Below, in pieces: positions 1 to 64,000 of a DNA stretch of 64,000 nucleotides. The DNA comes from a virus: IMG/VR virus record IMGVR_UViG_3300042549_010246, positions 20,706 through 84,705 of that record. One strand, written 5' to 3'. The translations under genes were made by a program, and so were the position numbers. The notes beneath the pieces are model-generated. The model searched no databases. It saw nothing but the letters and a program-made list of their open reading frames with translations, and was not told where the DNA came from. Each line of letters opens with the position of its first letter. Within the stretch, counting starts at the first letter, position 1.

Positions 1-2
1 CT

Positions 3-815
3 GTTCAACCATTTTTAGCAAAAGAATATGGCGAAGAATTTGACCCTGCAATAGCCTTGGCTATATCAAAAGAGTATTCGGGACAAATATATAGAAACGT
101 AATTAAAGAGGCGCAAAGGCACGATTTGGTTGCGGACGCATATCCCACAGGAGGAAATCCTGATTGGCAGGAAATTGATTATAGGGTGGGATTTGAGCGG
201 TATAAAAATAAATATCAAGAGTATGTAAAAGCAGGTATTTTTAAAGGTAAAGAAGTAAAACCTGAGGCTCAAATTTTATTTCACTCGATGTCAATTAAGT
301 ACTATCAATATGAAATTTTTAATGAGGCCCAAAATATTTATAGATTAAATGAGATTGATAGAATTATAGCGAAGTCTCAATATTATGGTAAATTTATCGA
401 GTGGTGGATGAATTTTTGCGCAATGAAATTACGCGATTATATTCTTTTATTGAACACAAAAGAACCGAGAAAAGAAATGGAGTATATCGCTAAAGAAATG
501 AAAAACTTTTTGAGCGAATACGTTTATTACGTTAACAATAAAGCGGTAACAGATGAGGATAAACGATTTCGTGACCAAGCGATTTTCCGCTATATGGGTC
601 CTATATGTTCACAAGAATATTTATCCTTAAACGAACAAGTTTCGGGTGTTGATATCAAAATAAATCCTGATATCAAAGGATATATTAGTAATTTGATTAA
701 TGATGTTGCGATTTATGCTGAAAATGAGCCATTCCCAACACCCGCAGAACAAATTGAAAAAATGGATGCATTGGCAGAGAATTTATATAATGAATTGGAA
801 AGGGTAAACATATGA
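3..815 (+). CDS. hypothetical protein, 5'-truncated by window edge
   Basis: Frame is open from position 3 (VQPFLAKEYGEEFDPAIAL...) into the 57..815 ORF; stop overlaps next ATG. Confidence 0.75.
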   Translation, partial: VQPFLAKEYGEEFDPAIALAISKEYSGQIYRNVIKEAQRHDLVADAYPTGGNPDWQEIDYRVGFERYKNKYQEYVKAGIFKGKEVKPEAQILFHSMSIKYYQYEIFNEAQNIYRLNEIDRIIAKSQYYGKFIEWWMNFCAMKLRDYILLLNTKEPRKEMEYIAKEMKNFLSEYVYYVNNKAVTDEDKRFRDQAIFRYMGPICSQEYLSLNEQVSGVDIKINPDIKGYISNLINDVAIYAENEPFPTPAEQIEKMDALAENLYNELERVNI

Positions 816-1123
816 AAATAAGTCAAAATGCGTTTAAAACGCTACAAGAAATACTGAAAAACTTGCAAATTGCGAGCACGAATGGTGCTAAAGTATTGAA
901 CCTTTTGGTACTACAGAATCCAATTATCCCTGATACATTTTTCATTAAATATGATATTGAATATATGTCAGGGGGTGACAGAAAATTTGAACCACGCTTG
1001 ACCCAAATAACCGACTCAGGTGAGCCAATGGATATTAATGACCAATTCGACAATGTGTATCAGAGATACGCATTTTTAGGGGATTGTATCCCCGTTAATG
1101 TATCTGATTTAAAAATAAAATAA
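812..1123 (+). CDS. hypothetical protein
   Basis: 103-aa ORF, translationally coupled at both ends. Confidence 0.75.
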   Translation: MKISQNAFKTLQEILKNLQIASTNGAKVLNLLVLQNPIIPDTFFIKYDIEYMSGGDRKFEPRLTQITDSGEPMDINDQFDNVYQRYAFLGDCIPVNVSDLKIK

Positions 1124-4032
1124 TGGCTAATCGGGATAAATATAATTTTACACAGAAAACAGACGATTGGGGCTCTATTTACTATCAGAATGTCCCATCA
1201 TATAGCAATACAAGTATTGGAAGTACAGGAAATGCTTATTTAATAAGAAATTTCCTTAAAACTTTTTTTCCATTTTTGGATGTATCTGTTAACAAAACTT
1301 CAGGTGGCTCAGTCAGTGTCAAAATGCTGAATTATGAAGTGAAATTCAAGTTTACTGAAAATGGAGTAAATAAAGAATTTTTACTTAATCCAAGAGCGTT
1401 GGAGGATATTTTGGAACCACTATTCGAAGGTCAAGGATTCGATGGAATGACCGATTCAACATATTCAAAACCATTGCCTAAAATGTTGAATGATTTAGGT
1501 GATGATACGAGTTATGGATACAATTATCTTTTCATTGGAGCCAACAATCTTGATGGAATATATGAGGTAGAGTTAAATGCTAATATTTCCGTATCAGCAG
1601 CGTACCCATTTATTGTTGGACGTAGCAATGGTAAAATGGTTGACAAATATATTAAAATTCCTGAGAAAACTCAGGAGTATATAAGAAAAGTCGCTAATTC
1701 AATCAGCAGTTCACCGTCAACTCAAACCAATAAAAGTGATTTGGTCACTTTGGAAAAAGGGGATGCAAAATTATCATTGACGACTTTAGAACAAGAAATA
1801 ATCGATTTTTTGGCAGAAAATAATTCGGGTGTGGAGTTGATTACAATTCGTAATTTTTTCTTAGCGAATAAAAATTATGTAGACAGTGATGTTAATCGTG
1901 CGATAAGTAATTTGCTTCAAAAAGACTTAGTCGATAATAACCAAGTTAGTAATGTGGGATTACTGTATTATGTCACCACAAAAGGTTTGGATTATGTGAG
2001 TAATCCCGCTGTACAAATATTAGTGGAGGAGGCTACCCGAAATTTAACTGAAGACGAAGAAGATATTTTAAAATTATTAAATCGAGGCCCATCACTTACT
2101 CTAAACCAACTTTACCAATTTTTAACAATACCTGACCTACGAATAAATGATGGTGTAAAAGAGTTATTAAAAGATAATTTTATAGCATTTGTAGACCCCA
2201 CAAAAAAAAGACTCAAATATGAAATCACTCAAAAGGGTAAAAATGCCCTTCTGAATACATCGGCTTCACCCGCTGTACAAGCAGTAGTGGAAGAGGCCAC
2301 ACCCGTATCAAAGCCTATTCCAATGGCTACAGAAGGAGAAATGGCGAGTTTTAAATTTATAAGTCAAAACATCGACACGTTAAAGGATATGGAAAATAAT
2401 GACCCTGAGTTGTTCGATGCGCTGAGTCAAGGTATTAGATTGTTGCAAAAATTGACGGCAAATACGACGGGAGAACTTTTACCTTTCACACCTACAGGAG
2501 ACCAAGAAAAAATTGAATCCGCTTTAATGGATGATGATTTTGATTTGAATGAAGCAGACTTGGCAGAAATTGACTTGTCAGGAATTGAAGAAGATTTAGA
2601 ACTAAGTGATGATGAATTAGCCTTTACAGACCTTGGTGAATTCGAGGAGTTAAAAGATTTTGTAGAAAATGAATTAATGCCGAGTAAACCCCTGACACCT
2701 GAATTATATTCAGTTTTAACTGCAGTTGTAGTAGCAGGTATTGGCAAAGGTGATGAAGCCACAAAAAAAGACATTTTTGATTTAGCATCAAAGGAAAGGT
2801 CAAAAGGTTATCGAATTGACAATGCAGGCTTGAAACCCGAAGAAAACCAAATTAATAATTTGACTTGGGATTTATTCACGTTGGAGGAACAGGGATATGT
2901 AAATAGAAAGGCTGATAAAACTTTTGGTACAGTTTACTACAGTGTCACAGATAAGGGTGGTGAAGCAATATTGAAGTATCCTGAAGAACAAAAACAAGTA
3001 TCAAACGCACCTTTTGACATCGAAAATTTGAGTGCTCTTGAAAAAAATATTTTGCTCATTTTGGATAAGCCACCCGCTGCAGAAAAAGGAACATTGTATA
3101 ATGAAATGACCCTATCTGAAATTTGGGCAGAAGTGGATGAGACAATAGCGTCTCAATATAGTAGAGATTTGGTTGAAATTGCATTACATAATCTCATCGA
3201 CTATCAATTAGTTAATGAATTAAATCGTGTACCTGTAGAATACAGAAATTTTGATGATGCAAGGACAAATTCAACTATATCGGAATTAAAAAAGAAACCC
3301 ACAACTTTAACTCCGACAACATTAAAAATACTTCGAATTTTATACCGTTTTACAGGTAAATTATCCGCTGATAATATTAAAGATGATTTATCATTTGAAA
3401 ATGTTGCATTTCCTCATAAGGCAGTATTTAATCGTTTAATTGAATTGCGAGATATGGGATTAGTTGAAGAAACTAATACATCTTATGGAGGAATCGTGTG
3501 GCAAATTACACAGGCAGGAAATGAATATATCGATAAACTCCCAAAAGAAAAAACAGTAAATCAAATTAGGGAAGAGGAAAAACAACAGAAAGCCAAAAAA
3601 ACAGGCGATGGACTTGATTACGAATATTACTTGATAGCCAAGATTTTAAATGACGATACAGGATATCTCACTGCAGGAAGTGTAACAACAATTCTTCAAC
3701 AGCAATTCAACAAAACCCCAAAGTGGGATGAAAAGGAAATATTACTAAAACTTCAGGTTTTAGCGGCTTTAGGAGTGGTTGCATCATACATTCAGAACTC
3801 GGTTCCCTATTTTGAAATTAATGAATTAGGAGAAGACGTTGTAAAGTATTTAACTGAAAAAGATAATCAAGGTTTATTTAGTGCTACAGAAACGAAAGTT
3901 TCCTCACGACCATCTCCAACGGACAGTGCCACGATGTACAATGTAGGAACTATAAAAGTAGGTAATGACGGTAACAATTGGCAGATAAAAGAAAGTAAAA
4001 CAGGTGTCAAGCGTTGGGTAAAAATGAAATAA
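1123..4032 (+). CDS. multi-winged-helix protein (about 6 MarR/PadR-like wHTH repeats), acidic linker, short C-terminal GNDG module
   Basis: Repeated LTxxExxIL...L...G(L/Y)V...Y.(I/V)T.KG pattern (YYVTTKG, YEITQKG, YSVTDKG, WQITQAG, FEINELG). Confidence 0.7.
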   Translation: MANRDKYNFTQKTDDWGSIYYQNVPSYSNTSIGSTGNAYLIRNFLKTFFPFLDVSVNKTSGGSVSVKMLNYEVKFKFTENGVNKEFLLNPRALEDILEPLFEGQGFDGMTDSTYSKPLPKMLNDLGDDTSYGYNYLFIGANNLDGIYEVELNANISVSAAYPFIVGRSNGKMVDKYIKIPEKTQEYIRKVANSISSSPSTQTNKSDLVTLEKGDAKLSLTTLEQEIIDFLAENNSGVELITIRNFFLANKNYVDSDVNRAISNLLQKDLVDNNQVSNVGLLYYVTTKGLDYVSNPAVQILVEEATRNLTEDEEDILKLLNRGPSLTLNQLYQFLTIPDLRINDGVKELLKDNFIAFVDPTKKRLKYEITQKGKNALLNTSASPAVQAVVEEATPVSKPIPMATEGEMASFKFISQNIDTLKDMENNDPELFDALSQGIRLLQKLTANTTGELLPFTPTGDQEKIESALMDDDFDLNEADLAEIDLSGIEEDLELSDDELAFTDLGEFEELKDFVENELMPSKPLTPELYSVLTAVVVAGIGKGDEATKKDIFDLASKERSKGYRIDNAGLKPEENQINNLTWDLFTLEEQGYVNRKADKTFGTVYYSVTDKGGEAILKYPEEQKQVSNAPFDIENLSALEKNILLILDKPPAAEKGTLYNEMTLSEIWAEVDETIASQYSRDLVEIALHNLIDYQLVNELNRVPVEYRNFDDARTNSTISELKKKPTTLTPTTLKILRILYRFTGKLSADNIKDDLSFENVAFPHKAVFNRLIELRDMGLVEETNTSYGGIVWQITQAGNEYIDKLPKEKTVNQIREEEKQQKAKKTGDGLDYEYYLIAKILNDDTGYLTAGSVTTILQQQFNKTPKWDEKEILLKLQVLAALGVVASYIQNSVPYFEINELGEDVVKYLTEKDNQGLFSATETKVSSRPSPTDSATMYNVGTIKVGNDGNNWQIKESKTGVKRWVKMK

Positions 4033-4051
4033 AAAATAAAGAAATACGAAT

Positions 4052-7000
4052 ATGAATAATCAAGCAAAAATCAAACTTGAGAAGATAAAAAAACTGAAAC
4101 TCCCTGAAAAAGTAAGGGCTACAGCAGACAAAATTGAAAAAGGTTTGTCAAGTGAAGACGCGGCTACTCAAAAGAAGGCTGAAGATGCATTGAATAAACT
4201 TTATGAACAAATCAAAGCAGTTGCGGCTAAACAGCGCGAAGAAAAAACGGAAAAAGAAGTCAATGAAAAGACGATTGTTCCTCAAAACGCTGACATCGCG
4301 GCTCCTGAAGTTAAAAAAGAGTTAACAAAAAAAACCACGGTTGCAGATGAGATTATTGATAAGGCATTAAAAAACGACCCTGAACTTGCGGGATTTGGAA
4401 AATCAGATAAGCGCAGAGACGCGGGTCGTAAAGCACTTCCTGCGGGTAGACGTGTATCTAAAAAAGGATGGAAAAATCAATATGGTAAATCTGATGGTGG
4501 ACGTGTGTATTACGAAAACCGTGAAAACCGTAAAGACCGTAAAAGTCCTGCGTACAAAGCAGGATATCCTTTTTTGGCCAAAGGGGGTAAAATTCACCCT
4601 ATGGATGACGAAGACGGAACTTTTTATGTAAACCTTTACAAAACTAAAGGAGACCAAATTGTTTCAGTGGATGAGCGCGAATACAATTCTAAAGCATCGG
4701 CTATGACTTATGCGATGATGAAACGCGATTTTATGAAAGTTGGTGAAAGCATATTTGTTATGAATGATGACGGTGATGTGTTGTACACTTCAATCGGTAC
4801 CAAAAAAATGGCTATGGGAGGCAAATTCCCTTATCAAAATGCTCAAGTGGGAGATAATGCTCGAGTAATTCTTGACAATAAAATGGGAACTATTATGGTG
4901 GCTTATGGCCGTAGATTCCATTTGAAATTCCCTGATGGAACTGAAAAGACATATTCCGCTGAGGAATTGGAATTTTTTCCGACGGATGAAATGATGGCTG
5001 ATGGTGGTAATATTGGAAATCCAACATTCGTAGTTAAAAACTTAGACGGAAAAGTTGTTTTGAAAACTAAAAGTTTAAATAAAGCATCGGATTATCACGG
5101 TTTACTCGGTAGGGATACTCATACGGTTGAAACTCTTGACGGCAGAATATTGAGTGGTTCAAGTGATGATATGGCCGATGGTGGAATGATGCCTAATAGT
5201 GGTAAAAAATATGATTATTCTGAGTATTTCGACTTTAATGCTAAAGGTAATTTTGCATCTAATTTAAATGGTAAAAATTACGAAATAATTTATCGTGATG
5301 ACAAATCTAAAATGTATGATTTGTTTGAAGATGGGAAAAAGATAAAAAGTAGTATGTATGTTCTAAATTTAATGTTTTTTCCTGATGAGAGGAGGGAGTA
5401 TTTTCAAGGTACTATGAGTGATGATGCTTTAAAAAGTATTTTAGATTATGAATATCCTAATAATAGTTTTTCTGTTGAGTATGATTCAATATCAGGGACA
5501 AAAATTTATGGAGCAAAATCCAACCTTTTAAAGGCACAAGCCAAACTCAAAGATATTTATAAAATGAAAACCACATTGATGGGTGAAAATCAAATAGGTA
5601 AGAATTATTTATCCGTTCCTTCACAATTTGTGTATTTTGCTAAAGGTGGTATGATGGCCAAAGGTGGCTATATGGCGAAAGACGAAAATTATGAGTATGT
5701 AAATACATTCAACTATTATGATAGCAATGTTCCTGTACCTCAGGATGATTTTGAAAAATTGATTGATGCTTATCACAAAAAACTTTCAGGTGATAAACTT
5801 GATGAGGCCAAATACAATGTATTGAAAATTCAAATGGGTAACTATTTGGGCCATAAAACAGTTGACAAAATGGAAGAATACATTGAAAAAACACACAATG
5901 CACACAAAATGGCAAAAGGTGGCTATGTTTCCAAAAGAGATGTTGAAGCAATCACTATCATAAATCCAAATAAAAGTGATTCCGCAAAGAAATATTTGAC
6001 ATTTAAGAGTGGTGAATTCCTTAATGGATTAAATCAGTTTGAGAAAGGTGGAAAATTGATTGATAATTACACTTACATCAAGCGAGGTGATATTTTTGCT
6101 GTTTATTACAAGGACAAAACTAAAAAAGCCTATTTCCAAACTACGATGGAAGATAAACCTAAAAATGGTTTTTGGGTCAGCAAAAAGGCTTTAATTAGAG
6201 AGGGTGGAAAAACGCCAAGTAAGTCAAGTGCAACTTTTGATGCTTACGAATCATATGATGAATTATCCAAGTTGAATGGCAAAATTTGGGACAAATTAAA
6301 AATTGAAAGTGGCAGTCAAATTTATGCTTCGGACTCATTACAAAAGAAATTGGCTATTGAGTATCCAAATTCAGGTATTGATGCCAAATTCAAAAGTTTG
6401 AAAGCCGCTCAAAGAAAAAAAGTTGCTGAAGTTATGACCGATGAAAACGAGCATAGTTTACGTAATTATTTGACACTACGAGGATACCTTGGACCAAAAG
6501 AATATGACAGTTATGAAAGAATATTTGACCCAAAAAGTCGGTATGTATTAAATCCTGATAATTTCAAAAATTATACTGCTGATAAGGTGAAAGTTGGTTC
6601 AATTTTAACTACAAAAACAGGTACAAAAGTAAAGGTAGTTGAATACAATCCTCAATACGGAGTGAAGGCTATACGAATGGATGCGACTGCAGCCGATAAG
6701 CCATCTCAATATATAGAATTGTCAAAATTTAAAGGATTTGAAAAAATGGCTGATGGAGGTTCTATTGGTTTTGAGGCACTTTCCAAAAAAGTTGCATCGA
6801 GGTATGCGGGCAAAAATGTAAAGCCTAAATATCAAAAAGAATATGGAAAGACCTATGACAAGGCTGAAGCAAAAGAAGTCGGTGACAAAGTAGCGGCAAA
6901 AGTGTACCGTATGCAGCAAGGTAAAATGGCCTCAGGTGGTAAAATTGAATTGCCTCATCAATTGGACAAATACTTTACAAAGCCCGCAGGTACAATCGAA

Positions 7001-7336
7001 GTTGAAATGAGTAAATTAATTCCGATTCGTGCACGAAAAAGCGGTATTGAGAATGCAGAAGTGTATATGAAAAAGGCTTACGATGGCGAAATGTCGAAGC
7101 GTAAACCTATTGAAATTTACAAGACGCGCAATAAAAAGTATCGCGTGAACGATGGAAATAGCACTTTTGCCGTTGCTAAAAAGAATGGTTGGGAAACGAT
7201 TTATGCTACCGTAGTTTCCAATCCAAACGTCACAAAACGCGCGGAAAAAAGTACATTTACAATAGCAAAAGAAATAAGAAAAGCAGGTGAAAGTTGGTCG
7301 GATGCAGTTAAAAGAGTAAAGGAAAACAGAAAATGA
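4052..7336 (+). CDS. 1094-aa multi-module protein punctuated by [MF]xxGG motifs; C-terminal ParB/Srx-like domain
   Basis: About 10 xxxGG motifs; RKPIEIY...YRVNDGNSTFAVAKKNGWETIYATV resembles the ParB N-terminal DGxHR core. Confidence 0.65.
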   Translation: MNNQAKIKLEKIKKLKLPEKVRATADKIEKGLSSEDAATQKKAEDALNKLYEQIKAVAAKQREEKTEKEVNEKTIVPQNADIAAPEVKKELTKKTTVADEIIDKALKNDPELAGFGKSDKRRDAGRKALPAGRRVSKKGWKNQYGKSDGGRVYYENRENRKDRKSPAYKAGYPFLAKGGKIHPMDDEDGTFYVNLYKTKGDQIVSVDEREYNSKASAMTYAMMKRDFMKVGESIFVMNDDGDVLYTSIGTKKMAMGGKFPYQNAQVGDNARVILDNKMGTIMVAYGRRFHLKFPDGTEKTYSAEELEFFPTDEMMADGGNIGNPTFVVKNLDGKVVLKTKSLNKASDYHGLLGRDTHTVETLDGRILSGSSDDMADGGMMPNSGKKYDYSEYFDFNAKGNFASNLNGKNYEIIYRDDKSKMYDLFEDGKKIKSSMYVLNLMFFPDERREYFQGTMSDDALKSILDYEYPNNSFSVEYDSISGTKIYGAKSNLLKAQAKLKDIYKMKTTLMGENQIGKNYLSVPSQFVYFAKGGMMAKGGYMAKDENYEYVNTFNYYDSNVPVPQDDFEKLIDAYHKKLSGDKLDEAKYNVLKIQMGNYLGHKTVDKMEEYIEKTHNAHKMAKGGYVSKRDVEAITIINPNKSDSAKKYLTFKSGEFLNGLNQFEKGGKLIDNYTYIKRGDIFAVYYKDKTKKAYFQTTMEDKPKNGFWVSKKALIREGGKTPSKSSATFDAYESYDELSKLNGKIWDKLKIESGSQIYASDSLQKKLAIEYPNSGIDAKFKSLKAAQRKKVAEVMTDENEHSLRNYLTLRGYLGPKEYDSYERIFDPKSRYVLNPDNFKNYTADKVKVGSILTTKTGTKVKVVEYNPQYGVKAIRMDATAADKPSQYIELSKFKGFEKMADGGSIGFEALSKKVASRYAGKNVKPKYQKEYGKTYDKAEAKEVGDKVAAKVYRMQQGKMASGGKIELPHQLDKYFTKPAGTIEVEMSKLIPIRARKSGIENAEVYMKKAYDGEMSKRKPIEIYKTRNKKYRVNDGNSTFAVAKKNGWETIYATVVSNPNVTKRAEKSTFTIAKEIRKAGESWSDAVKRVKENRK

Positions 7337-8448
7337 AACTATTAAAATTAACTAAACAGGAAGTCGCAAAACTTCAAAAGCAATATAAATTTGGTTCTGA
7401 TTTGACCAAACAGGATGTAGTTGTCAAAATTTTTAATCCATATGGTCGCGGCAGATGGTATTTGGTAAACCAAGACCCTGATGACCCTGATTATATTTGG
7501 GCAATCGTAGATATGGGAATGGGACCTGAGGTTGGCTCGGTAAGTTTAAGCGAACTACAAAACTTTCGAATGCCTGTATATGGGTATAAATTTCCTTTGG
7601 AAAAGGACAGGTTTACACAACGGAACGCTGTTGAAGTGATTGAAGGATTACAGCGAGGAAACTATTTTGCAGATGGTGGTGAAATTAAGGTCAAAGTTGC
7701 ATCCAAAGATATTTACAACAAAAATCACTACAGGGGTATTTTTCAAGATTCCGATAAGGATGGTGTTCCTGACATAGATGATTTGCAGCCTAAAAATCCC
7801 AAATTACAGGGTGAAGTTGAAGAGTTAAAGTTTTCTCAAGTCTTTGAACGATTGCTCAGAACAAAAAAGTCTTTGGACAAAATTATGAGGGCGGCCATCG
7901 CAGAACTTGAAGCAATTTCTCCCGCAGGAAGCACAATTTATGCAAGAACTAAAACTCCATACTCAATTGTCAATAAATTGATAAATAAAAAGTCTACAAG
8001 TCTTGAAAGGACGAAGTTAGGCGATGTCGAGGGTTTGACGGATTTAATTGGAACTACGGTAGTTGTGAAAAGTTTGGATGACATTAATGATGTAGCAAAA
8101 GAATTGGATAAGGGAGTATTAGGTGAGATTTTGGAGAAAAAAGATTACTATGAAAAACCAAAAGCGGGATATCGCGCGATTCACTACATTACAATTTTTG
8201 AGGGTGTCGCGATTGAAGTTCAATTAAAAACTTATCGTCAGAAAGAAATAAATGAGGCTTCGCACGAGGCTTATAAATATGAAAATCTTGAAGCGGACCG
8301 TTTATTGTATTTAACCAATTTGGCAAATGAGGCTGACAAAGGAAATAGAAAAGCACAACTTGCAATTGACAAGATATTCCTTGATAAAAAAGCATTGAAG
8401 GAATCTTTGTACAAGGACAAAATCAGACGAAATAAATTACCTTCGTAA
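7333..8448 (+). CDS. DUF2958-like domain fused to RelA/SpoT-type nucleotidyltransferase (small alarmone synthetase-like)
   Basis: N-term VVKIFNPYGRGRWYL...GPEVGSVSLSEL; C-term RTKTPYSIVNKL, DLIG, KDYYEKPKAGYRAIH, EVQLKT, SHEAYK. Confidence 0.8.
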   Translation: MKLLKLTKQEVAKLQKQYKFGSDLTKQDVVVKIFNPYGRGRWYLVNQDPDDPDYIWAIVDMGMGPEVGSVSLSELQNFRMPVYGYKFPLEKDRFTQRNAVEVIEGLQRGNYFADGGEIKVKVASKDIYNKNHYRGIFQDSDKDGVPDIDDLQPKNPKLQGEVEELKFSQVFERLLRTKKSLDKIMRAAIAELEAISPAGSTIYARTKTPYSIVNKLINKKSTSLERTKLGDVEGLTDLIGTTVVVKSLDDINDVAKELDKGVLGEILEKKDYYEKPKAGYRAIHYITIFEGVAIEVQLKTYRQKEINEASHEAYKYENLEADRLLYLTNLANEADKGNRKAQLAIDKIFLDKKALKESLYKDKIRRNKLPS

Positions 8449-8462
8449 TAAAATTTACATAT

Positions 8463-8894
8463 ATGAAAAAAATAACAGTTATCCTTCAGGAGAAAAATGT
8501 GAAATTGAACAGTTTACCTGAGAACATTCAGACAGCAATTGAAAATTCAATTAATTTGTATGATGACATTCAGAATTTGGAAGCAACATTGACCGAAGAG
8601 TCAACTGATGAAGAAAAGGCTGAATTAGTCGAAATGAGAGAGACCCACGATGAATTTAATGAATCTATCGTAGGTGCTATTGAAAATTTTCAGAAAGAAA
8701 CTGAGGCTAAGACAAAAGCCGAACAGAAAAACGACCAACCCCCAACTCCCCCACCTGCGCCAATAAACACACCCGCGCCAATTGGCGAAACTGATGAAAA
8801 GAAAAAAGGTTTTGGAATCGGAACCTTTATTCTCGGAGCGGCTGTATTGATTGCAACAGCGGGTGCAGTTAATATGATGAGAAACAAAAACTAA
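8463..8894 (+). CDS. C-terminally membrane-anchored protein
   Basis: Acidic helical N-term, Pro linker, hydrophobic C-terminal helix. Confidence 0.75.
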   Translation: MKKITVILQEKNVKLNSLPENIQTAIENSINLYDDIQNLEATLTEESTDEEKAELVEMRETHDEFNESIVGAIENFQKETEAKTKAEQKNDQPPTPPPAPINTPAPIGETDEKKKGFGIGTFILGAAVLIATAGAVNMMRNKN

Positions 8895-9103
8895 TGGAAA
8901 AATTACCCCAACACTACTTTGCATTTAATCCACAATCCGTCCGTTGGATGGATATGGTATTTGTAGCACCAATAATGATTTATGCGGGTGTCAAGGGTGA
9001 TTTTAAACCGTATGTTAAATTTTCTTTGATTGCTATTGGGTCTTTGACTTTTCTGTACAACGGCATTAATTATGTAACCAATTTACAAAACGGAGAGAAA
9101 TGA
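8894..9103 (+). CDS. small two-TM membrane protein
   Basis: Two hydrophobic segments; coupled start and stop. Confidence 0.7.
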   Translation: MEKLPQHYFAFNPQSVRWMDMVFVAPIMIYAGVKGDFKPYVKFSLIAIGSLTFLYNGINYVTNLQNGEK

Positions 9104-9393
9104 GTTACCGTATTACGAGATACACTTTTGAACAGGCCAAAAAATTGGGGGTGACGGTGAAGCCGTCTACGGTCCAAGGCAAAAAAATTGATGTGTTCAA
9201 AAACGGAACTAAAGTCGCTTCGGTTGGAGCAGTTGGCTACAATGATTATCCGACATTTATGCGATTAGAGCGCGAAAGAAAAGTTCCCGAAGGAACAGCA
9301 AATTTGCGTAGGAAAGCATATAAAATCAGACATCAAAAAGACAGGACCGTCCGTGGAAGCAATGGATGGTACGCTGATAAACTATTATGGTAA
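9100..9393 (+). CDS. small basic protein, DUF5754-like
   Basis: VGAVGYNDYPT...RRKAYKIRH...GWYADKLLW pattern (recalled family resemblance). Confidence 0.6.
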   Translation: MSYRITRYTFEQAKKLGVTVKPSTVQGKKIDVFKNGTKVASVGAVGYNDYPTFMRLERERKVPEGTANLRRKAYKIRHQKDRTVRGSNGWYADKLLW

Positions 9394-9545
9394 TGGACAA
9401 GAAATTAAAAGTAGTAATCGTAGCATCAATAGGTATTGCCGCAGTTTTGATTGGAGTGTCTTTACTCTTTATTCAAAGGGGTATTGACCGAAAAGCAATT
9501 ACAGAGGAAGACCGAAATGTTTTAAGACAAATTAGAATTTCGTAA
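9393..9545 (+). CDS. 50-aa membrane protein (not in ORF track)
   Basis: MDKKLKVVIVASIGIAAVLIGVSLLFIQRG...; ATG overlaps upstream TAA. Confidence 0.7.
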   Translation: MDKKLKVVIVASIGIAAVLIGVSLLFIQRGIDRKAITEEDRNVLRQIRIS

Positions 9546-9547
9546 TT

Positions 9548-10273
9548 ATGGAAATCAAAATACCCGCAATTCAAAAGGAGTGGAAAGTCCCATCCAATCA
9601 ACCACCTTGGAAAAACCAAGCAATATCTGTAATTAAGAAAATTAAAGCAAATTACAGTGTTCAAATGGCAAAAGCATCACAATATACAGGTGTTCCTGTG
9701 AATATTTTGGTAGCGTTTGCGGCTACGGAGAGTGGAGGTGCTTTGAATCAAACTTTAAATGGACCATCAAAAGGTATTATGCAAGTCAATCCGTCATCGG
9801 CTTGGCAGGCTTTATCTGACCAAATAAAAGTCGATACAATAGGTCGTTTTTATCCTTTGTATCAATTGGCACCAAATGCATTTGTTGTAAAGAAAGCGGT
9901 TGCTGCTAATTCTGTAGGAAAGGCTACTGATTATCTCACTTTGAAGCCTGTTTCTACGGCTGCGCCTTACCTTGGACAAAGAATGGTGGCAGATGCACAA
10001 TTCGCTATTTATATGGGGTCGTTATTGTTGGCTCAGTTAATTGCAGGAACTATTGCAAAAACAGGTCAGATTCGTCTTGACCATATTATTGTAAAGTATA
10101 ATGCGGGCACGGGTCGATTTAAACAGGTTGTAACAAATCGTGGTTTGGAAAGTGCGAGTGTGGATACCACCCAACTATACAGCAAATTAGGGATTCCTGT
10201 TTCTCAAGCGTACATTGTCAAGATGATGGGAATCAATGGATATTTAGATGTGCAAAAACAGGGATTGGCGTGA
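9548..10273 (+). CDS. lytic transglycosylase (SLT family)
   Basis: Catalytic ATESGG, GIMQV, YNAG motifs. Confidence 0.8.
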   Translation: MEIKIPAIQKEWKVPSNQPPWKNQAISVIKKIKANYSVQMAKASQYTGVPVNILVAFAATESGGALNQTLNGPSKGIMQVNPSSAWQALSDQIKVDTIGRFYPLYQLAPNAFVVKKAVAANSVGKATDYLTLKPVSTAAPYLGQRMVADAQFAIYMGSLLLAQLIAGTIAKTGQIRLDHIIVKYNAGTGRFKQVVTNRGLESASVDTTQLYSKLGIPVSQAYIVKMMGINGYLDVQKQGLA

Positions 10274-10309
10274 TAACAATAACGGCATTGAACTGTAGAA
10301 AAAAGTCAC

Positions 10310-10317
10310 TATTTTTG
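10310..10317 (+). promoter_or_regulatory. Bacteroidota-type -7 promoter element
   Basis: TATTTTTG (TAnnTTTG) in the intergenic gap before 10343. Confidence 0.45.
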
Positions 10318-10342
10318 TTTTAACAATTTAATTAATAACGCT

Positions 10343-10462
10343 ATGTCAAACACTAAATCAGGATTCGTACCAATGGCTATTGGAATTGCATTGTCTCTTG
10401 CCACAATTTATGTTATTGCATATTTTGCAGGTAAAGGATGGGAAAAGGCAACCGATAAATAA
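10343..10462 (+). CDS. 39-aa membrane protein (not in ORF track)
   Basis: MSNTKSGFVPMAIGIALSLATIYVIAYFAGKGWEKATDK. Confidence 0.65.
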   Translation: MSNTKSGFVPMAIGIALSLATIYVIAYFAGKGWEKATDK

Positions 10463-10464
10463 TT

Positions 10465-10959
10465 GTGCAAGGAATCTTTAAACAAATATTGGATGCGACG
10501 GAAGGTCGTCACGCAAGTGGAGTTCTCTATGCAGGGGCTGTAGGAATTTTATTGTCTAATATTATACCAACCCCCGCTGAAGCATTATTCTACCATACTG
10601 AAAAGAAACTCAGAAATAAATGGGATAATGATGAAATAACTGCTGAAAAATATTGGCAAAAAACTGCAAGCGCATATTACTTGTATAAACCCGTTTGGTG
10701 GGGACTTGTAATCAGTGCAATGTATTTTACCAAGGGCGATGTGAAAAACAAAGCAAAAATTGGTTTAATAATTGTAACTGCAGGTGCGGTTGTGGGCATA
10801 ATTTACAAAAATTACACAAAAGACATTCGCGATATACGTCGAGAAGTATTGACTTCTATGGAGCCCAAGAAAAATGTTACAGGTCCTACAAAACCTGTAA
10901 AGGTGGGTCAATATAGGTCAGTTCTCAGAAAAGGCAACGTATTGAAGTTTGTCGCTTAA
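10465..10959 (+). CDS. multi-TM membrane protein
   Basis: Three hydrophobic segments. Confidence 0.7.
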   Translation: MQGIFKQILDATEGRHASGVLYAGAVGILLSNIIPTPAEALFYHTEKKLRNKWDNDEITAEKYWQKTASAYYLYKPVWWGLVISAMYFTKGDVKNKAKIGLIIVTAGAVVGIIYKNYTKDIRDIRREVLTSMEPKKNVTGPTKPVKVGQYRSVLRKGNVLKFVA

Positions 10960-10969
10960 TAAATAAAAA

Positions 10970-11329
10970 ATGGAAAATTCAACAGCAACACCTGCAGCAG
11001 CAGCACCCGCAACACCCGCAGCACCTGCGGCACCCGCAGCACCCGCGGCACCATCAGCACCCGCTATGGCACACGGTGGTAGCGTTGCAGACGCAGCACC
11101 ACAAATGATAGAGGGTGGTGATGTATCATCAATAGAAAATAATTGGGGCACTTGGATAGCCATCGGTTTAGTCTCTCTTACGCTTGTTGCATTAATTTTA
11201 CAGATTGCTGTACATCGCAAAAATTTGAAAAAAGTCGATGCAGACGATGAAGCATTGCTTAAAGATGTCAGAGAACTGAAAATGAATGTGAAGAAACAAA
11301 TGGGCGAAAAGTATGAAACCTTGGCTTGA
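10970..11329 (+). CDS. Pro/Ala-rich membrane protein with MAHGG motif
   Basis: (PAA)n N-term, MAHGGSV, one TM, coiled C-term. Confidence 0.75.
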   Translation: MENSTATPAAAAPATPAAPAAPAAPAAPSAPAMAHGGSVADAAPQMIEGGDVSSIENNWGTWIAIGLVSLTLVALILQIAVHRKNLKKVDADDEALLKDVRELKMNVKKQMGEKYETLA

Positions 11330-11960
11330 CGAAGTTACATATGGCAACCCAAATGATGAACTACTTCCTTATTTAGAAAAAGGGGAATTCGATTTCGTTT
11401 ACGAATCCCTAAAAAAATATCCCTTTCCCAAAAACACTTCGGAGACGACGAGGGATGAAATGAGAGAACTGATTTCAATTCAGAACGCTCCCGAACAAAA
11501 AAACGAAGAAATTATGTCGAGGTATCTAAACTACGACGAACACTTCGGAGATGTGATAAAAACCTATTGTAAGGAAAAAATAGGTGTAGATATGGATGAG
11601 GTTATTGACTCAATAACAAAAGATGGGTACTATGTTCTTGTTAAATTAAAATTTTTCTATCAGCGACCACGCCCCTATCAGTTGGCACAATATTTAAGGG
11701 CGCGGCTTTTTCCATATAAGGCCCCTTCTGCACTGACTCCCGCATATCCTTCGGGACATTCATTTGAGTCATATGCGTTAGCGGAATTTATTGGAAGTAA
11801 ATATCCTGAACACTATCAGTTTTTAACTGATTTAGCACACGACATATCAATTAGTCGATTATTTCTTGGATTGCATTTTGCCTCGGATTTGGATTTTGGC
11901 AGATTTGCGGCTAAAAAATATGTCGGCTCAAAACAATTTGCAAGTAAATATGGAATATGA
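11313..11960 (+). CDS. PAP2/haloperoxidase-superfamily phosphatase
   Basis: KxxxxRPRP, YPSGH, SRxxxGxHxxxD signature. Confidence 0.85.
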   Translation: MKPWLDEVTYGNPNDELLPYLEKGEFDFVYESLKKYPFPKNTSETTRDEMRELISIQNAPEQKNEEIMSRYLNYDEHFGDVIKTYCKEKIGVDMDEVIDSITKDGYYVLVKLKFFYQRPRPYQLAQYLRARLFPYKAPSALTPAYPSGHSFESYALAEFIGSKYPEHYQFLTDLAHDISISRLFLGLHFASDLDFGRFAAKKYVGSKQFASKYGI

Positions 11961-12363
11961 ATTTCTTGTAACTCCTATTGGAAAGCCACGAATGACGCAA
12001 AGGGATAAATGGTTGAATCCTCCGCGTAAACCTGTCTTGAATTATAGACTTGCAAAAAATGGTTTGCAATTTTATGCTTGTGAACAAAAATTTACTTTGC
12101 CCGAAATTATTAATGTTATTTTTGTTTTACCTGTTTCACTAACTTGGAGCAAAAAGAAAAAAACATCAATGATTGGGCACCCACATCGTCAAAAACCTGA
12201 TTTAGACAACATCCTCAAATTTTTGATGGATGGTTTGATGCCCAACGGTGGTGATGAAGTTGTACATACCATAAACGCCCGTAAAATTTGGGGTGAAGAA
12301 GGTAAAATATTAATTGAAACAAACAATGACCCGACAACGCAAAATCGAAACGAAACCAATTGA
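11950..12363 (+). CDS. rusA: RusA-like Holliday junction resolvase
   Basis: PIGKPRMTQRDKW and KPDLDNILKFLMDGL motifs; ATG at 11950 preferred to TTG at 11866. Confidence 0.8.
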   Translation: MEYEFLVTPIGKPRMTQRDKWLNPPRKPVLNYRLAKNGLQFYACEQKFTLPEIINVIFVLPVSLTWSKKKKTSMIGHPHRQKPDLDNILKFLMDGLMPNGGDEVVHTINARKIWGEEGKILIETNNDPTTQNRNETN

Positions 12364-12760
12364 ACAACTATTTTCAGCATTAAGTGAAACGCTGAATGAA
12401 ATTGGTTATATGAGAACAATTCACCTTCTGAGGAAGGGGCAAGAAAATGTATGGAATTCTGATTTAAAACTTGCAACGGATGCTGTTTGCAAGGTGTTTA
12501 ATATATCTCCCGACGTAGTATTTGGCAAATCAAGAAAATATCCCCGAAAATATGCTTTTGCAATTTGGGTTTATTTATCATACACTAAATTAAATTATAC
12601 TTTGCCTGACTTAGTGAATTATACACACAAGTCGTTATCCACTATTAGCAAGGCGAAAGGCACAATCGACAATCGAAGAAACACAACGGCATTTGAAAAA
12701 AAGATTAATGACAAACTTGATGAATGCATCACAATCATAAATGAAATTAAACCCGAATAA
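12326..12760 (+). CDS. DnaA C-terminal-like HTH protein
   Basis: VCKVFNISPDVVFGKSRK...WVYL...TLPDL...HKSLSTI resembles DnaA domain IV. Confidence 0.55.
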   Translation: MTRQRKIETKPIEQLFSALSETLNEIGYMRTIHLLRKGQENVWNSDLKLATDAVCKVFNISPDVVFGKSRKYPRKYAFAIWVYLSYTKLNYTLPDLVNYTHKSLSTISKAKGTIDNRRNTTAFEKKINDKLDECITIINEIKPE

Positions 12761-13737
12761 TGATGGAAAATACAGAAAATGTGAATTCAGAAATCTTTGA
12801 AGATTTCTCCCCGCTTACGCAAGACAATGTAATTCAACGTGATTACACAAAACCAAACGTAGACTATTCCCAAGTCAATGCAAGCCCTATTGAAGAGCCC
12901 ATATTTACCGCACCTTCTTTTGAGGATATGGATAAACATTGGAACTCAAAAGGAGTTGAAGAGGCGCAAATCATAGATGAAAAGGCAAGTGCAAATCCAT
13001 ATACTGAAAACCTTGATAAAAAAGACCAACGGAAAGCGTCAGCGGCTTTAGTCGAGGCTTTATTGGATGGGTATTCTCAGTTAAATAAATTTGGTAACAA
13101 ACTTGTTCAATTCAATCCCGAAAAAATTCAAGCGATGATGCGCTCAGGGGAAATAGACCCTGATTTGACCATCCCTATTAATGGTAGGAATATTGGAGTG
13201 CTCGACTATGTAAACGCATACAATGAGGAAACGTCAACGGTTATTTCTGTGGATGATGACTTCAAAGACAAGGTTCGTCCTTTGTTAATTGAAGAATTTA
13301 TGGAGCGGAATATCGGTATGACCCGCCTACAACTTATTGGATATTATTTTGGTACAGATTTGTTGACTAAGGGAACATTAATTTATTCATTAAGAAAGCA
13401 AAATCAAGCAGTATTGGATTCATTGGTGGAAATAAGTAATAATTCACGTCCTGCGCCAACACCACAAGCAAGTCGTGTAGAGAAGACTGAACCTAATACT
13501 GAAGAGAAGCCTGTTAGGGAGCCACAACGCGAATTTGTAGAACCCGAGGAAGAATACGCTGTGATTGAGGATTTCGAACCAATCATTGAAGTGAAAAATG
13601 CAAATGACGACGTGAAGCGTTCAAGAAAACCAACAGCAGGACCAAGGTTCGGTGACAGTGCGATTTTAGAACAAATGGAACAAATTGCCAATGGTGAAAC
13701 CTCGTCCAAGCGTAGAGGAAGACCAAGGAAAAAATAA
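12760..13737 (+). CDS. hypothetical protein with C-terminal AT-hook, immediately upstream of the ATPase
   Basis: Ends KRRGRPRKK; acidic termini. Confidence 0.7.
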   Translation: MMENTENVNSEIFEDFSPLTQDNVIQRDYTKPNVDYSQVNASPIEEPIFTAPSFEDMDKHWNSKGVEEAQIIDEKASANPYTENLDKKDQRKASAALVEALLDGYSQLNKFGNKLVQFNPEKIQAMMRSGEIDPDLTIPINGRNIGVLDYVNAYNEETSTVISVDDDFKDKVRPLLIEEFMERNIGMTRLQLIGYYFGTDLLTKGTLIYSLRKQNQAVLDSLVEISNNSRPAPTPQASRVEKTEPNTEEKPVREPQREFVEPEEEYAVIEDFEPIIEVKNANDDVKRSRKPTAGPRFGDSAILEQMEQIANGETSSKRRGRPRKK

Positions 13738-13746
13738 TTTAAAAAT

Positions 13747-14568
13747 ATGAGAGAACCATTATTGGGCGTAGCCGTCGGAAAGAAAGGGGTAGGGAAAACC
13801 TTTACAACCAATAGGGTGATTAAACAATATGTGATGGGTAATCCCGCTTCGGGAATTATGCCAAGAAAAGTTTTGATTTTAGATGCAAACGATGAATATA
13901 CTGAGTATAAGGCAATTGCATTAAAGGATTTGATGTTGTTTAGTGTACACCCTTTGGTTGAAGCAAGAAGAATTAGACCGATTCACCCCGACGGTAAAAA
14001 AATGACCTTGGATGATTTGGCTGCTACGTTGAATTATATTTTGGAGGTATTTTCAGGGGGCCTATTATTGATTGAAGACATTAATCGATTTACTTCTGAT
14101 TTTATGCCACAAGATTTAATGGGAGCGATTGCGACGAATCGACATCGTGACTTGGACATCATTTTACACTATCAAGGTATAGGTCGTATTGGAACGAAGG
14201 TATGGCAAAATATCAATTGGCTAAGGATGCATAAAATTACGGAGTCCGCAATCAGGCACGCCAAAAAGTTTGAAGATAAATATGAGATAATCCGTATATG
14301 CGAATTGATGGTAAACATTCAGTATTTTTTGGGTAACGAAAGGACTTTTCAGTACATCGATTGTGAGAATATGTGTTTTCAAGGTAAGGTGGATGAAAAA
14401 CTATTTGCAGATGCTTGTAAGCAATATTTGGAGGAAAATTATCGTAGAATTATTTCACCACTTTTACAGATTCGTGGTGTGGGTGATAAAAAGAAATTTA
14501 CTGCAGATACCGCAATGAAGTCTGAGATGGAAAGATTGCGTAAAATGTATTTAAAAAGGCAAGTGTAA
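13747..14568 (+). CDS. FtsK/HerA-superfamily (A32/PRD1-P9-like) genome packaging ATPase
   Basis: Walker A GKKGVGKT near the N-term, Walker B LLLIED, RH...IILHYQ (Arg finger plus Gln sensor); 273 aa with no nuclease domain. Confidence 0.75.
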   Translation: MREPLLGVAVGKKGVGKTFTTNRVIKQYVMGNPASGIMPRKVLILDANDEYTEYKAIALKDLMLFSVHPLVEARRIRPIHPDGKKMTLDDLAATLNYILEVFSGGLLLIEDINRFTSDFMPQDLMGAIATNRHRDLDIILHYQGIGRIGTKVWQNINWLRMHKITESAIRHAKKFEDKYEIIRICELMVNIQYFLGNERTFQYIDCENMCFQGKVDEKLFADACKQYLEENYRRIISPLLQIRGVGDKKKFTADTAMKSEMERLRKMYLKRQV

Positions 14569-14600
14569 GTTACATTAAGTGTACTATACAAATAATCGAT

Positions 14601-14628
14601 AAGCCCCCTTGTAAACAGGGGGTTTTTC
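14601..14628 (+). terminator. intrinsic terminator
   Basis: AAGCCCCCT-TGTAAAC-AGGGGGTTT hairpin plus T tract. Confidence 0.7.
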
Positions 14629-14706
14629 ATTTTATATACTTGTATTTTACCATACAAATATTATTTGCTAAAATAATCAATCGATAATAGTACATTTTAT
14701 CAAAGG

Positions 14707-14714
14707 TATTTTTG
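14707..14714 (+). promoter_or_regulatory. Bacteroidota-type -7 element for capsid-candidate operon
   Basis: TATTTTTG after the terminator, before 14755. Confidence 0.5.
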
Positions 14715-14754
14715 AAACAATAAGCAGTCTGAACGGCTTATAAAACAAAAACTT

Positions 14755-14868
14755 ATGAACGTAGAATCTTTAAAAAAAATCGGAGGACAAGTCCTTTTAA
14801 TTGTAGTCGGTGTTATTGTTGCTAATGAAATTCAAAAGCAAATTGACAAACGTCGCGCAGCAATGTAA
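14755..14868 (+). CDS. 37-aa membrane protein co-transcribed with capsid candidate (not in ORF track)
   Basis: MNVESLKKIGGQVLLIVVGVIVANEIQKQIDKRRAAM. Confidence 0.7.
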   Translation: MNVESLKKIGGQVLLIVVGVIVANEIQKQIDKRRAAM

Positions 14869-14906
14869 ACTCACAAAAAAACAAAAACCTTAAAAAAACA
14901 AAAACT

Positions 14907-15608
14907 ATGAATAATGTCCGTAAATACCTTGCTGACGCACAAAATCGTGCTCACGAGGGCTTCTTGAATGCCGATGGCTTCTTTGATGACGATTTGAACT
15001 TCACCGCAGGTGATGATTTTATGAATGCAAATGGCAACGACGCTATGCCTGCTGCCGCTCCAACCTCACAACCTTACATCATTCAAATTTCTAACACAGG
15101 TTCTGCTGTTGCGAATTTCAGTGTATTGGGTTCTTACGAGCAGTTGGGTGATACTGCAGCATTTACTTCGGGTAACTTTATATCAGGAGACGTGACTATT
15201 TCGTCTGCTATTCCAAACGTAACCTATCAGCAAATGTTGTATCAGTTTATGAACAACCCTTTCAGCACAGGTTTGACTTACATTCAGTCTTCTTCAAACA
15301 CACAGTTGTTGGAAACAATCAGTGTGCAAACTAAAGACGCGAATGGTAACGTGGCCCAAAAGCCTTTGGTGCCTACTATTGACCCATATCAGTTTCAGAC
15401 TACCGTCCTTGCTCTCCGTTTCGGATACAGAATTGACGGTTACACTAAATTGATTTTGAATTCAATTTTGGCTTCAACCACCGTGAAGTTGTATCTGTAC
15501 CCTGCAGACAACATCAACTTGGCTCGTGGATTGTCAGGACGCGCTGTATCAAAAGATTTCAGCAGCCCAGGCATTGTACGTGCTCAAACCGTGAAAATCC
15601 AAGGTTAA
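14907..15608 (+). CDS. putative major capsid protein (single jelly-roll candidate) with acidic N-terminal leader
   Basis: Follows packaging ATPase; own promoter and strong terminator; alternating beta-strand pattern; many C-ending codons; fold is inferred. Confidence 0.55.
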   Translation: MNNVRKYLADAQNRAHEGFLNADGFFDDDLNFTAGDDFMNANGNDAMPAAAPTSQPYIIQISNTGSAVANFSVLGSYEQLGDTAAFTSGNFISGDVTISSAIPNVTYQQMLYQFMNNPFSTGLTYIQSSSNTQLLETISVQTKDANGNVAQKPLVPTIDPYQFQTTVLALRFGYRIDGYTKLILNSILASTTVKLYLYPADNINLARGLSGRAVSKDFSSPGIVRAQTVKIQG

Positions 15609-15629
15609 TCCCTTTTTTACGATTTATAG

Positions 15630-15668
15630 AAAAGGGGCGATGGCACACAGCCTCGCCCCTTTTTTTTT
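15630..15668 (+). terminator. strong intrinsic terminator
   Basis: AAAAGGGGCGATGGC-ACACA-GCCTCGCCCC followed by T9. Confidence 0.85.
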
Positions 15669-15690
15669 AATAGGCTAAAATCAAATAATT

Positions 15691-15861
15691 ATGGCATATA
15701 AAGTCAAATTGGGTAACAAGGATTACTTCTCAGAAGAATTTTCTTCAGAGACGGAAGCAAAAAAAGCAAAGTATTTCGCCATTGTAGGTGCAAAAACTTT
15801 TCGCAGTGCATCGAAATCGATGGACACAAAAATTGTAAAAGTTGTAAAAAAGAAAAAATAA
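15691..15861 (+). CDS. 56-aa basic protein (not in ORF track)
   Basis: MAYKVKLGNKDYFSEEF...KVVKKKK; stop overlaps next ATG. Confidence 0.6.
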   Translation: MAYKVKLGNKDYFSEEFSSETEAKKAKYFAIVGAKTFRSASKSMDTKIVKVVKKKK

Positions 15862-16244
15862 TGACAATCTACGAGTATATCGCAAGAAACAATCCGATGG
15901 GTGCTAAAAGAGTAATTGAATCTTTTGGCTATGTGGTAACACAACCTAAAAAAATGGGCGATAACCTTCGTATGTTGGTTGCGCAAGAAGGAGAGCCCGC
16001 TTTAAAAGCAGTCGTTGATTTACATCCTGATAAAGACTTAATTTTAGAAGTTTTCGGGAATAGTCAAAGTGTTAAAGCAACGGGTGAAAATTTCTTTGGA
16101 GCCGATGGTCTACTTCAAAGCGCAGTTTTAAATAACAACCAACAGCAAAATGACAGCAACAATAAAATGGTGCTTCAAACAAACACATTAATTGTGGCCT
16201 TATCACTCCTTGTAGTTGCAGGGTTAATATTAAAGAATCGATGA
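15861..16244 (+). CDS. C-terminal TM protein, putative virion membrane protein
   Basis: Terminal hydrophobic helix; FFGADG motif. Confidence 0.7.
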   Translation: MTIYEYIARNNPMGAKRVIESFGYVVTQPKKMGDNLRMLVAQEGEPALKAVVDLHPDKDLILEVFGNSQSVKATGENFFGADGLLQSAVLNNNQQQNDSNNKMVLQTNTLIVALSLLVVAGLILKNR

Positions 16245-16843
16245 AAAATTTGAAACCTAACGAAATTTACGCTGTATCAGCGATGACAATTGACAACAAT
16301 ACTGAAGGGGTAAAAACCCTGATTACAAAGTATGGTGTCATTTTGCCAAACAATGCAAGTCGAAGTGATATTGACAAAGCATTTGCAGCCCTTTTAAGAA
16401 AGAGTAAATCTTTCCGCAACGATTTTGCTGTATTGGCGGCAAATGAAAGTCAGAAGAGCGAAAACTTCTCAAATTTTATGGAATTTTTAGGTATGTCAGG
16501 AAGAGGTATTGGAACAGCAAGTGCTCCTTTAAAAACTCCCGACCCAATTCCTGTAAAAACAAGTTTACCGAACACAACTGCAAAAAAACCAAGTGCATTT
16601 GCGGAAGCATTTGATGCTGACACAATTAGAAACGTCATCAATACGGGATTAAATATTTGGGCTACCCGCTCAGGTACTACAGCCTCAACTACAAATGATT
16701 TACAATCAGGTAGGGAATCTTTGAATTTACAACCCCAAAGTCAACAAACACGTGGTATTGGAACGACGGGAATCGTTTTGATTTCAATTGGTGCACTTGC
16801 AGCGGTAGGTGTTTTGATTTATTACCTATCTAAAAACAAATGA
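16241..16843 (+). CDS. C-terminal TM protein
   Basis: Terminal GIVLISIGALAAVGVLIYYL-KNK. Confidence 0.7.
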   Translation: MKNLKPNEIYAVSAMTIDNNTEGVKTLITKYGVILPNNASRSDIDKAFAALLRKSKSFRNDFAVLAANESQKSENFSNFMEFLGMSGRGIGTASAPLKTPDPIPVKTSLPNTTAKKPSAFAEAFDADTIRNVINTGLNIWATRSGTTASTTNDLQSGRESLNLQPQSQQTRGIGTTGIVLISIGALAAVGVLIYYLSKNK

Positions 16844-16844
16844 T

Positions 16845-17018
16845 ATGGAAAATAAAGATTATACCAAAGTCGTTGGATACTCTCAAATAGGTGGTGCCAT
16901 AGGTATCATTTATGCATTTTCAACAAAATCAGGATTCTTCAAAGGGGTCGGCTATTATTTAGTTGGGTCTTTTGTTGCAGGACTGATTGCATCAGGTGTG
17001 ACCGCAGTAAAGAAATAA
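16845..17018 (+). CDS. 57-aa two-TM glycine-rich membrane protein (not in ORF track)
   Basis: MENKDYTKVVGYSQIGGAIGIIYAF... Confidence 0.65.
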   Translation: MENKDYTKVVGYSQIGGAIGIIYAFSTKSGFFKGVGYYLVGSFVAGLIASGVTAVKK

Positions 17019-17242
17019 TGGCAAACGAATTTCAAGACGCTTTAGACAATGTTAAAGAACTGAGTGGACAATCTACTCACGATACCTTTTTGAAGCAAAG
17101 CAAGCGCATTATGAAGGGCAGTGCTACAGGTCTTGTTGTTGGTTTGATGTATGGATGGTACACGAAAAAAAATATTTATGTAACTGCAATACTTGGAGTA
17201 ATTGCAGGAGGCGCGGTTAATTACTTTATTTTCTCAGAATAA
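17018..17242 (+). CDS. two-TM membrane protein
   Basis: Gly-rich hydrophobic hairpin. Confidence 0.7.
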   Translation: MANEFQDALDNVKELSGQSTHDTFLKQSKRIMKGSATGLVVGLMYGWYTKKNIYVTAILGVIAGGAVNYFIFSE

Positions 17243-17246
17243 AATT

Positions 17247-17654
17247 ATGACTTTAGATTCAGCGATAAAATATAAAGATTTTTCGAACCCAAATATAGTT
17301 CGTGCAAGGCCAATTAATATACAAATGGCCAATGATGACTATTTTTCTGTAGCGGGTCCTGCGGGCGCAACACAATTAAAACTCACCAAGGTTTTGACTG
17401 TAAAAAATGCTCAGGGTAAAAATACGAATTATGAGGTGGGTTCAGTTGTTTGGGCGTTCCCTATTCAAACCATCGCCAAATCAAATAGTTATGTTTTTAC
17501 AACGGAAGGTCAAGGGTATATTTTGACTGTAGGTGTTAACGCTGAAATTTATAATCAAAAAGAGTCTAAAGAGACAAAAAAAGGTTTTCCTTTTTCTTTA
17601 GTCGGATTAGCCTTAATCGGAATAGTAATAATTTATACAATGAAAAAATTATGA
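17247..17654 (+). CDS. C-terminal TM protein
   Basis: ATG at 17247 preferred; terminal TM; YFSVAG motif. Confidence 0.65.
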   Translation: MTLDSAIKYKDFSNPNIVRARPINIQMANDDYFSVAGPAGATQLKLTKVLTVKNAQGKNTNYEVGSVVWAFPIQTIAKSNSYVFTTEGQGYILTVGVNAEIYNQKESKETKKGFPFSLVGLALIGIVIIYTMKKL

Positions 17655-17752
17655 AAACAGCGAATGATGAAAAGAAAAAAGGTGGTGCGTTGATGCTTGT
17701 AGGTTTTGCGATGCTCGCCTATGTTGTTTATAAAATAATCGAAAGTAAATGA
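17651..17752 (+). CDS. 33-aa membrane peptide (not in ORF track)
   Basis: MKTANDEKKKGGALMLVGFAMLAYVVYKIIESK, coupled on both sides. Confidence 0.6.
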   Translation: MKTANDEKKKGGALMLVGFAMLAYVVYKIIESK

Positions 17753-17973
17753 AAAAAGAATATATTGAAGCCCTCGTTTTAATTGGAGCCATTGGATTGG
17801 CTATTTACTTAGCAAGTTCTAAGGACTCCGTATTGAAAAGTGCAAAATCAAATTCTCCAACACCGACAGGACCAAAAGGCGGTTTTGAGAATTTCACTGC
17901 AGACGAATTAACTTATGACGACCATTTGTATGGAAATGCAGATGGAGGATTAAAAGGTTTAACATTTAAATAA
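17749..17973 (+). CDS. N-terminal TM protein
   Basis: N-terminal anchor; YGNADG motif. Confidence 0.7.
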   Translation: MKKEYIEALVLIGAIGLAIYLASSKDSVLKSAKSNSPTPTGPKGGFENFTADELTYDDHLYGNADGGLKGLTFK

Positions 17974-17981
17974 ATAAAACT

Positions 17982-18071
17982 ATGACAAAAAACACAAAAA
18001 CAATCTTGACTTTAGCCGCTGTTGCTGCGGTATTGTTCTTCGTTTTCAAGAAGCCAAAAACAGACGCTTAA
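17982..18071 (+). CDS. 29-aa membrane peptide (not in ORF track)
   Basis: MTKNTKTILTLAAVAAVLFFVFKKPKTDA. Confidence 0.55.
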   Translation: MTKNTKTILTLAAVAAVLFFVFKKPKTDA

Positions 18072-18082
18072 TTGTAATTGAA

Positions 18083-18577
18083 ATGAATCGTGACGTATTA
18101 TTAGGCGCGGGGGTCGTTTTGGCCTTCATCGTCCTTGTTAATCGAGCCAAAAAAAACCAAGTAACTGACACCCAAGGTGGCGGTGGTGGTGGTGGCGGTG
18201 GTTTTGGTGGTGGTCCCTTTGTAGGGGGCGTACCCGCAGGACCAATGACTGTCAATACTATTGTTCAACCCGCAGCGCGTCCTGCAAATCAAGGACGCTC
18301 TTACAACGCTGCTGATGTGACTAAAAGTAAAGACACCACTCCAACTGCAGCAGTTACAAGTTCCGCTCAAGCAAAAGCGATAGAAACAGCCACCAACACG
18401 GGTGGAATCGTTCCTATCGGTCAAGGGGGAAGCAGTACACCTACCTACAGCACAGGGACAGTGACTCAAGCAGATTTAGCGAAAGGTGTTGCAGGTAACA
18501 CTGTATTCAAACCTTTCAGCGGAGATGCTAAATTCTTGGGATTTGTAGGTTCAAGACCTAAATTTGAATTTAATTAA
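18083..18577 (+). CDS. N-terminal TM protein with poly-Gly linker
   Basis: Anchor, G9 run, low-complexity T/A/G body. Confidence 0.7.
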   Translation: MNRDVLLGAGVVLAFIVLVNRAKKNQVTDTQGGGGGGGGGFGGGPFVGGVPAGPMTVNTIVQPAARPANQGRSYNAADVTKSKDTTPTAAVTSSAQAKAIETATNTGGIVPIGQGGSSTPTYSTGTVTQADLAKGVAGNTVFKPFSGDAKFLGFVGSRPKFEFN

Positions 18578-18578
18578 T

Positions 18579-18860
18579 ATGTTGTCAGCAAATAAACTAT
18601 ACAAGGAATCAGGTACCACTTTGTCTTTCAAAGAATGGTTGGAGCGTGAAAAGGCAAAAGGCAAATTCATTCCCAACGTGGAAGCGATGGAAGAGTTTGT
18701 GAATGCCGATGGTGGAACTTCAGAGCAAGCCTCTGAGCAACCCGAAATCACAGCGAAATCAGTTGAGAATAAACAGATGTTTACCTCGATTGCTCGAGTA
18801 GGTTTAATTGTTGTATTGACATACTTCGTTTATCGAACTATCAAAAATGAAATTAAGTAA
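18579..18860 (+). CDS. C-terminal TM protein
   Basis: ATG 18579; FVNADG motif; terminal TM. Confidence 0.7.
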   Translation: MLSANKLYKESGTTLSFKEWLEREKAKGKFIPNVEAMEEFVNADGGTSEQASEQPEITAKSVENKQMFTSIARVGLIVVLTYFVYRTIKNEIK

Positions 18861-19071
18861 TACTCAAATAAAGCGCATCATTATTGCAGGGGGATTTTTC
18901 TTCCTGCTTTTGCGCTTTAGAGGATACTTAAATCCCTCAAAAGAAACATTGTCGGCAAAAGACGATAGTGTTTCTGCAAATGGTACCAAATCGGTAATCG
19001 ACAGAGCGATTCACAAAGTAAAAAGTGGCGCGGTAAAAGTTGCAAGCACACCATCTGAAATAAAAAACTGA
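18847..19071 (+). CDS. N-terminal TM protein
   Basis: Hydrophobic N-term. Confidence 0.6.
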   Translation: MKLSNTQIKRIIIAGGFFFLLLRFRGYLNPSKETLSAKDDSVSANGTKSVIDRAIHKVKSGAVKVASTPSEIKN

Positions 19072-19853
19072 TGAAAGAACAAAGAATTGCAACAAAATAT
19101 GCTCCACTTACGCTGTGTGTGGTTTTGAAAACTGAATTCCCTACCAAATTAAACTTGGTGGTGTTTGATGCAAAAAATCCGAAGAGGAAGTTTACTGAGC
19201 GTTACAAAACAGTAACAGGGGAAGAAACGCTGTTTGTTCGAATGCCGTTATCTCCTGACACCGCTGTTGTTCAGGTGTTTGGAGGCGCGGGGATTACAAA
19301 AAAGAATGATTCCAATTTTACTATTGTAAGAGTTTACAAAAAAGGGTTGGAGCGTCGATTTGATTTGAATGATATTGGGAACCCCCAAATACGTTCATTC
19401 GTCAAATTCGCGCAGAAATTTTGTTTTAATGTGAGTGAATTAGAGCCTGAAGAAACTTATCGAAGTGATGACGGAGAATATTTCATTCAGTTAAAGCAAC
19501 AAATCAGAGATGCAAATGGAAAAGTGTTGGGTACTCCCGCACGTATTGGCCGTCAGACGGGGGTTATTCAAGTGAGTAAAACACAATTTGAAGCCTTTAC
19601 AATTCCTATGCGAATGGCAATATTGCTCCACGAATTTTCACATTTTTACTTAAATGAAAAAATGGATGATGAAATGGAGGCAGACTTAAATGGATTGTTG
19701 ATTTATCTCGGACTTGGATATCCAAGGATTGAGGCTTATCAAGCGTTTCTTGAAACATTCAAAAATGCACCAAGCAACTTGAATAAAAAACGCTATGATA
19801 TGATTAATAACTTCATCAACAATTTTGAAAAAATGGACATTGTAATAAAATAG
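19071..19853 (+). CDS. zincin-type metallopeptidase, candidate maturation protease
   Basis: ILLHEFSH (HExxH) followed by EMEAD third-ligand motif. Confidence 0.7.
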   Translation: MKEQRIATKYAPLTLCVVLKTEFPTKLNLVVFDAKNPKRKFTERYKTVTGEETLFVRMPLSPDTAVVQVFGGAGITKKNDSNFTIVRVYKKGLERRFDLNDIGNPQIRSFVKFAQKFCFNVSELEPEETYRSDDGEYFIQLKQQIRDANGKVLGTPARIGRQTGVIQVSKTQFEAFTIPMRMAILLHEFSHFYLNEKMDDEMEADLNGLLIYLGLGYPRIEAYQAFLETFKNAPSNLNKKRYDMINNFINNFEKMDIVIK

Positions 19854-19855
19854 AG

Positions 19856-20278
19856 ATGGCAGTTACAACTTGGAATACAGCACCTAATTATGATGAATGG
19901 GGTCCTGATGACTCTTGGAGTTGCGAGGATTGGATACAATGGCACAAATTGCTAAAATTAAAGTTTGGCAAGGAAAAGGCTAATTATGTTTGGAATTATG
20001 CTTACGCTCAAGGTACGCAAGGAGCATCCCATTGGAGTTGCAGGACAAGCAATACTGCGTTTCGTAATTATACATCCAAAGAAGGATTGAATCCGTATGA
20101 GAGTGCGGGGGCATTCGCTCCAATTTTGAATGTTATTGGAGGAGTGGGCGACGTTGTTAGTGGCACAGGAGATGTATTGTCCAATTTGGGAAAAAATTTG
20201 AAAATAATCACATATATAGCCGTTTTAGGTGTGGCTATTTATGTAGGTGTAACCGTTTATAAAAAGACGAAACAATGA
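19856..20278 (+). CDS. C-terminal TM protein with Trp/Cys-rich N-domain
   Basis: WSCEDWIQWH...WSC; terminal TM. Confidence 0.7.
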   Translation: MAVTTWNTAPNYDEWGPDDSWSCEDWIQWHKLLKLKFGKEKANYVWNYAYAQGTQGASHWSCRTSNTAFRNYTSKEGLNPYESAGAFAPILNVIGGVGDVVSGTGDVLSNLGKNLKIITYIAVLGVAIYVGVTVYKKTKQ

Positions 20279-20433
20279 AAAAAGAATTTATCTATATCGG
20301 TGGTATATTGATTTCGTTAGGTGCAATTTATTATATTTTTAATCAATACAAAAAAAATAAGGATGGTTCAGCCGCTTTAGAAGATAAAGAAATCATAGCG
20401 TTGTTTAAAAAAATTGATTCAGCAAAAAAATGA
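20275..20433 (+). CDS. 52-aa N-terminal TM protein (not in ORF track)
   Basis: MKKEFIYIGGILISLGAIYYIF...; coupled on both sides. Confidence 0.65.
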   Translation: MKKEFIYIGGILISLGAIYYIFNQYKKNKDGSAALEDKEIIALFKKIDSAKK

Positions 20434-20975
20434 GCGCAGAAAAAGGATTGAAATATGGGTTTTTTGCCTTGGCAGGGATTGCAGTAATTCTTGGTGTAGT
20501 ATTATTGGGCAAAAAGAAACCCGATGACGACGGGGGCGGGGGAGATGAAGTTGAACCTGTAAAACCAAATCAGCCCGTAATTGACCCAAGGCAAGCGGCA
20601 GTACCGTTGGATTTAAAAGCAATTCTTGCAAGCAAAGACCCTATGTCACTATTGAAAGGTCGAAAACTTTATGCAAAAATTAACAAAGCAAAAGGTAGAA
20701 ACGAAGCAAGAGTAAATGATGGTTGGGGATTAGGTAGTAATGTAATTTTCGAAAGTACGCCCGAAGGGGAATTTCTTGGGTATGCACAATTTGTTTCAAA
20801 TGATAGAAATTCCGCTAAAGATGCTAAGGGTAAAGTGTATAAATGGATTCGCATTACTTTAGACGATAAGGCTTGGAATCGATACAATGACACCAAATCT
20901 TTCTTGACTCGACAGTTAGTAAAAAATAAAAATAATGATTGGGCTTACTTCAGAGAAGATGTAATTAGATTTTAA
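20430..20975 (+). CDS. N-terminal TM protein with possible SH3-like C-domain
   Basis: Anchor, linker, beta-rich domain ending WAYFREDVI. Confidence 0.6.
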   Translation: MSAEKGLKYGFFALAGIAVILGVVLLGKKKPDDDGGGGDEVEPVKPNQPVIDPRQAAVPLDLKAILASKDPMSLLKGRKLYAKINKAKGRNEARVNDGWGLGSNVIFESTPEGEFLGYAQFVSNDRNSAKDAKGKVYKWIRITLDDKAWNRYNDTKSFLTRQLVKNKNNDWAYFREDVIRF

Positions 20976-20976
20976 T

Positions 20977-21525
20977 ATGAAAAAAATAGTACTGAATAAA
21001 AATTTACAATATGGCCTTTACGTAGTAGCGGCTATAATTGGTGGTTTTGCAATAGTAAAAATTGTCAAAGCAATTAAAGACAATGCGGATAAAGGTGATG
21101 ATGATGACAAAAAGCCTGAACCTGAAACCAAAACGGTTTATGTAGATGCATACTTGTCGAAGTTACCTTTAGGAGTAGATAATTTGACTTGGGGTTCACG
21201 AATCCCCGCGAAGTATTTACCGTCTTTTAATGCTATTTCAGCAGCCAATTCAGATGCTACATTTAAAGCGAATGCTATCAGAGTTCAAACTTTGTTGAAT
21301 CAAAGACTTGCCGCGATTGGTGGTGCTTACCCAAAAATAACAGTTGATGGAAAAATTGGTGAAGAAACAACCAAAGCGATGTTGGCAGTTGCAAGCCAAT
21401 ATGGTAGATTGAACTTATTACCTTTAACGAAAAAAGAAGACCTGAACAATTGGTTGACTTTTTTCAATGTAAAATCAACTTCGGATTCTTCTCCAAAGAA
21501 TGAATTCCCATTTTTCAACAAATAA
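20977..21525 (+). CDS. N-terminal TM protein with peptidoglycan-binding-like motif
   Basis: VQTLLN...VDGKIGEETTKAM resembles PG_binding_1. Confidence 0.6.
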   Translation: MKKIVLNKNLQYGLYVVAAIIGGFAIVKIVKAIKDNADKGDDDDKKPEPETKTVYVDAYLSKLPLGVDNLTWGSRIPAKYLPSFNAISAANSDATFKANAIRVQTLLNQRLAAIGGAYPKITVDGKIGEETTKAMLAVASQYGRLNLLPLTKKEDLNNWLTFFNVKSTSDSSPKNEFPFFNK

Positions 21526-21537
21526 TACGATAAGAAT

Positions 21538-22098
21538 ATGGACATAGATTCTTTTTTCACAGATGGCGACCTAAGTTTCGGAATGGACGGTGCAAGCCCT
21601 AAATTCAAAAACTTTGCAGGAACAGGTCAAAATGTTTCGAGGGGACCTAAATATGGTGAATTTCAATTCAATAAATACCCCGAGTATGGGTTTACTGATG
21701 ATATTTATTCAAACGCTACGGGCGGTTCAAGGTTAAATCAGCCAACGGAATGGTATGTTTCAAAACTTTCCGAAGCCGATAAAAAAGACTGTAAAAAATT
21801 GCAGGGTATTATGGATAATATTTCCATAGATATTGATAAGAACAACAAAAAAATAAGCACTGCAAAAAGAGGTGAAAGAAGAGTTCTTGAAGAGTATAAC
21901 AAGGGCTTGGAATTGGCAGGCAAAAGAGTATTGGAATTAATGAACGCTGCAAATTGCACTCTCGTTCAGCAGGAAGAATTTAATAAAGCGTTAGGCGCGG
22001 CAGGTGCACCATCAAAATCATCGAAAGTTGTTTTGTATGTTGGCATTGGAGTTGCAGCCTTGGCTCTTGGAGTTGTACTTTACAAAAAATTTAAGTAA
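21538..22098 (+). CDS. C-terminal TM protein
   Basis: FKNFAG and YSNATG motifs; terminal TM. Confidence 0.7.
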   Translation: MDIDSFFTDGDLSFGMDGASPKFKNFAGTGQNVSRGPKYGEFQFNKYPEYGFTDDIYSNATGGSRLNQPTEWYVSKLSEADKKDCKKLQGIMDNISIDIDKNNKKISTAKRGERRVLEEYNKGLELAGKRVLELMNAANCTLVQQEEFNKALGAAGAPSKSSKVVLYVGIGVAALALGVVLYKKFK

Positions 22099-22865
22099 TG
22101 AGAACAAACATCAGTAAACAATTGGGATTACCCATCGCTCCCCCACAGCCTAAAGCACCGTCTATAGAGGCTCAATTGGGTTTTGTAGCAGAATATGATA
22201 ATTCTTTGAATAAAAGTAATTTTAATTTCGTAGCAGAATATGATAAGTCTTTAAACACCAAAAATAATGGTGGCTATTTTGACGCTACAGGAGAAGAAAA
22301 GAACTTCAAAGAATATTACAAAGGAAATGTTGCAAACGTTCGCGCTTTGTTGGCACAGGAGAAAATTTCTACCTCAGAGGATTTAGATTTTCTTGAAGCC
22401 AAGAAAAAGTTTTATCAAGAAGGAAAGAAATCTTTGGAAAAAGATATCAATGGTATCAAAATAAATCAAGCACAAAAAGCATTTGGGACGCAAGCCTATA
22501 CACAGCGCGGAAAATATGTTTCTCAATTATGGAGCGTAGATAAAACAATCGAATTGATTGATGAAAGAATTGCGGATGTAAAAGTCATTTTGGAGAAAAG
22601 AGCGGCAAAGGCGAAGGCTGATGCAGATGCGGCAGCAGCAAAAATGAAAGCAGAAGCAGAAGCCGCCAAACAAGCAAAAATCAATGCATTAAAAAAACAA
22701 ATTGCAGAATCTAATGACCCGAATGCCAAAAAACAACTGAAGGACCAATTGAATGATTTATTGCAGGAAGGAACTGAAGGAGTGAAATCAAACAAATTTA
22801 TTTTGATTGGTGGAGCGGTAGCCGTCATTGGAATTTTGTATTACTTTTTTAGAAACAAGGAATAA
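22098..22865 (+). CDS. coiled-coil C-terminal TM protein
   Basis: FVAEYDxSLN duplicated, YFDATG motif, Ala/Lys coiled coil, terminal TM. Confidence 0.7.
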   Translation: MRTNISKQLGLPIAPPQPKAPSIEAQLGFVAEYDNSLNKSNFNFVAEYDKSLNTKNNGGYFDATGEEKNFKEYYKGNVANVRALLAQEKISTSEDLDFLEAKKKFYQEGKKSLEKDINGIKINQAQKAFGTQAYTQRGKYVSQLWSVDKTIELIDERIADVKVILEKRAAKAKADADAAAAKMKAEAEAAKQAKINALKKQIAESNDPNAKKQLKDQLNDLLQEGTEGVKSNKFILIGGAVAVIGILYYFFRNKE

Positions 22866-22867
22866 TT

Positions 22868-23164
22868 ATGTCAATTCAATATCAAGGTGCAGGTTATAGT
22901 TCATTTGAAGAATTTATGAATGATACGGGCGTAGACAAAGATAATTTTGCCGATGCTAAAAAATCAGCAAATCAATTTGGAACCAAGTTTCAAGAAACAT
23001 TCAATAAAGAATTTAAAAACCAATATACGGAGGCTAAAGAAAGGGCCAAAAGATTGGATTCGCAACCAAAAGTGTTGAATCCCATTCCCAACAGTTTATT
23101 GTATTTTGGATTGGTGACGGCAGGTATTTATTTGGCATATTCGTTTATTTTCAAATCAGAATGA
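22868..23164 (+). CDS. C-terminal TM protein
   Basis: FMNDTG motif; terminal TM. Confidence 0.7.
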   Translation: MSIQYQGAGYSSFEEFMNDTGVDKDNFADAKKSANQFGTKFQETFNKEFKNQYTEAKERAKRLDSQPKVLNPIPNSLLYFGLVTAGIYLAYSFIFKSE

Positions 23165-23673
23165 AGAAAAAATTATTAATCATTGGAGGTGCTACAATTG
23201 TAGCCGCGATAGCGTTCAGGACGTTATATAAGAACTTGTATTTAGCAGGTCAATGGGATTTTAATATGGGTACTTTCGGCATAAAATCTTTAAAGCCCCT
23301 TATAGTAACCCAAACTATTGATTTTATCAACAAAAGCAATTTAAAGTTAACTGTGAAAAACATCAAAATTGGTGTTTATAGCAATGATATCAGAATCGGT
23401 CAAATCGATAGGGCTAATGAGCAAACTATCGGCCCAAAAGGTATCAGTAAGTTCACTTTAGAGTATGCTTTAACTCCAACTTTAGGGAATCAAGCCGCTA
23501 AAGATGCAATTACAAAAGTCGCGTCTACCTATTTGCAGACAAAAGACTTACCTGTGGACTTTGTTGGTTCCCTTGACGTAAAAACTCCATTTGGTTTTGT
23601 GACCGTTCCCGTAAGATATTCATCCACGGGGAAAAATTTATACAAATTGTGGTATGAATATATGAACGGATAA
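23161..23673 (+). CDS. membrane-anchored LEA_2/WHy-like protein
   Basis: N-anchor plus INKSNLKLTVKNIKIGVYSNDIRIG...TIGPKGIS pattern. Confidence 0.6.
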   Translation: MKKKLLIIGGATIVAAIAFRTLYKNLYLAGQWDFNMGTFGIKSLKPLIVTQTIDFINKSNLKLTVKNIKIGVYSNDIRIGQIDRANEQTIGPKGISKFTLEYALTPTLGNQAAKDAITKVASTYLQTKDLPVDFVGSLDVKTPFGFVTVPVRYSSTGKNLYKLWYEYMNG

Positions 23674-23705
23674 TTGCTATATTTGAGCAATAGTTGTGTA
23701 CATAT

Positions 23706-24083
23706 ATGAATATTAAAAAAGATTTTTTTAAAGGAGTCAGTCTTTATGCTACCGAATCTTCGGTTCAAGAAACAGAAGTGCAGGTTAGATTGACTATTGG
23801 TCAGACCGAATCTGAGCCTATTAATTATCAGTGGTGCATTAATTGGCAGCCCAATCGTGTTACTAATTATAACGAAGTAATGGGGCGCAAAATTATCAAT
23901 ATCACTGAGGCTTTAGTGGTTCCTATGTTGCATCAAGCAATGGTCAAGTGGGCAAGAACGCTTGACATTTCATTTGAAGATTTCAGTGGTTTTTTGTTCA
24001 AAAAAGACGATGTTATTGGTGTTGCTATCTACGATAAGACAACTCCAAAAAAATTATGTCCAATTGAAGAATTACTTGGATGA
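23706..24083 (+). CDS. hypothetical protein
   Basis: ATG 23706 downstream of TATATTTG (23678-23685). Confidence 0.65.
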   Translation: MNIKKDFFKGVSLYATESSVQETEVQVRLTIGQTESEPINYQWCINWQPNRVTNYNEVMGRKIINITEALVVPMLHQAMVKWARTLDISFEDFSGFLFKKDDVIGVAIYDKTTPKKLCPIEELLG

Positions 24084-24964
24084 GCATCAAAGTAGCACGA
24101 AGTTCACATTGGGTGATTCGAACTCTTGAAGGGAATGGTTTAGCCGTTTACTTAGGAGAAGATGAGCAAATTTATGTCAAAGACCAAAATGGGACCATTC
24201 AATTATTAAAAGAACTTCTCGGGTCGCTATCCTTAGATATTCCCGAAGGTGGTTTTCAAAGTGGAACTTCAGGAACATCGGGTAAAACAAACGGAACATC
24301 GGGCTCATCGGGAACGAGCGGTTCGAATGGTCAAGACGGAACATCAGGTCAAAACGGAGTCGATGGAACTTCAGGGTCATCAGGCTCATCAGGGAGTGCG
24401 GGTACGAGCGGGGTGGATGGAAGTTCAGGCTCTTCGGGTATTAGTGGTGTGGATGGAAGTTCAGGCTCTTCAGGAATTTCAGGTTTCAATGGTGTAGATG
24501 GTTCTTCGGGAACAAGCGGTAATGGTGGAACGAATGGTACGAGTGGTATTAATGGTACCTCAGGTTCTTCGGGAAAAGATGGAGATATTGGGGTTAAAGG
24601 AAGTAATGGAACATCGGGTTCTTCGGGTATTTGCGGTTCCTCAGGTACAAGCGGTAAAGGATATTCTTTTGAAGAAATTGAAAGTCGTTCTAAGACAATA
24701 TTGGATTTTACAAAAAGTCAAATACTTTCCTTAAATTTGAATAATAACACGACCCTAAATTTTGCAGGTTTTCCTGTCGGAATATTTTATCTGATTGTGA
24801 AGCAAGGTATTGGTAATTACAGTGTTAATTTGCCTTACGTTGTCAAACAACCAAAAGGTTTTGAATATGTTCCAAGCATTTACCCAAATGCTGTAGATGT
24901 GTTACAATTTATGTGCGATGGCACATCATTTTATGTGATTGACTGTAAAAAAGAATTGCAATGA
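24080..24964 (+). CDS. short Gly-X-Y (Ser/Thr) repeat fibre protein
   Basis: About 130-aa GTS/GSS/GxN repeat between globular ends. Confidence 0.75.
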   Translation: MSIKVARSSHWVIRTLEGNGLAVYLGEDEQIYVKDQNGTIQLLKELLGSLSLDIPEGGFQSGTSGTSGKTNGTSGSSGTSGSNGQDGTSGQNGVDGTSGSSGSSGSAGTSGVDGSSGSSGISGVDGSSGSSGISGFNGVDGSSGTSGNGGTNGTSGINGTSGSSGKDGDIGVKGSNGTSGSSGICGSSGTSGKGYSFEEIESRSKTILDFTKSQILSLNLNNNTTLNFAGFPVGIFYLIVKQGIGNYSVNLPYVVKQPKGFEYVPSIYPNAVDVLQFMCDGTSFYVIDCKKELQ

Positions 24965-25728
24965 CCAATATTTTAACCACGAGTTTAGGAAGAAACATTA
25001 ATACCGTAGAGGGTAATGGTCTTGCTATATTCGTTGACGACACGGATTTCGTGTTGAAGTTAAAAGACGTTGATGGCAATATACAACCTGTAACAGACTT
25101 CACAGGTAGCGGTGGAACGAGCGGTGGTGGAATACAATCCATCAATGCCTTGACAGCACCCGCGCAATTTTTGGTGACAGGTACTTCAGGAAATGATTTT
25201 GCGGTACAGTCTTCAGGCAATACACATACCTTTAATTTGCCAAATGCGAGTACAAGCGCACGAGGTGTAGTTAGCACGGGCCCACAAACAATCAAAGGGA
25301 TAAAAACATTTACAGACAATGCATTTTTTCAAGGCGATGTTGATATTTTAGGTACGCTTACAGCGGAAGCAAAATCGTTCTTGATTCCACACCCCGACCC
25401 TGACAAACAAGGGTGGGATTTACAACACGGAAACTTGGAGGGTGGCGAACACGGTATTTATCACCGTGGCCGTCTTCAGGGGACAAATATGATATATCTA
25501 CCTTCATATTGGAAGTTTTTGGTGAGTCAGCATACCATTACGGTACACTTGACAAGTGCCAAAGGCAACTTCAATTATTTCGTAGAAGATGTGACTTTAG
25601 AAACTATTAGAATTGCAAAATCCGAGGGTGATTGGTACTCTTATGATTGCTATTTTATAATTCACGCTGAAAGACGAGATATTGGCAAATTGAAGGTGGA
25701 AATTACACCTCAAGAAAAGCAATATTGA
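24961..25728 (+). CDS. fibre/spike-like protein
   Basis: N-term paralogous to previous gene (EGNGLA..); ASTSARGVV..QTIKGIKTF fibre motif; C-term KSFLIPHP...LEGGEHGIYHRG. Confidence 0.65.
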   Translation: MTNILTTSLGRNINTVEGNGLAIFVDDTDFVLKLKDVDGNIQPVTDFTGSGGTSGGGIQSINALTAPAQFLVTGTSGNDFAVQSSGNTHTFNLPNASTSARGVVSTGPQTIKGIKTFTDNAFFQGDVDILGTLTAEAKSFLIPHPDPDKQGWDLQHGNLEGGEHGIYHRGRLQGTNMIYLPSYWKFLVSQHTITVHLTSAKGNFNYFVEDVTLETIRIAKSEGDWYSYDCYFIIHAERRDIGKLKVEITPQEKQY

Positions 25729-27704
25729 TGAAAAAAATACTCCATTTAATTCCTCACCTGAGCACGGGTGGGTGCCCCCAATTCGCTTACGATTTATTAA
25801 GAAAAACCAAAGATACCACAGATGCTTATGTGGTTGAATATGCATTTATTGCTTGGGACTATGTTGTGCAAAGAAATCGAATTATCGATTTGATGCAAGA
25901 CAGATTTTTTTCTTTAGGAGAGCAGAAGGAGCAACTCTTTGACATTATTGATACGATTAAGCCCGATGTCATTCATATTCAAGAATTCCCTGAATATTTT
26001 ATGGACGATGAAATCGCGCGTAAATTGTACAATAAGAATCGAGAATATGTAATTGTAGAAACGAGTCACGACAGTGGATTTAATCCCGCGAATAAGCGGT
26101 TTTTCTCAGACCATTTAGCATTGATAAGCCAATGGCAAATTGATAAATTCAAGGATTATGAAATACCGATTACTCTGTTAGAAAGTGACATTGAATACAA
26201 AACCAAAATTCCCAATCAGAGGGAACAAGGGTTATTAAAACTTGGATTGGACCCCAATAAAAAACACGTTTTGAACGTGGGTCTTTGGACAAGTAGAAAA
26301 AACCAAGCGGAAGCCTTACAGTATGCGAAAGAACTTGAATGGTGTTCTGATATCCAATTTCATTTTATTGGGAATCAGGCTCCTAATTTTGAGAATTATT
26401 GGGCTCCGTTGATGCACGACTTACCATCAAATGTGCAAGTTTGGGGTGAGAGGAGCGATGTGCATTCATTTTATGAGTGTATGGACCTGTTCCTCTTCAC
26501 ATCGCGAGGCACAAATGGCGATATGGAAACAAGTCCGTTGGTTCTCAGAGAGGCAACAGGACATCAAATGCCGATACTGATGTACAACCTCCCTGTGTAT
26601 CTGAATTACTATGATAGGTTTTCGAACGTTAATTACCTCAGCGATTTCACAACCAACAAAAATTTAATTTTGTCACTATTGAAAATTGAAGAAGAATCTT
26701 CAAGCGAATTATTCAAATTTGATTACGCAATTGCTGATAATAAAATTTTCATCAACTATCAAAAAGACAGCAAAATCGAGGTTTGGTTTTCAATATGCGA
26801 TACTGATACCAAACACGCAATTTATGCTTTCAAAGGGCAATTTGAATACAAATCTTCGATGTGGGTAATCCCTATCCCAAAAGATACTTTTGACACTATA
26901 TACAACTCCAAAGGCAATTTCAGAGGTTTTGAAATATCTGTTTGGGACAGTTTGCAAGAGAACAAATTAGACAGCGAAATTATTTGGTTCAATCAGACTT
27001 TACCCATCCCAAATTTTAGAGTATTTGAAACAAATCCTTGGAATTTTACTTGGTCTAATTACAATGAAATGTTCATTGATAAATATTATGAAAAAACCAA
27101 CATTGTAGTTGGTAAGGTTTGCTTAGATATTGGGGCAAATGATGGTTTATTTACTGAATGGTTAATTAGTCAAGGTGTTGAGAAAATTTATGCGATTGAA
27201 TGCGACCCAAGGTGTATAAAATTTTTAAATAAAAAATTCAACTCAAATAAAAATGTGACTGTAATAAACAAGGCTCTATGGAAAGAAAATCAAAGTGAAA
27301 TGAAACTTTATTATGTTGATGACACCTCGGTTTTTAGTAGTTTGAAAGAAGAAGGTAATTGTAAGGGTAAGAATTATTATGATGTTTGTTCTTGGGATTT
27401 TGAAACATTAATTAGTAAACACAACATCAATCAAATAGACTTATTTAAAATAGATATCGAGGGTGCGGAATATGAAGTATTTGAATCGATGACTGATGAG
27501 CAAATTAGTAAAATAAATTCGTTTTTGATTGAAATCCATTTAAATACAAATGGTCAAGTTTATAAAATAACTGATAGATTCAAAATGTTAGGTTATGAAA
27601 TACAGTTCAGAGAGCATAAAAATAACAGTTTGATAAATAATGAATTGGAATGGAAAAATTATGAATGGGCTTATTTAACAGCAACCAAAAAAGTAAATTA
27701 TTAA
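25728..27704 (+). CDS. GT-B (GT4-like) glycosyltransferase fused to FkbM-family methyltransferase
   Basis: HLSTGGCPQ, NVGLWTSRKNQ, ETSPLVLREA; C-term LDIGANDG and KIDIEGAEY. Confidence 0.85.
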   Translation: MKKILHLIPHLSTGGCPQFAYDLLRKTKDTTDAYVVEYAFIAWDYVVQRNRIIDLMQDRFFSLGEQKEQLFDIIDTIKPDVIHIQEFPEYFMDDEIARKLYNKNREYVIVETSHDSGFNPANKRFFSDHLALISQWQIDKFKDYEIPITLLESDIEYKTKIPNQREQGLLKLGLDPNKKHVLNVGLWTSRKNQAEALQYAKELEWCSDIQFHFIGNQAPNFENYWAPLMHDLPSNVQVWGERSDVHSFYECMDLFLFTSRGTNGDMETSPLVLREATGHQMPILMYNLPVYLNYYDRFSNVNYLSDFTTNKNLILSLLKIEEESSSELFKFDYAIADNKIFINYQKDSKIEVWFSICDTDTKHAIYAFKGQFEYKSSMWVIPIPKDTFDTIYNSKGNFRGFEISVWDSLQENKLDSEIIWFNQTLPIPNFRVFETNPWNFTWSNYNEMFIDKYYEKTNIVVGKVCLDIGANDGLFTEWLISQGVEKIYAIECDPRCIKFLNKKFNSNKNVTVINKALWKENQSEMKLYYVDDTSVFSSLKEEGNCKGKNYYDVCSWDFETLISKHNINQIDLFKIDIEGAEYEVFESMTDEQISKINSFLIEIHLNTNGQVYKITDRFKMLGYEIQFREHKNNSLINNELEWKNYEWAYLTATKKVNY

Positions 27705-27714
27705 AATTAAATAT

Positions 27715-29478
27715 ATGACAAACATAGCAACCCCTTTATTTAGAGTAGAGTATGAAAAAGACGGCAACAAAATTTTTGTTTACTATCAAAATGAAAAACC
27801 AATTGATGTAAGTATATCCGTAGCAGACATCGATTCAAAACACGCGATTTATGCATTTGACTCTCATTTTAGAGATTATTCAGGCTGTTGGAATGTTCCT
27901 GTACCTGTAGCCGCTTTGAATCATTACAATCGGACAGGATACTTTAGGGGATATGAGGTTTCGATTTACACTTCGGATAGACTTACTCTGTTGGAACAAC
28001 ATACGATTTGGTATAATGAAAACGCTCCAAAATTTGATAGAGTATTATTCCCTACTGACCCTTGGAATTTGACTTGGATTAATTACACGGAAATGTTTGT
28101 TGAAGACTTCTACAACCCGCTTCAAATGAACATCAATGGAGTTTGTTTGGATATTGGCGCAAATGATGGTCTATACACAGAATATTTGCTTCGTAATGGA
28201 GCAGAACGGGTTTATGCAGTAGAATGTGACCCCCGTAGTATAAAGTTCCTTAACAAGCGTTTTAATGGCGATAAAAGGGTAGTTGTGGTTGACAAAGGAT
28301 TATGGAATGCAAACCAAAATGGTGTAAAGTTGGCTTACAAAGAGGACACGAGCACAGTTTCATCTATCAAGACTGAAGTTCATCACTTTGATGAAAACAA
28401 TTATTTTTACATTGATACTTGGGATTATGCGACTTTGAAGAGCAAAATGAATATCAGTAAAGTTGATTTTTTCAAGATTGATATTGAAGGTGCTGAATAT
28501 GAAGTTTTCGAATCAATGACCGATGATGACATTTGTGAAATTGAAGGTTTTATGGTCGAGATTCATTGGAATTCAAATGGCCGTATTTATGGTATCACTG
28601 ATAGACTTGAGAAATTAGGTTATTCAATTGAACTTCGCAGACATACGGTGGACAATGCCGTAGTAGAGAACCGTGACGAATGGAAAGATTACGACCTATG
28701 CACATTCTACGCTTCAAAAAAAAAAGAGCCACGGAAGTTTAGTTTAAGCATCCATCATTTGCAAACGAGTCTTTTTACTGATGTTGAAAGGCAAAGTCGT
28801 GACAAAATTGATTATTTAATTCATTTGTTGAAGAAAGATTCTCGTTTTAGTGAGGTCTATTGGAGTCGTCATATCAATACTCCTTGGAAGGAATTACCAA
28901 CTAAAGAGAATTGTAAAAGACCAAATGCGTTGTCGATGGAAAAATTTCCAAATGGCATAAATGAATATGGAGAAACTGCGCTGACACCCGCTCACTATGG
29001 CTGCTTTAGAGCATTTAATGATGCTATTCAGATGCATTTCAACAAGGACTATTCAGCGACGTTGATATTTGAGGGTGACGCGGATATTCGAGATGTGTAT
29101 TCGTTTATTGAATGCCTATACCTTGCCCTGTGTGAGGCAGACAAAAATGAAATAGATTTCATTTCATTTGGAGGAGCGTATCATTTGGAGACAGGCGAAT
29201 TATTAGCACATCCCGTGGAGAGAATTGATTCCTTAAATTTTGGGTGGATTTCAAAACACGTTCCATTTGCACATTCGATAATTATTCCTCAGAGATACAT
29301 CAAACAGATGATGCACGCCTTTGCAACTGAGCCTTGGGATGTTGCTGATTTATTTTTTATGAATCATTTTAATATGCATCCAAACAGGAGACAATTTGTA
29401 AGCGAAATTCAACTGAGTCATCAAATTGATGGATATTCATTAATCGATAAAAAAGTCAAAAATTACTTAATCAAATGA
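27715..29478 (+). CDS. FkbM-family methyltransferase fused to GT25-like glycosyltransferase
   Basis: LDIGANDG, KIDIEGAEY; C-term LTPAHYGCF and LIFEGDA. Confidence 0.8.
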   Translation: MTNIATPLFRVEYEKDGNKIFVYYQNEKPIDVSISVADIDSKHAIYAFDSHFRDYSGCWNVPVPVAALNHYNRTGYFRGYEVSIYTSDRLTLLEQHTIWYNENAPKFDRVLFPTDPWNLTWINYTEMFVEDFYNPLQMNINGVCLDIGANDGLYTEYLLRNGAERVYAVECDPRSIKFLNKRFNGDKRVVVVDKGLWNANQNGVKLAYKEDTSTVSSIKTEVHHFDENNYFYIDTWDYATLKSKMNISKVDFFKIDIEGAEYEVFESMTDDDICEIEGFMVEIHWNSNGRIYGITDRLEKLGYSIELRRHTVDNAVVENRDEWKDYDLCTFYASKKKEPRKFSLSIHHLQTSLFTDVERQSRDKIDYLIHLLKKDSRFSEVYWSRHINTPWKELPTKENCKRPNALSMEKFPNGINEYGETALTPAHYGCFRAFNDAIQMHFNKDYSATLIFEGDADIRDVYSFIECLYLALCEADKNEIDFISFGGAYHLETGELLAHPVERIDSLNFGWISKHVPFAHSIIIPQRYIKQMMHAFATEPWDVADLFFMNHFNMHPNRRQFVSEIQLSHQIDGYSLIDKKVKNYLIK

Positions 29479-31625
29479 GAATAGCACATATTCAACCAAG
29501 CGTAATTTCAGTCCCCCCTAACGGATGGGGGGCAATTGAAAAAATCATTTGGGAATACAAAATGGTTTTGAATCAGTTAGGACACGTCTGCGAAGTAGTC
29601 AATTTGCAGGATTTGAAGGCTGAAGAATGGGATATCATCCATTGCCATATGTTTGACCAAGCATTATGGTTGGCTGAACAAAAAGTTCCATATTTTTATT
29701 CGCACCACGACCATCATTCGATGGTTTGGGGTGAAGAAAGTGCTAATTATCAATTAAATCTAAAAGCAATGAGACTTGCTGAGATTGCCTTTGTTCACGC
29801 ACAAAGTAGTATTGAGATGTTTAAAAATATCCCTTATTATTTGAGTCACGGTGTGAATACTGAATTCTTTGATTTTATAAGGCCGAAAAATATTGATGAA
29901 CCGAATATTATTATTGTCGGGAACAATGGTTTGGCGGGAACTGAGCAAGTCTTTGACCGAAAAGGTTTCAGGTATGCAATTGAGGCCGCACGTGAATTAA
30001 AATGGACAATTACTATGGTTGGTCCCAAAGCAACCCAAGAACAGTTTCTGAAGGAAAATCCCGATTTGCAGTATGAAAAACTAAGGTTGGTTTTTGATGC
30101 GGACGAGGAGCGGTTGAAGAAAGAATTACAGAATGCTCATTTAATGATTCACGCTACGTTTGTAGAGGCAGGTCATCCACCTTTAACACCTTTGGAAGCA
30201 ATGTCTTGCGGGGTCCCTGTAATTGGTACACCAATGGGTATTGATGTGCCTCAAATAATATGTGAAAGAACTACCGAAAGCGTAGTAGAAGGAATTAAAC
30301 AATTCGTATTTCAAAGAAATTCATTAATTGCAGAAGCACGCCTAATTGCTGAAAATTACGATTGGAAAATTATTGTTGAAAATAATTTATTGAAATGGTA
30401 TTTTCAGGTCTTGGACCGAAACAATATGGCTAATACGGCCCGTAGAATTTACCATCAATCGACCATAAATAAAGTGCAAGACACTATGATGTTCAAGTAC
30501 TTAGATGGTGCGAGAGTGGATTTGGTTGGTAGTAGCGATAAAACGTATAAGGCCGAACTTTCGGTTCGGGATGAGCACTTAGGAATTATTTTCAGTGCAG
30601 ATTTAAAATGCGGTATGTATGCTCAGGGTGCAATGAAATATCATAGATATTGGGAATGGAAAATTACGGATGAAAAAGGGAACGAATTTTTACATCCATA
30701 TGATGCGACGGACAAACGTGTTTATGTGGCGATTGAAAGTTCAAGTTTAGGAGACTCTTTGGCTTGGGTCCCAATAGTTGATGAGTTTAGAAAGGTGCAC
30801 AATTGCAAAATGATTATCAGCACTTTTTGGAACGATATGTTCAGGGATGCATACCCTGAAATGGAATTTATCAGGGCGGGAACACCCGTTAATAATATTT
30901 ATGCAATGTACAGGATTGGTTGGTATTACGAGAACGACGGTTTAGAGGTACATTATGGACATCACTCACGCGATTTCCGCAAATTTTCTTTGCAAGGTAC
31001 AGCCTGTGATATTTTAGGTCTTCCTGACATCGAAATAAAACCAAAATTAAAGGAAATTGAAGGGCAAAAAAATGATAAAAAATATGTAGTTATTGCACCT
31101 CACGCTTCGAGCCATTGTAAATATTGGCACAACGAAGAAGGATGGTCTAAAGTTGTCGAATTTTTAAACGAGTTAGGTTATGAGGTTTGGAACATCTCAA
31201 AGGAGTCTGCATCAAGCGATTGGGAGAATTCTAAGTTGCCAAAAAATGCATTAAAAAACGTAATTGATAAGACGGGAGACATACATATAGACGAAAGGAT
31301 TTCTCAAATAAAATCCTCATCTTTGTTTATTGGATTAGGAAGCGGACTTTCTTGGTTGGCTTGGGCCTGTGATACACCTGTTGTTCTGATAAGTGGTTTC
31401 TCACGGCCTATAAGCGAATTTAGTGATTGCACCCGCGTTTTTAATCAAAATGTGTGTAATGGATGCTTTAACGATTACAGGCTTGACGCGGGTAATTGGA
31501 ATTGGTGCCCTAAATATGAAAATACTGACAAAATGTATGAATGCAGTAAGTCAATTACACCTGAACAGGTAATTGACGCAATTAGGAAAACACTAAACAA
31601 GCACCAAACAGCACCCGATGGCTAA
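29475..31625 (+). CDS. GT4-like glycosyltransferase fused to TibC/AAH-like (autotransporter O-heptosyltransferase family) domain
   Basis: N: PPNGWGAIEK, EAGHPPLTPLEAMSCGVPVI; C: SLGDSLAW, FIGLGSGLSWLAWA, VVLISGFS, CNGC...WCP...ECSKSIT. Confidence 0.8.
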   Translation: MRIAHIQPSVISVPPNGWGAIEKIIWEYKMVLNQLGHVCEVVNLQDLKAEEWDIIHCHMFDQALWLAEQKVPYFYSHHDHHSMVWGEESANYQLNLKAMRLAEIAFVHAQSSIEMFKNIPYYLSHGVNTEFFDFIRPKNIDEPNIIIVGNNGLAGTEQVFDRKGFRYAIEAARELKWTITMVGPKATQEQFLKENPDLQYEKLRLVFDADEERLKKELQNAHLMIHATFVEAGHPPLTPLEAMSCGVPVIGTPMGIDVPQIICERTTESVVEGIKQFVFQRNSLIAEARLIAENYDWKIIVENNLLKWYFQVLDRNNMANTARRIYHQSTINKVQDTMMFKYLDGARVDLVGSSDKTYKAELSVRDEHLGIIFSADLKCGMYAQGAMKYHRYWEWKITDEKGNEFLHPYDATDKRVYVAIESSSLGDSLAWVPIVDEFRKVHNCKMIISTFWNDMFRDAYPEMEFIRAGTPVNNIYAMYRIGWYYENDGLEVHYGHHSRDFRKFSLQGTACDILGLPDIEIKPKLKEIEGQKNDKKYVVIAPHASSHCKYWHNEEGWSKVVEFLNELGYEVWNISKESASSDWENSKLPKNALKNVIDKTGDIHIDERISQIKSSSLFIGLGSGLSWLAWACDTPVVLISGFSRPISEFSDCTRVFNQNVCNGCFNDYRLDAGNWNWCPKYENTDKMYECSKSITPEQVIDAIRKTLNKHQTAPDG

Positions 31626-34600
31626 AAACATTTTAATAACACCCTATAGGAATTCCACGAATCCTTTAGAGTTGCCGAAAATAGACTTTATTAATGGCTC
31701 GACTGCCATTACACTTCAAGTTGAAGAAACCTCACAGTCGTTAACTTTTGTTGGTTCTGCAGGCACACTGTTGCAAATCAATAATGATTTAACAGGCACG
31801 ACAATATCAACCAAAAACATTGCAATTACAGGTGTAATTAAAAACACAGGTATAACCTCGAATTCGGGGCTCAATGATTTTGTGGTAGTTGATATTGCTA
31901 CGGGTCAGTTTTATTACCGTAGTGCACCAACGGGCACTTCAGGTAGTTCAGGTCAAAGTGGAACAAGCGGAACCTCGGGAGCAAACGGCTCTTCGGGCAC
32001 CTCGGGAGCAAGCGGTTCAAGTGGTACTTCAGGAGCAAATGGCTCATCAGGTACTTCGGGAGCAAACGGCTCAAGTGGTACTTCAGGAGTGAACGGTACA
32101 TCGGGAACATCGGCATCAAGTGGTACATCAGGAGCAAATGGCTCTTCGGGTACTTCAGGTGATTCAGGTAGTTCAGGTACGTCAGGAGCAAATGGCTCAT
32201 CAGGCACTTCGGGAGCAAACGGTTCATCGGGAACATCGGGCGCAAACGGCTCAAGTGGAACATCGGGTAACTCGGGTTCATCGGGAACATCGGGTGCAAA
32301 TGGTTCATCAGGTACGTCAGGTGAAAGTGGTTCTTCAGGTACTTCAGGGTCGAATGGTTCATCAGGAACTTCGGGTTCAAGCGGAACTTCAGGGAACTCA
32401 GGCTCTTCAGGTACGTCGGGTGACTCAGGTTCTTCGGGTACTTCAGGTGCTAACGGCACTTCAGGAACTTCGGGTGAAAGTGGCTCAAGTGGAACATCGG
32501 GTAATTCAGGTTCGTCAGGAACATCGGGTAACTCAGGTTCATCAGGCACATCAGGAGCAAACGGTTCTTCGGGAACATCAGGTGCAAGTGGTGCAGAAAT
32601 TACAGATGGTTGGGATTGGGGAACTCCTGTTAACAGTACGAAAATGTATTCAAGTAATGGAAACTTGGATTCATCAACTGTATTATTAAATATTTCGGAA
32701 ACCTCTTTATCATTGACCGATTATGCAAGTCAATTTGCATTGATGGGAGTTGGGTCTCGAATCACTACAAGAGGGGGCCTTTTTGCGGCAAATGTTACAA
32801 ATTGGGAAGTTACCTCAGTTACAGATGCGGGAACGTATTACGAATTCGGAGTTGTATATCTTTCAGGTACACAATGGACTCCAACTTCAGGAGATGATAT
32901 TTTATGTGATTTTGCAATTGCAGGTAAATCGGGTTCAAGTGGAACAGCGGGTACCTCAGGGCAAAATGGCTCTTCGGGTACTTCAGGAGCGAATGGTACA
33001 TCAGGTACTGCAGGAACAACGGGTTCATCAGGTACTTCAGGTGCAGGTGTAGCAAACTATTATGCTCAATATAGCAGTAGCCAATCACAACCATTATTGG
33101 CTGTAAATACACCTCAGGTAGTTACTTATGACACGGTTGAAATTGAAAATGGTATTTCGTTTTCAGGTGGACAAATCACTGTTCAATACTCGGGTATTTA
33201 CGAATTTACTTTTTCTCCTCAAGTAGAAAAAACGCAAGGTGGTACAGCAGTAAACGTCGACTTTTTTATAAGGAAAAATGGCTTTGATGTTATTCGAACG
33301 GATTCAATACTCGGATTAGTATCTAATAGTTCGACACAACTTCCGTTTGTTGCATTGACGTTGGAATTATTGCAAAATGATTTTATTGAATTATTATTTG
33401 CATCAACCACCACCTTTGTACAGTTAACTGCGGTTGGCGCAAAGACAACACCATTTATTGCGCCCGCAGCACCATCAATTATTGTTTCATTGAAAAATAT
33501 TGGTGTAGCCGCAGTTGCATATACATCAACATCAGGTACTTCGGGTCAAAGTGGTACTGCGGGAGTTTCGGGGTCTTCAGGAACATCAGGTTCTACAGGT
33601 TCAAGCGGAACGTCAGGAGAAAGCGGCACAAGTGGTACATCAGGTTCTACAGGTTCAAGTGGTACATCGGGAGAAAATGGTTCAAGTGGAACTTCGGGTT
33701 CTACAGGTTCAAGCGGTACATCGGGAGAATCAGGTTCAAGCGGAACTTCAGGAGAAAACGGTTCAAGCGGAACTTCGGGTTCTGCAGGTTCAAGTGGAAC
33801 ATCAGGTTCTACAGGTTCAAGCGGAACTTCAGGAGAAAGCGGCTCAAGCGGTACATCAGGGTCTTCAGGAACATCGGCATCAAGTGGCACATCAGGTTCT
33901 ACAGGTTCGAGCGGTACATCGGGTTCTGCAGGTTCAAGTGGAACTTCAGGTTCTACAGGTTCATCAGGAACTTCAGGAGAAAGCGGCTCAAGTGGAACTT
34001 CAGGTTCTACAGGTTCATCAGGAACTTCAGGAGAAAGCGGCTCAAGCGGTACATCAGGTGAAAGTGGTTCAAGCGGTACATCAGGTGATAGCGGTTCAAG
34101 CGGAACTTCAGGAGAAAGCGGTTCAAGCGGAACTTCAGGAGAAAGCGGTTCAAGTGGAACTTCAGGAGAATCAGGTTCAAGTGGAACTTCAGGTACATCG
34201 GCATCGAGTGGAACGTCAGGTTCTACAGGTAGTTCGGGCACTTCGGGAGAAAATGGTTCAAGTGGAACGTCAGGTTCTACAGGGACTTCGGGTTCTTCAG
34301 GAAGTTCAGGTACTTCAGGAGAAAATGGCTCATCAGGTACAAGCGGTGAATCAGGAACCTCGGGAACTTCAGGTTCGAGCGGTAGTACGGGTACATCAGG
34401 TTCTGCGGGCACAAGTGGCAGCACAGGAACCTCAGGTTCTACAGGTTCATCAGGAACAAGCGGTTCTTCAGGTACTTCGGGCGAAAATGGCTCAAGCGGT
34501 ACTTCAGGTTCAGCGGGCTCAAGCGGCACTTCGGGCGAAAATGGCTCAAGTGGTACGTCAGGTTCATCAGGGACTTCGGGTTCTACAGGGACAAGCGGTG

Positions 34601-37600
34601 AATCAGGAACGTCGGGAACTGCGGGTTCAAGCGGTAGTACAGGTACATCAGGTTCTGCGGGCACAAGTGGTAGCACAGGTACTTCGGGTTCTGCGGGTTC
34701 AAGCGGAACAAGCGGCTCTTCAGGCACTTCGGGCGAAAATGGCTCAAGCGGTACTTCAGGTTCAACGGGCTCAAGCGGAACAAGCGGTAGCACAGGAACT
34801 TCAGGTTCTACGGGTACAAGTGGTTCAAGCGGTAGCACAGGCTCAAGTGGGTCTTCGGGCGAATCAGGAACTTCAGGTTCTACGGGCACTTCGGGTTCTA
34901 CAGGTTCTTCAGGAACAAGTGGTGAATCAGGAACATCAGGCACTACGGGTTCAAGCGGTTCGACAGGTTCTTCAGGAACGTCGGGCTCAAGTGGTACATC
35001 GGCATCAAGTGGAACGAGCGGCTCATCAGGTATAAATGGTTCTTCAGGAACTTCAGGAAGCACAGGTACTTCGGGTTCTGCAGGAACTTCAGGTGCAAAT
35101 GGCTCTTCAGGAACAAGCGGAAGCGCAGGTTCAAGTGGAACAAGTGGTTCTACGGGTTCTTCAGGCACTTCGGGTAGTTCAGGAACGTCCGCATCAAGCG
35201 GTTCAAGTGGTTCAAGCGGCTCTACGGGGTCAAGCGGAACTTCAGGTTCATCAGGAACTTCAGGCGCAAATGGCTCTTCAGGAACAAGCGGAAGTGCGGG
35301 TTCAAGTGGAACAAGCGGTTCAACAGGTTCTTCAGGGACATCAGGTTCAAGTGGTACATCCGCATCAAGCGGCTCAAGCGGTTCAACAGGTTCTTCAGGA
35401 ACATCAGGAAGCGCAGGCTCATCAGGAACTTCAGGCGCGAATGGTTCTTCAGGAACAAGCGGTTCATCAGCAACATCGGGTTCAGCAGGTTCAAGTGGTT
35501 CTGCGGGTACTTCAGGTAGTTCAGCAACATCAGGTTCTTCAGGGTCTTCAGGCACTTCAGGTAGTTCAGGTACCTCAGGGGCTAACGGTTCATCGGGAAC
35601 AAGTGGCTCATCAGGAACGAGTGGTTCTACAGGTTCAAGCGGCACATCGGGTGCCAATGGTTCATCGGGAACATCGGGTTCTTCAGGAACAAGCGGTTCT
35701 GCGGGTTCAAGTGGCTCTACAGGCTCATCGGGAACATCAGGCTCTTCAGGAACAAGTGGTTCTGCGGGGTCAAGTGGCTCTACGGGCTCTTCGGGAACAA
35801 GCGGCTCTTCGGGTTCAAGTGGAACATCAGGTGCAAATGGTTCGAGCGGAACTGCAGGTTCAAGTGGTACATCAGGTTCTTCAGGAACAAGCGGAAGCGC
35901 GGGTTCAAGTGGAACATCAGGTGCAAATGGCTCTTCAGGTACTGCAGGTTCGTCAGGAACAAGCGGAAGCGCAGGCTCAAGTGGTTCTGCAGGTACGTCG
36001 GGAGCAAATGGCTCTTCAGGGACTTCGGGTAGTTCAGGTTCAAGTGGCTCCACAGGTTCAAGTGGAACATCGGGAAGTTCAGGTTCTACAGGAACTTCAG
36101 GGTCTTCAGGAACATCGGCATCAAGTGGAACTTCAGGTTCTTCAGGAAGTGCAGGAACGTCAGGAGCAAATGGTTCTTCAGGAACATCAGGGTCAAGCGG
36201 TAGTTCGGGTTCAACAGGTTCGTCAGGAACATCGGGTGCAAATGGCTCATCGGGAACAAGTGGTTCTGCGGGTTCAAGTGGCTCTACAGGTTCTTCAGGA
36301 ACATCAGGGTCTTCAGGAACTTCAGGTTCTACAGGTTCAAGCGGTTCTGCAGGTACATCAGGTAGTTCGGCAACTTCAGGCTCTTCAGGTTCTTCAGGAA
36401 CAAGCGGAAGTGCAGGAACATCAGGTGCAAATGGCTCTTCAGGGACTTCGGGTTCATCAGGAACAAGCGGAAGCACGGGTTCAAGCGGTTCTGCGGGTAC
36501 ATCAGGTGCAAACGGCTCTTCGGGCACTTCAGGCTCCACAGGTTCAAGCGGAACTTCAGGTTCTGCAGGTTCAAGTGGTTCTACAGGCTCTTCAGGAACA
36601 TCGGGTTCTACAGGTTCAAGTGGTTCAACGGGCTCTTCAGGGACTTCGGGTTCATCAGGAACAAGCGGAAGCGCGGGTTCAAGCGGTTCTGCGGGCACTT
36701 CAGGTGCCAACGGCTCTTCAGGAACTTCAGGCTCTTCAGGTACAAGCGGAAACGCAGGCTCTTCAGGTACATCAGGTTCATCAGGCTCAAGTGGTTCTGC
36801 AGGGACAAGCGGTTCTACAGGTTCATCAGGAACAAGTGGCTCTGCAGGTTCAAGTGGAACATCAGGTTCAGCGGGTTCAAGTGGTTCAACAGGTTCCTCA
36901 GGTACTTCAGGCGCAAATGGCTCTTCAGGTACTTCAGGCTCTTCAGGAACTTCGGGAAGCACAGGTTCAAGTGGCTCTTCAGGGTCTACAGGCTCATCAG
37001 GAACTTCAGGTTCATCAGGAACGAGTGGTTCTACGGGTTCAAGCGGTTCTACAGGTTCTTCAGGAACAAGCGGTAGCGCAGGTTCATCGGGAACATCGGG
37101 CGCAAATGGTTCGAGCGGAACATCGGGCTCATCAGGAACTTCAGGGTCTACAGGTTCTTCAGGAACTGCAGGCTCATCAGGTACTTCAGGAACAAGAGGT
37201 TCTTCAGGTACAAGCGGAAGTACGGGTTCAAGTGGTTCTACAGGTTCTTCAGGTACTTCAGGCTCAAGCGGCACAAGTGGAAGCGCAGGCTCTTCGGGCT
37301 CTGCAGGTACTTCAGGTGCAAACGGGTCATCAGGAACGTCAGGTTCAAGCGGTACAAGTGGTAGCACGGGCTCAAGTGGTTCTTCAGGTTCTACAGGCAC
37401 TTCAGGAACGGCAGGCTCTTCAGGAACAAGTGGAAGCGCGGGTTCAAGCGGTTCAACAGGTTCTTCAGGGTCAAGCGGAACAGCAGGCTCGTCAGGAACA
37501 TCAGGAGCGAATGGGTCCTCAGGCACTTCAGGTTCAAGTGGTTCTTCAGGTTCAACAGGTTCTTCGGGAACATCAGGGTCTTCAGGAACAAGCGGAAGCG

Positions 37601-40600
37601 CAGGTTCAAGCGGTTCTACAGGTTCTTCGGGCTCAAGTGGTACTGCAGGTTCTTCAGGAACATCGGCATCAAGTGGTAGCGCAGGAACTTCAGGTTCATC
37701 AGGAACTTCGGGTGCAAACGGTTCAAGCGGAACGAGCGGAAGCGCAGGTTCATCAGGAACCTCGGGCTCTTCAGGTTCTGCAGGAACTTCAGGTATAAAT
37801 GGTTCTTCAGGAACATCGGGGTCTTCAGGGACATCGGGTTCTTCAGGTTCAAGTGGTTCAACAGGCTCAAGTGGAACAAGCGGTAGCGCGGGTTCAAGCG
37901 GTTCTACAGGTTCATCGGGCTCAAGCGGAACTGCGGGTTCATCAGGAACTTCAGGCGCAAATGGTTCTTCAGGAACGAGCGGAAGCGCAGGTTCATCAGG
38001 AACATCAGGTTCAAGCGGAACATCAGGAACTGCAGGTTCAAGCGGAACGTCGGGTACAAGAGGTTCAAGTGGAACGAGTGGCAGCACAGGTTCAAGCGGT
38101 TCTACGGGTTCTTCAGGCACCTCAGGTTCTTCAGGAACTTCAGGAGCAAACGGTTCATCAGGGACTTCAGGTTCAAGCGGAACAAGTGGTTCTGCGGGCT
38201 CTTCAGGCACTTCGGGTTCAAGCGGAACAAGCGGTAGCACAGGGTCAAGTGGGTCAACAGGTTCAAGTGGCACAAGCGGTAGCGCAGGTTCTTCAGGAAC
38301 ATCAGGTTCTGCAGGTTCCTCAGGTACTTCAGGCGCAAATGGTTCAAGCGGAACAAGCGGAAGCGCAGGTTCTTCGGGTTCTACGGGCTCATCAGGTACC
38401 TCAGGTTCAAGCGGAACAAGCGGTAGCGCAGGCTCAAGCGGTTCTACAGGTTCAAGTGGAACATCAGGCTCGGCAGGTTCAAGTGGCTCAACAGGTTCAT
38501 CAGGTTCTTCAGGAACTGCAGGCTCTTCAGGAACATCAGGAGCAAACGGCTCAAGTGGCACATCGGGCTCTTCAGGAAGCGCGGGCTCTTCGGGTTCTAC
38601 AGGAAGTTCAGGAACCTCAGGTTCAAGTGGAACGAGCGGTAGCACAGGTTCTTCGGGTTCTACGGGCTCTTCAGGCACATCAGGCTCAAGCGGAACATCC
38701 GCGTCAAGTGGTTCTTCGGGTACATCGGGTTCCGCAGGTTCTTCAGGAACTTCGGGAGCAAATGGCTCTTCAGGAACTTCGGGCTCTGCAGGAAGTGCGG
38801 GCTCAAGCGGTTCAACAGGCTCTTCAGGCACATCAGGCTCAAGCGGAACATCAGGAAGTACGGGTTCAAGTGGCTCTACGGGTTCGTCAGGAACTTCGGG
38901 TTCTTCAGCAACATCAGGCTCTGCGGGTTCTTCGGGAACAGCAGGCTCGTCAGGTTCTTCGGGAACTTCGGGCGCAAACGGCTCAAGTGGTACTTCAGGT
39001 TCTGCAGGTTCTACAGGCTCAAGTGGTACTTCGGGCTCCTCAGGAACTTCGGGCACAGCGGGTTCAAGTGGTACTTCGGGCACAGCGGGTTCAAGTGGTA
39101 CTTCAGGCACAAGGGGTTCGAGCGGTACTTCAGGAAGTACAGGCTCAAGCGGTTCTACGGGTTCATCAGGAACGAGTGGTTCTTCAGGCACCTCGGGTGC
39201 AAACGGTTCAAGCGGAACTTCGGGTTCTTCAGGTAGTGCGGGGTCAAGTGGCTCTACAGGCTCATCAGGAACTTCAGGTTCAAGCGGTACAAGTGGTAGT
39301 ACAGGTTCTTCAGGCTCTACGGGTTCTTCAGGGACATCAGGTTCATCAGCAACTTCGGGCTCTGCAGGTTCGTCAGGGACTTCAGGAAGTGCGGGTTCAT
39401 CAGGTACTTCGGGGGCAAATGGGTCGAGCGGAACAAGCGGTAGCGCAGGTTCTTCGGGTTCTACAGGTTCATCAGGAACCTCAGGTTCAAGCGGAACAAG
39501 CGGAAGTGCAGGCTCAAGCGGTTCAACGGGTTCAAGCGGAACATCAGGCTCTGCAGGTTCAAGTGGAACGAGCGGTTCTGCAGGTTCTTCAGGAAGTGCG
39601 GGCTCATCAGGTACATCAGGTGCAAATGGTTCAAGCGGAACAAGCGGAAGCGCGGGTTCTTCAGGAAGCACAGGTTCATCAGGAACATCGGGTTCTTCAG
39701 GAACAAGCGGTAGCACGGGTTCTTCGGGGTCTACAGGCTCAAGCGGAACAAGCGGTAGCGCAGGTTCTTCAGGAACATCGGCATCAAGTGGAAGTTCAGG
39801 AAGCGCAGGTACATCAGGAAGTTCAGGAACATCGGGGGCCAACGGCTCAAGCGGTACTTCAGGTTCTGCAGGTAGTGCGGGCTCAAGTGGTTCTACAGGG
39901 TCAAGTGGTACTTCGGGTTCATCAGGAACAAGTGGTAGCACGGGTTCAAGTGGTTCTACAGGCTCATCAGGAACTTCAGGTTCGAGTGGAACAAGTGGTA
40001 GTGCAGGTTCAAGCGGAACTTCAGGTTCTTCGGGAACTTCGGGCACAGCGGGGTCAAGCGGTACTTCAGGAACAAGAGGTTCGTCAGGAACTTCAGGTTC
40101 GACAGGTTCATCAGGTTCTACGGGCTCATCAGGTTCTACAGGAACTTCAGGCTCAAGCGGTTCGTCAGGAACTTCAGGAGCAAACGGTTCAAGTGGTACA
40201 AGCGGTAGTGCGGGCTCATCAGGTTCTACAGGTTCTTCAGGCACATCAGGCTCAAGCGGTACATCAGGAAGCGCGGGTTCAAGCGGCTCTACGGGGTCAT
40301 CAGGAACATCAGGTTCTTCAGCAACTTCGGGTTCTGCAGGTTCATCAGGAACTGCAGGCTCTTCAGGTTCTTCGGGAACTTCAGGTGCAAATGGCTCAAG
40401 CGGTTCAAGCGGAACAAGTGGTAGTTCAGGTTCATCAGGCTCTACAGGTTCTTCAGGAACATCAGGTTCAAGCGGAACAAGCGGAAGCGCGGGTTCTTCG
40501 GGTTCAACGGGTTCAAGCGGTACAAGCGGCTCTTCAGGAACATCGGCATCAAGCGGAAGTTCAGGAAGCGCAGGCACATCAGGTAGTTCGGGTACTTCAG

Positions 40601-43600
40601 GAGCAAATGGTTCAAGTGGCTCAAGTGGAACAAGTGGTTCTTCAGGAAGCGCAGGTTCAACAGGGTCATCAGGTTCATCAGGAACTTCGGGTTCGAGCGG
40701 TACAAGTGGTTCAACAGGTTCAAGCGGCTCTACGGGCTCAAGTGGGTCTACGGGTACATCGGGTTCAAGCGGTTCAAGCGGAACTTCGGGAGTAAATGGT
40801 TCAAGTGGTTCATCAGGAACAAGTGGTAGTGCAGGTTCAAGTGGAACAAGTGGTTCTGCGGGTTCATCAGGAACATCAGGCTCTGCAGGCTCTTCGGGAA
40901 CTTCAGGCACAGCGGGTTCAAGTGGAACATCAGGAACACGTGGTTCTTCAGGTTCATCAGGCTCTACAGGTTCTTCAGGTACTTCGGGTTCATCAGGAAC
41001 AAGTGGTAGCACGGGTTCATCAGGCTCTACAGGTTCAAGCGGAACGTCGGGCTCATCAGGAACATCAGCATCAAGCGGAAGTTCAGGAAGCGCGGGTACA
41101 TCGGGCTCAAGCGGAACTTCAGGAGCAAATGGCTCGTCAGGTACTTCGGGCTCTTCAGGAAGTGCGGGCTCAAGCGGTTCAACAGGTTCTTCGGGCACAT
41201 CAGGCTCAAGCGGTACATCAGGAAGCGCGGGTTCAAGTGGTTCTACAGGTTCTTCGGGAACAAGCGGTAGCGCAGGTTCTTCAGGCACATCGGGTTCTGC
41301 AGGCTCGTCAGGCACGTCAGGTGCAAATGGCTCAAGTGGTACTTCGGGGTCTGCGGGTAGTGCGGGTTCATCGGGCTCTACGGGTTCATCAGGGACATCA
41401 GGTTCAAGCGGTACATCAGGAAGCGCAGGTTCTTCAGGCTCTACAGGTTCTTCAGGAACGAGTGGTAGCGCGGGTTCTTCAGGTACATCAGGTTCTGCGG
41501 GCTCTTCAGGCACATCAGGTGCAAACGGTTCAAGTGGTACAAGCGGAAGCGCAGGTTCAAGCGGTTCTACGGGTTCGAGCGGTACGAGCGGGTCAAGCGG
41601 AACAAGTGGTAGTACAGGTTCAAGCGGTTCAACAGGCTCAAGTGGAACAAGCGGAAGCACAGGCTCTTCAGGCACATCGGGCTCGGCAGGTTCTTCAGGA
41701 ACATCAGGCTCGGCAGGTTCTTCAGGAACATCAGGCACAGCAGGTTCGAGTGGTACTTCAGGAACACGTGGTTCTTCAGGTTCATCAGGTTCTACAGGAA
41801 CGAGCGGTTCAAGCGGAACAAGCGGTAGCACAGGTTCAAGCGGTTCAACGGGTTCGAGCGGAACAAGTGGAAGTACAGGTTCTTCAGGCTCTACAGGCTC
41901 AAGTGGAACATCAGGTTCAAGCGGAACAAGTGGAAGCACAGGTTCAAGCGGCTCAACGGGTTCAAGTGGTACTTCGGGTTCATCAGGAACATCAGCATCA
42001 AGCGGAAGTTCAGGAAGTGCGGGTACCTCAGGTAGTTCAGGCACTTCAGGGGCAAATGGGTCGAGTGGCTCAAGCGGAACAGCAGGTTCTTCAGGAAGCG
42101 CAGGTTCTTCGGGTTCTACAGGTTCTTCAGGAACAAGCGGTTCATCAGGAACAAGTGGTAGCGCAGGTTCTTCAGGCTCTACAGGCTCAAGCGGAACAAG
42201 CGGTAGCGCAGGTTCATCAGGCACATCGGGTTCTGCAGGCTCTTCAGGCACATCAGGTGCAAATGGTTCAAGTGGCACAAGCGGTTCAAGCGGAAGCGCA
42301 GGTTCTTCGGGTTCTACAGGAAGTTCAGGAACCTCAGGTTCAAGTGGCACAAGTGGTAGCACAGGTTCAAGCGGGTCAACAGGTTCAAGCGGAACGAGCG
42401 GTAGCGCAGGTTCTTCAGGAACATCAGGCTCGGCAGGTTCTTCAGGAACATCAGGCACAGCGGGCTCTTCAGGCACGTCAGGCACAGCAGGTTCAAGTGG
42501 TACTTCGGGAACACGTGGTTCTTCAGGTTCATCAGGTTCTACAGGAACAAGCGGTTCAAGCGGAACAAGTGGAAGCACAGGCTCAAGCGGCTCTACAGGC
42601 TCAAGTGGTACTTCGGGTTCGTCAGGAACATCGGCATCAAGTGGAAGTTCAGGAAGTGCGGGTACCTCAGGTAGTTCAGGCACTTCAGGGGCAAATGGCT
42701 CGAGTGGCTCAAGCGGAACATCAGGGTCTTCAGGAAGCGCAGGTTCTTCAGGTTCTACAGGTTCTTCGGGAACAAGCGGTTCATCAGGAACAAGTGGTAG
42801 CACGGGCTCAAGCGGTTCTACAGGCTCAAGTGGGTCTACGGGAACATCGGGCTCAAGCGGAACTTCAGGGGTAAATGGGTCAAGTGGTTCTTCAGGAACT
42901 TCGGGTTCTGCGGGCTCATCAGGAACGTCAGGTTCTGCGGGCTCTTCGGGAACGAGCGGAAGCGCAGGTTCAAGCGGAAGCACAGGTTCATCAGGTTCTA
43001 CAGGCTCATCAGGAACGTCGGGTTCTGCGGGCTCATCAGGAACGTCAGGTTCTGCGGGCTCTTCGGGAACTTCAGGCACAGCAGGTTCAAGTGGAACATC
43101 AGGAACTCGAGGTTCTTCAGGTTCATCAGGTTCTACAGGCACTTCAGGCTCAAGCGGAACAAGTGGAAGCACAGGTTCAAGCGGGTCAACGGGCTCAAGC
43201 GGAACAAGTGGAAGTACAGGTTCAAGCGGTTCGACAGGTTCAAGTGGAACAAGTGGAAGTACAGGTTCATCGGGTTCTACGGGTTCAAGCGGTACGAGTG
43301 GCTCATCAGGAACATCGGCATCAAGCGGAAGTTCAGGAAGTGCAGGTACGTCAGGTAGTTCAGGAACATCAGGAGCAAACGGCTCATCAGGCTCATCAGG
43401 AACTGCAGGTTCGTCAGGTAGCGCAGGTTCTACAGGTTCTTCAGGTTCCTCAGGAACTTCGGGTTCATCAGGAACAAGCGGAAGCGCGGGTTCAACAGGT
43501 TCATCGGGCTCAAGTGGGTCTACGGGAACATCGGGCTCAAGTGGCTCAAGCGGTACATCAGGTGCAAATGGCTCGAGCGGCTCAAGCGGAACAAGCGGTA

Positions 43601-46600
43601 GTGCGGGCTCATCAGGAACTTCGGGTTCTGCAGGCTCATCAGGAACGTCAGGTTCTGCAGGCTCTTCGGGAACTTCAGGTACAGCGGGGTCAAGTGGAAC
43701 GTCAGGAACGCGCGGTTCGTCAGGTTCATCAGGTTCAACGGGTTCTTCAGGAACTTCAGGCTCAAGCGGAACAAGTGGAAGTACAGGTTCATCAGGTTCA
43801 ACGGGTTCAAGCGGAACCTCAGGCTCATCAGGAACATCGGCATCAAGCGGAAGTTCAGGAAGCGCGGGAACATCGGGCTCAAGCGGAACTTCAGGGGCTA
43901 ATGGCTCGAGTGGAACAAGCGGTTCGAGCGGAAGCGCGGGTTCTTCAGGTAGCACAGGTTCATCGGGAACATCAGGCTCATCGGGTACGAGCGGAAGCAC
44001 GGGTTCTTCAGGTTCTACGGGTTCAAGCGGAACAGCGGGTTCAAGCGGTACTTCGGGTTCTTCAGGCTCAAGTGGCTCTGCAGGTACATCGGGCGCAAAT
44101 GGTTCTTCAGGAACTTCAGGTTCAAGTGGAAGCGCAGGCTCATCAGGGTCTACGGGCTCAAGCGGAACGAGTGGCTCTGCGGGTTCATCAGGAACAGCAG
44201 GAACTTCGGGGTCTTCGGGTACTTCAGGTACAGCAGGTTCAAGTGGTACTTCGGGTACACGGGGTTCATCAGGTTCTTCAGGGTCTACAGGAACTTCGGG
44301 TTCAAGCGGAACTTCAGGGGCAAATGGCTCAAGTGGAACGAGTGGCTCAAGTGGAAGCGCGGGCTCATCAGGCTCTACGGGCTCAAGCGGAACAAGTGGT
44401 AGCACGGGTTCTTCGGGCTCTACAGGGTCATCAGGAACAAGTGGTTCTTCAGGTACATCAGGCTCAAGCGGTAGCGCGGGTTCAAGCGGTAGCGCAGGAA
44501 CATCAGGAGCAAATGGCTCAAGTGGAACGAGTGGTTCTGCAGGAAGCGCAGGTTCTTCGGGTAGCACAGGTTCATCAGGAACTGCAGGTTCAAGTGGTAC
44601 GGCAGGTTCTTCGGGTAGTGCAGGCTCAAGCGGGTCTACGGGTTCAAGCGGAACTTCGGGTTCAAGTGGCTCATCAGGAACATCAGGAGCGAATGGCTCA
44701 AGCGGTTCAAGCGGAACAAGTGGTTCTGCGGGCTCTTCAGGCACATCAGGAACTGCAGGCTCAAGCGGAACATCAGGAACTCGAGGTTCTTCAGGTTCAT
44801 CAGGTTCTACAGGCTCAAGTGGGTCTACGGGTACGTCAGGCTCGAGCGGCTCAAGCGGAAGCGCGGGTACCTCAGGGGCAAACGGCTCAAGTGGTACAAG
44901 TGGGTCTTCAGGAAGTGCAGGTTCTACAGGGTCTTCGGGTTCATCAGGAACATCGGGTTCAAGCGGAACAAGCGGAAGTGCAGGTTCAAGCGGCTCTACA
45001 GGCTCAAGTGGCTCTACGGGCACTTCAGGCTCAAGTGGCTCGAGCGGAAGTGCAGGCACATCGGGTGCAAATGGCTCAAGTGGTACAAGTGGTTCTGCAG
45101 GAAGTGCGGGTTCAAGTGGGTCTACGGGTTCGTCAGGAACTGCAGGTTCCTCAGGAACGAGCGGTAGTGCGGGCTCAAGCGGCTCTACAGGCTCAAGTGG
45201 GTCTACAGGTACGTCAGGTTCCTCAGGCTCTTCAGGCACATCAGGAACTGCAGGTTCAAGCGGAACATCAGGAACTCGAGGTTCTTCAGGTTCTTCAGGT
45301 TCTACAGGCTCAAGTGGCTCTACGGGTACTTCAGGTTCAAGCGGAAGCGCGGGTACATCGGGTGCAAACGGTTCTTCAGGAACATCAGGCTCAAGCGGAA
45401 GTACAGGTTCAAGTGGCTCTACAGGGTCAAGTGGAACATCAGGTTCTTCAGGAAGTGCGGGTTCTACAGGTTCTTCAGGGTCTTCAGGAACAGCGGGTTC
45501 ATCAGGAACATCGGCATCAAGCGGAAGTTCAGGAAGCGCAGGTACTTCAGGGGCCAACGGTTCTTCGGGTACTTCGGGCTCATCAGGAAGCGCGGGTTCT
45601 ACGGGTTCATCAGGCTCAAGCGGAACAGCGGGCTCATCAGGAAGCGCAGGTTCAAGTGGTTCTACGGGTTCAAGCGGCACCGCAGGTTCAAGCGGAACTT
45701 CAGGTACACGCGGTTCATCAGGCTCAAGCGGTTCAGCGGGTACTTCAGGTGCGAATGGTTCAAGTGGTTCAAGCGGAACGAGTGGCTCTTCAGGAAGTGC
45801 AGGTTCAACAGGTTCGAGCGGTTCTACGGGTACATCAGGCTCAAGCGGCTCAAGTGGAACGAGCGGCTCTTCAGGAAGTGCAGGTTCAACAGGTTCGAGC
45901 GGTTCTACGGGTACATCAGGCTCAAGTGGCTCAAGTGGAAACACGGGTGCTGCGGGTTCATCAGGAACTTCGGGTTCTTCAGGAAGCGCAGGGTCAAGTG
46001 GTTCTACGGGTTCAAGCGGAACGAGCGGCTCATCAGGTAGCGCAGGCTCTACGGGTTCAAGCGGGTCTACGGGTACTTCAGGCTCAAGCGGCTCAAGCGG
46101 AAATACGGGTGCGGCAGGTTCTTCAGGAACGAGCGGCTCATCAGGTAGCGCAGGCTCTACGGGTTCTTCGGGTTCATCAGGAACTGCGGGTTCTTCAGGT
46201 ACGTCAGGTACAAGAGGTTCATCAGGCTCAAGTGGTTCTACGGGTTCAAGCGGCTCTACAGGTACGTCAGGCTCAAGCGGTTCAAGTGGAAACACGGGTG
46301 CGGCAGGTTCTTCAGGAACGAGCGGCTCATCAGGAAGCGCGGGTTCTACGGGTTCTTCAGGTTCTACGGGAACTTCGGGTTCGAGCGGTTCAAGTGGAAA
46401 CACGGGTGCGGCAGGTTCTTCAGGAACATCGGGCTCAAGCGGTTCGAGCGGTTCAAGTGGAAACACAGGTGCGGCAGGTTCTTCAGGAACATCGGGCTCA
46501 AGCGGGTCAAGCGGAAACACGGGTGCAGCGGGTTCTTCAGGTACTTCGGGCTCAAGCGGTTCAAGTGGAAACACAGGTGCGGCAGGTTCTTCAGGAACTT

Positions 46601-47634
46601 CGGGTTCGAGTGGAAACACAGGTGCAGCAGGTTCATCAGGAACATCGGGCTCAAGTGGAAACACGGGTGCTGCAGGTTCTTCAGGTACTTCGGGCTCAAG
46701 TGGAAACACAGGTGCAGCAGGTTCTTCAGGCACAAGTGGTGTTAGTGGTGCAGCGGGTTCTTCAGGCACAAGCGGTGTCAATGGTGCGGCAGGTTCTTCA
46801 GGAACTTCGGGCGCGAATGGTGCGGCAGGGTCATCGGGTACGTCAGGAACAAGAGGTTCTTCAGGAACATCAGGTGCAAACGGTGCGAACGGTTCATCGG
46901 GTACAAGCGGTGTCAATGGTGCGGCAGGTTCTTCAGGAACTTCGGGCGCGAATGGTGCGGCAGGGTCATCGGGTACGTCAGGAACAAGAGGTTCTTCAGG
47001 AACATCAGGTGCAAACGGTGCGAACGGTTCATCGGGTACAAGCGGTGCAAACGGTGCAGCGGGTTCTTCAGGAACGTCAGGCTCAAGTGGTAATACAGGT
47101 GCTGCAGGTTCTTCAGGTACGAGCGGTACGAGCGTAGCCGTGAGCGGTACAACAAACAGAATCGTTAAGTTTACGGCATCTACGACCATAGGTAACGCAA
47201 ACGCGTCCGACGATGGAACGACATTCGAAGTCTTGAATACAGTTGGATTTAAGGCGGCCAAGTCGTTAGCAGTAGGTGCTTTGTCACCGTCAGCAACCAC
47301 AGGTCGAATTGATGCTTCAAACGACATCGTAGCGTTCTCTACATCAGACAAACGCTTCAAAGAAAACGTGAAGCGAATTGAAAACGCCCTCGAGAAAATC
47401 AAGACAATCGGTGGATACTCATTCGATTGGCGCGAGGAAGGCTTCGAGGCTCACGGATTCAAGGGAAGTGATGTCGGAGTAATCGCGCAAGAAATCGAGT
47501 CAGTGTTGCCCGAAATCGTGAAGGTAAAAGCAAACGGATTCAAGGGTGTACGTTATGAAAAAATCATCGCCTTGGTAATTGAAGCAATCAAGGAGTTGGA
47601 TGATAAAGTGGAAAAACTAAAAAACAATCAATAA
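31618..47634 (+). CDS. giant 5338-aa Gly-X-Y (Ser/Thr) fibre with internal C1q/BclA-like domain and C-terminal peptidase S74 chaperone
   Basis: Gly at nearly every third residue; TYDTV..NGIS...QITVQYSGIYEFTFS domain; SDKRFKENV...GVIAQEIE..LPEIV...VRYEKII..IEAIKEL. Confidence 0.85.
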   Translation: MAKNILITPYRNSTNPLELPKIDFINGSTAITLQVEETSQSLTFVGSAGTLLQINNDLTGTTISTKNIAITGVIKNTGITSNSGLNDFVVVDIATGQFYYRSAPTGTSGSSGQSGTSGTSGANGSSGTSGASGSSGTSGANGSSGTSGANGSSGTSGVNGTSGTSASSGTSGANGSSGTSGDSGSSGTSGANGSSGTSGANGSSGTSGANGSSGTSGNSGSSGTSGANGSSGTSGESGSSGTSGSNGSSGTSGSSGTSGNSGSSGTSGDSGSSGTSGANGTSGTSGESGSSGTSGNSGSSGTSGNSGSSGTSGANGSSGTSGASGAEITDGWDWGTPVNSTKMYSSNGNLDSSTVLLNISETSLSLTDYASQFALMGVGSRITTRGGLFAANVTNWEVTSVTDAGTYYEFGVVYLSGTQWTPTSGDDILCDFAIAGKSGSSGTAGTSGQNGSSGTSGANGTSGTAGTTGSSGTSGAGVANYYAQYSSSQSQPLLAVNTPQVVTYDTVEIENGISFSGGQITVQYSGIYEFTFSPQVEKTQGGTAVNVDFFIRKNGFDVIRTDSILGLVSNSSTQLPFVALTLELLQNDFIELLFASTTTFVQLTAVGAKTTPFIAPAAPSIIVSLKNIGVAAVAYTSTSGTSGQSGTAGVSGSSGTSGSTGSSGTSGESGTSGTSGSTGSSGTSGENGSSGTSGSTGSSGTSGESGSSGTSGENGSSGTSGSAGSSGTSGSTGSSGTSGESGSSGTSGSSGTSASSGTSGSTGSSGTSGSAGSSGTSGSTGSSGTSGESGSSGTSGSTGSSGTSGESGSSGTSGESGSSGTSGDSGSSGTSGESGSSGTSGESGSSGTSGESGSSGTSGTSASSGTSGSTGSSGTSGENGSSGTSGSTGTSGSSGSSGTSGENGSSGTSGESGTSGTSGSSGSTGTSGSAGTSGSTGTSGSTGSSGTSGSSGTSGENGSSGTSGSAGSSGTSGENGSSGTSGSSGTSGSTGTSGESGTSGTAGSSGSTGTSGSAGTSGSTGTSGSAGSSGTSGSSGTSGENGSSGTSGSTGSSGTSGSTGTSGSTGTSGSSGSTGSSGSSGESGTSGSTGTSGSTGSSGTSGESGTSGTTGSSGSTGSSGTSGSSGTSASSGTSGSSGINGSSGTSGSTGTSGSAGTSGANGSSGTSGSAGSSGTSGSTGSSGTSGSSGTSASSGSSGSSGSTGSSGTSGSSGTSGANGSSGTSGSAGSSGTSGSTGSSGTSGSSGTSASSGSSGSTGSSGTSGSAGSSGTSGANGSSGTSGSSATSGSAGSSGSAGTSGSSATSGSSGSSGTSGSSGTSGANGSSGTSGSSGTSGSTGSSGTSGANGSSGTSGSSGTSGSAGSSGSTGSSGTSGSSGTSGSAGSSGSTGSSGTSGSSGSSGTSGANGSSGTAGSSGTSGSSGTSGSAGSSGTSGANGSSGTAGSSGTSGSAGSSGSAGTSGANGSSGTSGSSGSSGSTGSSGTSGSSGSTGTSGSSGTSASSGTSGSSGSAGTSGANGSSGTSGSSGSSGSTGSSGTSGANGSSGTSGSAGSSGSTGSSGTSGSSGTSGSTGSSGSAGTSGSSATSGSSGSSGTSGSAGTSGANGSSGTSGSSGTSGSTGSSGSAGTSGANGSSGTSGSTGSSGTSGSAGSSGSTGSSGTSGSTGSSGSTGSSGTSGSSGTSGSAGSSGSAGTSGANGSSGTSGSSGTSGNAGSSGTSGSSGSSGSAGTSGSTGSSGTSGSAGSSGTSGSAGSSGSTGSSGTSGANGSSGTSGSSGTSGSTGSSGSSGSTGSSGTSGSSGTSGSTGSSGSTGSSGTSGSAGSSGTSGANGSSGTSGSSGTSGSTGSSGTAGSSGTSGTRGSSGTSGSTGSSGSTGSSGTSGSSGTSGSAGSSGSAGTSGANGSSGTSGSSGTSGSTGSSGSSGSTGTSGTAGSSGTSGSAGSSGSTGSSGSSGTAGSSGTSGANGSSGTSGSSGSSGSTGSSGTSGSSGTSGSAGSSGSTGSSGSSGTAGSSGTSASSGSAGTSGSSGTSGANGSSGTSGSAGSSGTSGSSGSAGTSGINGSSGTSGSSGTSGSSGSSGSTGSSGTSGSAGSSGSTGSSGSSGTAGSSGTSGANGSSGTSGSAGSSGTSGSSGTSGTAGSSGTSGTRGSSGTSGSTGSSGSTGSSGTSGSSGTSGANGSSGTSGSSGTSGSAGSSGTSGSSGTSGSTGSSGSTGSSGTSGSAGSSGTSGSAGSSGTSGANGSSGTSGSAGSSGSTGSSGTSGSSGTSGSAGSSGSTGSSGTSGSAGSSGSTGSSGSSGTAGSSGTSGANGSSGTSGSSGSAGSSGSTGSSGTSGSSGTSGSTGSSGSTGSSGTSGSSGTSASSGSSGTSGSAGSSGTSGANGSSGTSGSAGSAGSSGSTGSSGTSGSSGTSGSTGSSGSTGSSGTSGSSATSGSAGSSGTAGSSGSSGTSGANGSSGTSGSAGSTGSSGTSGSSGTSGTAGSSGTSGTAGSSGTSGTRGSSGTSGSTGSSGSTGSSGTSGSSGTSGANGSSGTSGSSGSAGSSGSTGSSGTSGSSGTSGSTGSSGSTGSSGTSGSSATSGSAGSSGTSGSAGSSGTSGANGSSGTSGSAGSSGSTGSSGTSGSSGTSGSAGSSGSTGSSGTSGSAGSSGTSGSAGSSGSAGSSGTSGANGSSGTSGSAGSSGSTGSSGTSGSSGTSGSTGSSGSTGSSGTSGSAGSSGTSASSGSSGSAGTSGSSGTSGANGSSGTSGSAGSAGSSGSTGSSGTSGSSGTSGSTGSSGSTGSSGTSGSSGTSGSAGSSGTSGSSGTSGTAGSSGTSGTRGSSGTSGSTGSSGSTGSSGSTGTSGSSGSSGTSGANGSSGTSGSAGSSGSTGSSGTSGSSGTSGSAGSSGSTGSSGTSGSSATSGSAGSSGTAGSSGSSGTSGANGSSGSSGTSGSSGSSGSTGSSGTSGSSGTSGSAGSSGSTGSSGTSGSSGTSASSGSSGSAGTSGSSGTSGANGSSGSSGTSGSSGSAGSTGSSGSSGTSGSSGTSGSTGSSGSTGSSGSTGTSGSSGSSGTSGVNGSSGSSGTSGSAGSSGTSGSAGSSGTSGSAGSSGTSGTAGSSGTSGTRGSSGSSGSTGSSGTSGSSGTSGSTGSSGSTGSSGTSGSSGTSASSGSSGSAGTSGSSGTSGANGSSGTSGSSGSAGSSGSTGSSGTSGSSGTSGSAGSSGSTGSSGTSGSAGSSGTSGSAGSSGTSGANGSSGTSGSAGSAGSSGSTGSSGTSGSSGTSGSAGSSGSTGSSGTSGSAGSSGTSGSAGSSGTSGANGSSGTSGSAGSSGSTGSSGTSGSSGTSGSTGSSGSTGSSGTSGSTGSSGTSGSAGSSGTSGSAGSSGTSGTAGSSGTSGTRGSSGSSGSTGTSGSSGTSGSTGSSGSTGSSGTSGSTGSSGSTGSSGTSGSSGTSGSTGSSGSTGSSGTSGSSGTSASSGSSGSAGTSGSSGTSGANGSSGSSGTAGSSGSAGSSGSTGSSGTSGSSGTSGSAGSSGSTGSSGTSGSAGSSGTSGSAGSSGTSGANGSSGTSGSSGSAGSSGSTGSSGTSGSSGTSGSTGSSGSTGSSGTSGSAGSSGTSGSAGSSGTSGTAGSSGTSGTAGSSGTSGTRGSSGSSGSTGTSGSSGTSGSTGSSGSTGSSGTSGSSGTSASSGSSGSAGTSGSSGTSGANGSSGSSGTSGSSGSAGSSGSTGSSGTSGSSGTSGSTGSSGSTGSSGSTGTSGSSGTSGVNGSSGSSGTSGSAGSSGTSGSAGSSGTSGSAGSSGSTGSSGSTGSSGTSGSAGSSGTSGSAGSSGTSGTAGSSGTSGTRGSSGSSGSTGTSGSSGTSGSTGSSGSTGSSGTSGSTGSSGSTGSSGTSGSTGSSGSTGSSGTSGSSGTSASSGSSGSAGTSGSSGTSGANGSSGSSGTAGSSGSAGSTGSSGSSGTSGSSGTSGSAGSTGSSGSSGSTGTSGSSGSSGTSGANGSSGSSGTSGSAGSSGTSGSAGSSGTSGSAGSSGTSGTAGSSGTSGTRGSSGSSGSTGSSGTSGSSGTSGSTGSSGSTGSSGTSGSSGTSASSGSSGSAGTSGSSGTSGANGSSGTSGSSGSAGSSGSTGSSGTSGSSGTSGSTGSSGSTGSSGTAGSSGTSGSSGSSGSAGTSGANGSSGTSGSSGSAGSSGSTGSSGTSGSAGSSGTAGTSGSSGTSGTAGSSGTSGTRGSSGSSGSTGTSGSSGTSGANGSSGTSGSSGSAGSSGSTGSSGTSGSTGSSGSTGSSGTSGSSGTSGSSGSAGSSGSAGTSGANGSSGTSGSAGSAGSSGSTGSSGTAGSSGTAGSSGSAGSSGSTGSSGTSGSSGSSGTSGANGSSGSSGTSGSAGSSGTSGTAGSSGTSGTRGSSGSSGSTGSSGSTGTSGSSGSSGSAGTSGANGSSGTSGSSGSAGSTGSSGSSGTSGSSGTSGSAGSSGSTGSSGSTGTSGSSGSSGSAGTSGANGSSGTSGSAGSAGSSGSTGSSGTAGSSGTSGSAGSSGSTGSSGSTGTSGSSGSSGTSGTAGSSGTSGTRGSSGSSGSTGSSGSTGTSGSSGSAGTSGANGSSGTSGSSGSTGSSGSTGSSGTSGSSGSAGSTGSSGSSGTAGSSGTSASSGSSGSAGTSGANGSSGTSGSSGSAGSTGSSGSSGTAGSSGSAGSSGSTGSSGTAGSSGTSGTRGSSGSSGSAGTSGANGSSGSSGTSGSSGSAGSTGSSGSTGTSGSSGSSGTSGSSGSAGSTGSSGSTGTSGSSGSSGNTGAAGSSGTSGSSGSAGSSGSTGSSGTSGSSGSAGSTGSSGSTGTSGSSGSSGNTGAAGSSGTSGSSGSAGSTGSSGSSGTAGSSGTSGTRGSSGSSGSTGSSGSTGTSGSSGSSGNTGAAGSSGTSGSSGSAGSTGSSGSTGTSGSSGSSGNTGAAGSSGTSGSSGSSGSSGNTGAAGSSGTSGSSGSSGNTGAAGSSGTSGSSGSSGNTGAAGSSGTSGSSGNTGAAGSSGTSGSSGNTGAAGSSGTSGSSGNTGAAGSSGTSGVSGAAGSSGTSGVNGAAGSSGTSGANGAAGSSGTSGTRGSSGTSGANGANGSSGTSGVNGAAGSSGTSGANGAAGSSGTSGTRGSSGTSGANGANGSSGTSGANGAAGSSGTSGSSGNTGAAGSSGTSGTSVAVSGTTNRIVKFTASTTIGNANASDDGTTFEVLNTVGFKAAKSLAVGALSPSATTGRIDASNDIVAFSTSDKRFKENVKRIENALEKIKTIGGYSFDWREEGFEAHGFKGSDVGVIAQEIESVLPEIVKVKANGFKGVRYEKIIALVIEAIKELDDKVEKLKNNQ
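33529..47133 (+). repeat. about 13.6 kb of degenerate 9-nt (Gly-X-Y) coding repeat
   Basis: GSS/GTS/GST/GSA/GAN triplets with synonymous scrambling. Confidence 0.95.
46768..47047 (+). repeat. exact 135-bp tandem duplication
   Basis: 46768-46902 identical to 46903-47037. Confidence 0.85.
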
Positions 47635-48311
47635 TGGCAGTTCCATCATCAAACATAAGTATGACGGCTATCTATCAGGAGGCGAACGCAGGTTCGCCTC
47701 CATCAGATTTAGCGGTGAGCGACTTATTCAAAAAATCATATTTTGAAAGTAATGCATTTGGTGGCTCCCTTACATTTAATGCTTGGGGACAATATGGGAA
47801 TGCGAGTGGAGCAGATAGGATTTATGGATTAAGTGCAAGTGATACCAATAACAATTTCAATCAGTTTGCGTCAAAAGTTTATTATATGGATAATTCAACT
47901 TATGCAAACTATGTAGATATTATTAATAATTTGAGTCCCCCCGCTCCCCCCGCGCCTCCTTTTGATAATGACATTGATGTATTTTGTAGATTATATGATT
48001 CTACAGGTACACATATTTATAGTTCATTTTTCCAAAGCGTATTTGCAGGTGGAAGTGTATCGCAAATATTCAGTAATACCACTGAACCGATTTTGGCAGT
48101 AGCATATTGGGAGGTTCAGTTTCAGCCTGTCAGTGGAAGTTTTGGTGGTACAACTTGTAATATTGGCATCAATAATACAAGTGTAGTAAGTGGTGGAACT
48201 ATTAATGCAACAGGTATTACAACTTTTGATTTCAGCACTTTAGGAAGCGTAGCAGTAGGCTCAAGTTCGTCAGGGTATATTGGTACTTACTTTGATATTA
48301 GTATTGGTTGA
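47634..48311 (+). CDS. putative structural protein downstream of fibre
   Basis: MAVPSSNISMTAIYQE N-term of the kind often seen after fibre genes; S/T/G-rich beta C-domain. Confidence 0.6.
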   Translation: MAVPSSNISMTAIYQEANAGSPPSDLAVSDLFKKSYFESNAFGGSLTFNAWGQYGNASGADRIYGLSASDTNNNFNQFASKVYYMDNSTYANYVDIINNLSPPAPPAPPFDNDIDVFCRLYDSTGTHIYSSFFQSVFAGGSVSQIFSNTTEPILAVAYWEVQFQPVSGSFGGTTCNIGINNTSVVSGGTINATGITTFDFSTLGSVAVGSSSSGYIGTYFDISIG

Positions 48312-48341
48312 TTAAATTTGTACAAAATTAAATATGTAATT

Positions 48342-48599
48342 ATGGAAAAAATATTATTAACCGAAGAGGAATTAAATGAAAGCAGAATCATTAGCCAAAT
48401 TCAGACCGATTTGAATTCACACGTAACAAAGTTTACAAGAGAAATAGAATCGCTAAAATTGAAACGTAAATACGCCCTTGAAGAATTGAATGAATTGGAT
48501 GAAAAAAACAAAGTCTTTTTTAAGGGAATCACCAACAAATATGGGTATGTTAAAATAAACCTTGAAACAGGCGAAGTAACCCCAATAGATGAAAAATGA
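48342..48599 (+). CDS. coiled-coil hypothetical protein
   Basis: Coiled coil ending KYGYVKINLETGE; TAAATTTG at 48313. Confidence 0.65.
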   Translation: MEKILLTEEELNESRIISQIQTDLNSHVTKFTREIESLKLKRKYALEELNELDEKNKVFFKGITNKYGYVKINLETGEVTPIDEK

Positions 48600-49069
48600 T
48601 AGTTGTTTTTTATGGTAAAAGAAACTCAGGAAAGACAACACTGTGTCGTGAGTTTTACGGTTGGGTGAAGCAAAATTTACCTCTTAGGTGTCACTATTTA
48701 GATGCAGATAAACTGCGATTTGTTTATGGGTTAAAAGGGTTTTCAGAACAGACGGAAAGGGCTTTAATACAAAAAGCGATGGAAATATCGCGTTATGAGG
48801 AAAGTTTAAATGACGTTGTTTTGATTAGTATTTCTTTTGCATATAAAGACCAAAGAGCAATATTCGAAGAAAACAAAGGGATTTTATGGGTTCCGTTAAC
48901 ACACGATGAGTCTAAAAGACCTACCAATAAAAAAGAATTTGAAAATCCTGAATTTGAAAAATTAGAGAATGAAATTAACACATCTGAAAATGATGTTAAA
49001 TCGGCATTGAATATGGTAATTCAACGCTACAAAGATTTTTGTGTAACTTCGCAATATAAGGGGAAATGA
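48596..49069 (+). CDS. adenylylsulfate kinase (CysC)-like P-loop kinase
   Basis: FYGKRNSGKTT, LDADKLR, GFS, ISISFAYKDQR. Confidence 0.6.
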   Translation: MIVVFYGKRNSGKTTLCREFYGWVKQNLPLRCHYLDADKLRFVYGLKGFSEQTERALIQKAMEISRYEESLNDVVLISISFAYKDQRAIFEENKGILWVPLTHDESKRPTNKKEFENPEFEKLENEINTSENDVKSALNMVIQRYKDFCVTSQYKGK

Positions 49070-49287
49070 CAACTCAACAGCAACAAAGCGCAATGATTGA
49101 AAAATGGGTAAATCGCATACTTCTTGGAATATGCGCATTTTTCTGTGCTCAATTATTTGCGGATATGAAAACTCAACGTCAGGACATAGAAGAAGTGAAA
49201 TTGAGTAATGCGAGAATTGAAACGGAAATAAAGTACATCAGAGAAATGGTGGAGCCGTATCGAAATAATAAAATAGTTAACAATTAA
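49066..49287 (+). CDS. TM plus coiled-coil protein
   Basis: One TM then heptads. Confidence 0.65.
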   Translation: MTTQQQQSAMIEKWVNRILLGICAFFCAQLFADMKTQRQDIEEVKLSNARIETEIKYIREMVEPYRNNKIVNN

Positions 49288-49293
49288 AAAATT

Positions 49294-49596
49294 ATGCCAA
49301 TACCTGTAGCAATAGCGGCAGCATTAATCACAACGGCAGGTAGTACGGCTGTAGGTGGTTTAGATGTTGTCTCAAAACGAAAACTTGAAAAAAACCTTGC
49401 TAAATTAAACGCTGCGGAGGCAGAGGCTCTTCAAAAGCAATTAGCAAAAGAAAAGGACGCTCAAACCAAATTGATTTTATTGCAGGATGCTGCGGATAAA
49501 GCGCAAAAAAGGAGCACGACGAATATAATTATTGGCTCTACAATAGGTTTAATCGGCCTCATTGCTGCAATTATCGTGTTTAAAAAGAAAAAATGA
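49294..49596 (+). CDS. membrane protein with hydrophobic N- and C-termini
   Basis: Terminal hydrophobic helices, KKKK tail. Confidence 0.7.
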   Translation: MPIPVAIAAALITTAGSTAVGGLDVVSKRKLEKNLAKLNAAEAEALQKQLAKEKDAQTKLILLQDAADKAQKRSTTNIIIGSTIGLIGLIAAIIVFKKKK

Positions 49597-49913
49597 TGGA
49601 GTTTTCAAAAGAAGTAAAAAACGCTGTAATTATTGCAGTTGCGACAATTACTTTATATATGTTGTTAAAACCTAAAAAGAATGGTATAAGTAAGCCTATG
49701 AAGGCTACTAAAGATGAATTGAGTCAAAAACAAAACGCCCGAACTATTTTGGATGCTTACTTAAACGCGGTTGATGCAAAAGAATCACCAACAGCATTGC
49801 AGAAGTTGAATTCAATTTTTGCAGATGAATATTCGATGAAGGTATTTAAAACCAAAAGTGGTAGTTATGTTGCAAGGACTTTAGATGGTAAAGATGTATT
49901 GGTAGCAAAATAA
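49593..49913 (+). CDS. N-terminal TM protein
   Basis: Anchor plus soluble domain. Confidence 0.7.
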   Translation: MMEFSKEVKNAVIIAVATITLYMLLKPKKNGISKPMKATKDELSQKQNARTILDAYLNAVDAKESPTALQKLNSIFADEYSMKVFKTKSGSYVARTLDGKDVLVAK

Positions 49914-50362
49914 TGGCCACGTTCTCTCCAATCATAACGGTTTATCCTAATGACGCAGTAAGAGTTACGAGCGTTTCGGATTTGACTTATGAAACGGTGA
50001 ACGCAAGTGTTGGAACAGGATACTATTACGATTTTAAAAATTTTTATCAGTATTCAACATCCTTAGAACAATTAATTGAACCAATCTACTTGCTCAAATT
50101 TAGTAAACAGGGGGACCGAAATGTTTACTATTTGAATAATACGATTGACCCATATCAAAAATCATCGGCATTGTCTGTAGATGCTGAATATCTTGATTAT
50201 AGATTTGACTCTAACAATGCATTCATACCACGAATACTTGCAAACACATCATTATTTTACCGCTTTGATATTCAAGAACTTAGTAATGAAGATTTTTTGA
50301 CTAAAGGTGAAAGTAATTTTGGATTGATTGATTTTTACGAAAACTACGAAATAGACTTCTGA
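49913..50362 (+). CDS. paralogue of capsid-candidate core (minor capsid protein?)
   Basis: Shares TY, SxSxxQLxExI, TIDPYQ, YRxD, ILAxT in order with 14907-15608. Confidence 0.65.
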   Translation: MATFSPIITVYPNDAVRVTSVSDLTYETVNASVGTGYYYDFKNFYQYSTSLEQLIEPIYLLKFSKQGDRNVYYLNNTIDPYQKSSALSVDAEYLDYRFDSNNAFIPRILANTSLFYRFDIQELSNEDFLTKGESNFGLIDFYENYEIDF

Positions 50363-50724
50363 TGCCCGCCAAAAAAATCATATTGAACATAGAAAATCAT
50401 ACGCCCTATCCTGCGTTAATTTCTATTTTAGGTGGACTTCAAGACCCAAACCAATATAATGTGAATTCCGCAACGGAATACTTATATGATATTGGAAACT
50501 TTAATTGGAATAACTCAAGTACTTGGACAATACAGTTTAAACGAGTTGGAGCAGCAAACTTCAGTATCAAACAAGGTTCTACAGGTGGTAATCCACAACA
50601 ATTTTTAATAGCCCTTAATCTTTCGTCTTTGGGTTTATTTAACTATATCAAAATCAGTGCAAACATTTCGTTGATTTACACTTTCAACGATTATTACGAG
50701 TTTGGTCAACTTACATTAAACTAA
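50362..50724 (+). CDS. protein whose N-term matches the first strands of the capsid candidate
   Basis: KIILNIENHTPYPALISILGG vs PYIIQISNTGSAVANFSVLGS. Confidence 0.55.
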   Translation: MPAKKIILNIENHTPYPALISILGGLQDPNQYNVNSATEYLYDIGNFNWNNSSTWTIQFKRVGAANFSIKQGSTGGNPQQFLIALNLSSLGLFNYIKISANISLIYTFNDYYEFGQLTLN

Positions 50725-50746
50725 AAACCACCCCGAAAGGTGGTTT
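50725..50746. terminator. hairpin between convergent gene blocks
   Basis: AAACCACC-CCGAAA-GGTGGTTT. Confidence 0.6.
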
Positions 50747-50840
50747 ACAGTCTGAAGGAACAGTCACTTCTCAATAGAATCTTTAAAATCGTCGAATTCA
50801 AAATACTTTTATATTTTGCAACAACGACACGAATTTAAAC

Positions 50841-51626
50841 TCAATCCTCTGTATATGCAAGTTTTGCATATAGTCCCTTTTTCGTAGGCTTTTTGTCATT
50901 TACAATAATAACCCTTTCTTCATCATCGAGAGTCAAAACTGCACCACCCTCAACTTGGTCATCAAAACTTAACGCTCTTGAACCTAAGGAATCTTTTGGC
51001 AACAGTTTCGACAATTGTTTCAGGACGATTTTTTTAAGCATCCAAAATTGACTGTCTTTTGCATCATTGAAATACAATTCATTCCTGTTTGGTAAATTGG
51101 CAACAATAGTTTCTAATTCTTTTTTTGACATCACCTTAAAAACCTTTTCTTCATCGCGGGTTTTTACCATTGCGTAAATGTGAGTAAGCGAAATGGATGT
51201 TCTCAAATCGTCTTTGGGTTTATGTCGTAAAATTGGCTCAAGTCCAAGTTCATAATCAAATTCATCCGCTTCGTGCACAGACTCGCACCAAATCGTTTTT
51301 ACGCCATTATTTCGCATCAGGAGTGTAATCACACCTTTGTATCCCAAAATAGGCTTAATATGCCCCTTATAAGGCAAAAAGAAGAACTCTCCAACAGAAG
51401 GATTGGGACTCAATCCTAATTCTGCGCAATGAATGATTGCCGCAAATAGGTTGCGTGGATTTTTTTGGAAGGCAAAGAGCATTTCTTCATTTCTTCTGAC
51501 TTCAGTTAAAACGACCTGTTTAAATTGCGCAGGTGAAATCGAATGACTTTTTAACAAATCAACCAACACCTTTTGTTCAAAGGTGTCAAGTTGTATGCTG
51601 AATTTAGTTAGTAGTGCGTTATCCAT
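50841..51626 (-). CDS. recT: RecT-family single-strand annealing protein
   Basis: AELGLSPN...FFLPYK....ILGYKG, V.EADEFDY.LG, MLKKIVLKQLSKLLP. Confidence 0.85.
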   Translation of the reverse strand: MDNALLTKFSIQLDTFEQKVLVDLLKSHSISPAQFKQVVLTEVRRNEEMLFAFQKNPRNLFAAIIHCAELGLSPNPSVGEFFFLPYKGHIKPILGYKGVITLLMRNNGVKTIWCESVHEADEFDYELGLEPILRHKPKDDLRTSISLTHIYAMVKTRDEEKVFKVMSKKELETIVANLPNRNELYFNDAKDSQFWMLKKIVLKQLSKLLPKDSLGSRALSFDDQVEGGAVLTLDDEERVIIVNDKKPTKKGLYAKLAYTED

Positions 51627-51633
51627 TTTTATA

Positions 51634-51849
51634 TTATTGCGATTGTAAAATACTAAGAGCCTCTTTCATTAGTCTGACTTTCTTTAAGTCATCCTGTGTG
51701 TACCCGTGAATGTCAAGGATGCGATTAAATGTTGTCATTTTTTGCTTCAGAATGTCAATTGAATCGGACAATGATTCATTTACAAGCAACTCATTTACAA
51801 TTTGTGTGGCTTCTTTACAATCAGGGAAAGGAATAAAATTTTCGTTCAT
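51634..51849 (-). CDS. hypothetical protein
   Basis: 71-aa ORF in minus-strand operon. Confidence 0.6.
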   Translation of the reverse strand: MNENFIPFPDCKEATQIVNELLVNESLSDSIDILKQKMTTFNRILDIHGYTQDDLKKVRLMKEALSILQSQ

Positions 51850-53066
51850 TATGGCTTGGGATTAATATCAATGAGTGATTTTTGACCGATGTGAATGAAT
51901 AAATTGTCTTTGGTTAAAATCTGTTGCCTGTTTGGATATTCATCCGCAAATGTCAATTCCCATCCGTGGTCTTTGTGAAATATTTTATTCTCGAAAACAC
52001 GTCTGCGAAAAATTGAAGGATTGTTACCATAGTTGTTCATTTTAACTTCTTGCCATTTTAAAAATCCATTTTGCATTTCGTAAAAGTGCCTGTAATCTTT
52101 AGGGAAAGGGTTTTTCCAATAATATTCGTTCACAGAAGTTTCGGCTTTAATTTCATCCGTCTGAATATCAAATACCTGTGAAAACATAATTTGGTCAAAT
52201 GCGGAATGCTTTTTCAAATAGTTAATGTGTTTACCCAAATCAAGAGGTCTTACGGATTCCCAATCATCTTCAAGTAAAAATACAAACTCACTTGGACCCA
52301 TCAAATGTTTAATCATATTGAATTTGTCAACGTAATCAAATTGACCATTATTGTTGAAAGTAATCAAATGGGCTTTTTCACCAAACAAGGCATCCAAATA
52401 TAATTCCATTTTATATCGCTCTTCAGAAGTACTTCGGTCATCTAAAACCCAAACTTCATTGAACATTGTACGGTAGTTTGGATTGTGTTTTTGTAGCGAT
52501 TTGAGAGTCCGCATAAAGTAATCAAAACGTCTCCCTGAAGAAATTATCAAGTTAGGGGCAACGTGAGGCTCATAATTAATGTAATAGCCATATTCGTCAT
52601 CTCCGAATAATAACTTCAAATTTGGGTATCGGCTTGCCATTATTTCGGGTGTTAAATCGGGCTGATGGTGTGTCTCATAAATATTGCCTTCATATTCACC
52701 TTGTTCATCTAAATAAGGAACAGCAACTAAACATTTGATGTTGTACGTCTCGATTTGACCCATCAATAATGTTGCATCAGATGGCGTAAGATGTTCAAGT
52801 ACATCTCCCAAAATAAGATAATCATACATTAAAATATTGACTGTCATAATGTTTTGCTGATAAATGGTATTATATTTAGAAGCAAGGTTAAATTGAGCAA
52901 TGTAAGGGTCCCAAATTTCAACAGCATCCATTGGGATTTTTAAAAGGTCTGCATAAGTCCCTGAACCCGCTCCAACATCAAGGACGCGGGGATTTGAGGT
53001 GTTTTGGAGTTCTAAGAGGATGTGCTCTCGAACATTGTGCTTGAATTTATTGTATGAGTATGGCAT
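51849..53066 (-). CDS. class I SAM methyltransferase fused to GT-A (GT2-like) glycosyltransferase
   Basis: VLDVGAGSG, GDVLEHL; VLDDRS, FLLEDDW. Confidence 0.8.
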   Translation of the reverse strand: MPYSYNKFKHNVREHILLELQNTSNPRVLDVGAGSGTYADLLKIPMDAVEIWDPYIAQFNLASKYNTIYQQNIMTVNILMYDYLILGDVLEHLTPSDATLLMGQIETYNIKCLVAVPYLDEQGEYEGNIYETHHQPDLTPEIMASRYPNLKLLFGDDEYGYYINYEPHVAPNLIISSGRRFDYFMRTLKSLQKHNPNYRTMFNEVWVLDDRSTSEERYKMELYLDALFGEKAHLITFNNNGQFDYVDKFNMIKHLMGPSEFVFLLEDDWESVRPLDLGKHINYLKKHSAFDQIMFSQVFDIQTDEIKAETSVNEYYWKNPFPKDYRHFYEMQNGFLKWQEVKMNNYGNNPSIFRRRVFENKIFHKDHGWELTFADEYPNRQQILTKDNLFIHIGQKSLIDINPKP

Positions 53067-53067
53067 A

Positions 53068-53862
53068 TTAGTAAAACACTTGTTTAATTTTGGGTAACAG
53101 GGCGCGTTGAGGGCAAGTCTCGTTTAAATGACATTTGTTGCATCTTTTCATCTCAGGATATGCTTTCCATCCATTTGCTGATTTGATTTCTCTTTTAAGT
53201 GCTTGAGAGACATTTTTCACCCCTTCTAAATGCTCCATCTCCTTGCTTGGGTCTACCAACACTTCAAAAATGCGAACATCCATTGGGTCTTTGGTATTGA
53301 ATACAAAAAAGTAAAAAGGCACATCCGTGGTTTTAAATTTTTCTTTAGCAATAATTTTGTAATGAACTGCCTGAGTCAAAATCTTTTCCTTTTGCTCAAG
53401 GAAGTCTTCGTGCCAACCCATTTCATTCCATTTGTCATCTACCAAGCCCGAATATTTCAAATCGATGATACACTTCTTTCCATTCCACTTTGCAATAATA
53501 TCGGTTGTGCAAGACATATTCAATTTTGAACTCACCAATTTCTTTCCAAAACTGAGAATTTTGATGTTCATCGCTTTGAAAATTGCTTTGCAAAAAATCG
53601 AACTTTGAAATGCTCTTTCGTAATCTTCTGAAAGTTTTTCTTTTGCGGTTCCTTTGTACACTTTATCGGGCTCAGGCGGTGTTCCATCACCATAAGCGGG
53701 AAGTCCTCCCGTGGCCATATATTCGAAATATTGACCAAGTTTCATTGCTTTAGTGGGTGTAGATTGAATACCGTCGAGGTATTTTGCTTTCACAACTAAG
53801 CCACACTCTTCCTTTACCTTGTATTCGGCAAAAGATTTCATAAAGGATTGACTAATTTTCAT
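53068..53862 (-). CDS. PD-(D/E)xK Cas4-like exonuclease
   Basis: TTDII...IIDLKYS, QAVHY, N-terminal Cys plus C-terminal CNKC.....C. Confidence 0.7.
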   Translation of the reverse strand: MKISQSFMKSFAEYKVKEECGLVVKAKYLDGIQSTPTKAMKLGQYFEYMATGGLPAYGDGTPPEPDKVYKGTAKEKLSEDYERAFQSSIFCKAIFKAMNIKILSFGKKLVSSKLNMSCTTDIIAKWNGKKCIIDLKYSGLVDDKWNEMGWHEDFLEQKEKILTQAVHYKIIAKEKFKTTDVPFYFFVFNTKDPMDVRIFEVLVDPSKEMEHLEGVKNVSQALKREIKSANGWKAYPEMKRCNKCHLNETCPQRALLPKIKQVFY

Positions 53863-54067
53863 TTGGGTTATGTTTTAAAAAATAAGTTTTGAAAAATGAA
53901 TCGCTTACGCTCATTTGTACTAAAATCAGATTGCTCCAATTAATTGCAGCGTAGAATTTGCCGTCTTTTTTTCGGAGCAGTACATCAAAACGTCGGCATA
54001 CAAAATATTTGTTCTCTTCTGTCGCTGACAGGGCTTTGGTAAAATACTCTTCTACGGTGTTTTCCAT
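53852..54067 (-). CDS. hypothetical protein
   Basis: Overlap-coupled ORF. Confidence 0.55.
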   Translation of the reverse strand: MENTVEEYFTKALSATEENKYFVCRRFDVLLRKKDGKFYAAINWSNLILVQMSVSDSFFKTYFLKHNPNEN

Positions 54068-54540
54068 AAGGGTAAAATATCAATTAGGGTTTGCCCCTGA
54101 TTCAATACATAGCAATTTGATTCCCGTTGACGTTCAATCAACCAATCGTCCCAATTGTCCATTACAAGTGTTATCAAACTTTGGGGTGATTCACGTTGTT
54201 GCATTCTTTTGTAATATTCTTTTTTACAATTCAATGCAGGAATTACAATTGTAAAATCTATGTAGTTTTGCTGCATACACTCACGAACATTTTCGTGACT
54301 ACTCACAAACACGAAATCAAGAAAATCGTGCTTAATTTGAAATTTAATGTGGTCAATATAGTTTTGTGGGAAAGCAGGATTTGGTATTCTTGCCCCATTA
54401 TCCGTTTTAAGGAAATCGCCATTAGGGTCCGTAAGCCAATTCCATTGACTTGAATCACAGTCAACACACATAAAATTGGAATTGCGAGCCGCATAGGTCT
54501 TTCCAATCGCGGGAAATCCTGATATTATTTTTGTAGCCAT
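54052..54540 (-). CDS. small P-loop NTP-binding protein
   Basis: IISGFPAIGKT, FPQNYIDHIK, VFVSSH. Confidence 0.7.
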   Translation of the reverse strand: MATKIISGFPAIGKTYAARNSNFMCVDCDSSQWNWLTDPNGDFLKTDNGARIPNPAFPQNYIDHIKFQIKHDFLDFVFVSSHENVRECMQQNYIDFTIVIPALNCKKEYYKRMQQRESPQSLITLVMDNWDDWLIERQRESNCYVLNQGQTLIDILPLWKTP

Positions 54541-54794
54541 AAAAAATTACGGGTGTTAAAACCGATTTGATAATTTACTTCTTGATTAAATTTTGGGCGA
54601 TTTTGCTCAATAAATTCAACTTCAAGTTGTTTGACATACACATCAAGCCATTCGCGTGCTTGAGAAGGAGTCTCAAAACTGCGGGATGGCTGTTTAATAA
54701 GAGGCAACCATAACAGATTAAAAATTCTTCTGTCAATCACGTACCCCCCTTGCGAAAATTCGCGAATTCGGAATTGTAGTTTTTTTGTTTTCAT
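54525..54794 (-). CDS. hypothetical protein
   Basis: Overlap-coupled ORF. Confidence 0.55.
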   Translation of the reverse strand: MKTKKLQFRIREFSQGGYVIDRRIFNLLWLPLIKQPSRSFETPSQAREWLDVYVKQLEVEFIEQNRPKFNQEVNYQIGFNTRNFLWLQK

Positions 54795-55045
54795 ATGTTA
54801 GTTGTTTTTTTGGACCAACCCCTTCCATTCCACATCACTTGACCCGTTTTTGTTTCTTTAACGCTCACATCAATCACAAGAGTCTCAGAAGTCTCTCTAA
54901 CCAAATTTGTCAATATATAACCTTTGTCTTTAAAATGGTCATCGTTACATACTTTTTCAAGGACCGCTCTTGCACTGTGCTTATTATGCGCCTCTACGCT
55001 TATTGGCTTGTCGATGTCAAGGAAATAATACTTGTAGATTTTCAT
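54791..55045 (-). CDS. hypothetical protein
   Basis: Overlap-coupled ORF. Confidence 0.6.
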   Translation of the reverse strand: MKIYKYYFLDIDKPISVEAHNKHSARAVLEKVCNDDHFKDKGYILTNLVRETSETLVIDVSVKETKTGQVMWNGRGWSKKTTNI

Positions 55046-55083
55046 TAACTTCGAAGTGATTTACTGTAATGGTAAGTCGTGTG

Positions 55084-55117
55084 AAAAGGGGGAGTTTTGC
55101 CAACTTACTCCCCTTTT
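55084..55117 (-). terminator. intrinsic terminator
   Basis: AAAAGGGG(G)GAGT...ACTCCCCTTTT just after the stop at 55119. Confidence 0.55.
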
Positions 55118-55118
55118 A

Positions 55119-55457
55119 TTATTTTCCGTAACCCAAATCTTTTTTTACCACCCTTGTGTGTTTTTGACGCGATAACCATTGCTCTCCGCGCAAATTAGGA
55201 TTCTCTTCTTGAACCTTTTGCCATTGGCGGGCAATAGATGCTTGGTGGTCAAATTTTCCATCAGCATAATGAGTAAAAAACTCGGTTGCGCTTAATGTCT
55301 TAAAATCAATTTGATTGGTGGGGCCATTAATATGAAACCAATAGTTGCATATTGTTCGAAGTAAATTGTCACGGAGGGTTGCGTCCGATTCCAATAGAAG
55401 TTTTACATTGTGTTTTACGTCACCACGTTTTCCGTTTATTTTAAATGCTTGTGTCAT
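55119..55457 (-). CDS. conserved-type phage hypothetical protein
   Basis: LRDN...SIARQWQKVQEENPNLRG. Confidence 0.65.
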   Translation of the reverse strand: MTQAFKINGKRGDVKHNVKLLLESDATLRDNLLRTICNYWFHINGPTNQIDFKTLSATEFFTHYADGKFDHQASIARQWQKVQEENPNLRGEQWLSRQKHTRVVKKDLGYGK

Positions 55458-55837
55458 AAGTCAAATGAATCAATATCAAAAAATTGAATATGGTCTTTAA
55501 TGTTGTCAAAAATTTGTCGGTGGGCTACAGACTCACCGTCTTTGTCACAACCGATTATTAAACCGTTGTTAAAAAATGGTCCATAGACGTTGTCTTTAGC
55601 GGCTTGGAATGCAAACGCACCTTTAATATAGCCGTCGCCTTTGACAAGACTTTCCTCGTCAACAAAACAAGTGTCTATATGCGATTTAGATTCAACAGCA
55701 GAAACAATTGGTAGGTAAAAACCTTTTTCAATCATTTCGCATTCAAGACCTAACGCATCATACATAGATTGTAGGCCACCTTCGATTTCGATTTCGTAAA
55801 CCTCTTTGCTTACTACGTCAATTTTGATACATTTCAT
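55454..55837 (-). CDS. DUF3846-like protein
   Basis: GLQSMYDALG...FVDEESL...GLIIGCDKDGES. Confidence 0.55.
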   Translation of the reverse strand: MKCIKIDVVSKEVYEIEIEGGLQSMYDALGLECEMIEKGFYLPIVSAVESKSHIDTCFVDEESLVKGDGYIKGAFAFQAAKDNVYGPFFNNGLIIGCDKDGESVAHRQIFDNIKDHIQFFDIDSFDL

Positions 55838-55841
55838 ATTT

Positions 55842-56012
55842 TTATCTTTTGGGTTTTAAGTTGTTCATCAATATTGAAATCCTTGCAGGTATGACAAATT
55901 CCATATTGCAGGAATCGCAACACTTGCCTAATACGTTTAATGGAAACGAATTGTTTCCGTGGCCCACAAATAGCACGTGGCAAATAGGGCATTTTTTTAG
56001 AGAGTTTCCCAT
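55842..56012 (-). CDS. 56-aa Zn-finger protein (not in ORF track)
   Basis: MGNSLKKCPICHVLFVGHGNNSFPLNVLGKCCDSCNMEFVIPAR. Confidence 0.7.
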   Translation of the reverse strand: MGNSLKKCPICHVLFVGHGNNSFPLNVLGKCCDSCNMEFVIPARISILMNNLKPKR

Positions 56013-56081
56013 TGTTTTCGATTTTTACAATTCAATATTACAAACAAAAACTTATTTTGCAAAATAATTTTTGTGAATGGA

Positions 56082-56489
56082 TTAAAATTTTATTGAAAAG
56101 GGTAAAAAGTCGGGTTGAGGCTCCAAATACTTTTTCAATTCGTTGTAAATAACGATTGCCGTAAGTCTATCAGAGGCCATTTTTTTGCCTTTGAAAAATA
56201 ACGATGCTTCTTCTTTTACGGTGTCGATGCATCCAAAACAATAAGTTCTTTTAGATACAGGTGATGCATTCAATTGATAAGGTTGCAGTACAGCAAACTC
56301 TTGTCCACTTTCTTCGTATTTGTAGTAATTAAAGAAATACCCATTCAATCTTATTTCCTTCGCAACTGAGTCATTAAATATCAGTCGGTTTCTCTCTACT
56401 ACATTCTTACCATCATTTGTAAGGTAGTCCAACATTGTTGCTCGGTCCAAAACCTTTTCGAAACGCATAGGTGTAAGTTGTAAATTCAT
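56082..56489 (-). CDS. hypothetical protein
   Basis: 135-aa ORF downstream of polymerase-like gene. Confidence 0.65.
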   Translation of the reverse strand: MNLQLTPMRFEKVLDRATMLDYLTNDGKNVVERNRLIFNDSVAKEIRLNGYFFNYYKYEESGQEFAVLQPYQLNASPVSKRTYCFGCIDTVKEEASLFFKGKKMASDRLTAIVIYNELKKYLEPQPDFLPFSIKF

Positions 56490-56494
56490 ATTTT

Positions 56495-57226
56495 TTAATA
56501 TTCTAACTGTTTATAAGAAAATTGCTCGGCATCCAAGTACTCGTACACTTTACGACGATTATCTGCGGTGTCTCGGTAATAAATGCAATCAGTTCGGTAA
56601 GCCTCAAAATCATTACCAAGTATTTCTGCAATCGATGACATCATTTCAAAGCATTTGTACCTGATACCACGGTACAGCAGATTAATTCTTGGGTCTTCAC
56701 ATTCAATAATAATAGGTTTGTTTTGCTTGACACCATTTTGAAATTCCTGATAAGCAACGCTTCTGCCTAAAACTGCAAGTGCAGCCAATCGAATTACTTT
56801 CCAATCGTTTCCTTGCGCTTTATTAAAAGTGTTGTCGCTGATGATTCCAAGTTTATGTGCAATTACCCAATATGCACTATTGATATCGGTCCCCGTGATA
56901 ACCCCATAGGAAGCATCGTAATCATAATTGGTTTGGTTTACAGGATATTTATCGGGAACCGTCCAATTTGGATTTTGCTTCAAAAACTTTATAGCATCAT
57001 TTTTCACCAACTTGAATATGAACAACTTGTTTGCAGGGAAACTTTTTGTGTCTCGACTTTTGTAAATCGTTTCAACACCCTGATAAACAATCTGAGTCAT
57101 AAACTTAGTTTCGCGGTAAATGAAATTTTCACCCATTTTTACCAAACGATTCATCACCGATTTGGGATTTGCACTTGGTTGAAAACGACTTTCAATAATG
57201 CCAAAGGTTTCGCTCTTTTTTGCCAT
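56495..57226 (-). CDS. miniature B-family DNA polymerase-like protein (palm/fingers only)
   Basis: Motif A TDINSAYW, B-like KVIRLAALAVLG, C-like YRTDCIYY. Confidence 0.55.
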   Translation of the reverse strand: MAKKSETFGIIESRFQPSANPKSVMNRLVKMGENFIYRETKFMTQIVYQGVETIYKSRDTKSFPANKLFIFKLVKNDAIKFLKQNPNWTVPDKYPVNQTNYDYDASYGVITGTDINSAYWVIAHKLGIISDNTFNKAQGNDWKVIRLAALAVLGRSVAYQEFQNGVKQNKPIIIECEDPRINLLYRGIRYKCFEMMSSIAEILGNDFEAYRTDCIYYRDTADNRRKVYEYLDAEQFSYKQLEY

Positions 57227-57275
57227 TGTGATTTACGAAATTAAGCAAACAAATATTATTTTCAAAAATAATTTA

Positions 57276-58319
57276 TCAAACTTGTCCACCACGTTTGAAT
57301 TTTTCAATAGCGGCTGTTGTTTGAGCAATAATTGTTGCCCGTTCTGCCAAGAATTCTTTCTTGGTCAAAACCTTCGAATCAAAAAGTGCTTTTGAATCAG
57401 CCAACAAACGCTCTTGACGGTCAAGTGCTTTTTGAATATTTTCCGCACGACGCTTGTCAAATTTAGGTTCGGCTTTTACCTTAGGTTCTTTTTTGACTTC
57501 CTCCTCTTTTGGAGCAACTTTTTTTGTCGGTCTCTCTCTTCCACGAATGTCCTTTTTACGAGCCTTTTCCCTTTTTTGTTTTCCAAGTTCTTTTCTACGT
57601 TTGACAATCTCCCTACGTCGCGCCCTACGTTCTTCCAAAGTTTCTTCAGACAAAACCATTGGTTGCGCCTCTTCAAAAGTCTCAGAAGGCGGTACCTGTT
57701 GTCCACCGACAAAAAGAGTGAATTGAATGAAATAAGAATCGGGCCGTCCATCGTCTTGCATATTTGGCCTAACCCGAACTTCTCCCTCCCAATATGGCTC
57801 CGACTCATTCTCGGGCATTTCCCCCTGAATATAATCGCGAACACTTTCAATGATGTCATTTAACCCACTACCCTCATATGTGTATTCGCTTAATTCTATA
57901 ATACCTGTGCTACCGTACTCTCCCGCATTGACTTCAAATCGTAAATTTTTACCTCCTGTTTCAGCGGTTAAATCCACGTCAATAAAATTGTCCAAATCAA
58001 ACCAAAACACACCACTCAAAAGAGTGACGGGAATACTCAATGGATTGACAAAATCACCGACGTTAATTACACCTGAACCTGTTAAGGCACGGTCAACTGA
58101 TTCACGGATGTCGGCAACTTTAACTTCACGGCTACTAAGCCCTTTATACTCGGGATAGATTTTTTCTTTAATAAAGGCGGTCAGGTCTTTTCCCTTTAAA
58201 GGTTTTTCCTGTTTTTCAAGTTCTTTAGAAACTGTTTTTCGAACCTTTTGATAAAGTCTCGAGGCCCGCGCAATCTTTTTGCGAGTTGCTTGGGTTACTT
58301 TTTTTTTCTTGTTAGCCAT
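57276..58319 (-). CDS. basic/acidic/basic protein ending in FKRGGQV
   Basis: Lys/Arg-rich ends, acidic core; GG motif at extreme C-terminus. Confidence 0.7.
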   Translation of the reverse strand: MANKKKKVTQATRKKIARASRLYQKVRKTVSKELEKQEKPLKGKDLTAFIKEKIYPEYKGLSSREVKVADIRESVDRALTGSGVINVGDFVNPLSIPVTLLSGVFWFDLDNFIDVDLTAETGGKNLRFEVNAGEYGSTGIIELSEYTYEGSGLNDIIESVRDYIQGEMPENESEPYWEGEVRVRPNMQDDGRPDSYFIQFTLFVGGQQVPPSETFEEAQPMVLSEETLEERRARRREIVKRRKELGKQKREKARKKDIRGRERPTKKVAPKEEEVKKEPKVKAEPKFDKRRAENIQKALDRQERLLADSKALFDSKVLTKKEFLAERATIIAQTTAAIEKFKRGGQV

Positions 58320-58397
58320 TGGTGAAGGGATGCGAAGTTATAGTTTGTTGTATATGCGAGCAAATAATTTTTTACACCATCGTGTTATACCCTGTGT

Positions 58398-58631
58398 TTA
58401 TGAGGGTTTGTGCTCTAATATACCTTGCTCATTTATATCGACATCAACAAGCATTATTACCAATCGTTTTGCAGGGTTTTCCGTGTCTTGAAATACTACG
58501 GGCCTGTTTTTGGAAAACAATAAACTGACTGACATATCCTTTGGATTGCTTATCGTGTCCGTCCAAGGGTTTGACATTACTTCGAAAAATTCTTCGTTAC
58601 CAAGTGTGATTTTAAATGCGGTGTGTTTCAT
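58398..58631 (-). CDS. hypothetical protein
   Basis: 77-aa ORF heading the minus block. Confidence 0.5.
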   Translation of the reverse strand: MKHTAFKITLGNEEFFEVMSNPWTDTISNPKDMSVSLLFSKNRPVVFQDTENPAKRLVIMLVDVDINEQGILEHKPS

Positions 58632-58774
58632 ATTATGTATTTTTGCGTGTTATCCATTGTGATTAAGGGGTGGCCTTCGCTCAATTTGGCTGCCCCTTTT
58701 CGATACAAAGATGTATTGAATTTCAAATCATCACCCGCACATTTTAGCCAACGCATACTTTTCTTTGTAAATGT

Positions 58775-58782
58775 TATATTTG
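58775..58782 (+). promoter_or_regulatory. Bacteroidota-type -7 element
   Basis: TATATTTG 7 nt before ATG 58790. Confidence 0.55.
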
Positions 58783-58789
58783 TAAGTAA

Positions 58790-59428
58790 ATGAAAGTGAA
58801 TAAATTTACCCTCATTCTGATTTCTGCCTTTACGGTAGGGATTCTTTATGCTTTGGGGAAAAGCCCTAAAAAATTCAATCCGCTTGGTAAAAAGGCGGTT
58901 TTTGTAGGGGATTCACATACTGCAGGTTATGGATGGGGATGGCAAGACTCTCTTGCAAAAAAATATGGTTTTACCATTCAACAGAATCTTAGTAAAGGTG
59001 GTTTAAGAACTGACCAATTGTTGCCCATTTTAGAAAAGTATTTGAAGGAGACCAAATCAACTCCTGATATTTTATTCATCTACGCAGGTGCTAATGACAA
59101 TTTCAGTTTGGTTCAAAATCAGAAAGCAACTGAAAACATACAAAAAATGGTGGGTGCAGGACGTGATGCAGGCATTGACAATATTTATGTGATTTCAGGA
59201 TACAGGTCGAGCAAAGTCATTTATGATTTGAAACGGTATGGGGATTACATCCAAAAGAGTGATGCGTTTAAAGAAGGTCTGAGTAAAAATATCAAAAAGG
59301 CTGTTGTAGTTCCAATTTGGGAAGAAGCAGATTTTAAAATGAGCACTGATTCCTTGCATTTAATTCAATCGGCCCAAACCAAATTTGCAGATTACATTGG
59401 GACCCAAATTTTTAAAAATACAAAATGA
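58790..59428 (+). CDS. membrane-anchored SGNH/GDSL hydrolase
   Basis: FVGDSHT, GG, GANDN, DSLH blocks; N-terminal TM. Confidence 0.85.
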   Translation: MKVNKFTLILISAFTVGILYALGKSPKKFNPLGKKAVFVGDSHTAGYGWGWQDSLAKKYGFTIQQNLSKGGLRTDQLLPILEKYLKETKSTPDILFIYAGANDNFSLVQNQKATENIQKMVGAGRDAGIDNIYVISGYRSSKVIYDLKRYGDYIQKSDAFKEGLSKNIKKAVVVPIWEEADFKMSTDSLHLIQSAQTKFADYIGTQIFKNTK

Positions 59429-60120
59429 AATTGACCGAGACCCAAAAGAAAATTATTTTGATTGTAGCCGCTCTGTTTGGGGTGGTTATTGCCGTAAATC
59501 TCACAGCGGCTCCATCGAATAAAAAGGCAAAAAGCAAGTGGAGGTTTTCAAAGTATCCTTTGCTTTGGGATATAGTTTTACGTGGTGAAGCAAAAACGTG
59601 GAATGATTATAATTTTTACAATAGCAAAGGTTTAAACTCACGTGTCAATGCTAAAAACACACAACCTTTCACAGATAAATTATTGACGCAAATGACAATT
59701 GGAAAGGTTATTCAATATCAGTCTATGTCAAGGTCAGGAATAGGTCAATTATGGGCAACAGGACACTTTCAAATTATACCAACAACCCTTAAAGGTTATT
59801 ATGGTAAGGCGGGTTTAAATTTAGATTCCATTTATAACGAGGCCAATCAGACTAAAATTGCAGATGCATTGATTGATGCAGAATCCACATTGCCAAAATA
59901 TTTGAATGGAAAAATTGCTGATACGGATGCTAATTTGAAAAAAGCCGCGGTTGATATAGCGACGGTATGGTCAAGTTTAGGTGTGCCTTATGGACTGACA
60001 AACTATAAAGGGGTTTATCGTCCATATAATGCCTCGTATTATGCGGGAGATAAAGCAAGCGTAGATACTGAGTTGGTTCAAAAAGTTTTACGCGAACAGA
60101 GAAAAGCGATAGTAAAATAA
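59425..60120 (+). CDS. membrane-anchored lysozyme-fold muramidase
   Basis: GEA...YN, LTQMTIGKV, ATGHFQIIPTTL, NQTKIA, ATVWSSL. Confidence 0.75.
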   Translation: MKLTETQKKIILIVAALFGVVIAVNLTAAPSNKKAKSKWRFSKYPLLWDIVLRGEAKTWNDYNFYNSKGLNSRVNAKNTQPFTDKLLTQMTIGKVIQYQSMSRSGIGQLWATGHFQIIPTTLKGYYGKAGLNLDSIYNEANQTKIADALIDAESTLPKYLNGKIADTDANLKKAAVDIATVWSSLGVPYGLTNYKGVYRPYNASYYAGDKASVDTELVQKVLREQRKAIVK

Positions 60121-60169
60121 AATTACGTTCTCGGTGGCGGTTCCGAAGGATGGGTTTAGTATATAAGAA

Positions 60170-60191
60170 GGGCAACATTAATTTGTTGCCC
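60170..60191. terminator. hairpin between convergent genes
   Basis: GGGCAACA-TTAATT-TGTTGCCC. Confidence 0.6.
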
Positions 60192-60197
60192 ATTTTG

Positions 60198-60458
60198 TTA
60201 ATCGAAATCAGTCATAATAAATATTGGATAATCAATATCATCCCTTAAAGAGCCCAATACGTTGAAATCAAAGTGTTCAACAGCCTCCTCTTCGGTCATA
60301 CCATCATCTTCAATTAATACTTTAATTGCTAAGTAGTAATCATAAATCAAACGATAATTTTTTACGTCAACTCCAATGACAGCCTTGTCAAAACCATCGG
60401 CCTTGAGGAATTCCACATCGGGATACATCTCAAGAATTTGTTCTAATTTGTTTTCCAT
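60198..60458 (-). CDS. conserved-type phage hypothetical protein
   Basis: ADGFDKAVIG...EEAVEHFDFNVLGS. Confidence 0.75.
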   Translation of the reverse strand: MENKLEQILEMYPDVEFLKADGFDKAVIGVDVKNYRLIYDYYLAIKVLIEDDGMTEEEAVEHFDFNVLGSLRDDIDYPIFIMTDFD

Positions 60459-60510
60459 ACAGCGTAATTTTGATGTAAATTAAATGAAAATAAATGATTA
60501 ATTCATTAAT

Positions 60511-60518
60511 TATATTTG
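60511..60518 (+). promoter_or_regulatory. Bacteroidota-type -7 element (leaderless transcript?)
   Basis: TATATTTG 4 nt before ATG 60523. Confidence 0.5.
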
Positions 60519-60522
60519 TATT

Positions 60523-61035
60523 ATGAACAAAAAACAAATCATACTCTTGGCAGCAACTGCTACAGGATTGTACTTGGTACTAAGAGGATTGAAAAAAAAT
60601 ACACCAAAAGGCGCGGGTGAAGAATTCAAAAATGCAGTAGGCGATATGCTTAATAATGCAAAATCTTTCGGTCAGAGAGCAAATGCTACGCGATGTGAAA
60701 CCAATCTTGAGCGTTTAGGCCGATTATTTCCCAATACAGACCAATACAATGAACAAGTAGGTTTGGCATATCAGAGACAGGGTTCTAATTTTACGAATTG
60801 GGCACAATCGGATGCGAAGCCTTGTTTTGTAGTTGGTGCAGACCAAGGTGGACTGCAAAGCGGTTTAAAGGGAGTTGCTCCTAAATCACCGTTATTTGGA
60901 AATGCAGGTAAATTACAAAAATTTAAAAAATCATCGTACAATAATTACATCGGTTCCGATGGTCAGGGGGTATATTTCAATGCAAATGGACCAATGTCAT
61001 TAGAAAATCTTGTGCGTTCATATAAAAGACCATAA
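60523..61035 (+). CDS. N-terminal TM protein carrying three [FY]xxxxG motifs
   Basis: FKNAVG, YIGSDG, YFNANG. Confidence 0.7.
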   Translation: MNKKQIILLAATATGLYLVLRGLKKNTPKGAGEEFKNAVGDMLNNAKSFGQRANATRCETNLERLGRLFPNTDQYNEQVGLAYQRQGSNFTNWAQSDAKPCFVVGADQGGLQSGLKGVAPKSPLFGNAGKLQKFKKSSYNNYIGSDGQGVYFNANGPMSLENLVRSYKRP

Positions 61036-61037
61036 TT

Positions 61038-61253
61038 ATGAGTTTCGACAATTTAAAAAAGAACACAACAGCAATAGTTGCAATAATTATTCTAACACTG
61101 AGTTATGCTATTTTGTTTAGCATAATTTTTTGGGATTTCCCAACAGACCAAAAAGATATTTACTTCACCATTGCAGGTGGGGTAACTTCAATTGTTACTA
61201 TGGTGGTTTCCTTTTACTTTGGAGCCTCTAAAAATCAAAACGAAGAAAATTAA
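61038..61253 (+). CDS. two-TM holin-like protein
   Basis: Two TMs, VVSFYFGAS, directly upstream of endolysin candidate. Confidence 0.6.
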   Translation: MSFDNLKKNTTAIVAIIILTLSYAILFSIIFWDFPTDQKDIYFTIAGGVTSIVTMVVSFYFGASKNQNEEN

Positions 61254-61266
61254 ATCATAATATATT

Positions 61267-61848
61267 ATGGTATTTAGTAAAGAAAAAATAGAAAAAACTT
61301 TAAAAAGTAAAGATTACGTTTTTTTTGAAAACGGAGAGTTAAATATCAATATCGTCGGTATTAGAAATTCGGCAACGGGTAAAAGAGTCACCAATTTATT
61401 TGATGATTGGATGACCATTTCATATCAAGAAAATGGAGAATGGAAATATTTTGAATGGCCTTGTACTGTAGACAATGGCGATGGTAGTGCGCGTCTCGTA
61501 GAGGGACAATATCGTGGTTGCTTTACAATCGGTCTACATCAGGGTAAATACACGGCATTAAAGCAATGTAAACCTTTAAAAGTCTATCGTGATTGGAATT
61601 TGAAAGACGGTACGTATGACGAGAGTAAAATTTACAACGATGTTGCAGGATTAAATATCCATAAGGCAGGTTTAAACAGTCAGCAAGTCAACAATTGGAG
61701 TGAAGGTTGCCAAGTTTTCAAAATGTCACCCGATTTTGATGCGTTTATGAAAATTGTGTTACAATCTTCCTCAATACACGGGAAAATTTTTACTTACACC
61801 CTTATCAATAGCAATGATATTGCAACTGCAAACCCTCCAATAGTTTAA
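61267..61848 (+). CDS. putative endolysin with YkuD/L,D-transpeptidase-like His-Cys motif
   Basis: NIVGIRN, NLFDD, GLNIHKAG...NWSEGCQV. Confidence 0.6.
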   Translation: MVFSKEKIEKTLKSKDYVFFENGELNINIVGIRNSATGKRVTNLFDDWMTISYQENGEWKYFEWPCTVDNGDGSARLVEGQYRGCFTIGLHQGKYTALKQCKPLKVYRDWNLKDGTYDESKIYNDVAGLNIHKAGLNSQQVNNWSEGCQVFKMSPDFDAFMKIVLQSSSIHGKIFTYTLINSNDIATANPPIV

Positions 61849-61851
61849 ATT

Positions 61852-62136
61852 ATGACAGCGGCAAAAAAAGTAAGTGCTAACACCTTGCCTGTTAGTTTTG
61901 ACCAATTTAGAAAAAATCCTGTGGCTGCGGTAGCATTTTGTATGCTTGCGGCAGTGGGTTATCTTTATTATGATTTGAGAGATGGTTATAAAGACCAAAT
62001 TGACTCTTCAAACAAGAAAATTGATAATTTGGATGTAAAAATTGACAAATTAGGAAACGCATTAAAGAAATCTGATTCTGCATTAAGTGCAGCAATCACG
62101 GAATTAAGAATTATTAATACAATGAAAAAATTATGA
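61852..62136 (+). CDS. TM plus coiled-coil protein (lysis cassette)
   Basis: One TM plus heptads. Confidence 0.65.
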   Translation: MTAAKKVSANTLPVSFDQFRKNPVAAVAFCMLAAVGYLYYDLRDGYKDQIDSSNKKIDNLDVKIDKLGNALKKSDSALSAAITELRIINTMKKL

Positions 62137-62543
62137 AAAAACCATTATTGATTTTTGCAATATTATTCATATTGTTGGAAATAGTTACACCTTTAGGGGC
62201 CATCAATCAGCCTAATGTTGATGATATTGAGTTGATGCTTAAAAAAATTGAAAACAATTTAAAAAGTGCGTCTCAAGTCACTTCTTTGGCTAAAGCAAAT
62301 GGTGAAAAATTGGTTGAGAGTAAAGTCCAAGAAAAAAATGAATTGAAACAAAGTGTTCAGGCATTATCTGAGAAAGTAGAAATATTTGCGGTCAAAATGA
62401 CTGAGGCGGGTATTGATACTTCTGTAAATACCGATAAATCCGATGATTTTCATTATGAAGGGCCATTATATGAGGAATGGCTTGAATATCAGAAGAATGG
62501 TGGTGAATCAGATTTTGAATACTACAGATTATACAAGAAATGA
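62133..62543 (+). CDS. signal-anchored coiled-coil protein (spanin-like?)
   Basis: N-terminal hydrophobic helix, coiled coil. Confidence 0.55.
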   Translation: MKKPLLIFAILFILLEIVTPLGAINQPNVDDIELMLKKIENNLKSASQVTSLAKANGEKLVESKVQEKNELKQSVQALSEKVEIFAVKMTEAGIDTSVNTDKSDDFHYEGPLYEEWLEYQKNGGESDFEYYRLYKK

Positions 62544-62959
62544 GATTTATTAAAGCAATCTTTATCGTATTAGTGTTAACGGGTTGCTCCGCTAAATGGC
62601 ATTTAAATCAAGCAATCAAAAAGAATCCCGCTATGGCGCAAATTAGCGTTTACGGGATTGATACTATTTTTGTTAGAGACAGTGTTGTAATGACGGATAC
62701 TTTTACAACGAAAGAAGTTGATACTTTAACTTTGACCAAAGATGGAGTTACAACCATTATTTATCGAGACCACGATGTTATTCGTGTTAAAACCATTGTA
62801 AAGGCTGATACCATTCGTTATACCAAGACTATTACTCTTCCTCCACAAATAAAATTCGTAGAGAGAAAAAAAGGAATGGAAAAGTATGCTCCTTACTTGG
62901 GCATTTTACTGCTCATTCTTTTGATGATATCAATATTAAAAAATTCAAGGAGAGGTTAA
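62540..62959 (+). CDS. lipoprotein with C-terminal TM (unimolecular-spanin-like architecture)
   Basis: Lipobox VLTGC, beta-rich DT repeats, C-terminal TM. Confidence 0.55.
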   Translation: MRFIKAIFIVLVLTGCSAKWHLNQAIKKNPAMAQISVYGIDTIFVRDSVVMTDTFTTKEVDTLTLTKDGVTTIIYRDHDVIRVKTIVKADTIRYTKTITLPPQIKFVERKKGMEKYAPYLGILLLILLMISILKNSRRG

Positions 62960-62961
62960 AT

Positions 62962-63147
62962 ATGGCTTTGATAAAAGGAAAAGATTATTTTGTCATTGGA
63001 AATTTGGGCAAGTTTCAAAGGGAACCTGTTAGACAATGGATGAAAGAAAATAACAAAGTCAGCCCTGTAGTTGCTGAGGAGGCTATTTCCGCAAATGATT
63101 ACAGGACGTGGATAAAGACTCAAATATGGCCAATTGGACCAAAGTAA
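62962..63147 (+). CDS. hypothetical protein
   Basis: 61-aa ORF. Confidence 0.5.
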   Translation: MALIKGKDYFVIGNLGKFQREPVRQWMKENNKVSPVVAEEAISANDYRTWIKTQIWPIGPK

Positions 63148-63173
63148 ACCTATAGGTTAATAATTTTTGTTCG

Positions 63174-63201
63174 TTTGCAACTCAAAGGTTTATTAAATTT
63201 G
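63174..63201 (+). promoter_or_regulatory. Bacteroidota-type promoter for tRNA
   Basis: TTTG (63174) and TAAATTTG (63194-63201), 5 nt before tRNA. Confidence 0.55.
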
Positions 63202-63206
63202 CAGAT

Positions 63207-63278
63207 AGCGGGGAAGTGTAGTGGTTGCATTCTTGGCTCATAACCAAGAGGAAGTAGGTTCGATTCCTACCCCCGCTC
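63207..63278 (+). tRNA. tRNA-Met (CAT anticodon; Ile2 not excluded)
   Basis: Acceptor AGCGGGG/CCCCGCT, anticodon arm CTTGG-CTCATAA-CCAAG, T arm GTAGG-TTCGATT-CCTAC; no encoded CCA. Confidence 0.9.
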
Positions 63279-63291
63279 CTAAATTACAAAT

Positions 63292-63933
63292 ATGGAACTT
63301 GAAAAATATGTGTATCCCGAAAATCACGGTGAATTGGCAGAATCTTTTTATGATGAAATTTATCACGGACACGAGTACGACAGGTACTTCAAAATAAATA
63401 AATACGACACGATTATTGATTGCGGAGCGTTCATAGGAATGTTTACCAATTATGCTATCACGCAAGGCGCGATGCGTATTATCACCGTTGAATGTGAAAC
63501 CCCATATTACAATTGCTTAATTAAAAACGTCAGCAACATCAGAGTTGAAACTCTTTTTGCAAAAGTGTCTCAAGAAAATATACCAAGTGATAATCCCAAG
63601 GTTCCACCTTCAATTACAATTGAAGAAATTATGAATCAAAAGAACTTACCTAAAGTCGATATGGTAAAAATGGATATTGAGGGTGCAGAATGGGGTGTTT
63701 TAATTAATATGGACGATGATGTTATGAAGAGGGTGGATAAGTGGGCTATTGAAGTTCATTTGGATTGGAGTCAAAACGATACAGTTTGGGCAGGTCACGG
63801 TAGAGACTTTGATGGGCACCTTTTAAGCAAACTTGTATTCGTGATGGAAAAGTTCTCTAAGAATGGCTTTAAAGTCAATTACGAGCAGATACACAAAGAT
63901 TGCAGGCTTGCAATGTTGTATGCGTACAAATAG
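63292..63933 (+). CDS. FkbM-family methyltransferase
   Basis: IIDCGAFIG, VKMDIEGAEW, IEVH. Confidence 0.85.
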   Translation: MELEKYVYPENHGELAESFYDEIYHGHEYDRYFKINKYDTIIDCGAFIGMFTNYAITQGAMRIITVECETPYYNCLIKNVSNIRVETLFAKVSQENIPSDNPKVPPSITIEEIMNQKNLPKVDMVKMDIEGAEWGVLINMDDDVMKRVDKWAIEVHLDWSQNDTVWAGHGRDFDGHLLSKLVFVMEKFSKNGFKVNYEQIHKDCRLAMLYAYK

Positions 63934-63958
63934 GGTTAGTATTTGTTTCGCGAAAATG

Positions 63959-63981
63959 GAGCCCTGAGGGGCTCTTTTTTT
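63959..63981 (+). terminator. intrinsic terminator
   Basis: GAGCCC-TGAG-GGGCTC followed by T7. Confidence 0.8.
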
Positions 63982-64000
63982 GTTTAAGGGGTACTTGTAC

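Follow-up and report, generated by a model that had tools for sequence, protein, structure and literature searches.

At the locus, two genes termed A and B here form the end of an operon on the plus strand. They are preceded by three genes coding for small hydrophobic proteins and followed by a terminator-like hairpin (Table 1). The stop codon of the gene encoding the 106-residue protein overlaps the start codon of A (TAATG), and the stop codon of A shares one base with the start codon of B (TGATG), by which the two genes are translationally coupled. The original prediction that no frameshift is involved agrees with this overlap. The hairpin ends the plus-strand operon, which converges on a RecT gene. 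A gene coding for a capsid candidate of 233 amino acids is located at a distance of 34 kb from A and B.

Table 1. Coordinates of the A-B operon, the capsid candidate region and the fused genes of related records.
Feature	Position	Strand	Description
P-loop ATPase, possible packaging ATPase	13747-14568	+	just upstream of the capsid candidate; weak sub-threshold hits only
Capsid candidate, 233 aa	14907-15608	+	N-terminal arm, then jelly-roll-like beta-sandwich; parent family of gene A
73-aa protein	49066-49287	+	same operon; one hydrophobic stretch; no Pfam match
100-aa protein	49294-49596	+	hydrophobic N- and C-terminal stretches; counterparts upstream of A in relatives
106-aa protein	49593-49913	+	N-terminal hydrophobic stretch; conserved directly upstream of A
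Gene A, 149 aa	49913-50362	+	truncated paralogue of the capsid candidate, without N-terminal arm and first two strands
Gene B, 120 aa	50362-50724	+	N-terminal strand(s) predicted to dock on A, then alpha/beta domain of about 90 aa
Hairpin, 9 pairs, terminator-like	50725-50746		directly after the stop codon of B
A-B fusion, 290 aa	L031:2956-3828		
A-B fusion, 290 aa	L039:2501-3373		75-kb metagenome contig
A-B fusion, 290 aa	L042:1465-2337		

The window, i.e., the whole stretch of 64,000 nucleotides that was analyzed, covers bases 20706-84705 of a virus record of 84,705 bases. It is AT-rich with a GC content of 33-40%, except for an ORF of 5,338 codons with about 55% GC. A collagen-like fibre protein as well as methyl- and glycosyltransferases were found by PHROG and Pfam scans of the larger ORFs of the window, and no tail, portal or HK97-type coat genes were detected by these scans. 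DNA and protein searches of the phage collection gave no match to the A-B region or to the capsid candidate. The virus is assigned to a group of uncultured viruses from lakes, 70-85 kb in size, which have a small coat candidate of the jelly-roll type with a family of hundreds of sequence clusters, and in which tail, portal or HK97-type genes are not recognizable. In the passages retrieved by full-text literature searches, no description of this group or of such a split was found.

The capsid candidate was modeled with AlphaFold using a family alignment of 118 rows, which resulted in a pLDDT of 88.1 and a pTM of 0.80. The model comprises an N-terminal helix, a disordered region at residues 18-35 and a beta-sandwich starting at residue 57, with strands at 57-63, 68-74, 90-93, 96-100, 119-128, 138-143, 149-154, 167-170, 174-176, 181-187, and 191-203 and a helix at 107-116. 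Judged from this model and its fold matches, a jelly-roll-like fold is likely. A Foldseek search of the PDB with the model gave no match at E ≤ 1e-3. A structure search independent of Foldseek returned matches which all have modest Z scores and many of which are viral jelly rolls, the best one being the coat protein of grapevine fanleaf virus (GFLV; Z 6.3, rmsd 4.9, 121 residues aligned), followed by PR772 chain O (Z 5.7, rmsd 3.4, 99 residues aligned), PM2 P1 (Z 5.1), phiCjT23 (Z 4.8) and second barrels of giant-virus coat proteins (Z about 5). Among these, PR772 chain O and PM2 P1 are penton proteins, and subunits of the Ena appendage were matched as well.

By sequence, the 233-residue protein matched no family in Pfam or PHROG, and nothing below E 0.13 was found in the PDB by sequence profile. 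A profile built from 10 orthologues matched 729 cluster representatives at E ≤ 1e-3, 81 of them at E ≤ 1e-30, and the orthologues among the 70-85 kb relatives share 61-91% identity. The adjoining ATPase gene gave hits to AAA_22 (E 0.0015) and HerA/DUF87 (E 0.0038) in Pfam and to a terminase in PHROG (E 0.0011). The predicted fold, the size of the family and the position beside this weakly matching ATPase make the protein a candidate for the major capsid protein (MCP), and no alternative coat protein was detected in a PHROG scan of 27 other ORFs.

The protein encoded by A had been predicted to follow the capsid candidate colinearly and to lack its first strands, and the sequence comparisons confirm A as a real paralogue of this jelly-roll capsid candidate. 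BLASTP aligned A45-114 with candidate residues 125-193 (E 3e-4, 25 of 71 positions identical). The profile comparison of the A family (15 rows) with the 10 candidate orthologues by hhalign resulted in a probability of 97.0% and an E value of 9.9e-11, and that of A with the 118-row candidate family in 98.5% and 2.6e-15 over 104 columns. The latter, significant alignment places A16-122 on candidate residues 96-201 in exactly the register that had been proposed (VRVTS/VTISS ... TIDPYQ ... YRFD/YRID ... RILANT/SILAST). Furthermore, an HMM of the A family matched 127 representatives of the candidate family at E < 1e-3, with 36 more domain rows matching weaker, and an HMM of the candidate family matched 15 of 15 A-family proteins (E 1.8e-8 to 2.5e-5). 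A itself had no Pfam match at E ≤ 0.1, its sole PHROG hit was phrog_17948 (E 0.037), and the profile search of the PDB gave nothing below E 0.13.

Mapped on the candidate model, the alignment indicates that A retains the counterparts of strand 96-100, of helix 107-116 and of all later strands. The N-terminal arm of the candidate and its strands 57-63 and 68-74 have no aligned counterpart in A; only 15 residues of A precede the point aligned to candidate residue 96, and the full-length architecture with candidate residues 1-95 is not present. The 15 A homologues have lengths of 145-149 amino acids. In a phylogenetic tree, from which the near-identical rows P0002-P0006, P0008, P0011, and P0013 and the A protein of L014 were omitted, all proteins of the A family group together with a support of 100/99, and nine rows of the capsid family are set apart from them (100/99). 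As both families form separate supported clades, the duplication is old.

The original prediction further stated that the N-terminus of B matches the strands missing from A and then continues into a different domain. The placement of KIILNIENHTPYPALISILGG of B on PYIIQISNTGSAVANFSVLGS of the candidate was the top-scoring one in every profile comparison that was run, but its E values are not significant: hhalign placed B4-32 on candidate residues 55-84 with E 0.072 and a probability of 0.8%, and B4-27 on residues 55-78 with E 0.04 and a probability of 1.3%. BLASTP of B against the candidate gave nothing at the missing strands, and its best match (E 0.50) is located elsewhere. An HMM of candidate residues 50-95 was also compared with six members of the B family, each together with 1000 shuffles. 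For the B protein of the window, 720 of the 1000 shuffles scored at least as high as the real sequence, so that it is no better than its shuffles; the corresponding numbers for the five other members were 305, 55, 30, 4, and 3. At the level of sequence, this part of the prediction did not reach significance. The continuation into a different domain is supported by the structure models described below.

No family match for B was obtained in Pfam (E ≤ 0.1) or PHROG, nothing below E 0.13 was found in the PDB by sequence profile, and a look-up in the ESM Atlas returned unnamed clusters only, with no structure. The idea that B is a diverged copy of A, raised by alignments in which the two were placed on each other, is not supported by hhalign of the B family against the A family (E 0.26, probability 0.2%). 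The capsid-family members P0195 and P0203, which contain an insert of about 100 amino acids after the first strands, were considered as unsplit forms with the order B-then-A, which is not supported either (B profile E 0.7 and 0.28).

The 13 close homologues of B comprise 67-127 amino acids. In addition, 99 longer proteins of 224-1076 amino acids with a B module were found by a B-profile search, and in all 99 of them the module starts within the first 10 residues. It is followed by beta-propellers of the NHL/SBBP/SGL type or by DUF285 repeats, sometimes with PKD-like parts. The A domain or the capsid-candidate domain was found in none of the 99. The B protein of the window corresponds to the module of 120 amino acids alone, without a distal receptor-binding domain. 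Receptor-binding proteins of phages usually consist of an N-terminal module that does not vary and of exchangeable adhesin-like ends. A fibre-anchoring role, as had been proposed for the pair, or a spike-anchoring one fits this position of the B module in all of the longer relatives.

The arrangement of the two genes was analyzed in related records by a scan with both profiles. In every one of the 19 distinct records with DNA flanking A, B was found as well and has the same orientation as A. Eight of them, including the window, have the two genes side by side with the stop codon overlapping the start codon, and one has them 4 kb apart. In a further 7 records they are separated by one gene, which codes for a PPPDE/LRAT-like (peptidase-like) protein of 152-171 amino acids with a hydrophobic C-terminus. 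In the remaining 3 records (L031, L039, and L042) they are fused to a single ORF in the order A then B; a check of related genomes for fused homologues had been suggested along with the original prediction. Homologues of the 106-residue protein directly precede A or the A-B fusion in these three records and in G001. In another record, G002 (94% complete), A, B and the upstream gene of 106 codons are all absent together; this absence is treated as a missing end of the linear record and was not counted as evidence.

Pairwise identities among the three fusions amount to 58-72%, and hence they do not result from one assembly error. L039 keeps the synteny of the window, with the 106-residue hydrophobic protein upstream and convergent genes for RecT and a PD-(D/E)XK nuclease downstream. 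In the tree of A, the fused clade (99/98) is sister to the separate genes of the window type (99/94) within a clade of 97/91, and other separate-gene forms of A branch nearer to the capsid-family outgroup. Since the fused clade is nested among separate-gene forms, the fusions look derived and not ancestral. The pair had been described as split, which is probably the wrong polarity with regard to the fused forms.

The complex of A and B was predicted with ESMFold2, using the two proteins of the window as separate chains with their own alignments (A2, A3). The predicted interface scored an ipSAE of 0.87, 0.87, and 0.84, compared to 0.00 for each of three controls. The pass mark reached by A-B is also reached by 116 of 157 solved complexes and by 2 of 215 mismatched pairs, which is a rough calibration since author-made alignments were used. 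As no solved relative exists by sequence, this result is not a recall of a known complex. The models contain 233-256 contacts, at least 83% of which agree between runs, and have a pLDDT of 82-88 for B and of 50-71 for A.

The predicted interface comprises A1-22 and A100-122, together with scattered residues, on one side and B3-28, 30-31, 33-44, and 114-120 on the other. The pairs with the lowest predicted error are A15-18 with B9-13 (antiparallel), A7-10 with B38-42, A116 with B8, and A4 with B116-117, so that the first strand of B is placed on A and the first strand of A is placed on B. Of the 15 conserved columns of B, 10 lie in the interface, compared to 6.4 expected (p 0.044). This mild enrichment is not seen for the conserved columns of A (9 of 27 vs. 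10.4 expected).

According to the hhalign alignment, A100-122 is the counterpart of the last two strands of the candidate (181-187 and 191-203). In a jelly roll of canonical topology, the two initial strands, B and C, are paired with the two final ones, I and H. A contact between the N-terminal segment of B and A100-122 is therefore what strand complementation predicts. The tightest contacts, however, place the strand of protein B beside A15-18, the equivalent of candidate strand 96-100 (the D-strand), and the predicted geometry may thus differ from that of the parent fold.

A second model was obtained with AlphaFold2 for the fusion protein of L031, which is about 25-30% identical to the proteins of the window. 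The best model reached a pLDDT of 73.8 and a pTM of 0.70, and the other four averaged 60-66; in the underlying alignment (A6), the A rows are limited to 6 distant ones, and each B row has 1-4 N-terminal residues out of place. By blocks, the pLDDT amounts to 72-95 in the B part and to 43-91 in the A part, with residues 1-10 at 91. The strands were placed by means of the listed contacts and of the ranges covered by fold matches; these ranges fall into three classes. The sandwich matches of class 1 span from residue 16 or 27 to 172-189 and take in the first strand of B (163-172). In class 2, residues 200-290 match as a separate domain. The small sandwich matches of class 3 span from residue 1 to 287-290, which is consistent with the N-terminal strands of A lying on the B domain. 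A search of BFVD with this model gave low-TM rows only. The best fold match of the globular part of B (fusion residues 200-290) is D2/D3 of the flagellar cap protein FliD (6kty_A; Z 6.5, rmsd 3.1, 88 residues aligned), and outer domains of Vibrio flagellins follow with Z 5.0-5.5; this likeness is one of fold only, with Z below the trust level of the tool and no sequence relation.

The two independent predictions, for the window pair and for the L031 fusion, agree with each other. Regarding the proposal that two chains complete one jelly roll by strand complementation, binding through the terminal strands is predicted with high scores (ipSAE 0.87 vs. 0.00) and a B strand is placed on A. A one-way completion is not what the models suggest, as the N-terminal strand of A would also join the sheet of B.

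Together, the gene fusions, the strict co-occurrence and the two concordant predictions support the assumption that A and B form one interlocked unit. In this reading, A descends from a duplicate of the jelly-roll capsid candidate after the loss of its N-terminal arm and first two beta-strands. The N-terminal segment of B (about residues 3-28) would pack on the first core strand of A (15-18) and on its last two strands (100-122). In exchange, the N-terminal strand of A (about residues 4-10) would join the sheet of the alpha/beta domain of B, next to B38-42 and 114-120. The outcome would be an interlocked A-B heterodimer, in which two chains build one structural unit of the virion.

The best explanation for these observations is an interlocked two-chain module at a vertex or at the base of a spike, to which we assign a probability of about 0.55. 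Because B is the invariant N-terminal module of NHL-propeller and DUF285 proteins, A-B is most likely a capsid-embedded base. It would probably be positioned at the vertices and carry the host-recognition spike, with B as a bare adaptor without distal domain in this phage. A vertex and host-entry module fits the predicted binding of a coat paralogue to a module that stays invariant at the base of varying adhesin-like proteins, the location of A-B as the last genes of an operon for small hydrophobic proteins, and the peptidase-like gene between A and B in relatives. A function at the vertex or at the spike base is considered most likely, with chances slightly better than even; the location at five-fold vertices and the anchoring of a spike are steps that we infer from this context. 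It is conceivable, if somewhat doubtful, that a hitherto undescribed way of spike anchoring is present here, in which the spike or adaptor protein complements, in trans and with its N-terminal strand, a coat paralogue that has lost its first beta-strands and that gives a strand in return. In that case, a variable host-recognition protein would be woven into a subunit of the shell. Whole-domain tandem duplications and loop insertions were also observed in this family, and taken together these features would make the virus group a living series of the steps by which shells of single jelly rolls develop into capsomers with several domains and into vertex complexes.

If A-B did not belong to the penton, it could be another component of the shell, either a subunit of a minor capsomer or a cementing or decoration protein which co-assembles with the 233-residue protein. 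The paralogy of A to the capsid candidate would suit such a role, and A-B may be positioned elsewhere in the shell than at the vertices. Viruses with two related single-barrel coat proteins are also known, as stated in the available parts of two reports (PMC6414509; PMC12643093). A pairing of this kind would resemble that of the small and large vertical single-barrel coat proteins of the sphaerolipoviruses. Nevertheless, the B module stands at the N-terminus of variable propeller or DUF285 proteins in all 99 longer relatives, which is typical of host-recognition proteins. These are usually present in few copies per particle, unlike a bulk subunit of the shell. Moreover, A-B is encoded 34 kb from the candidate, beside small membrane proteins and, in relatives, a peptidase-like gene, which makes the assignment to a minor capsomer or decoration protein unlikely. 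A departure of another kind concerns the 233-residue protein itself, which might be a penton, fibre or appendage subunit instead of the MCP, with A-B as part of another apparatus, e.g., for genome delivery. Its generic fold matches with Z ≤ 6.3 include pentons (PR772 chain O, PM2 P1) and the Ena appendage, and it has no family annotation in Pfam, PHROG or the PDB. The three small hydrophobic proteins of the A-B operon and the PPPDE/LRAT-like peptidase with a C-terminal hydrophobic tail in relatives would also be compatible with such an apparatus. However, the 233-residue protein belongs to an extensive family of 729 representatives and is well conserved, with identities of 61-91% among the relatives of 70-85 kb. 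Its gene adjoins the ATPase candidate, and no other coat protein appeared in the PHROG scan of the 27 further ORFs. That the 233-residue protein is not the MCP is accordingly considered quite improbable.

The strand exchange could also be an artefact of the predictions, with A and B as linked neighbors that fold into self-contained domains and have loose contact or none. Predictors often set beta-rich chains edge to edge, A was modeled with low to moderate confidence only, and the genes are not adjacent in 8 of the 19 records. This is opposed by the scores of 0.00 for all three complex controls, by the same arrangement being obtained from two predictors with sequences that are about 25-30% identical, by the three natural A-B fusions and by the absence of two strands of the parent fold from A. 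An artefact of this kind is therefore regarded as very unlikely, and the interlocked vertex or spike-base module is preferred over these alternatives.

The closest described system is the vertex of PRD1/PR772 with the penton protein P31 and the spike protein P5. According to the accessible part of the structural report, the penton base of PR772 is built as a heteropentamer, in which three subunits are N-domains of P5 and two are P31 (PMC6750898). As far as this account goes, the likeness would consist in a small single jelly-roll vertex base combined with the N-terminal part of a spike with variable distal domains. The N-domain of the PR772 spike is itself described there as a complete P31-like jelly roll at a penton position (PMC6750898), whereas no relation of B to A was detected (hhalign E 0.26), and the models suggest that B inserts a strand into A instead of taking up a penton position. 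A further difference is that the base protein of the lake virus, A, is a paralogue of the coat candidate without two strands. No sequence relation of A, B or the candidate to P31 or P5 was found by the profile searches of the PDB. With regard to a single jelly-roll base of the PRD1 type, A is homologous to a protein modeled as jelly-roll-like, and its own model has low to moderate confidence. A distal host-recognition domain as in PRD1 is missing from the B protein of the window, and the relatives carry NHL/SBBP propellers or DUF285 repeats in this position.

In chaperone-usher pili, an incomplete Ig-like beta-sandwich is completed by the N-terminal strand of another chain, which builds a fibre polymer. 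The predicted completion of the incomplete beta-sandwich of A by the N-terminal strand of another chain would be similar in principle only. Unlike in these pili, the fold of A-B goes back to the jelly roll of a virus, its two partners are different proteins and, according to the prediction, each of them gives a strand to the other. Adenoviruses anchor the N-terminus of their receptor-binding fibre in the penton base of the vertex, and the distal domains of the fibre vary. Unlike A, their penton base has a complete fold, and it binds a peptide of the fibre tail that it is not predicted to need for completing this fold. There is no homology between the penton base and fibre of adenoviruses and A-B.

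As spike-base genes, A and B would locate the host specificity of these viruses in the variable C-terminal domains which follow the B module. They would also provide a natural example of a fold that is divided between two chains, re-fused in one clade and decorated differently elsewhere. If confirmed, the pair could serve as a handle for classifying the viruses of the group and for predicting their hosts.

The jelly-roll core is complete and present twice per polypeptide in two representatives of the capsid-candidate family recovered by the profile search, namely P0137 (397 aa) and P0183 (411 aa), with domain E-values of 1.6e-48 and 5.3e-49 for the two copies in P0137. Such two-core chains could reflect natural fusion of single into double jelly rolls, or they could result from joined gene calls. 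In two further representatives, P0195 (346 aa) and P0203 (320 aa), an insert of approximately 100 aa lies precisely at the junction of the first strands with the 'VTISS'-type strand. This site coincides with the boundary at which gene A, the paralogue without the first two strands, starts. The profile of gene B, which directly follows gene A, gave no significant match to the insert of P0195 and P0203.

In distant relatives, a PPPDE/LRAT-like (NlpC/P60-type) protein of 152–171 aa with a hydrophobic C-terminus is encoded between A and B (see table). It matches Pfam PF05903 with an E-value of 3e-6, which is below the family cut-off, and may be a virion-associated wall hydrolase.

Further features of the window and of loci in related records (L-handles)
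Feature	Location	Strand	Remarks
PPPDE/LRAT-like gene	L012:6097-6573		counterparts: L013-L015, L033, L037, L040
Methyltransferase-like and glycosyltransferase-like genes	window 25725-31625		ahead of 5,338-codon ORF
ORF, 5,338 codons	window 31618-47634		~55% GC
P-loop protein, 157 aa	window 48596-49069		weak APS-kinase and AAA matches
RecT, methyltransferase-like and nuclease genes	window 50841-53862	minus	converge on A-B operon
tRNA-Met gene	window 63207-63279		anticodon CAT
Extra 186-aa protein, fused-gene lineage	L039:1624-2184; L031:2079-2639		between small membrane proteins and 106-aa gene

The APS-kinase/AAA matches of the P-loop protein have E-values of 4e-4 to 2.4e-3, all below cut-off, and a similar gene of 160 aa is found in L014. 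For the 186-aa protein of L039 and L031, Pfam gave no match, and the window lacks a counterpart.

RecT (PF03837, E-value 3.2e-28) is accompanied by a methyltransferase-like protein of 405 aa and a PD-(D/E)XK DUF3799 nuclease with a cysteine cluster at its end, and the RecT-nuclease pair has the same position relative to A-B in L039.

The GC content of the 5,338-codon ORF compares with 33–40% in the rest of the genome, and several frames are open in this region.
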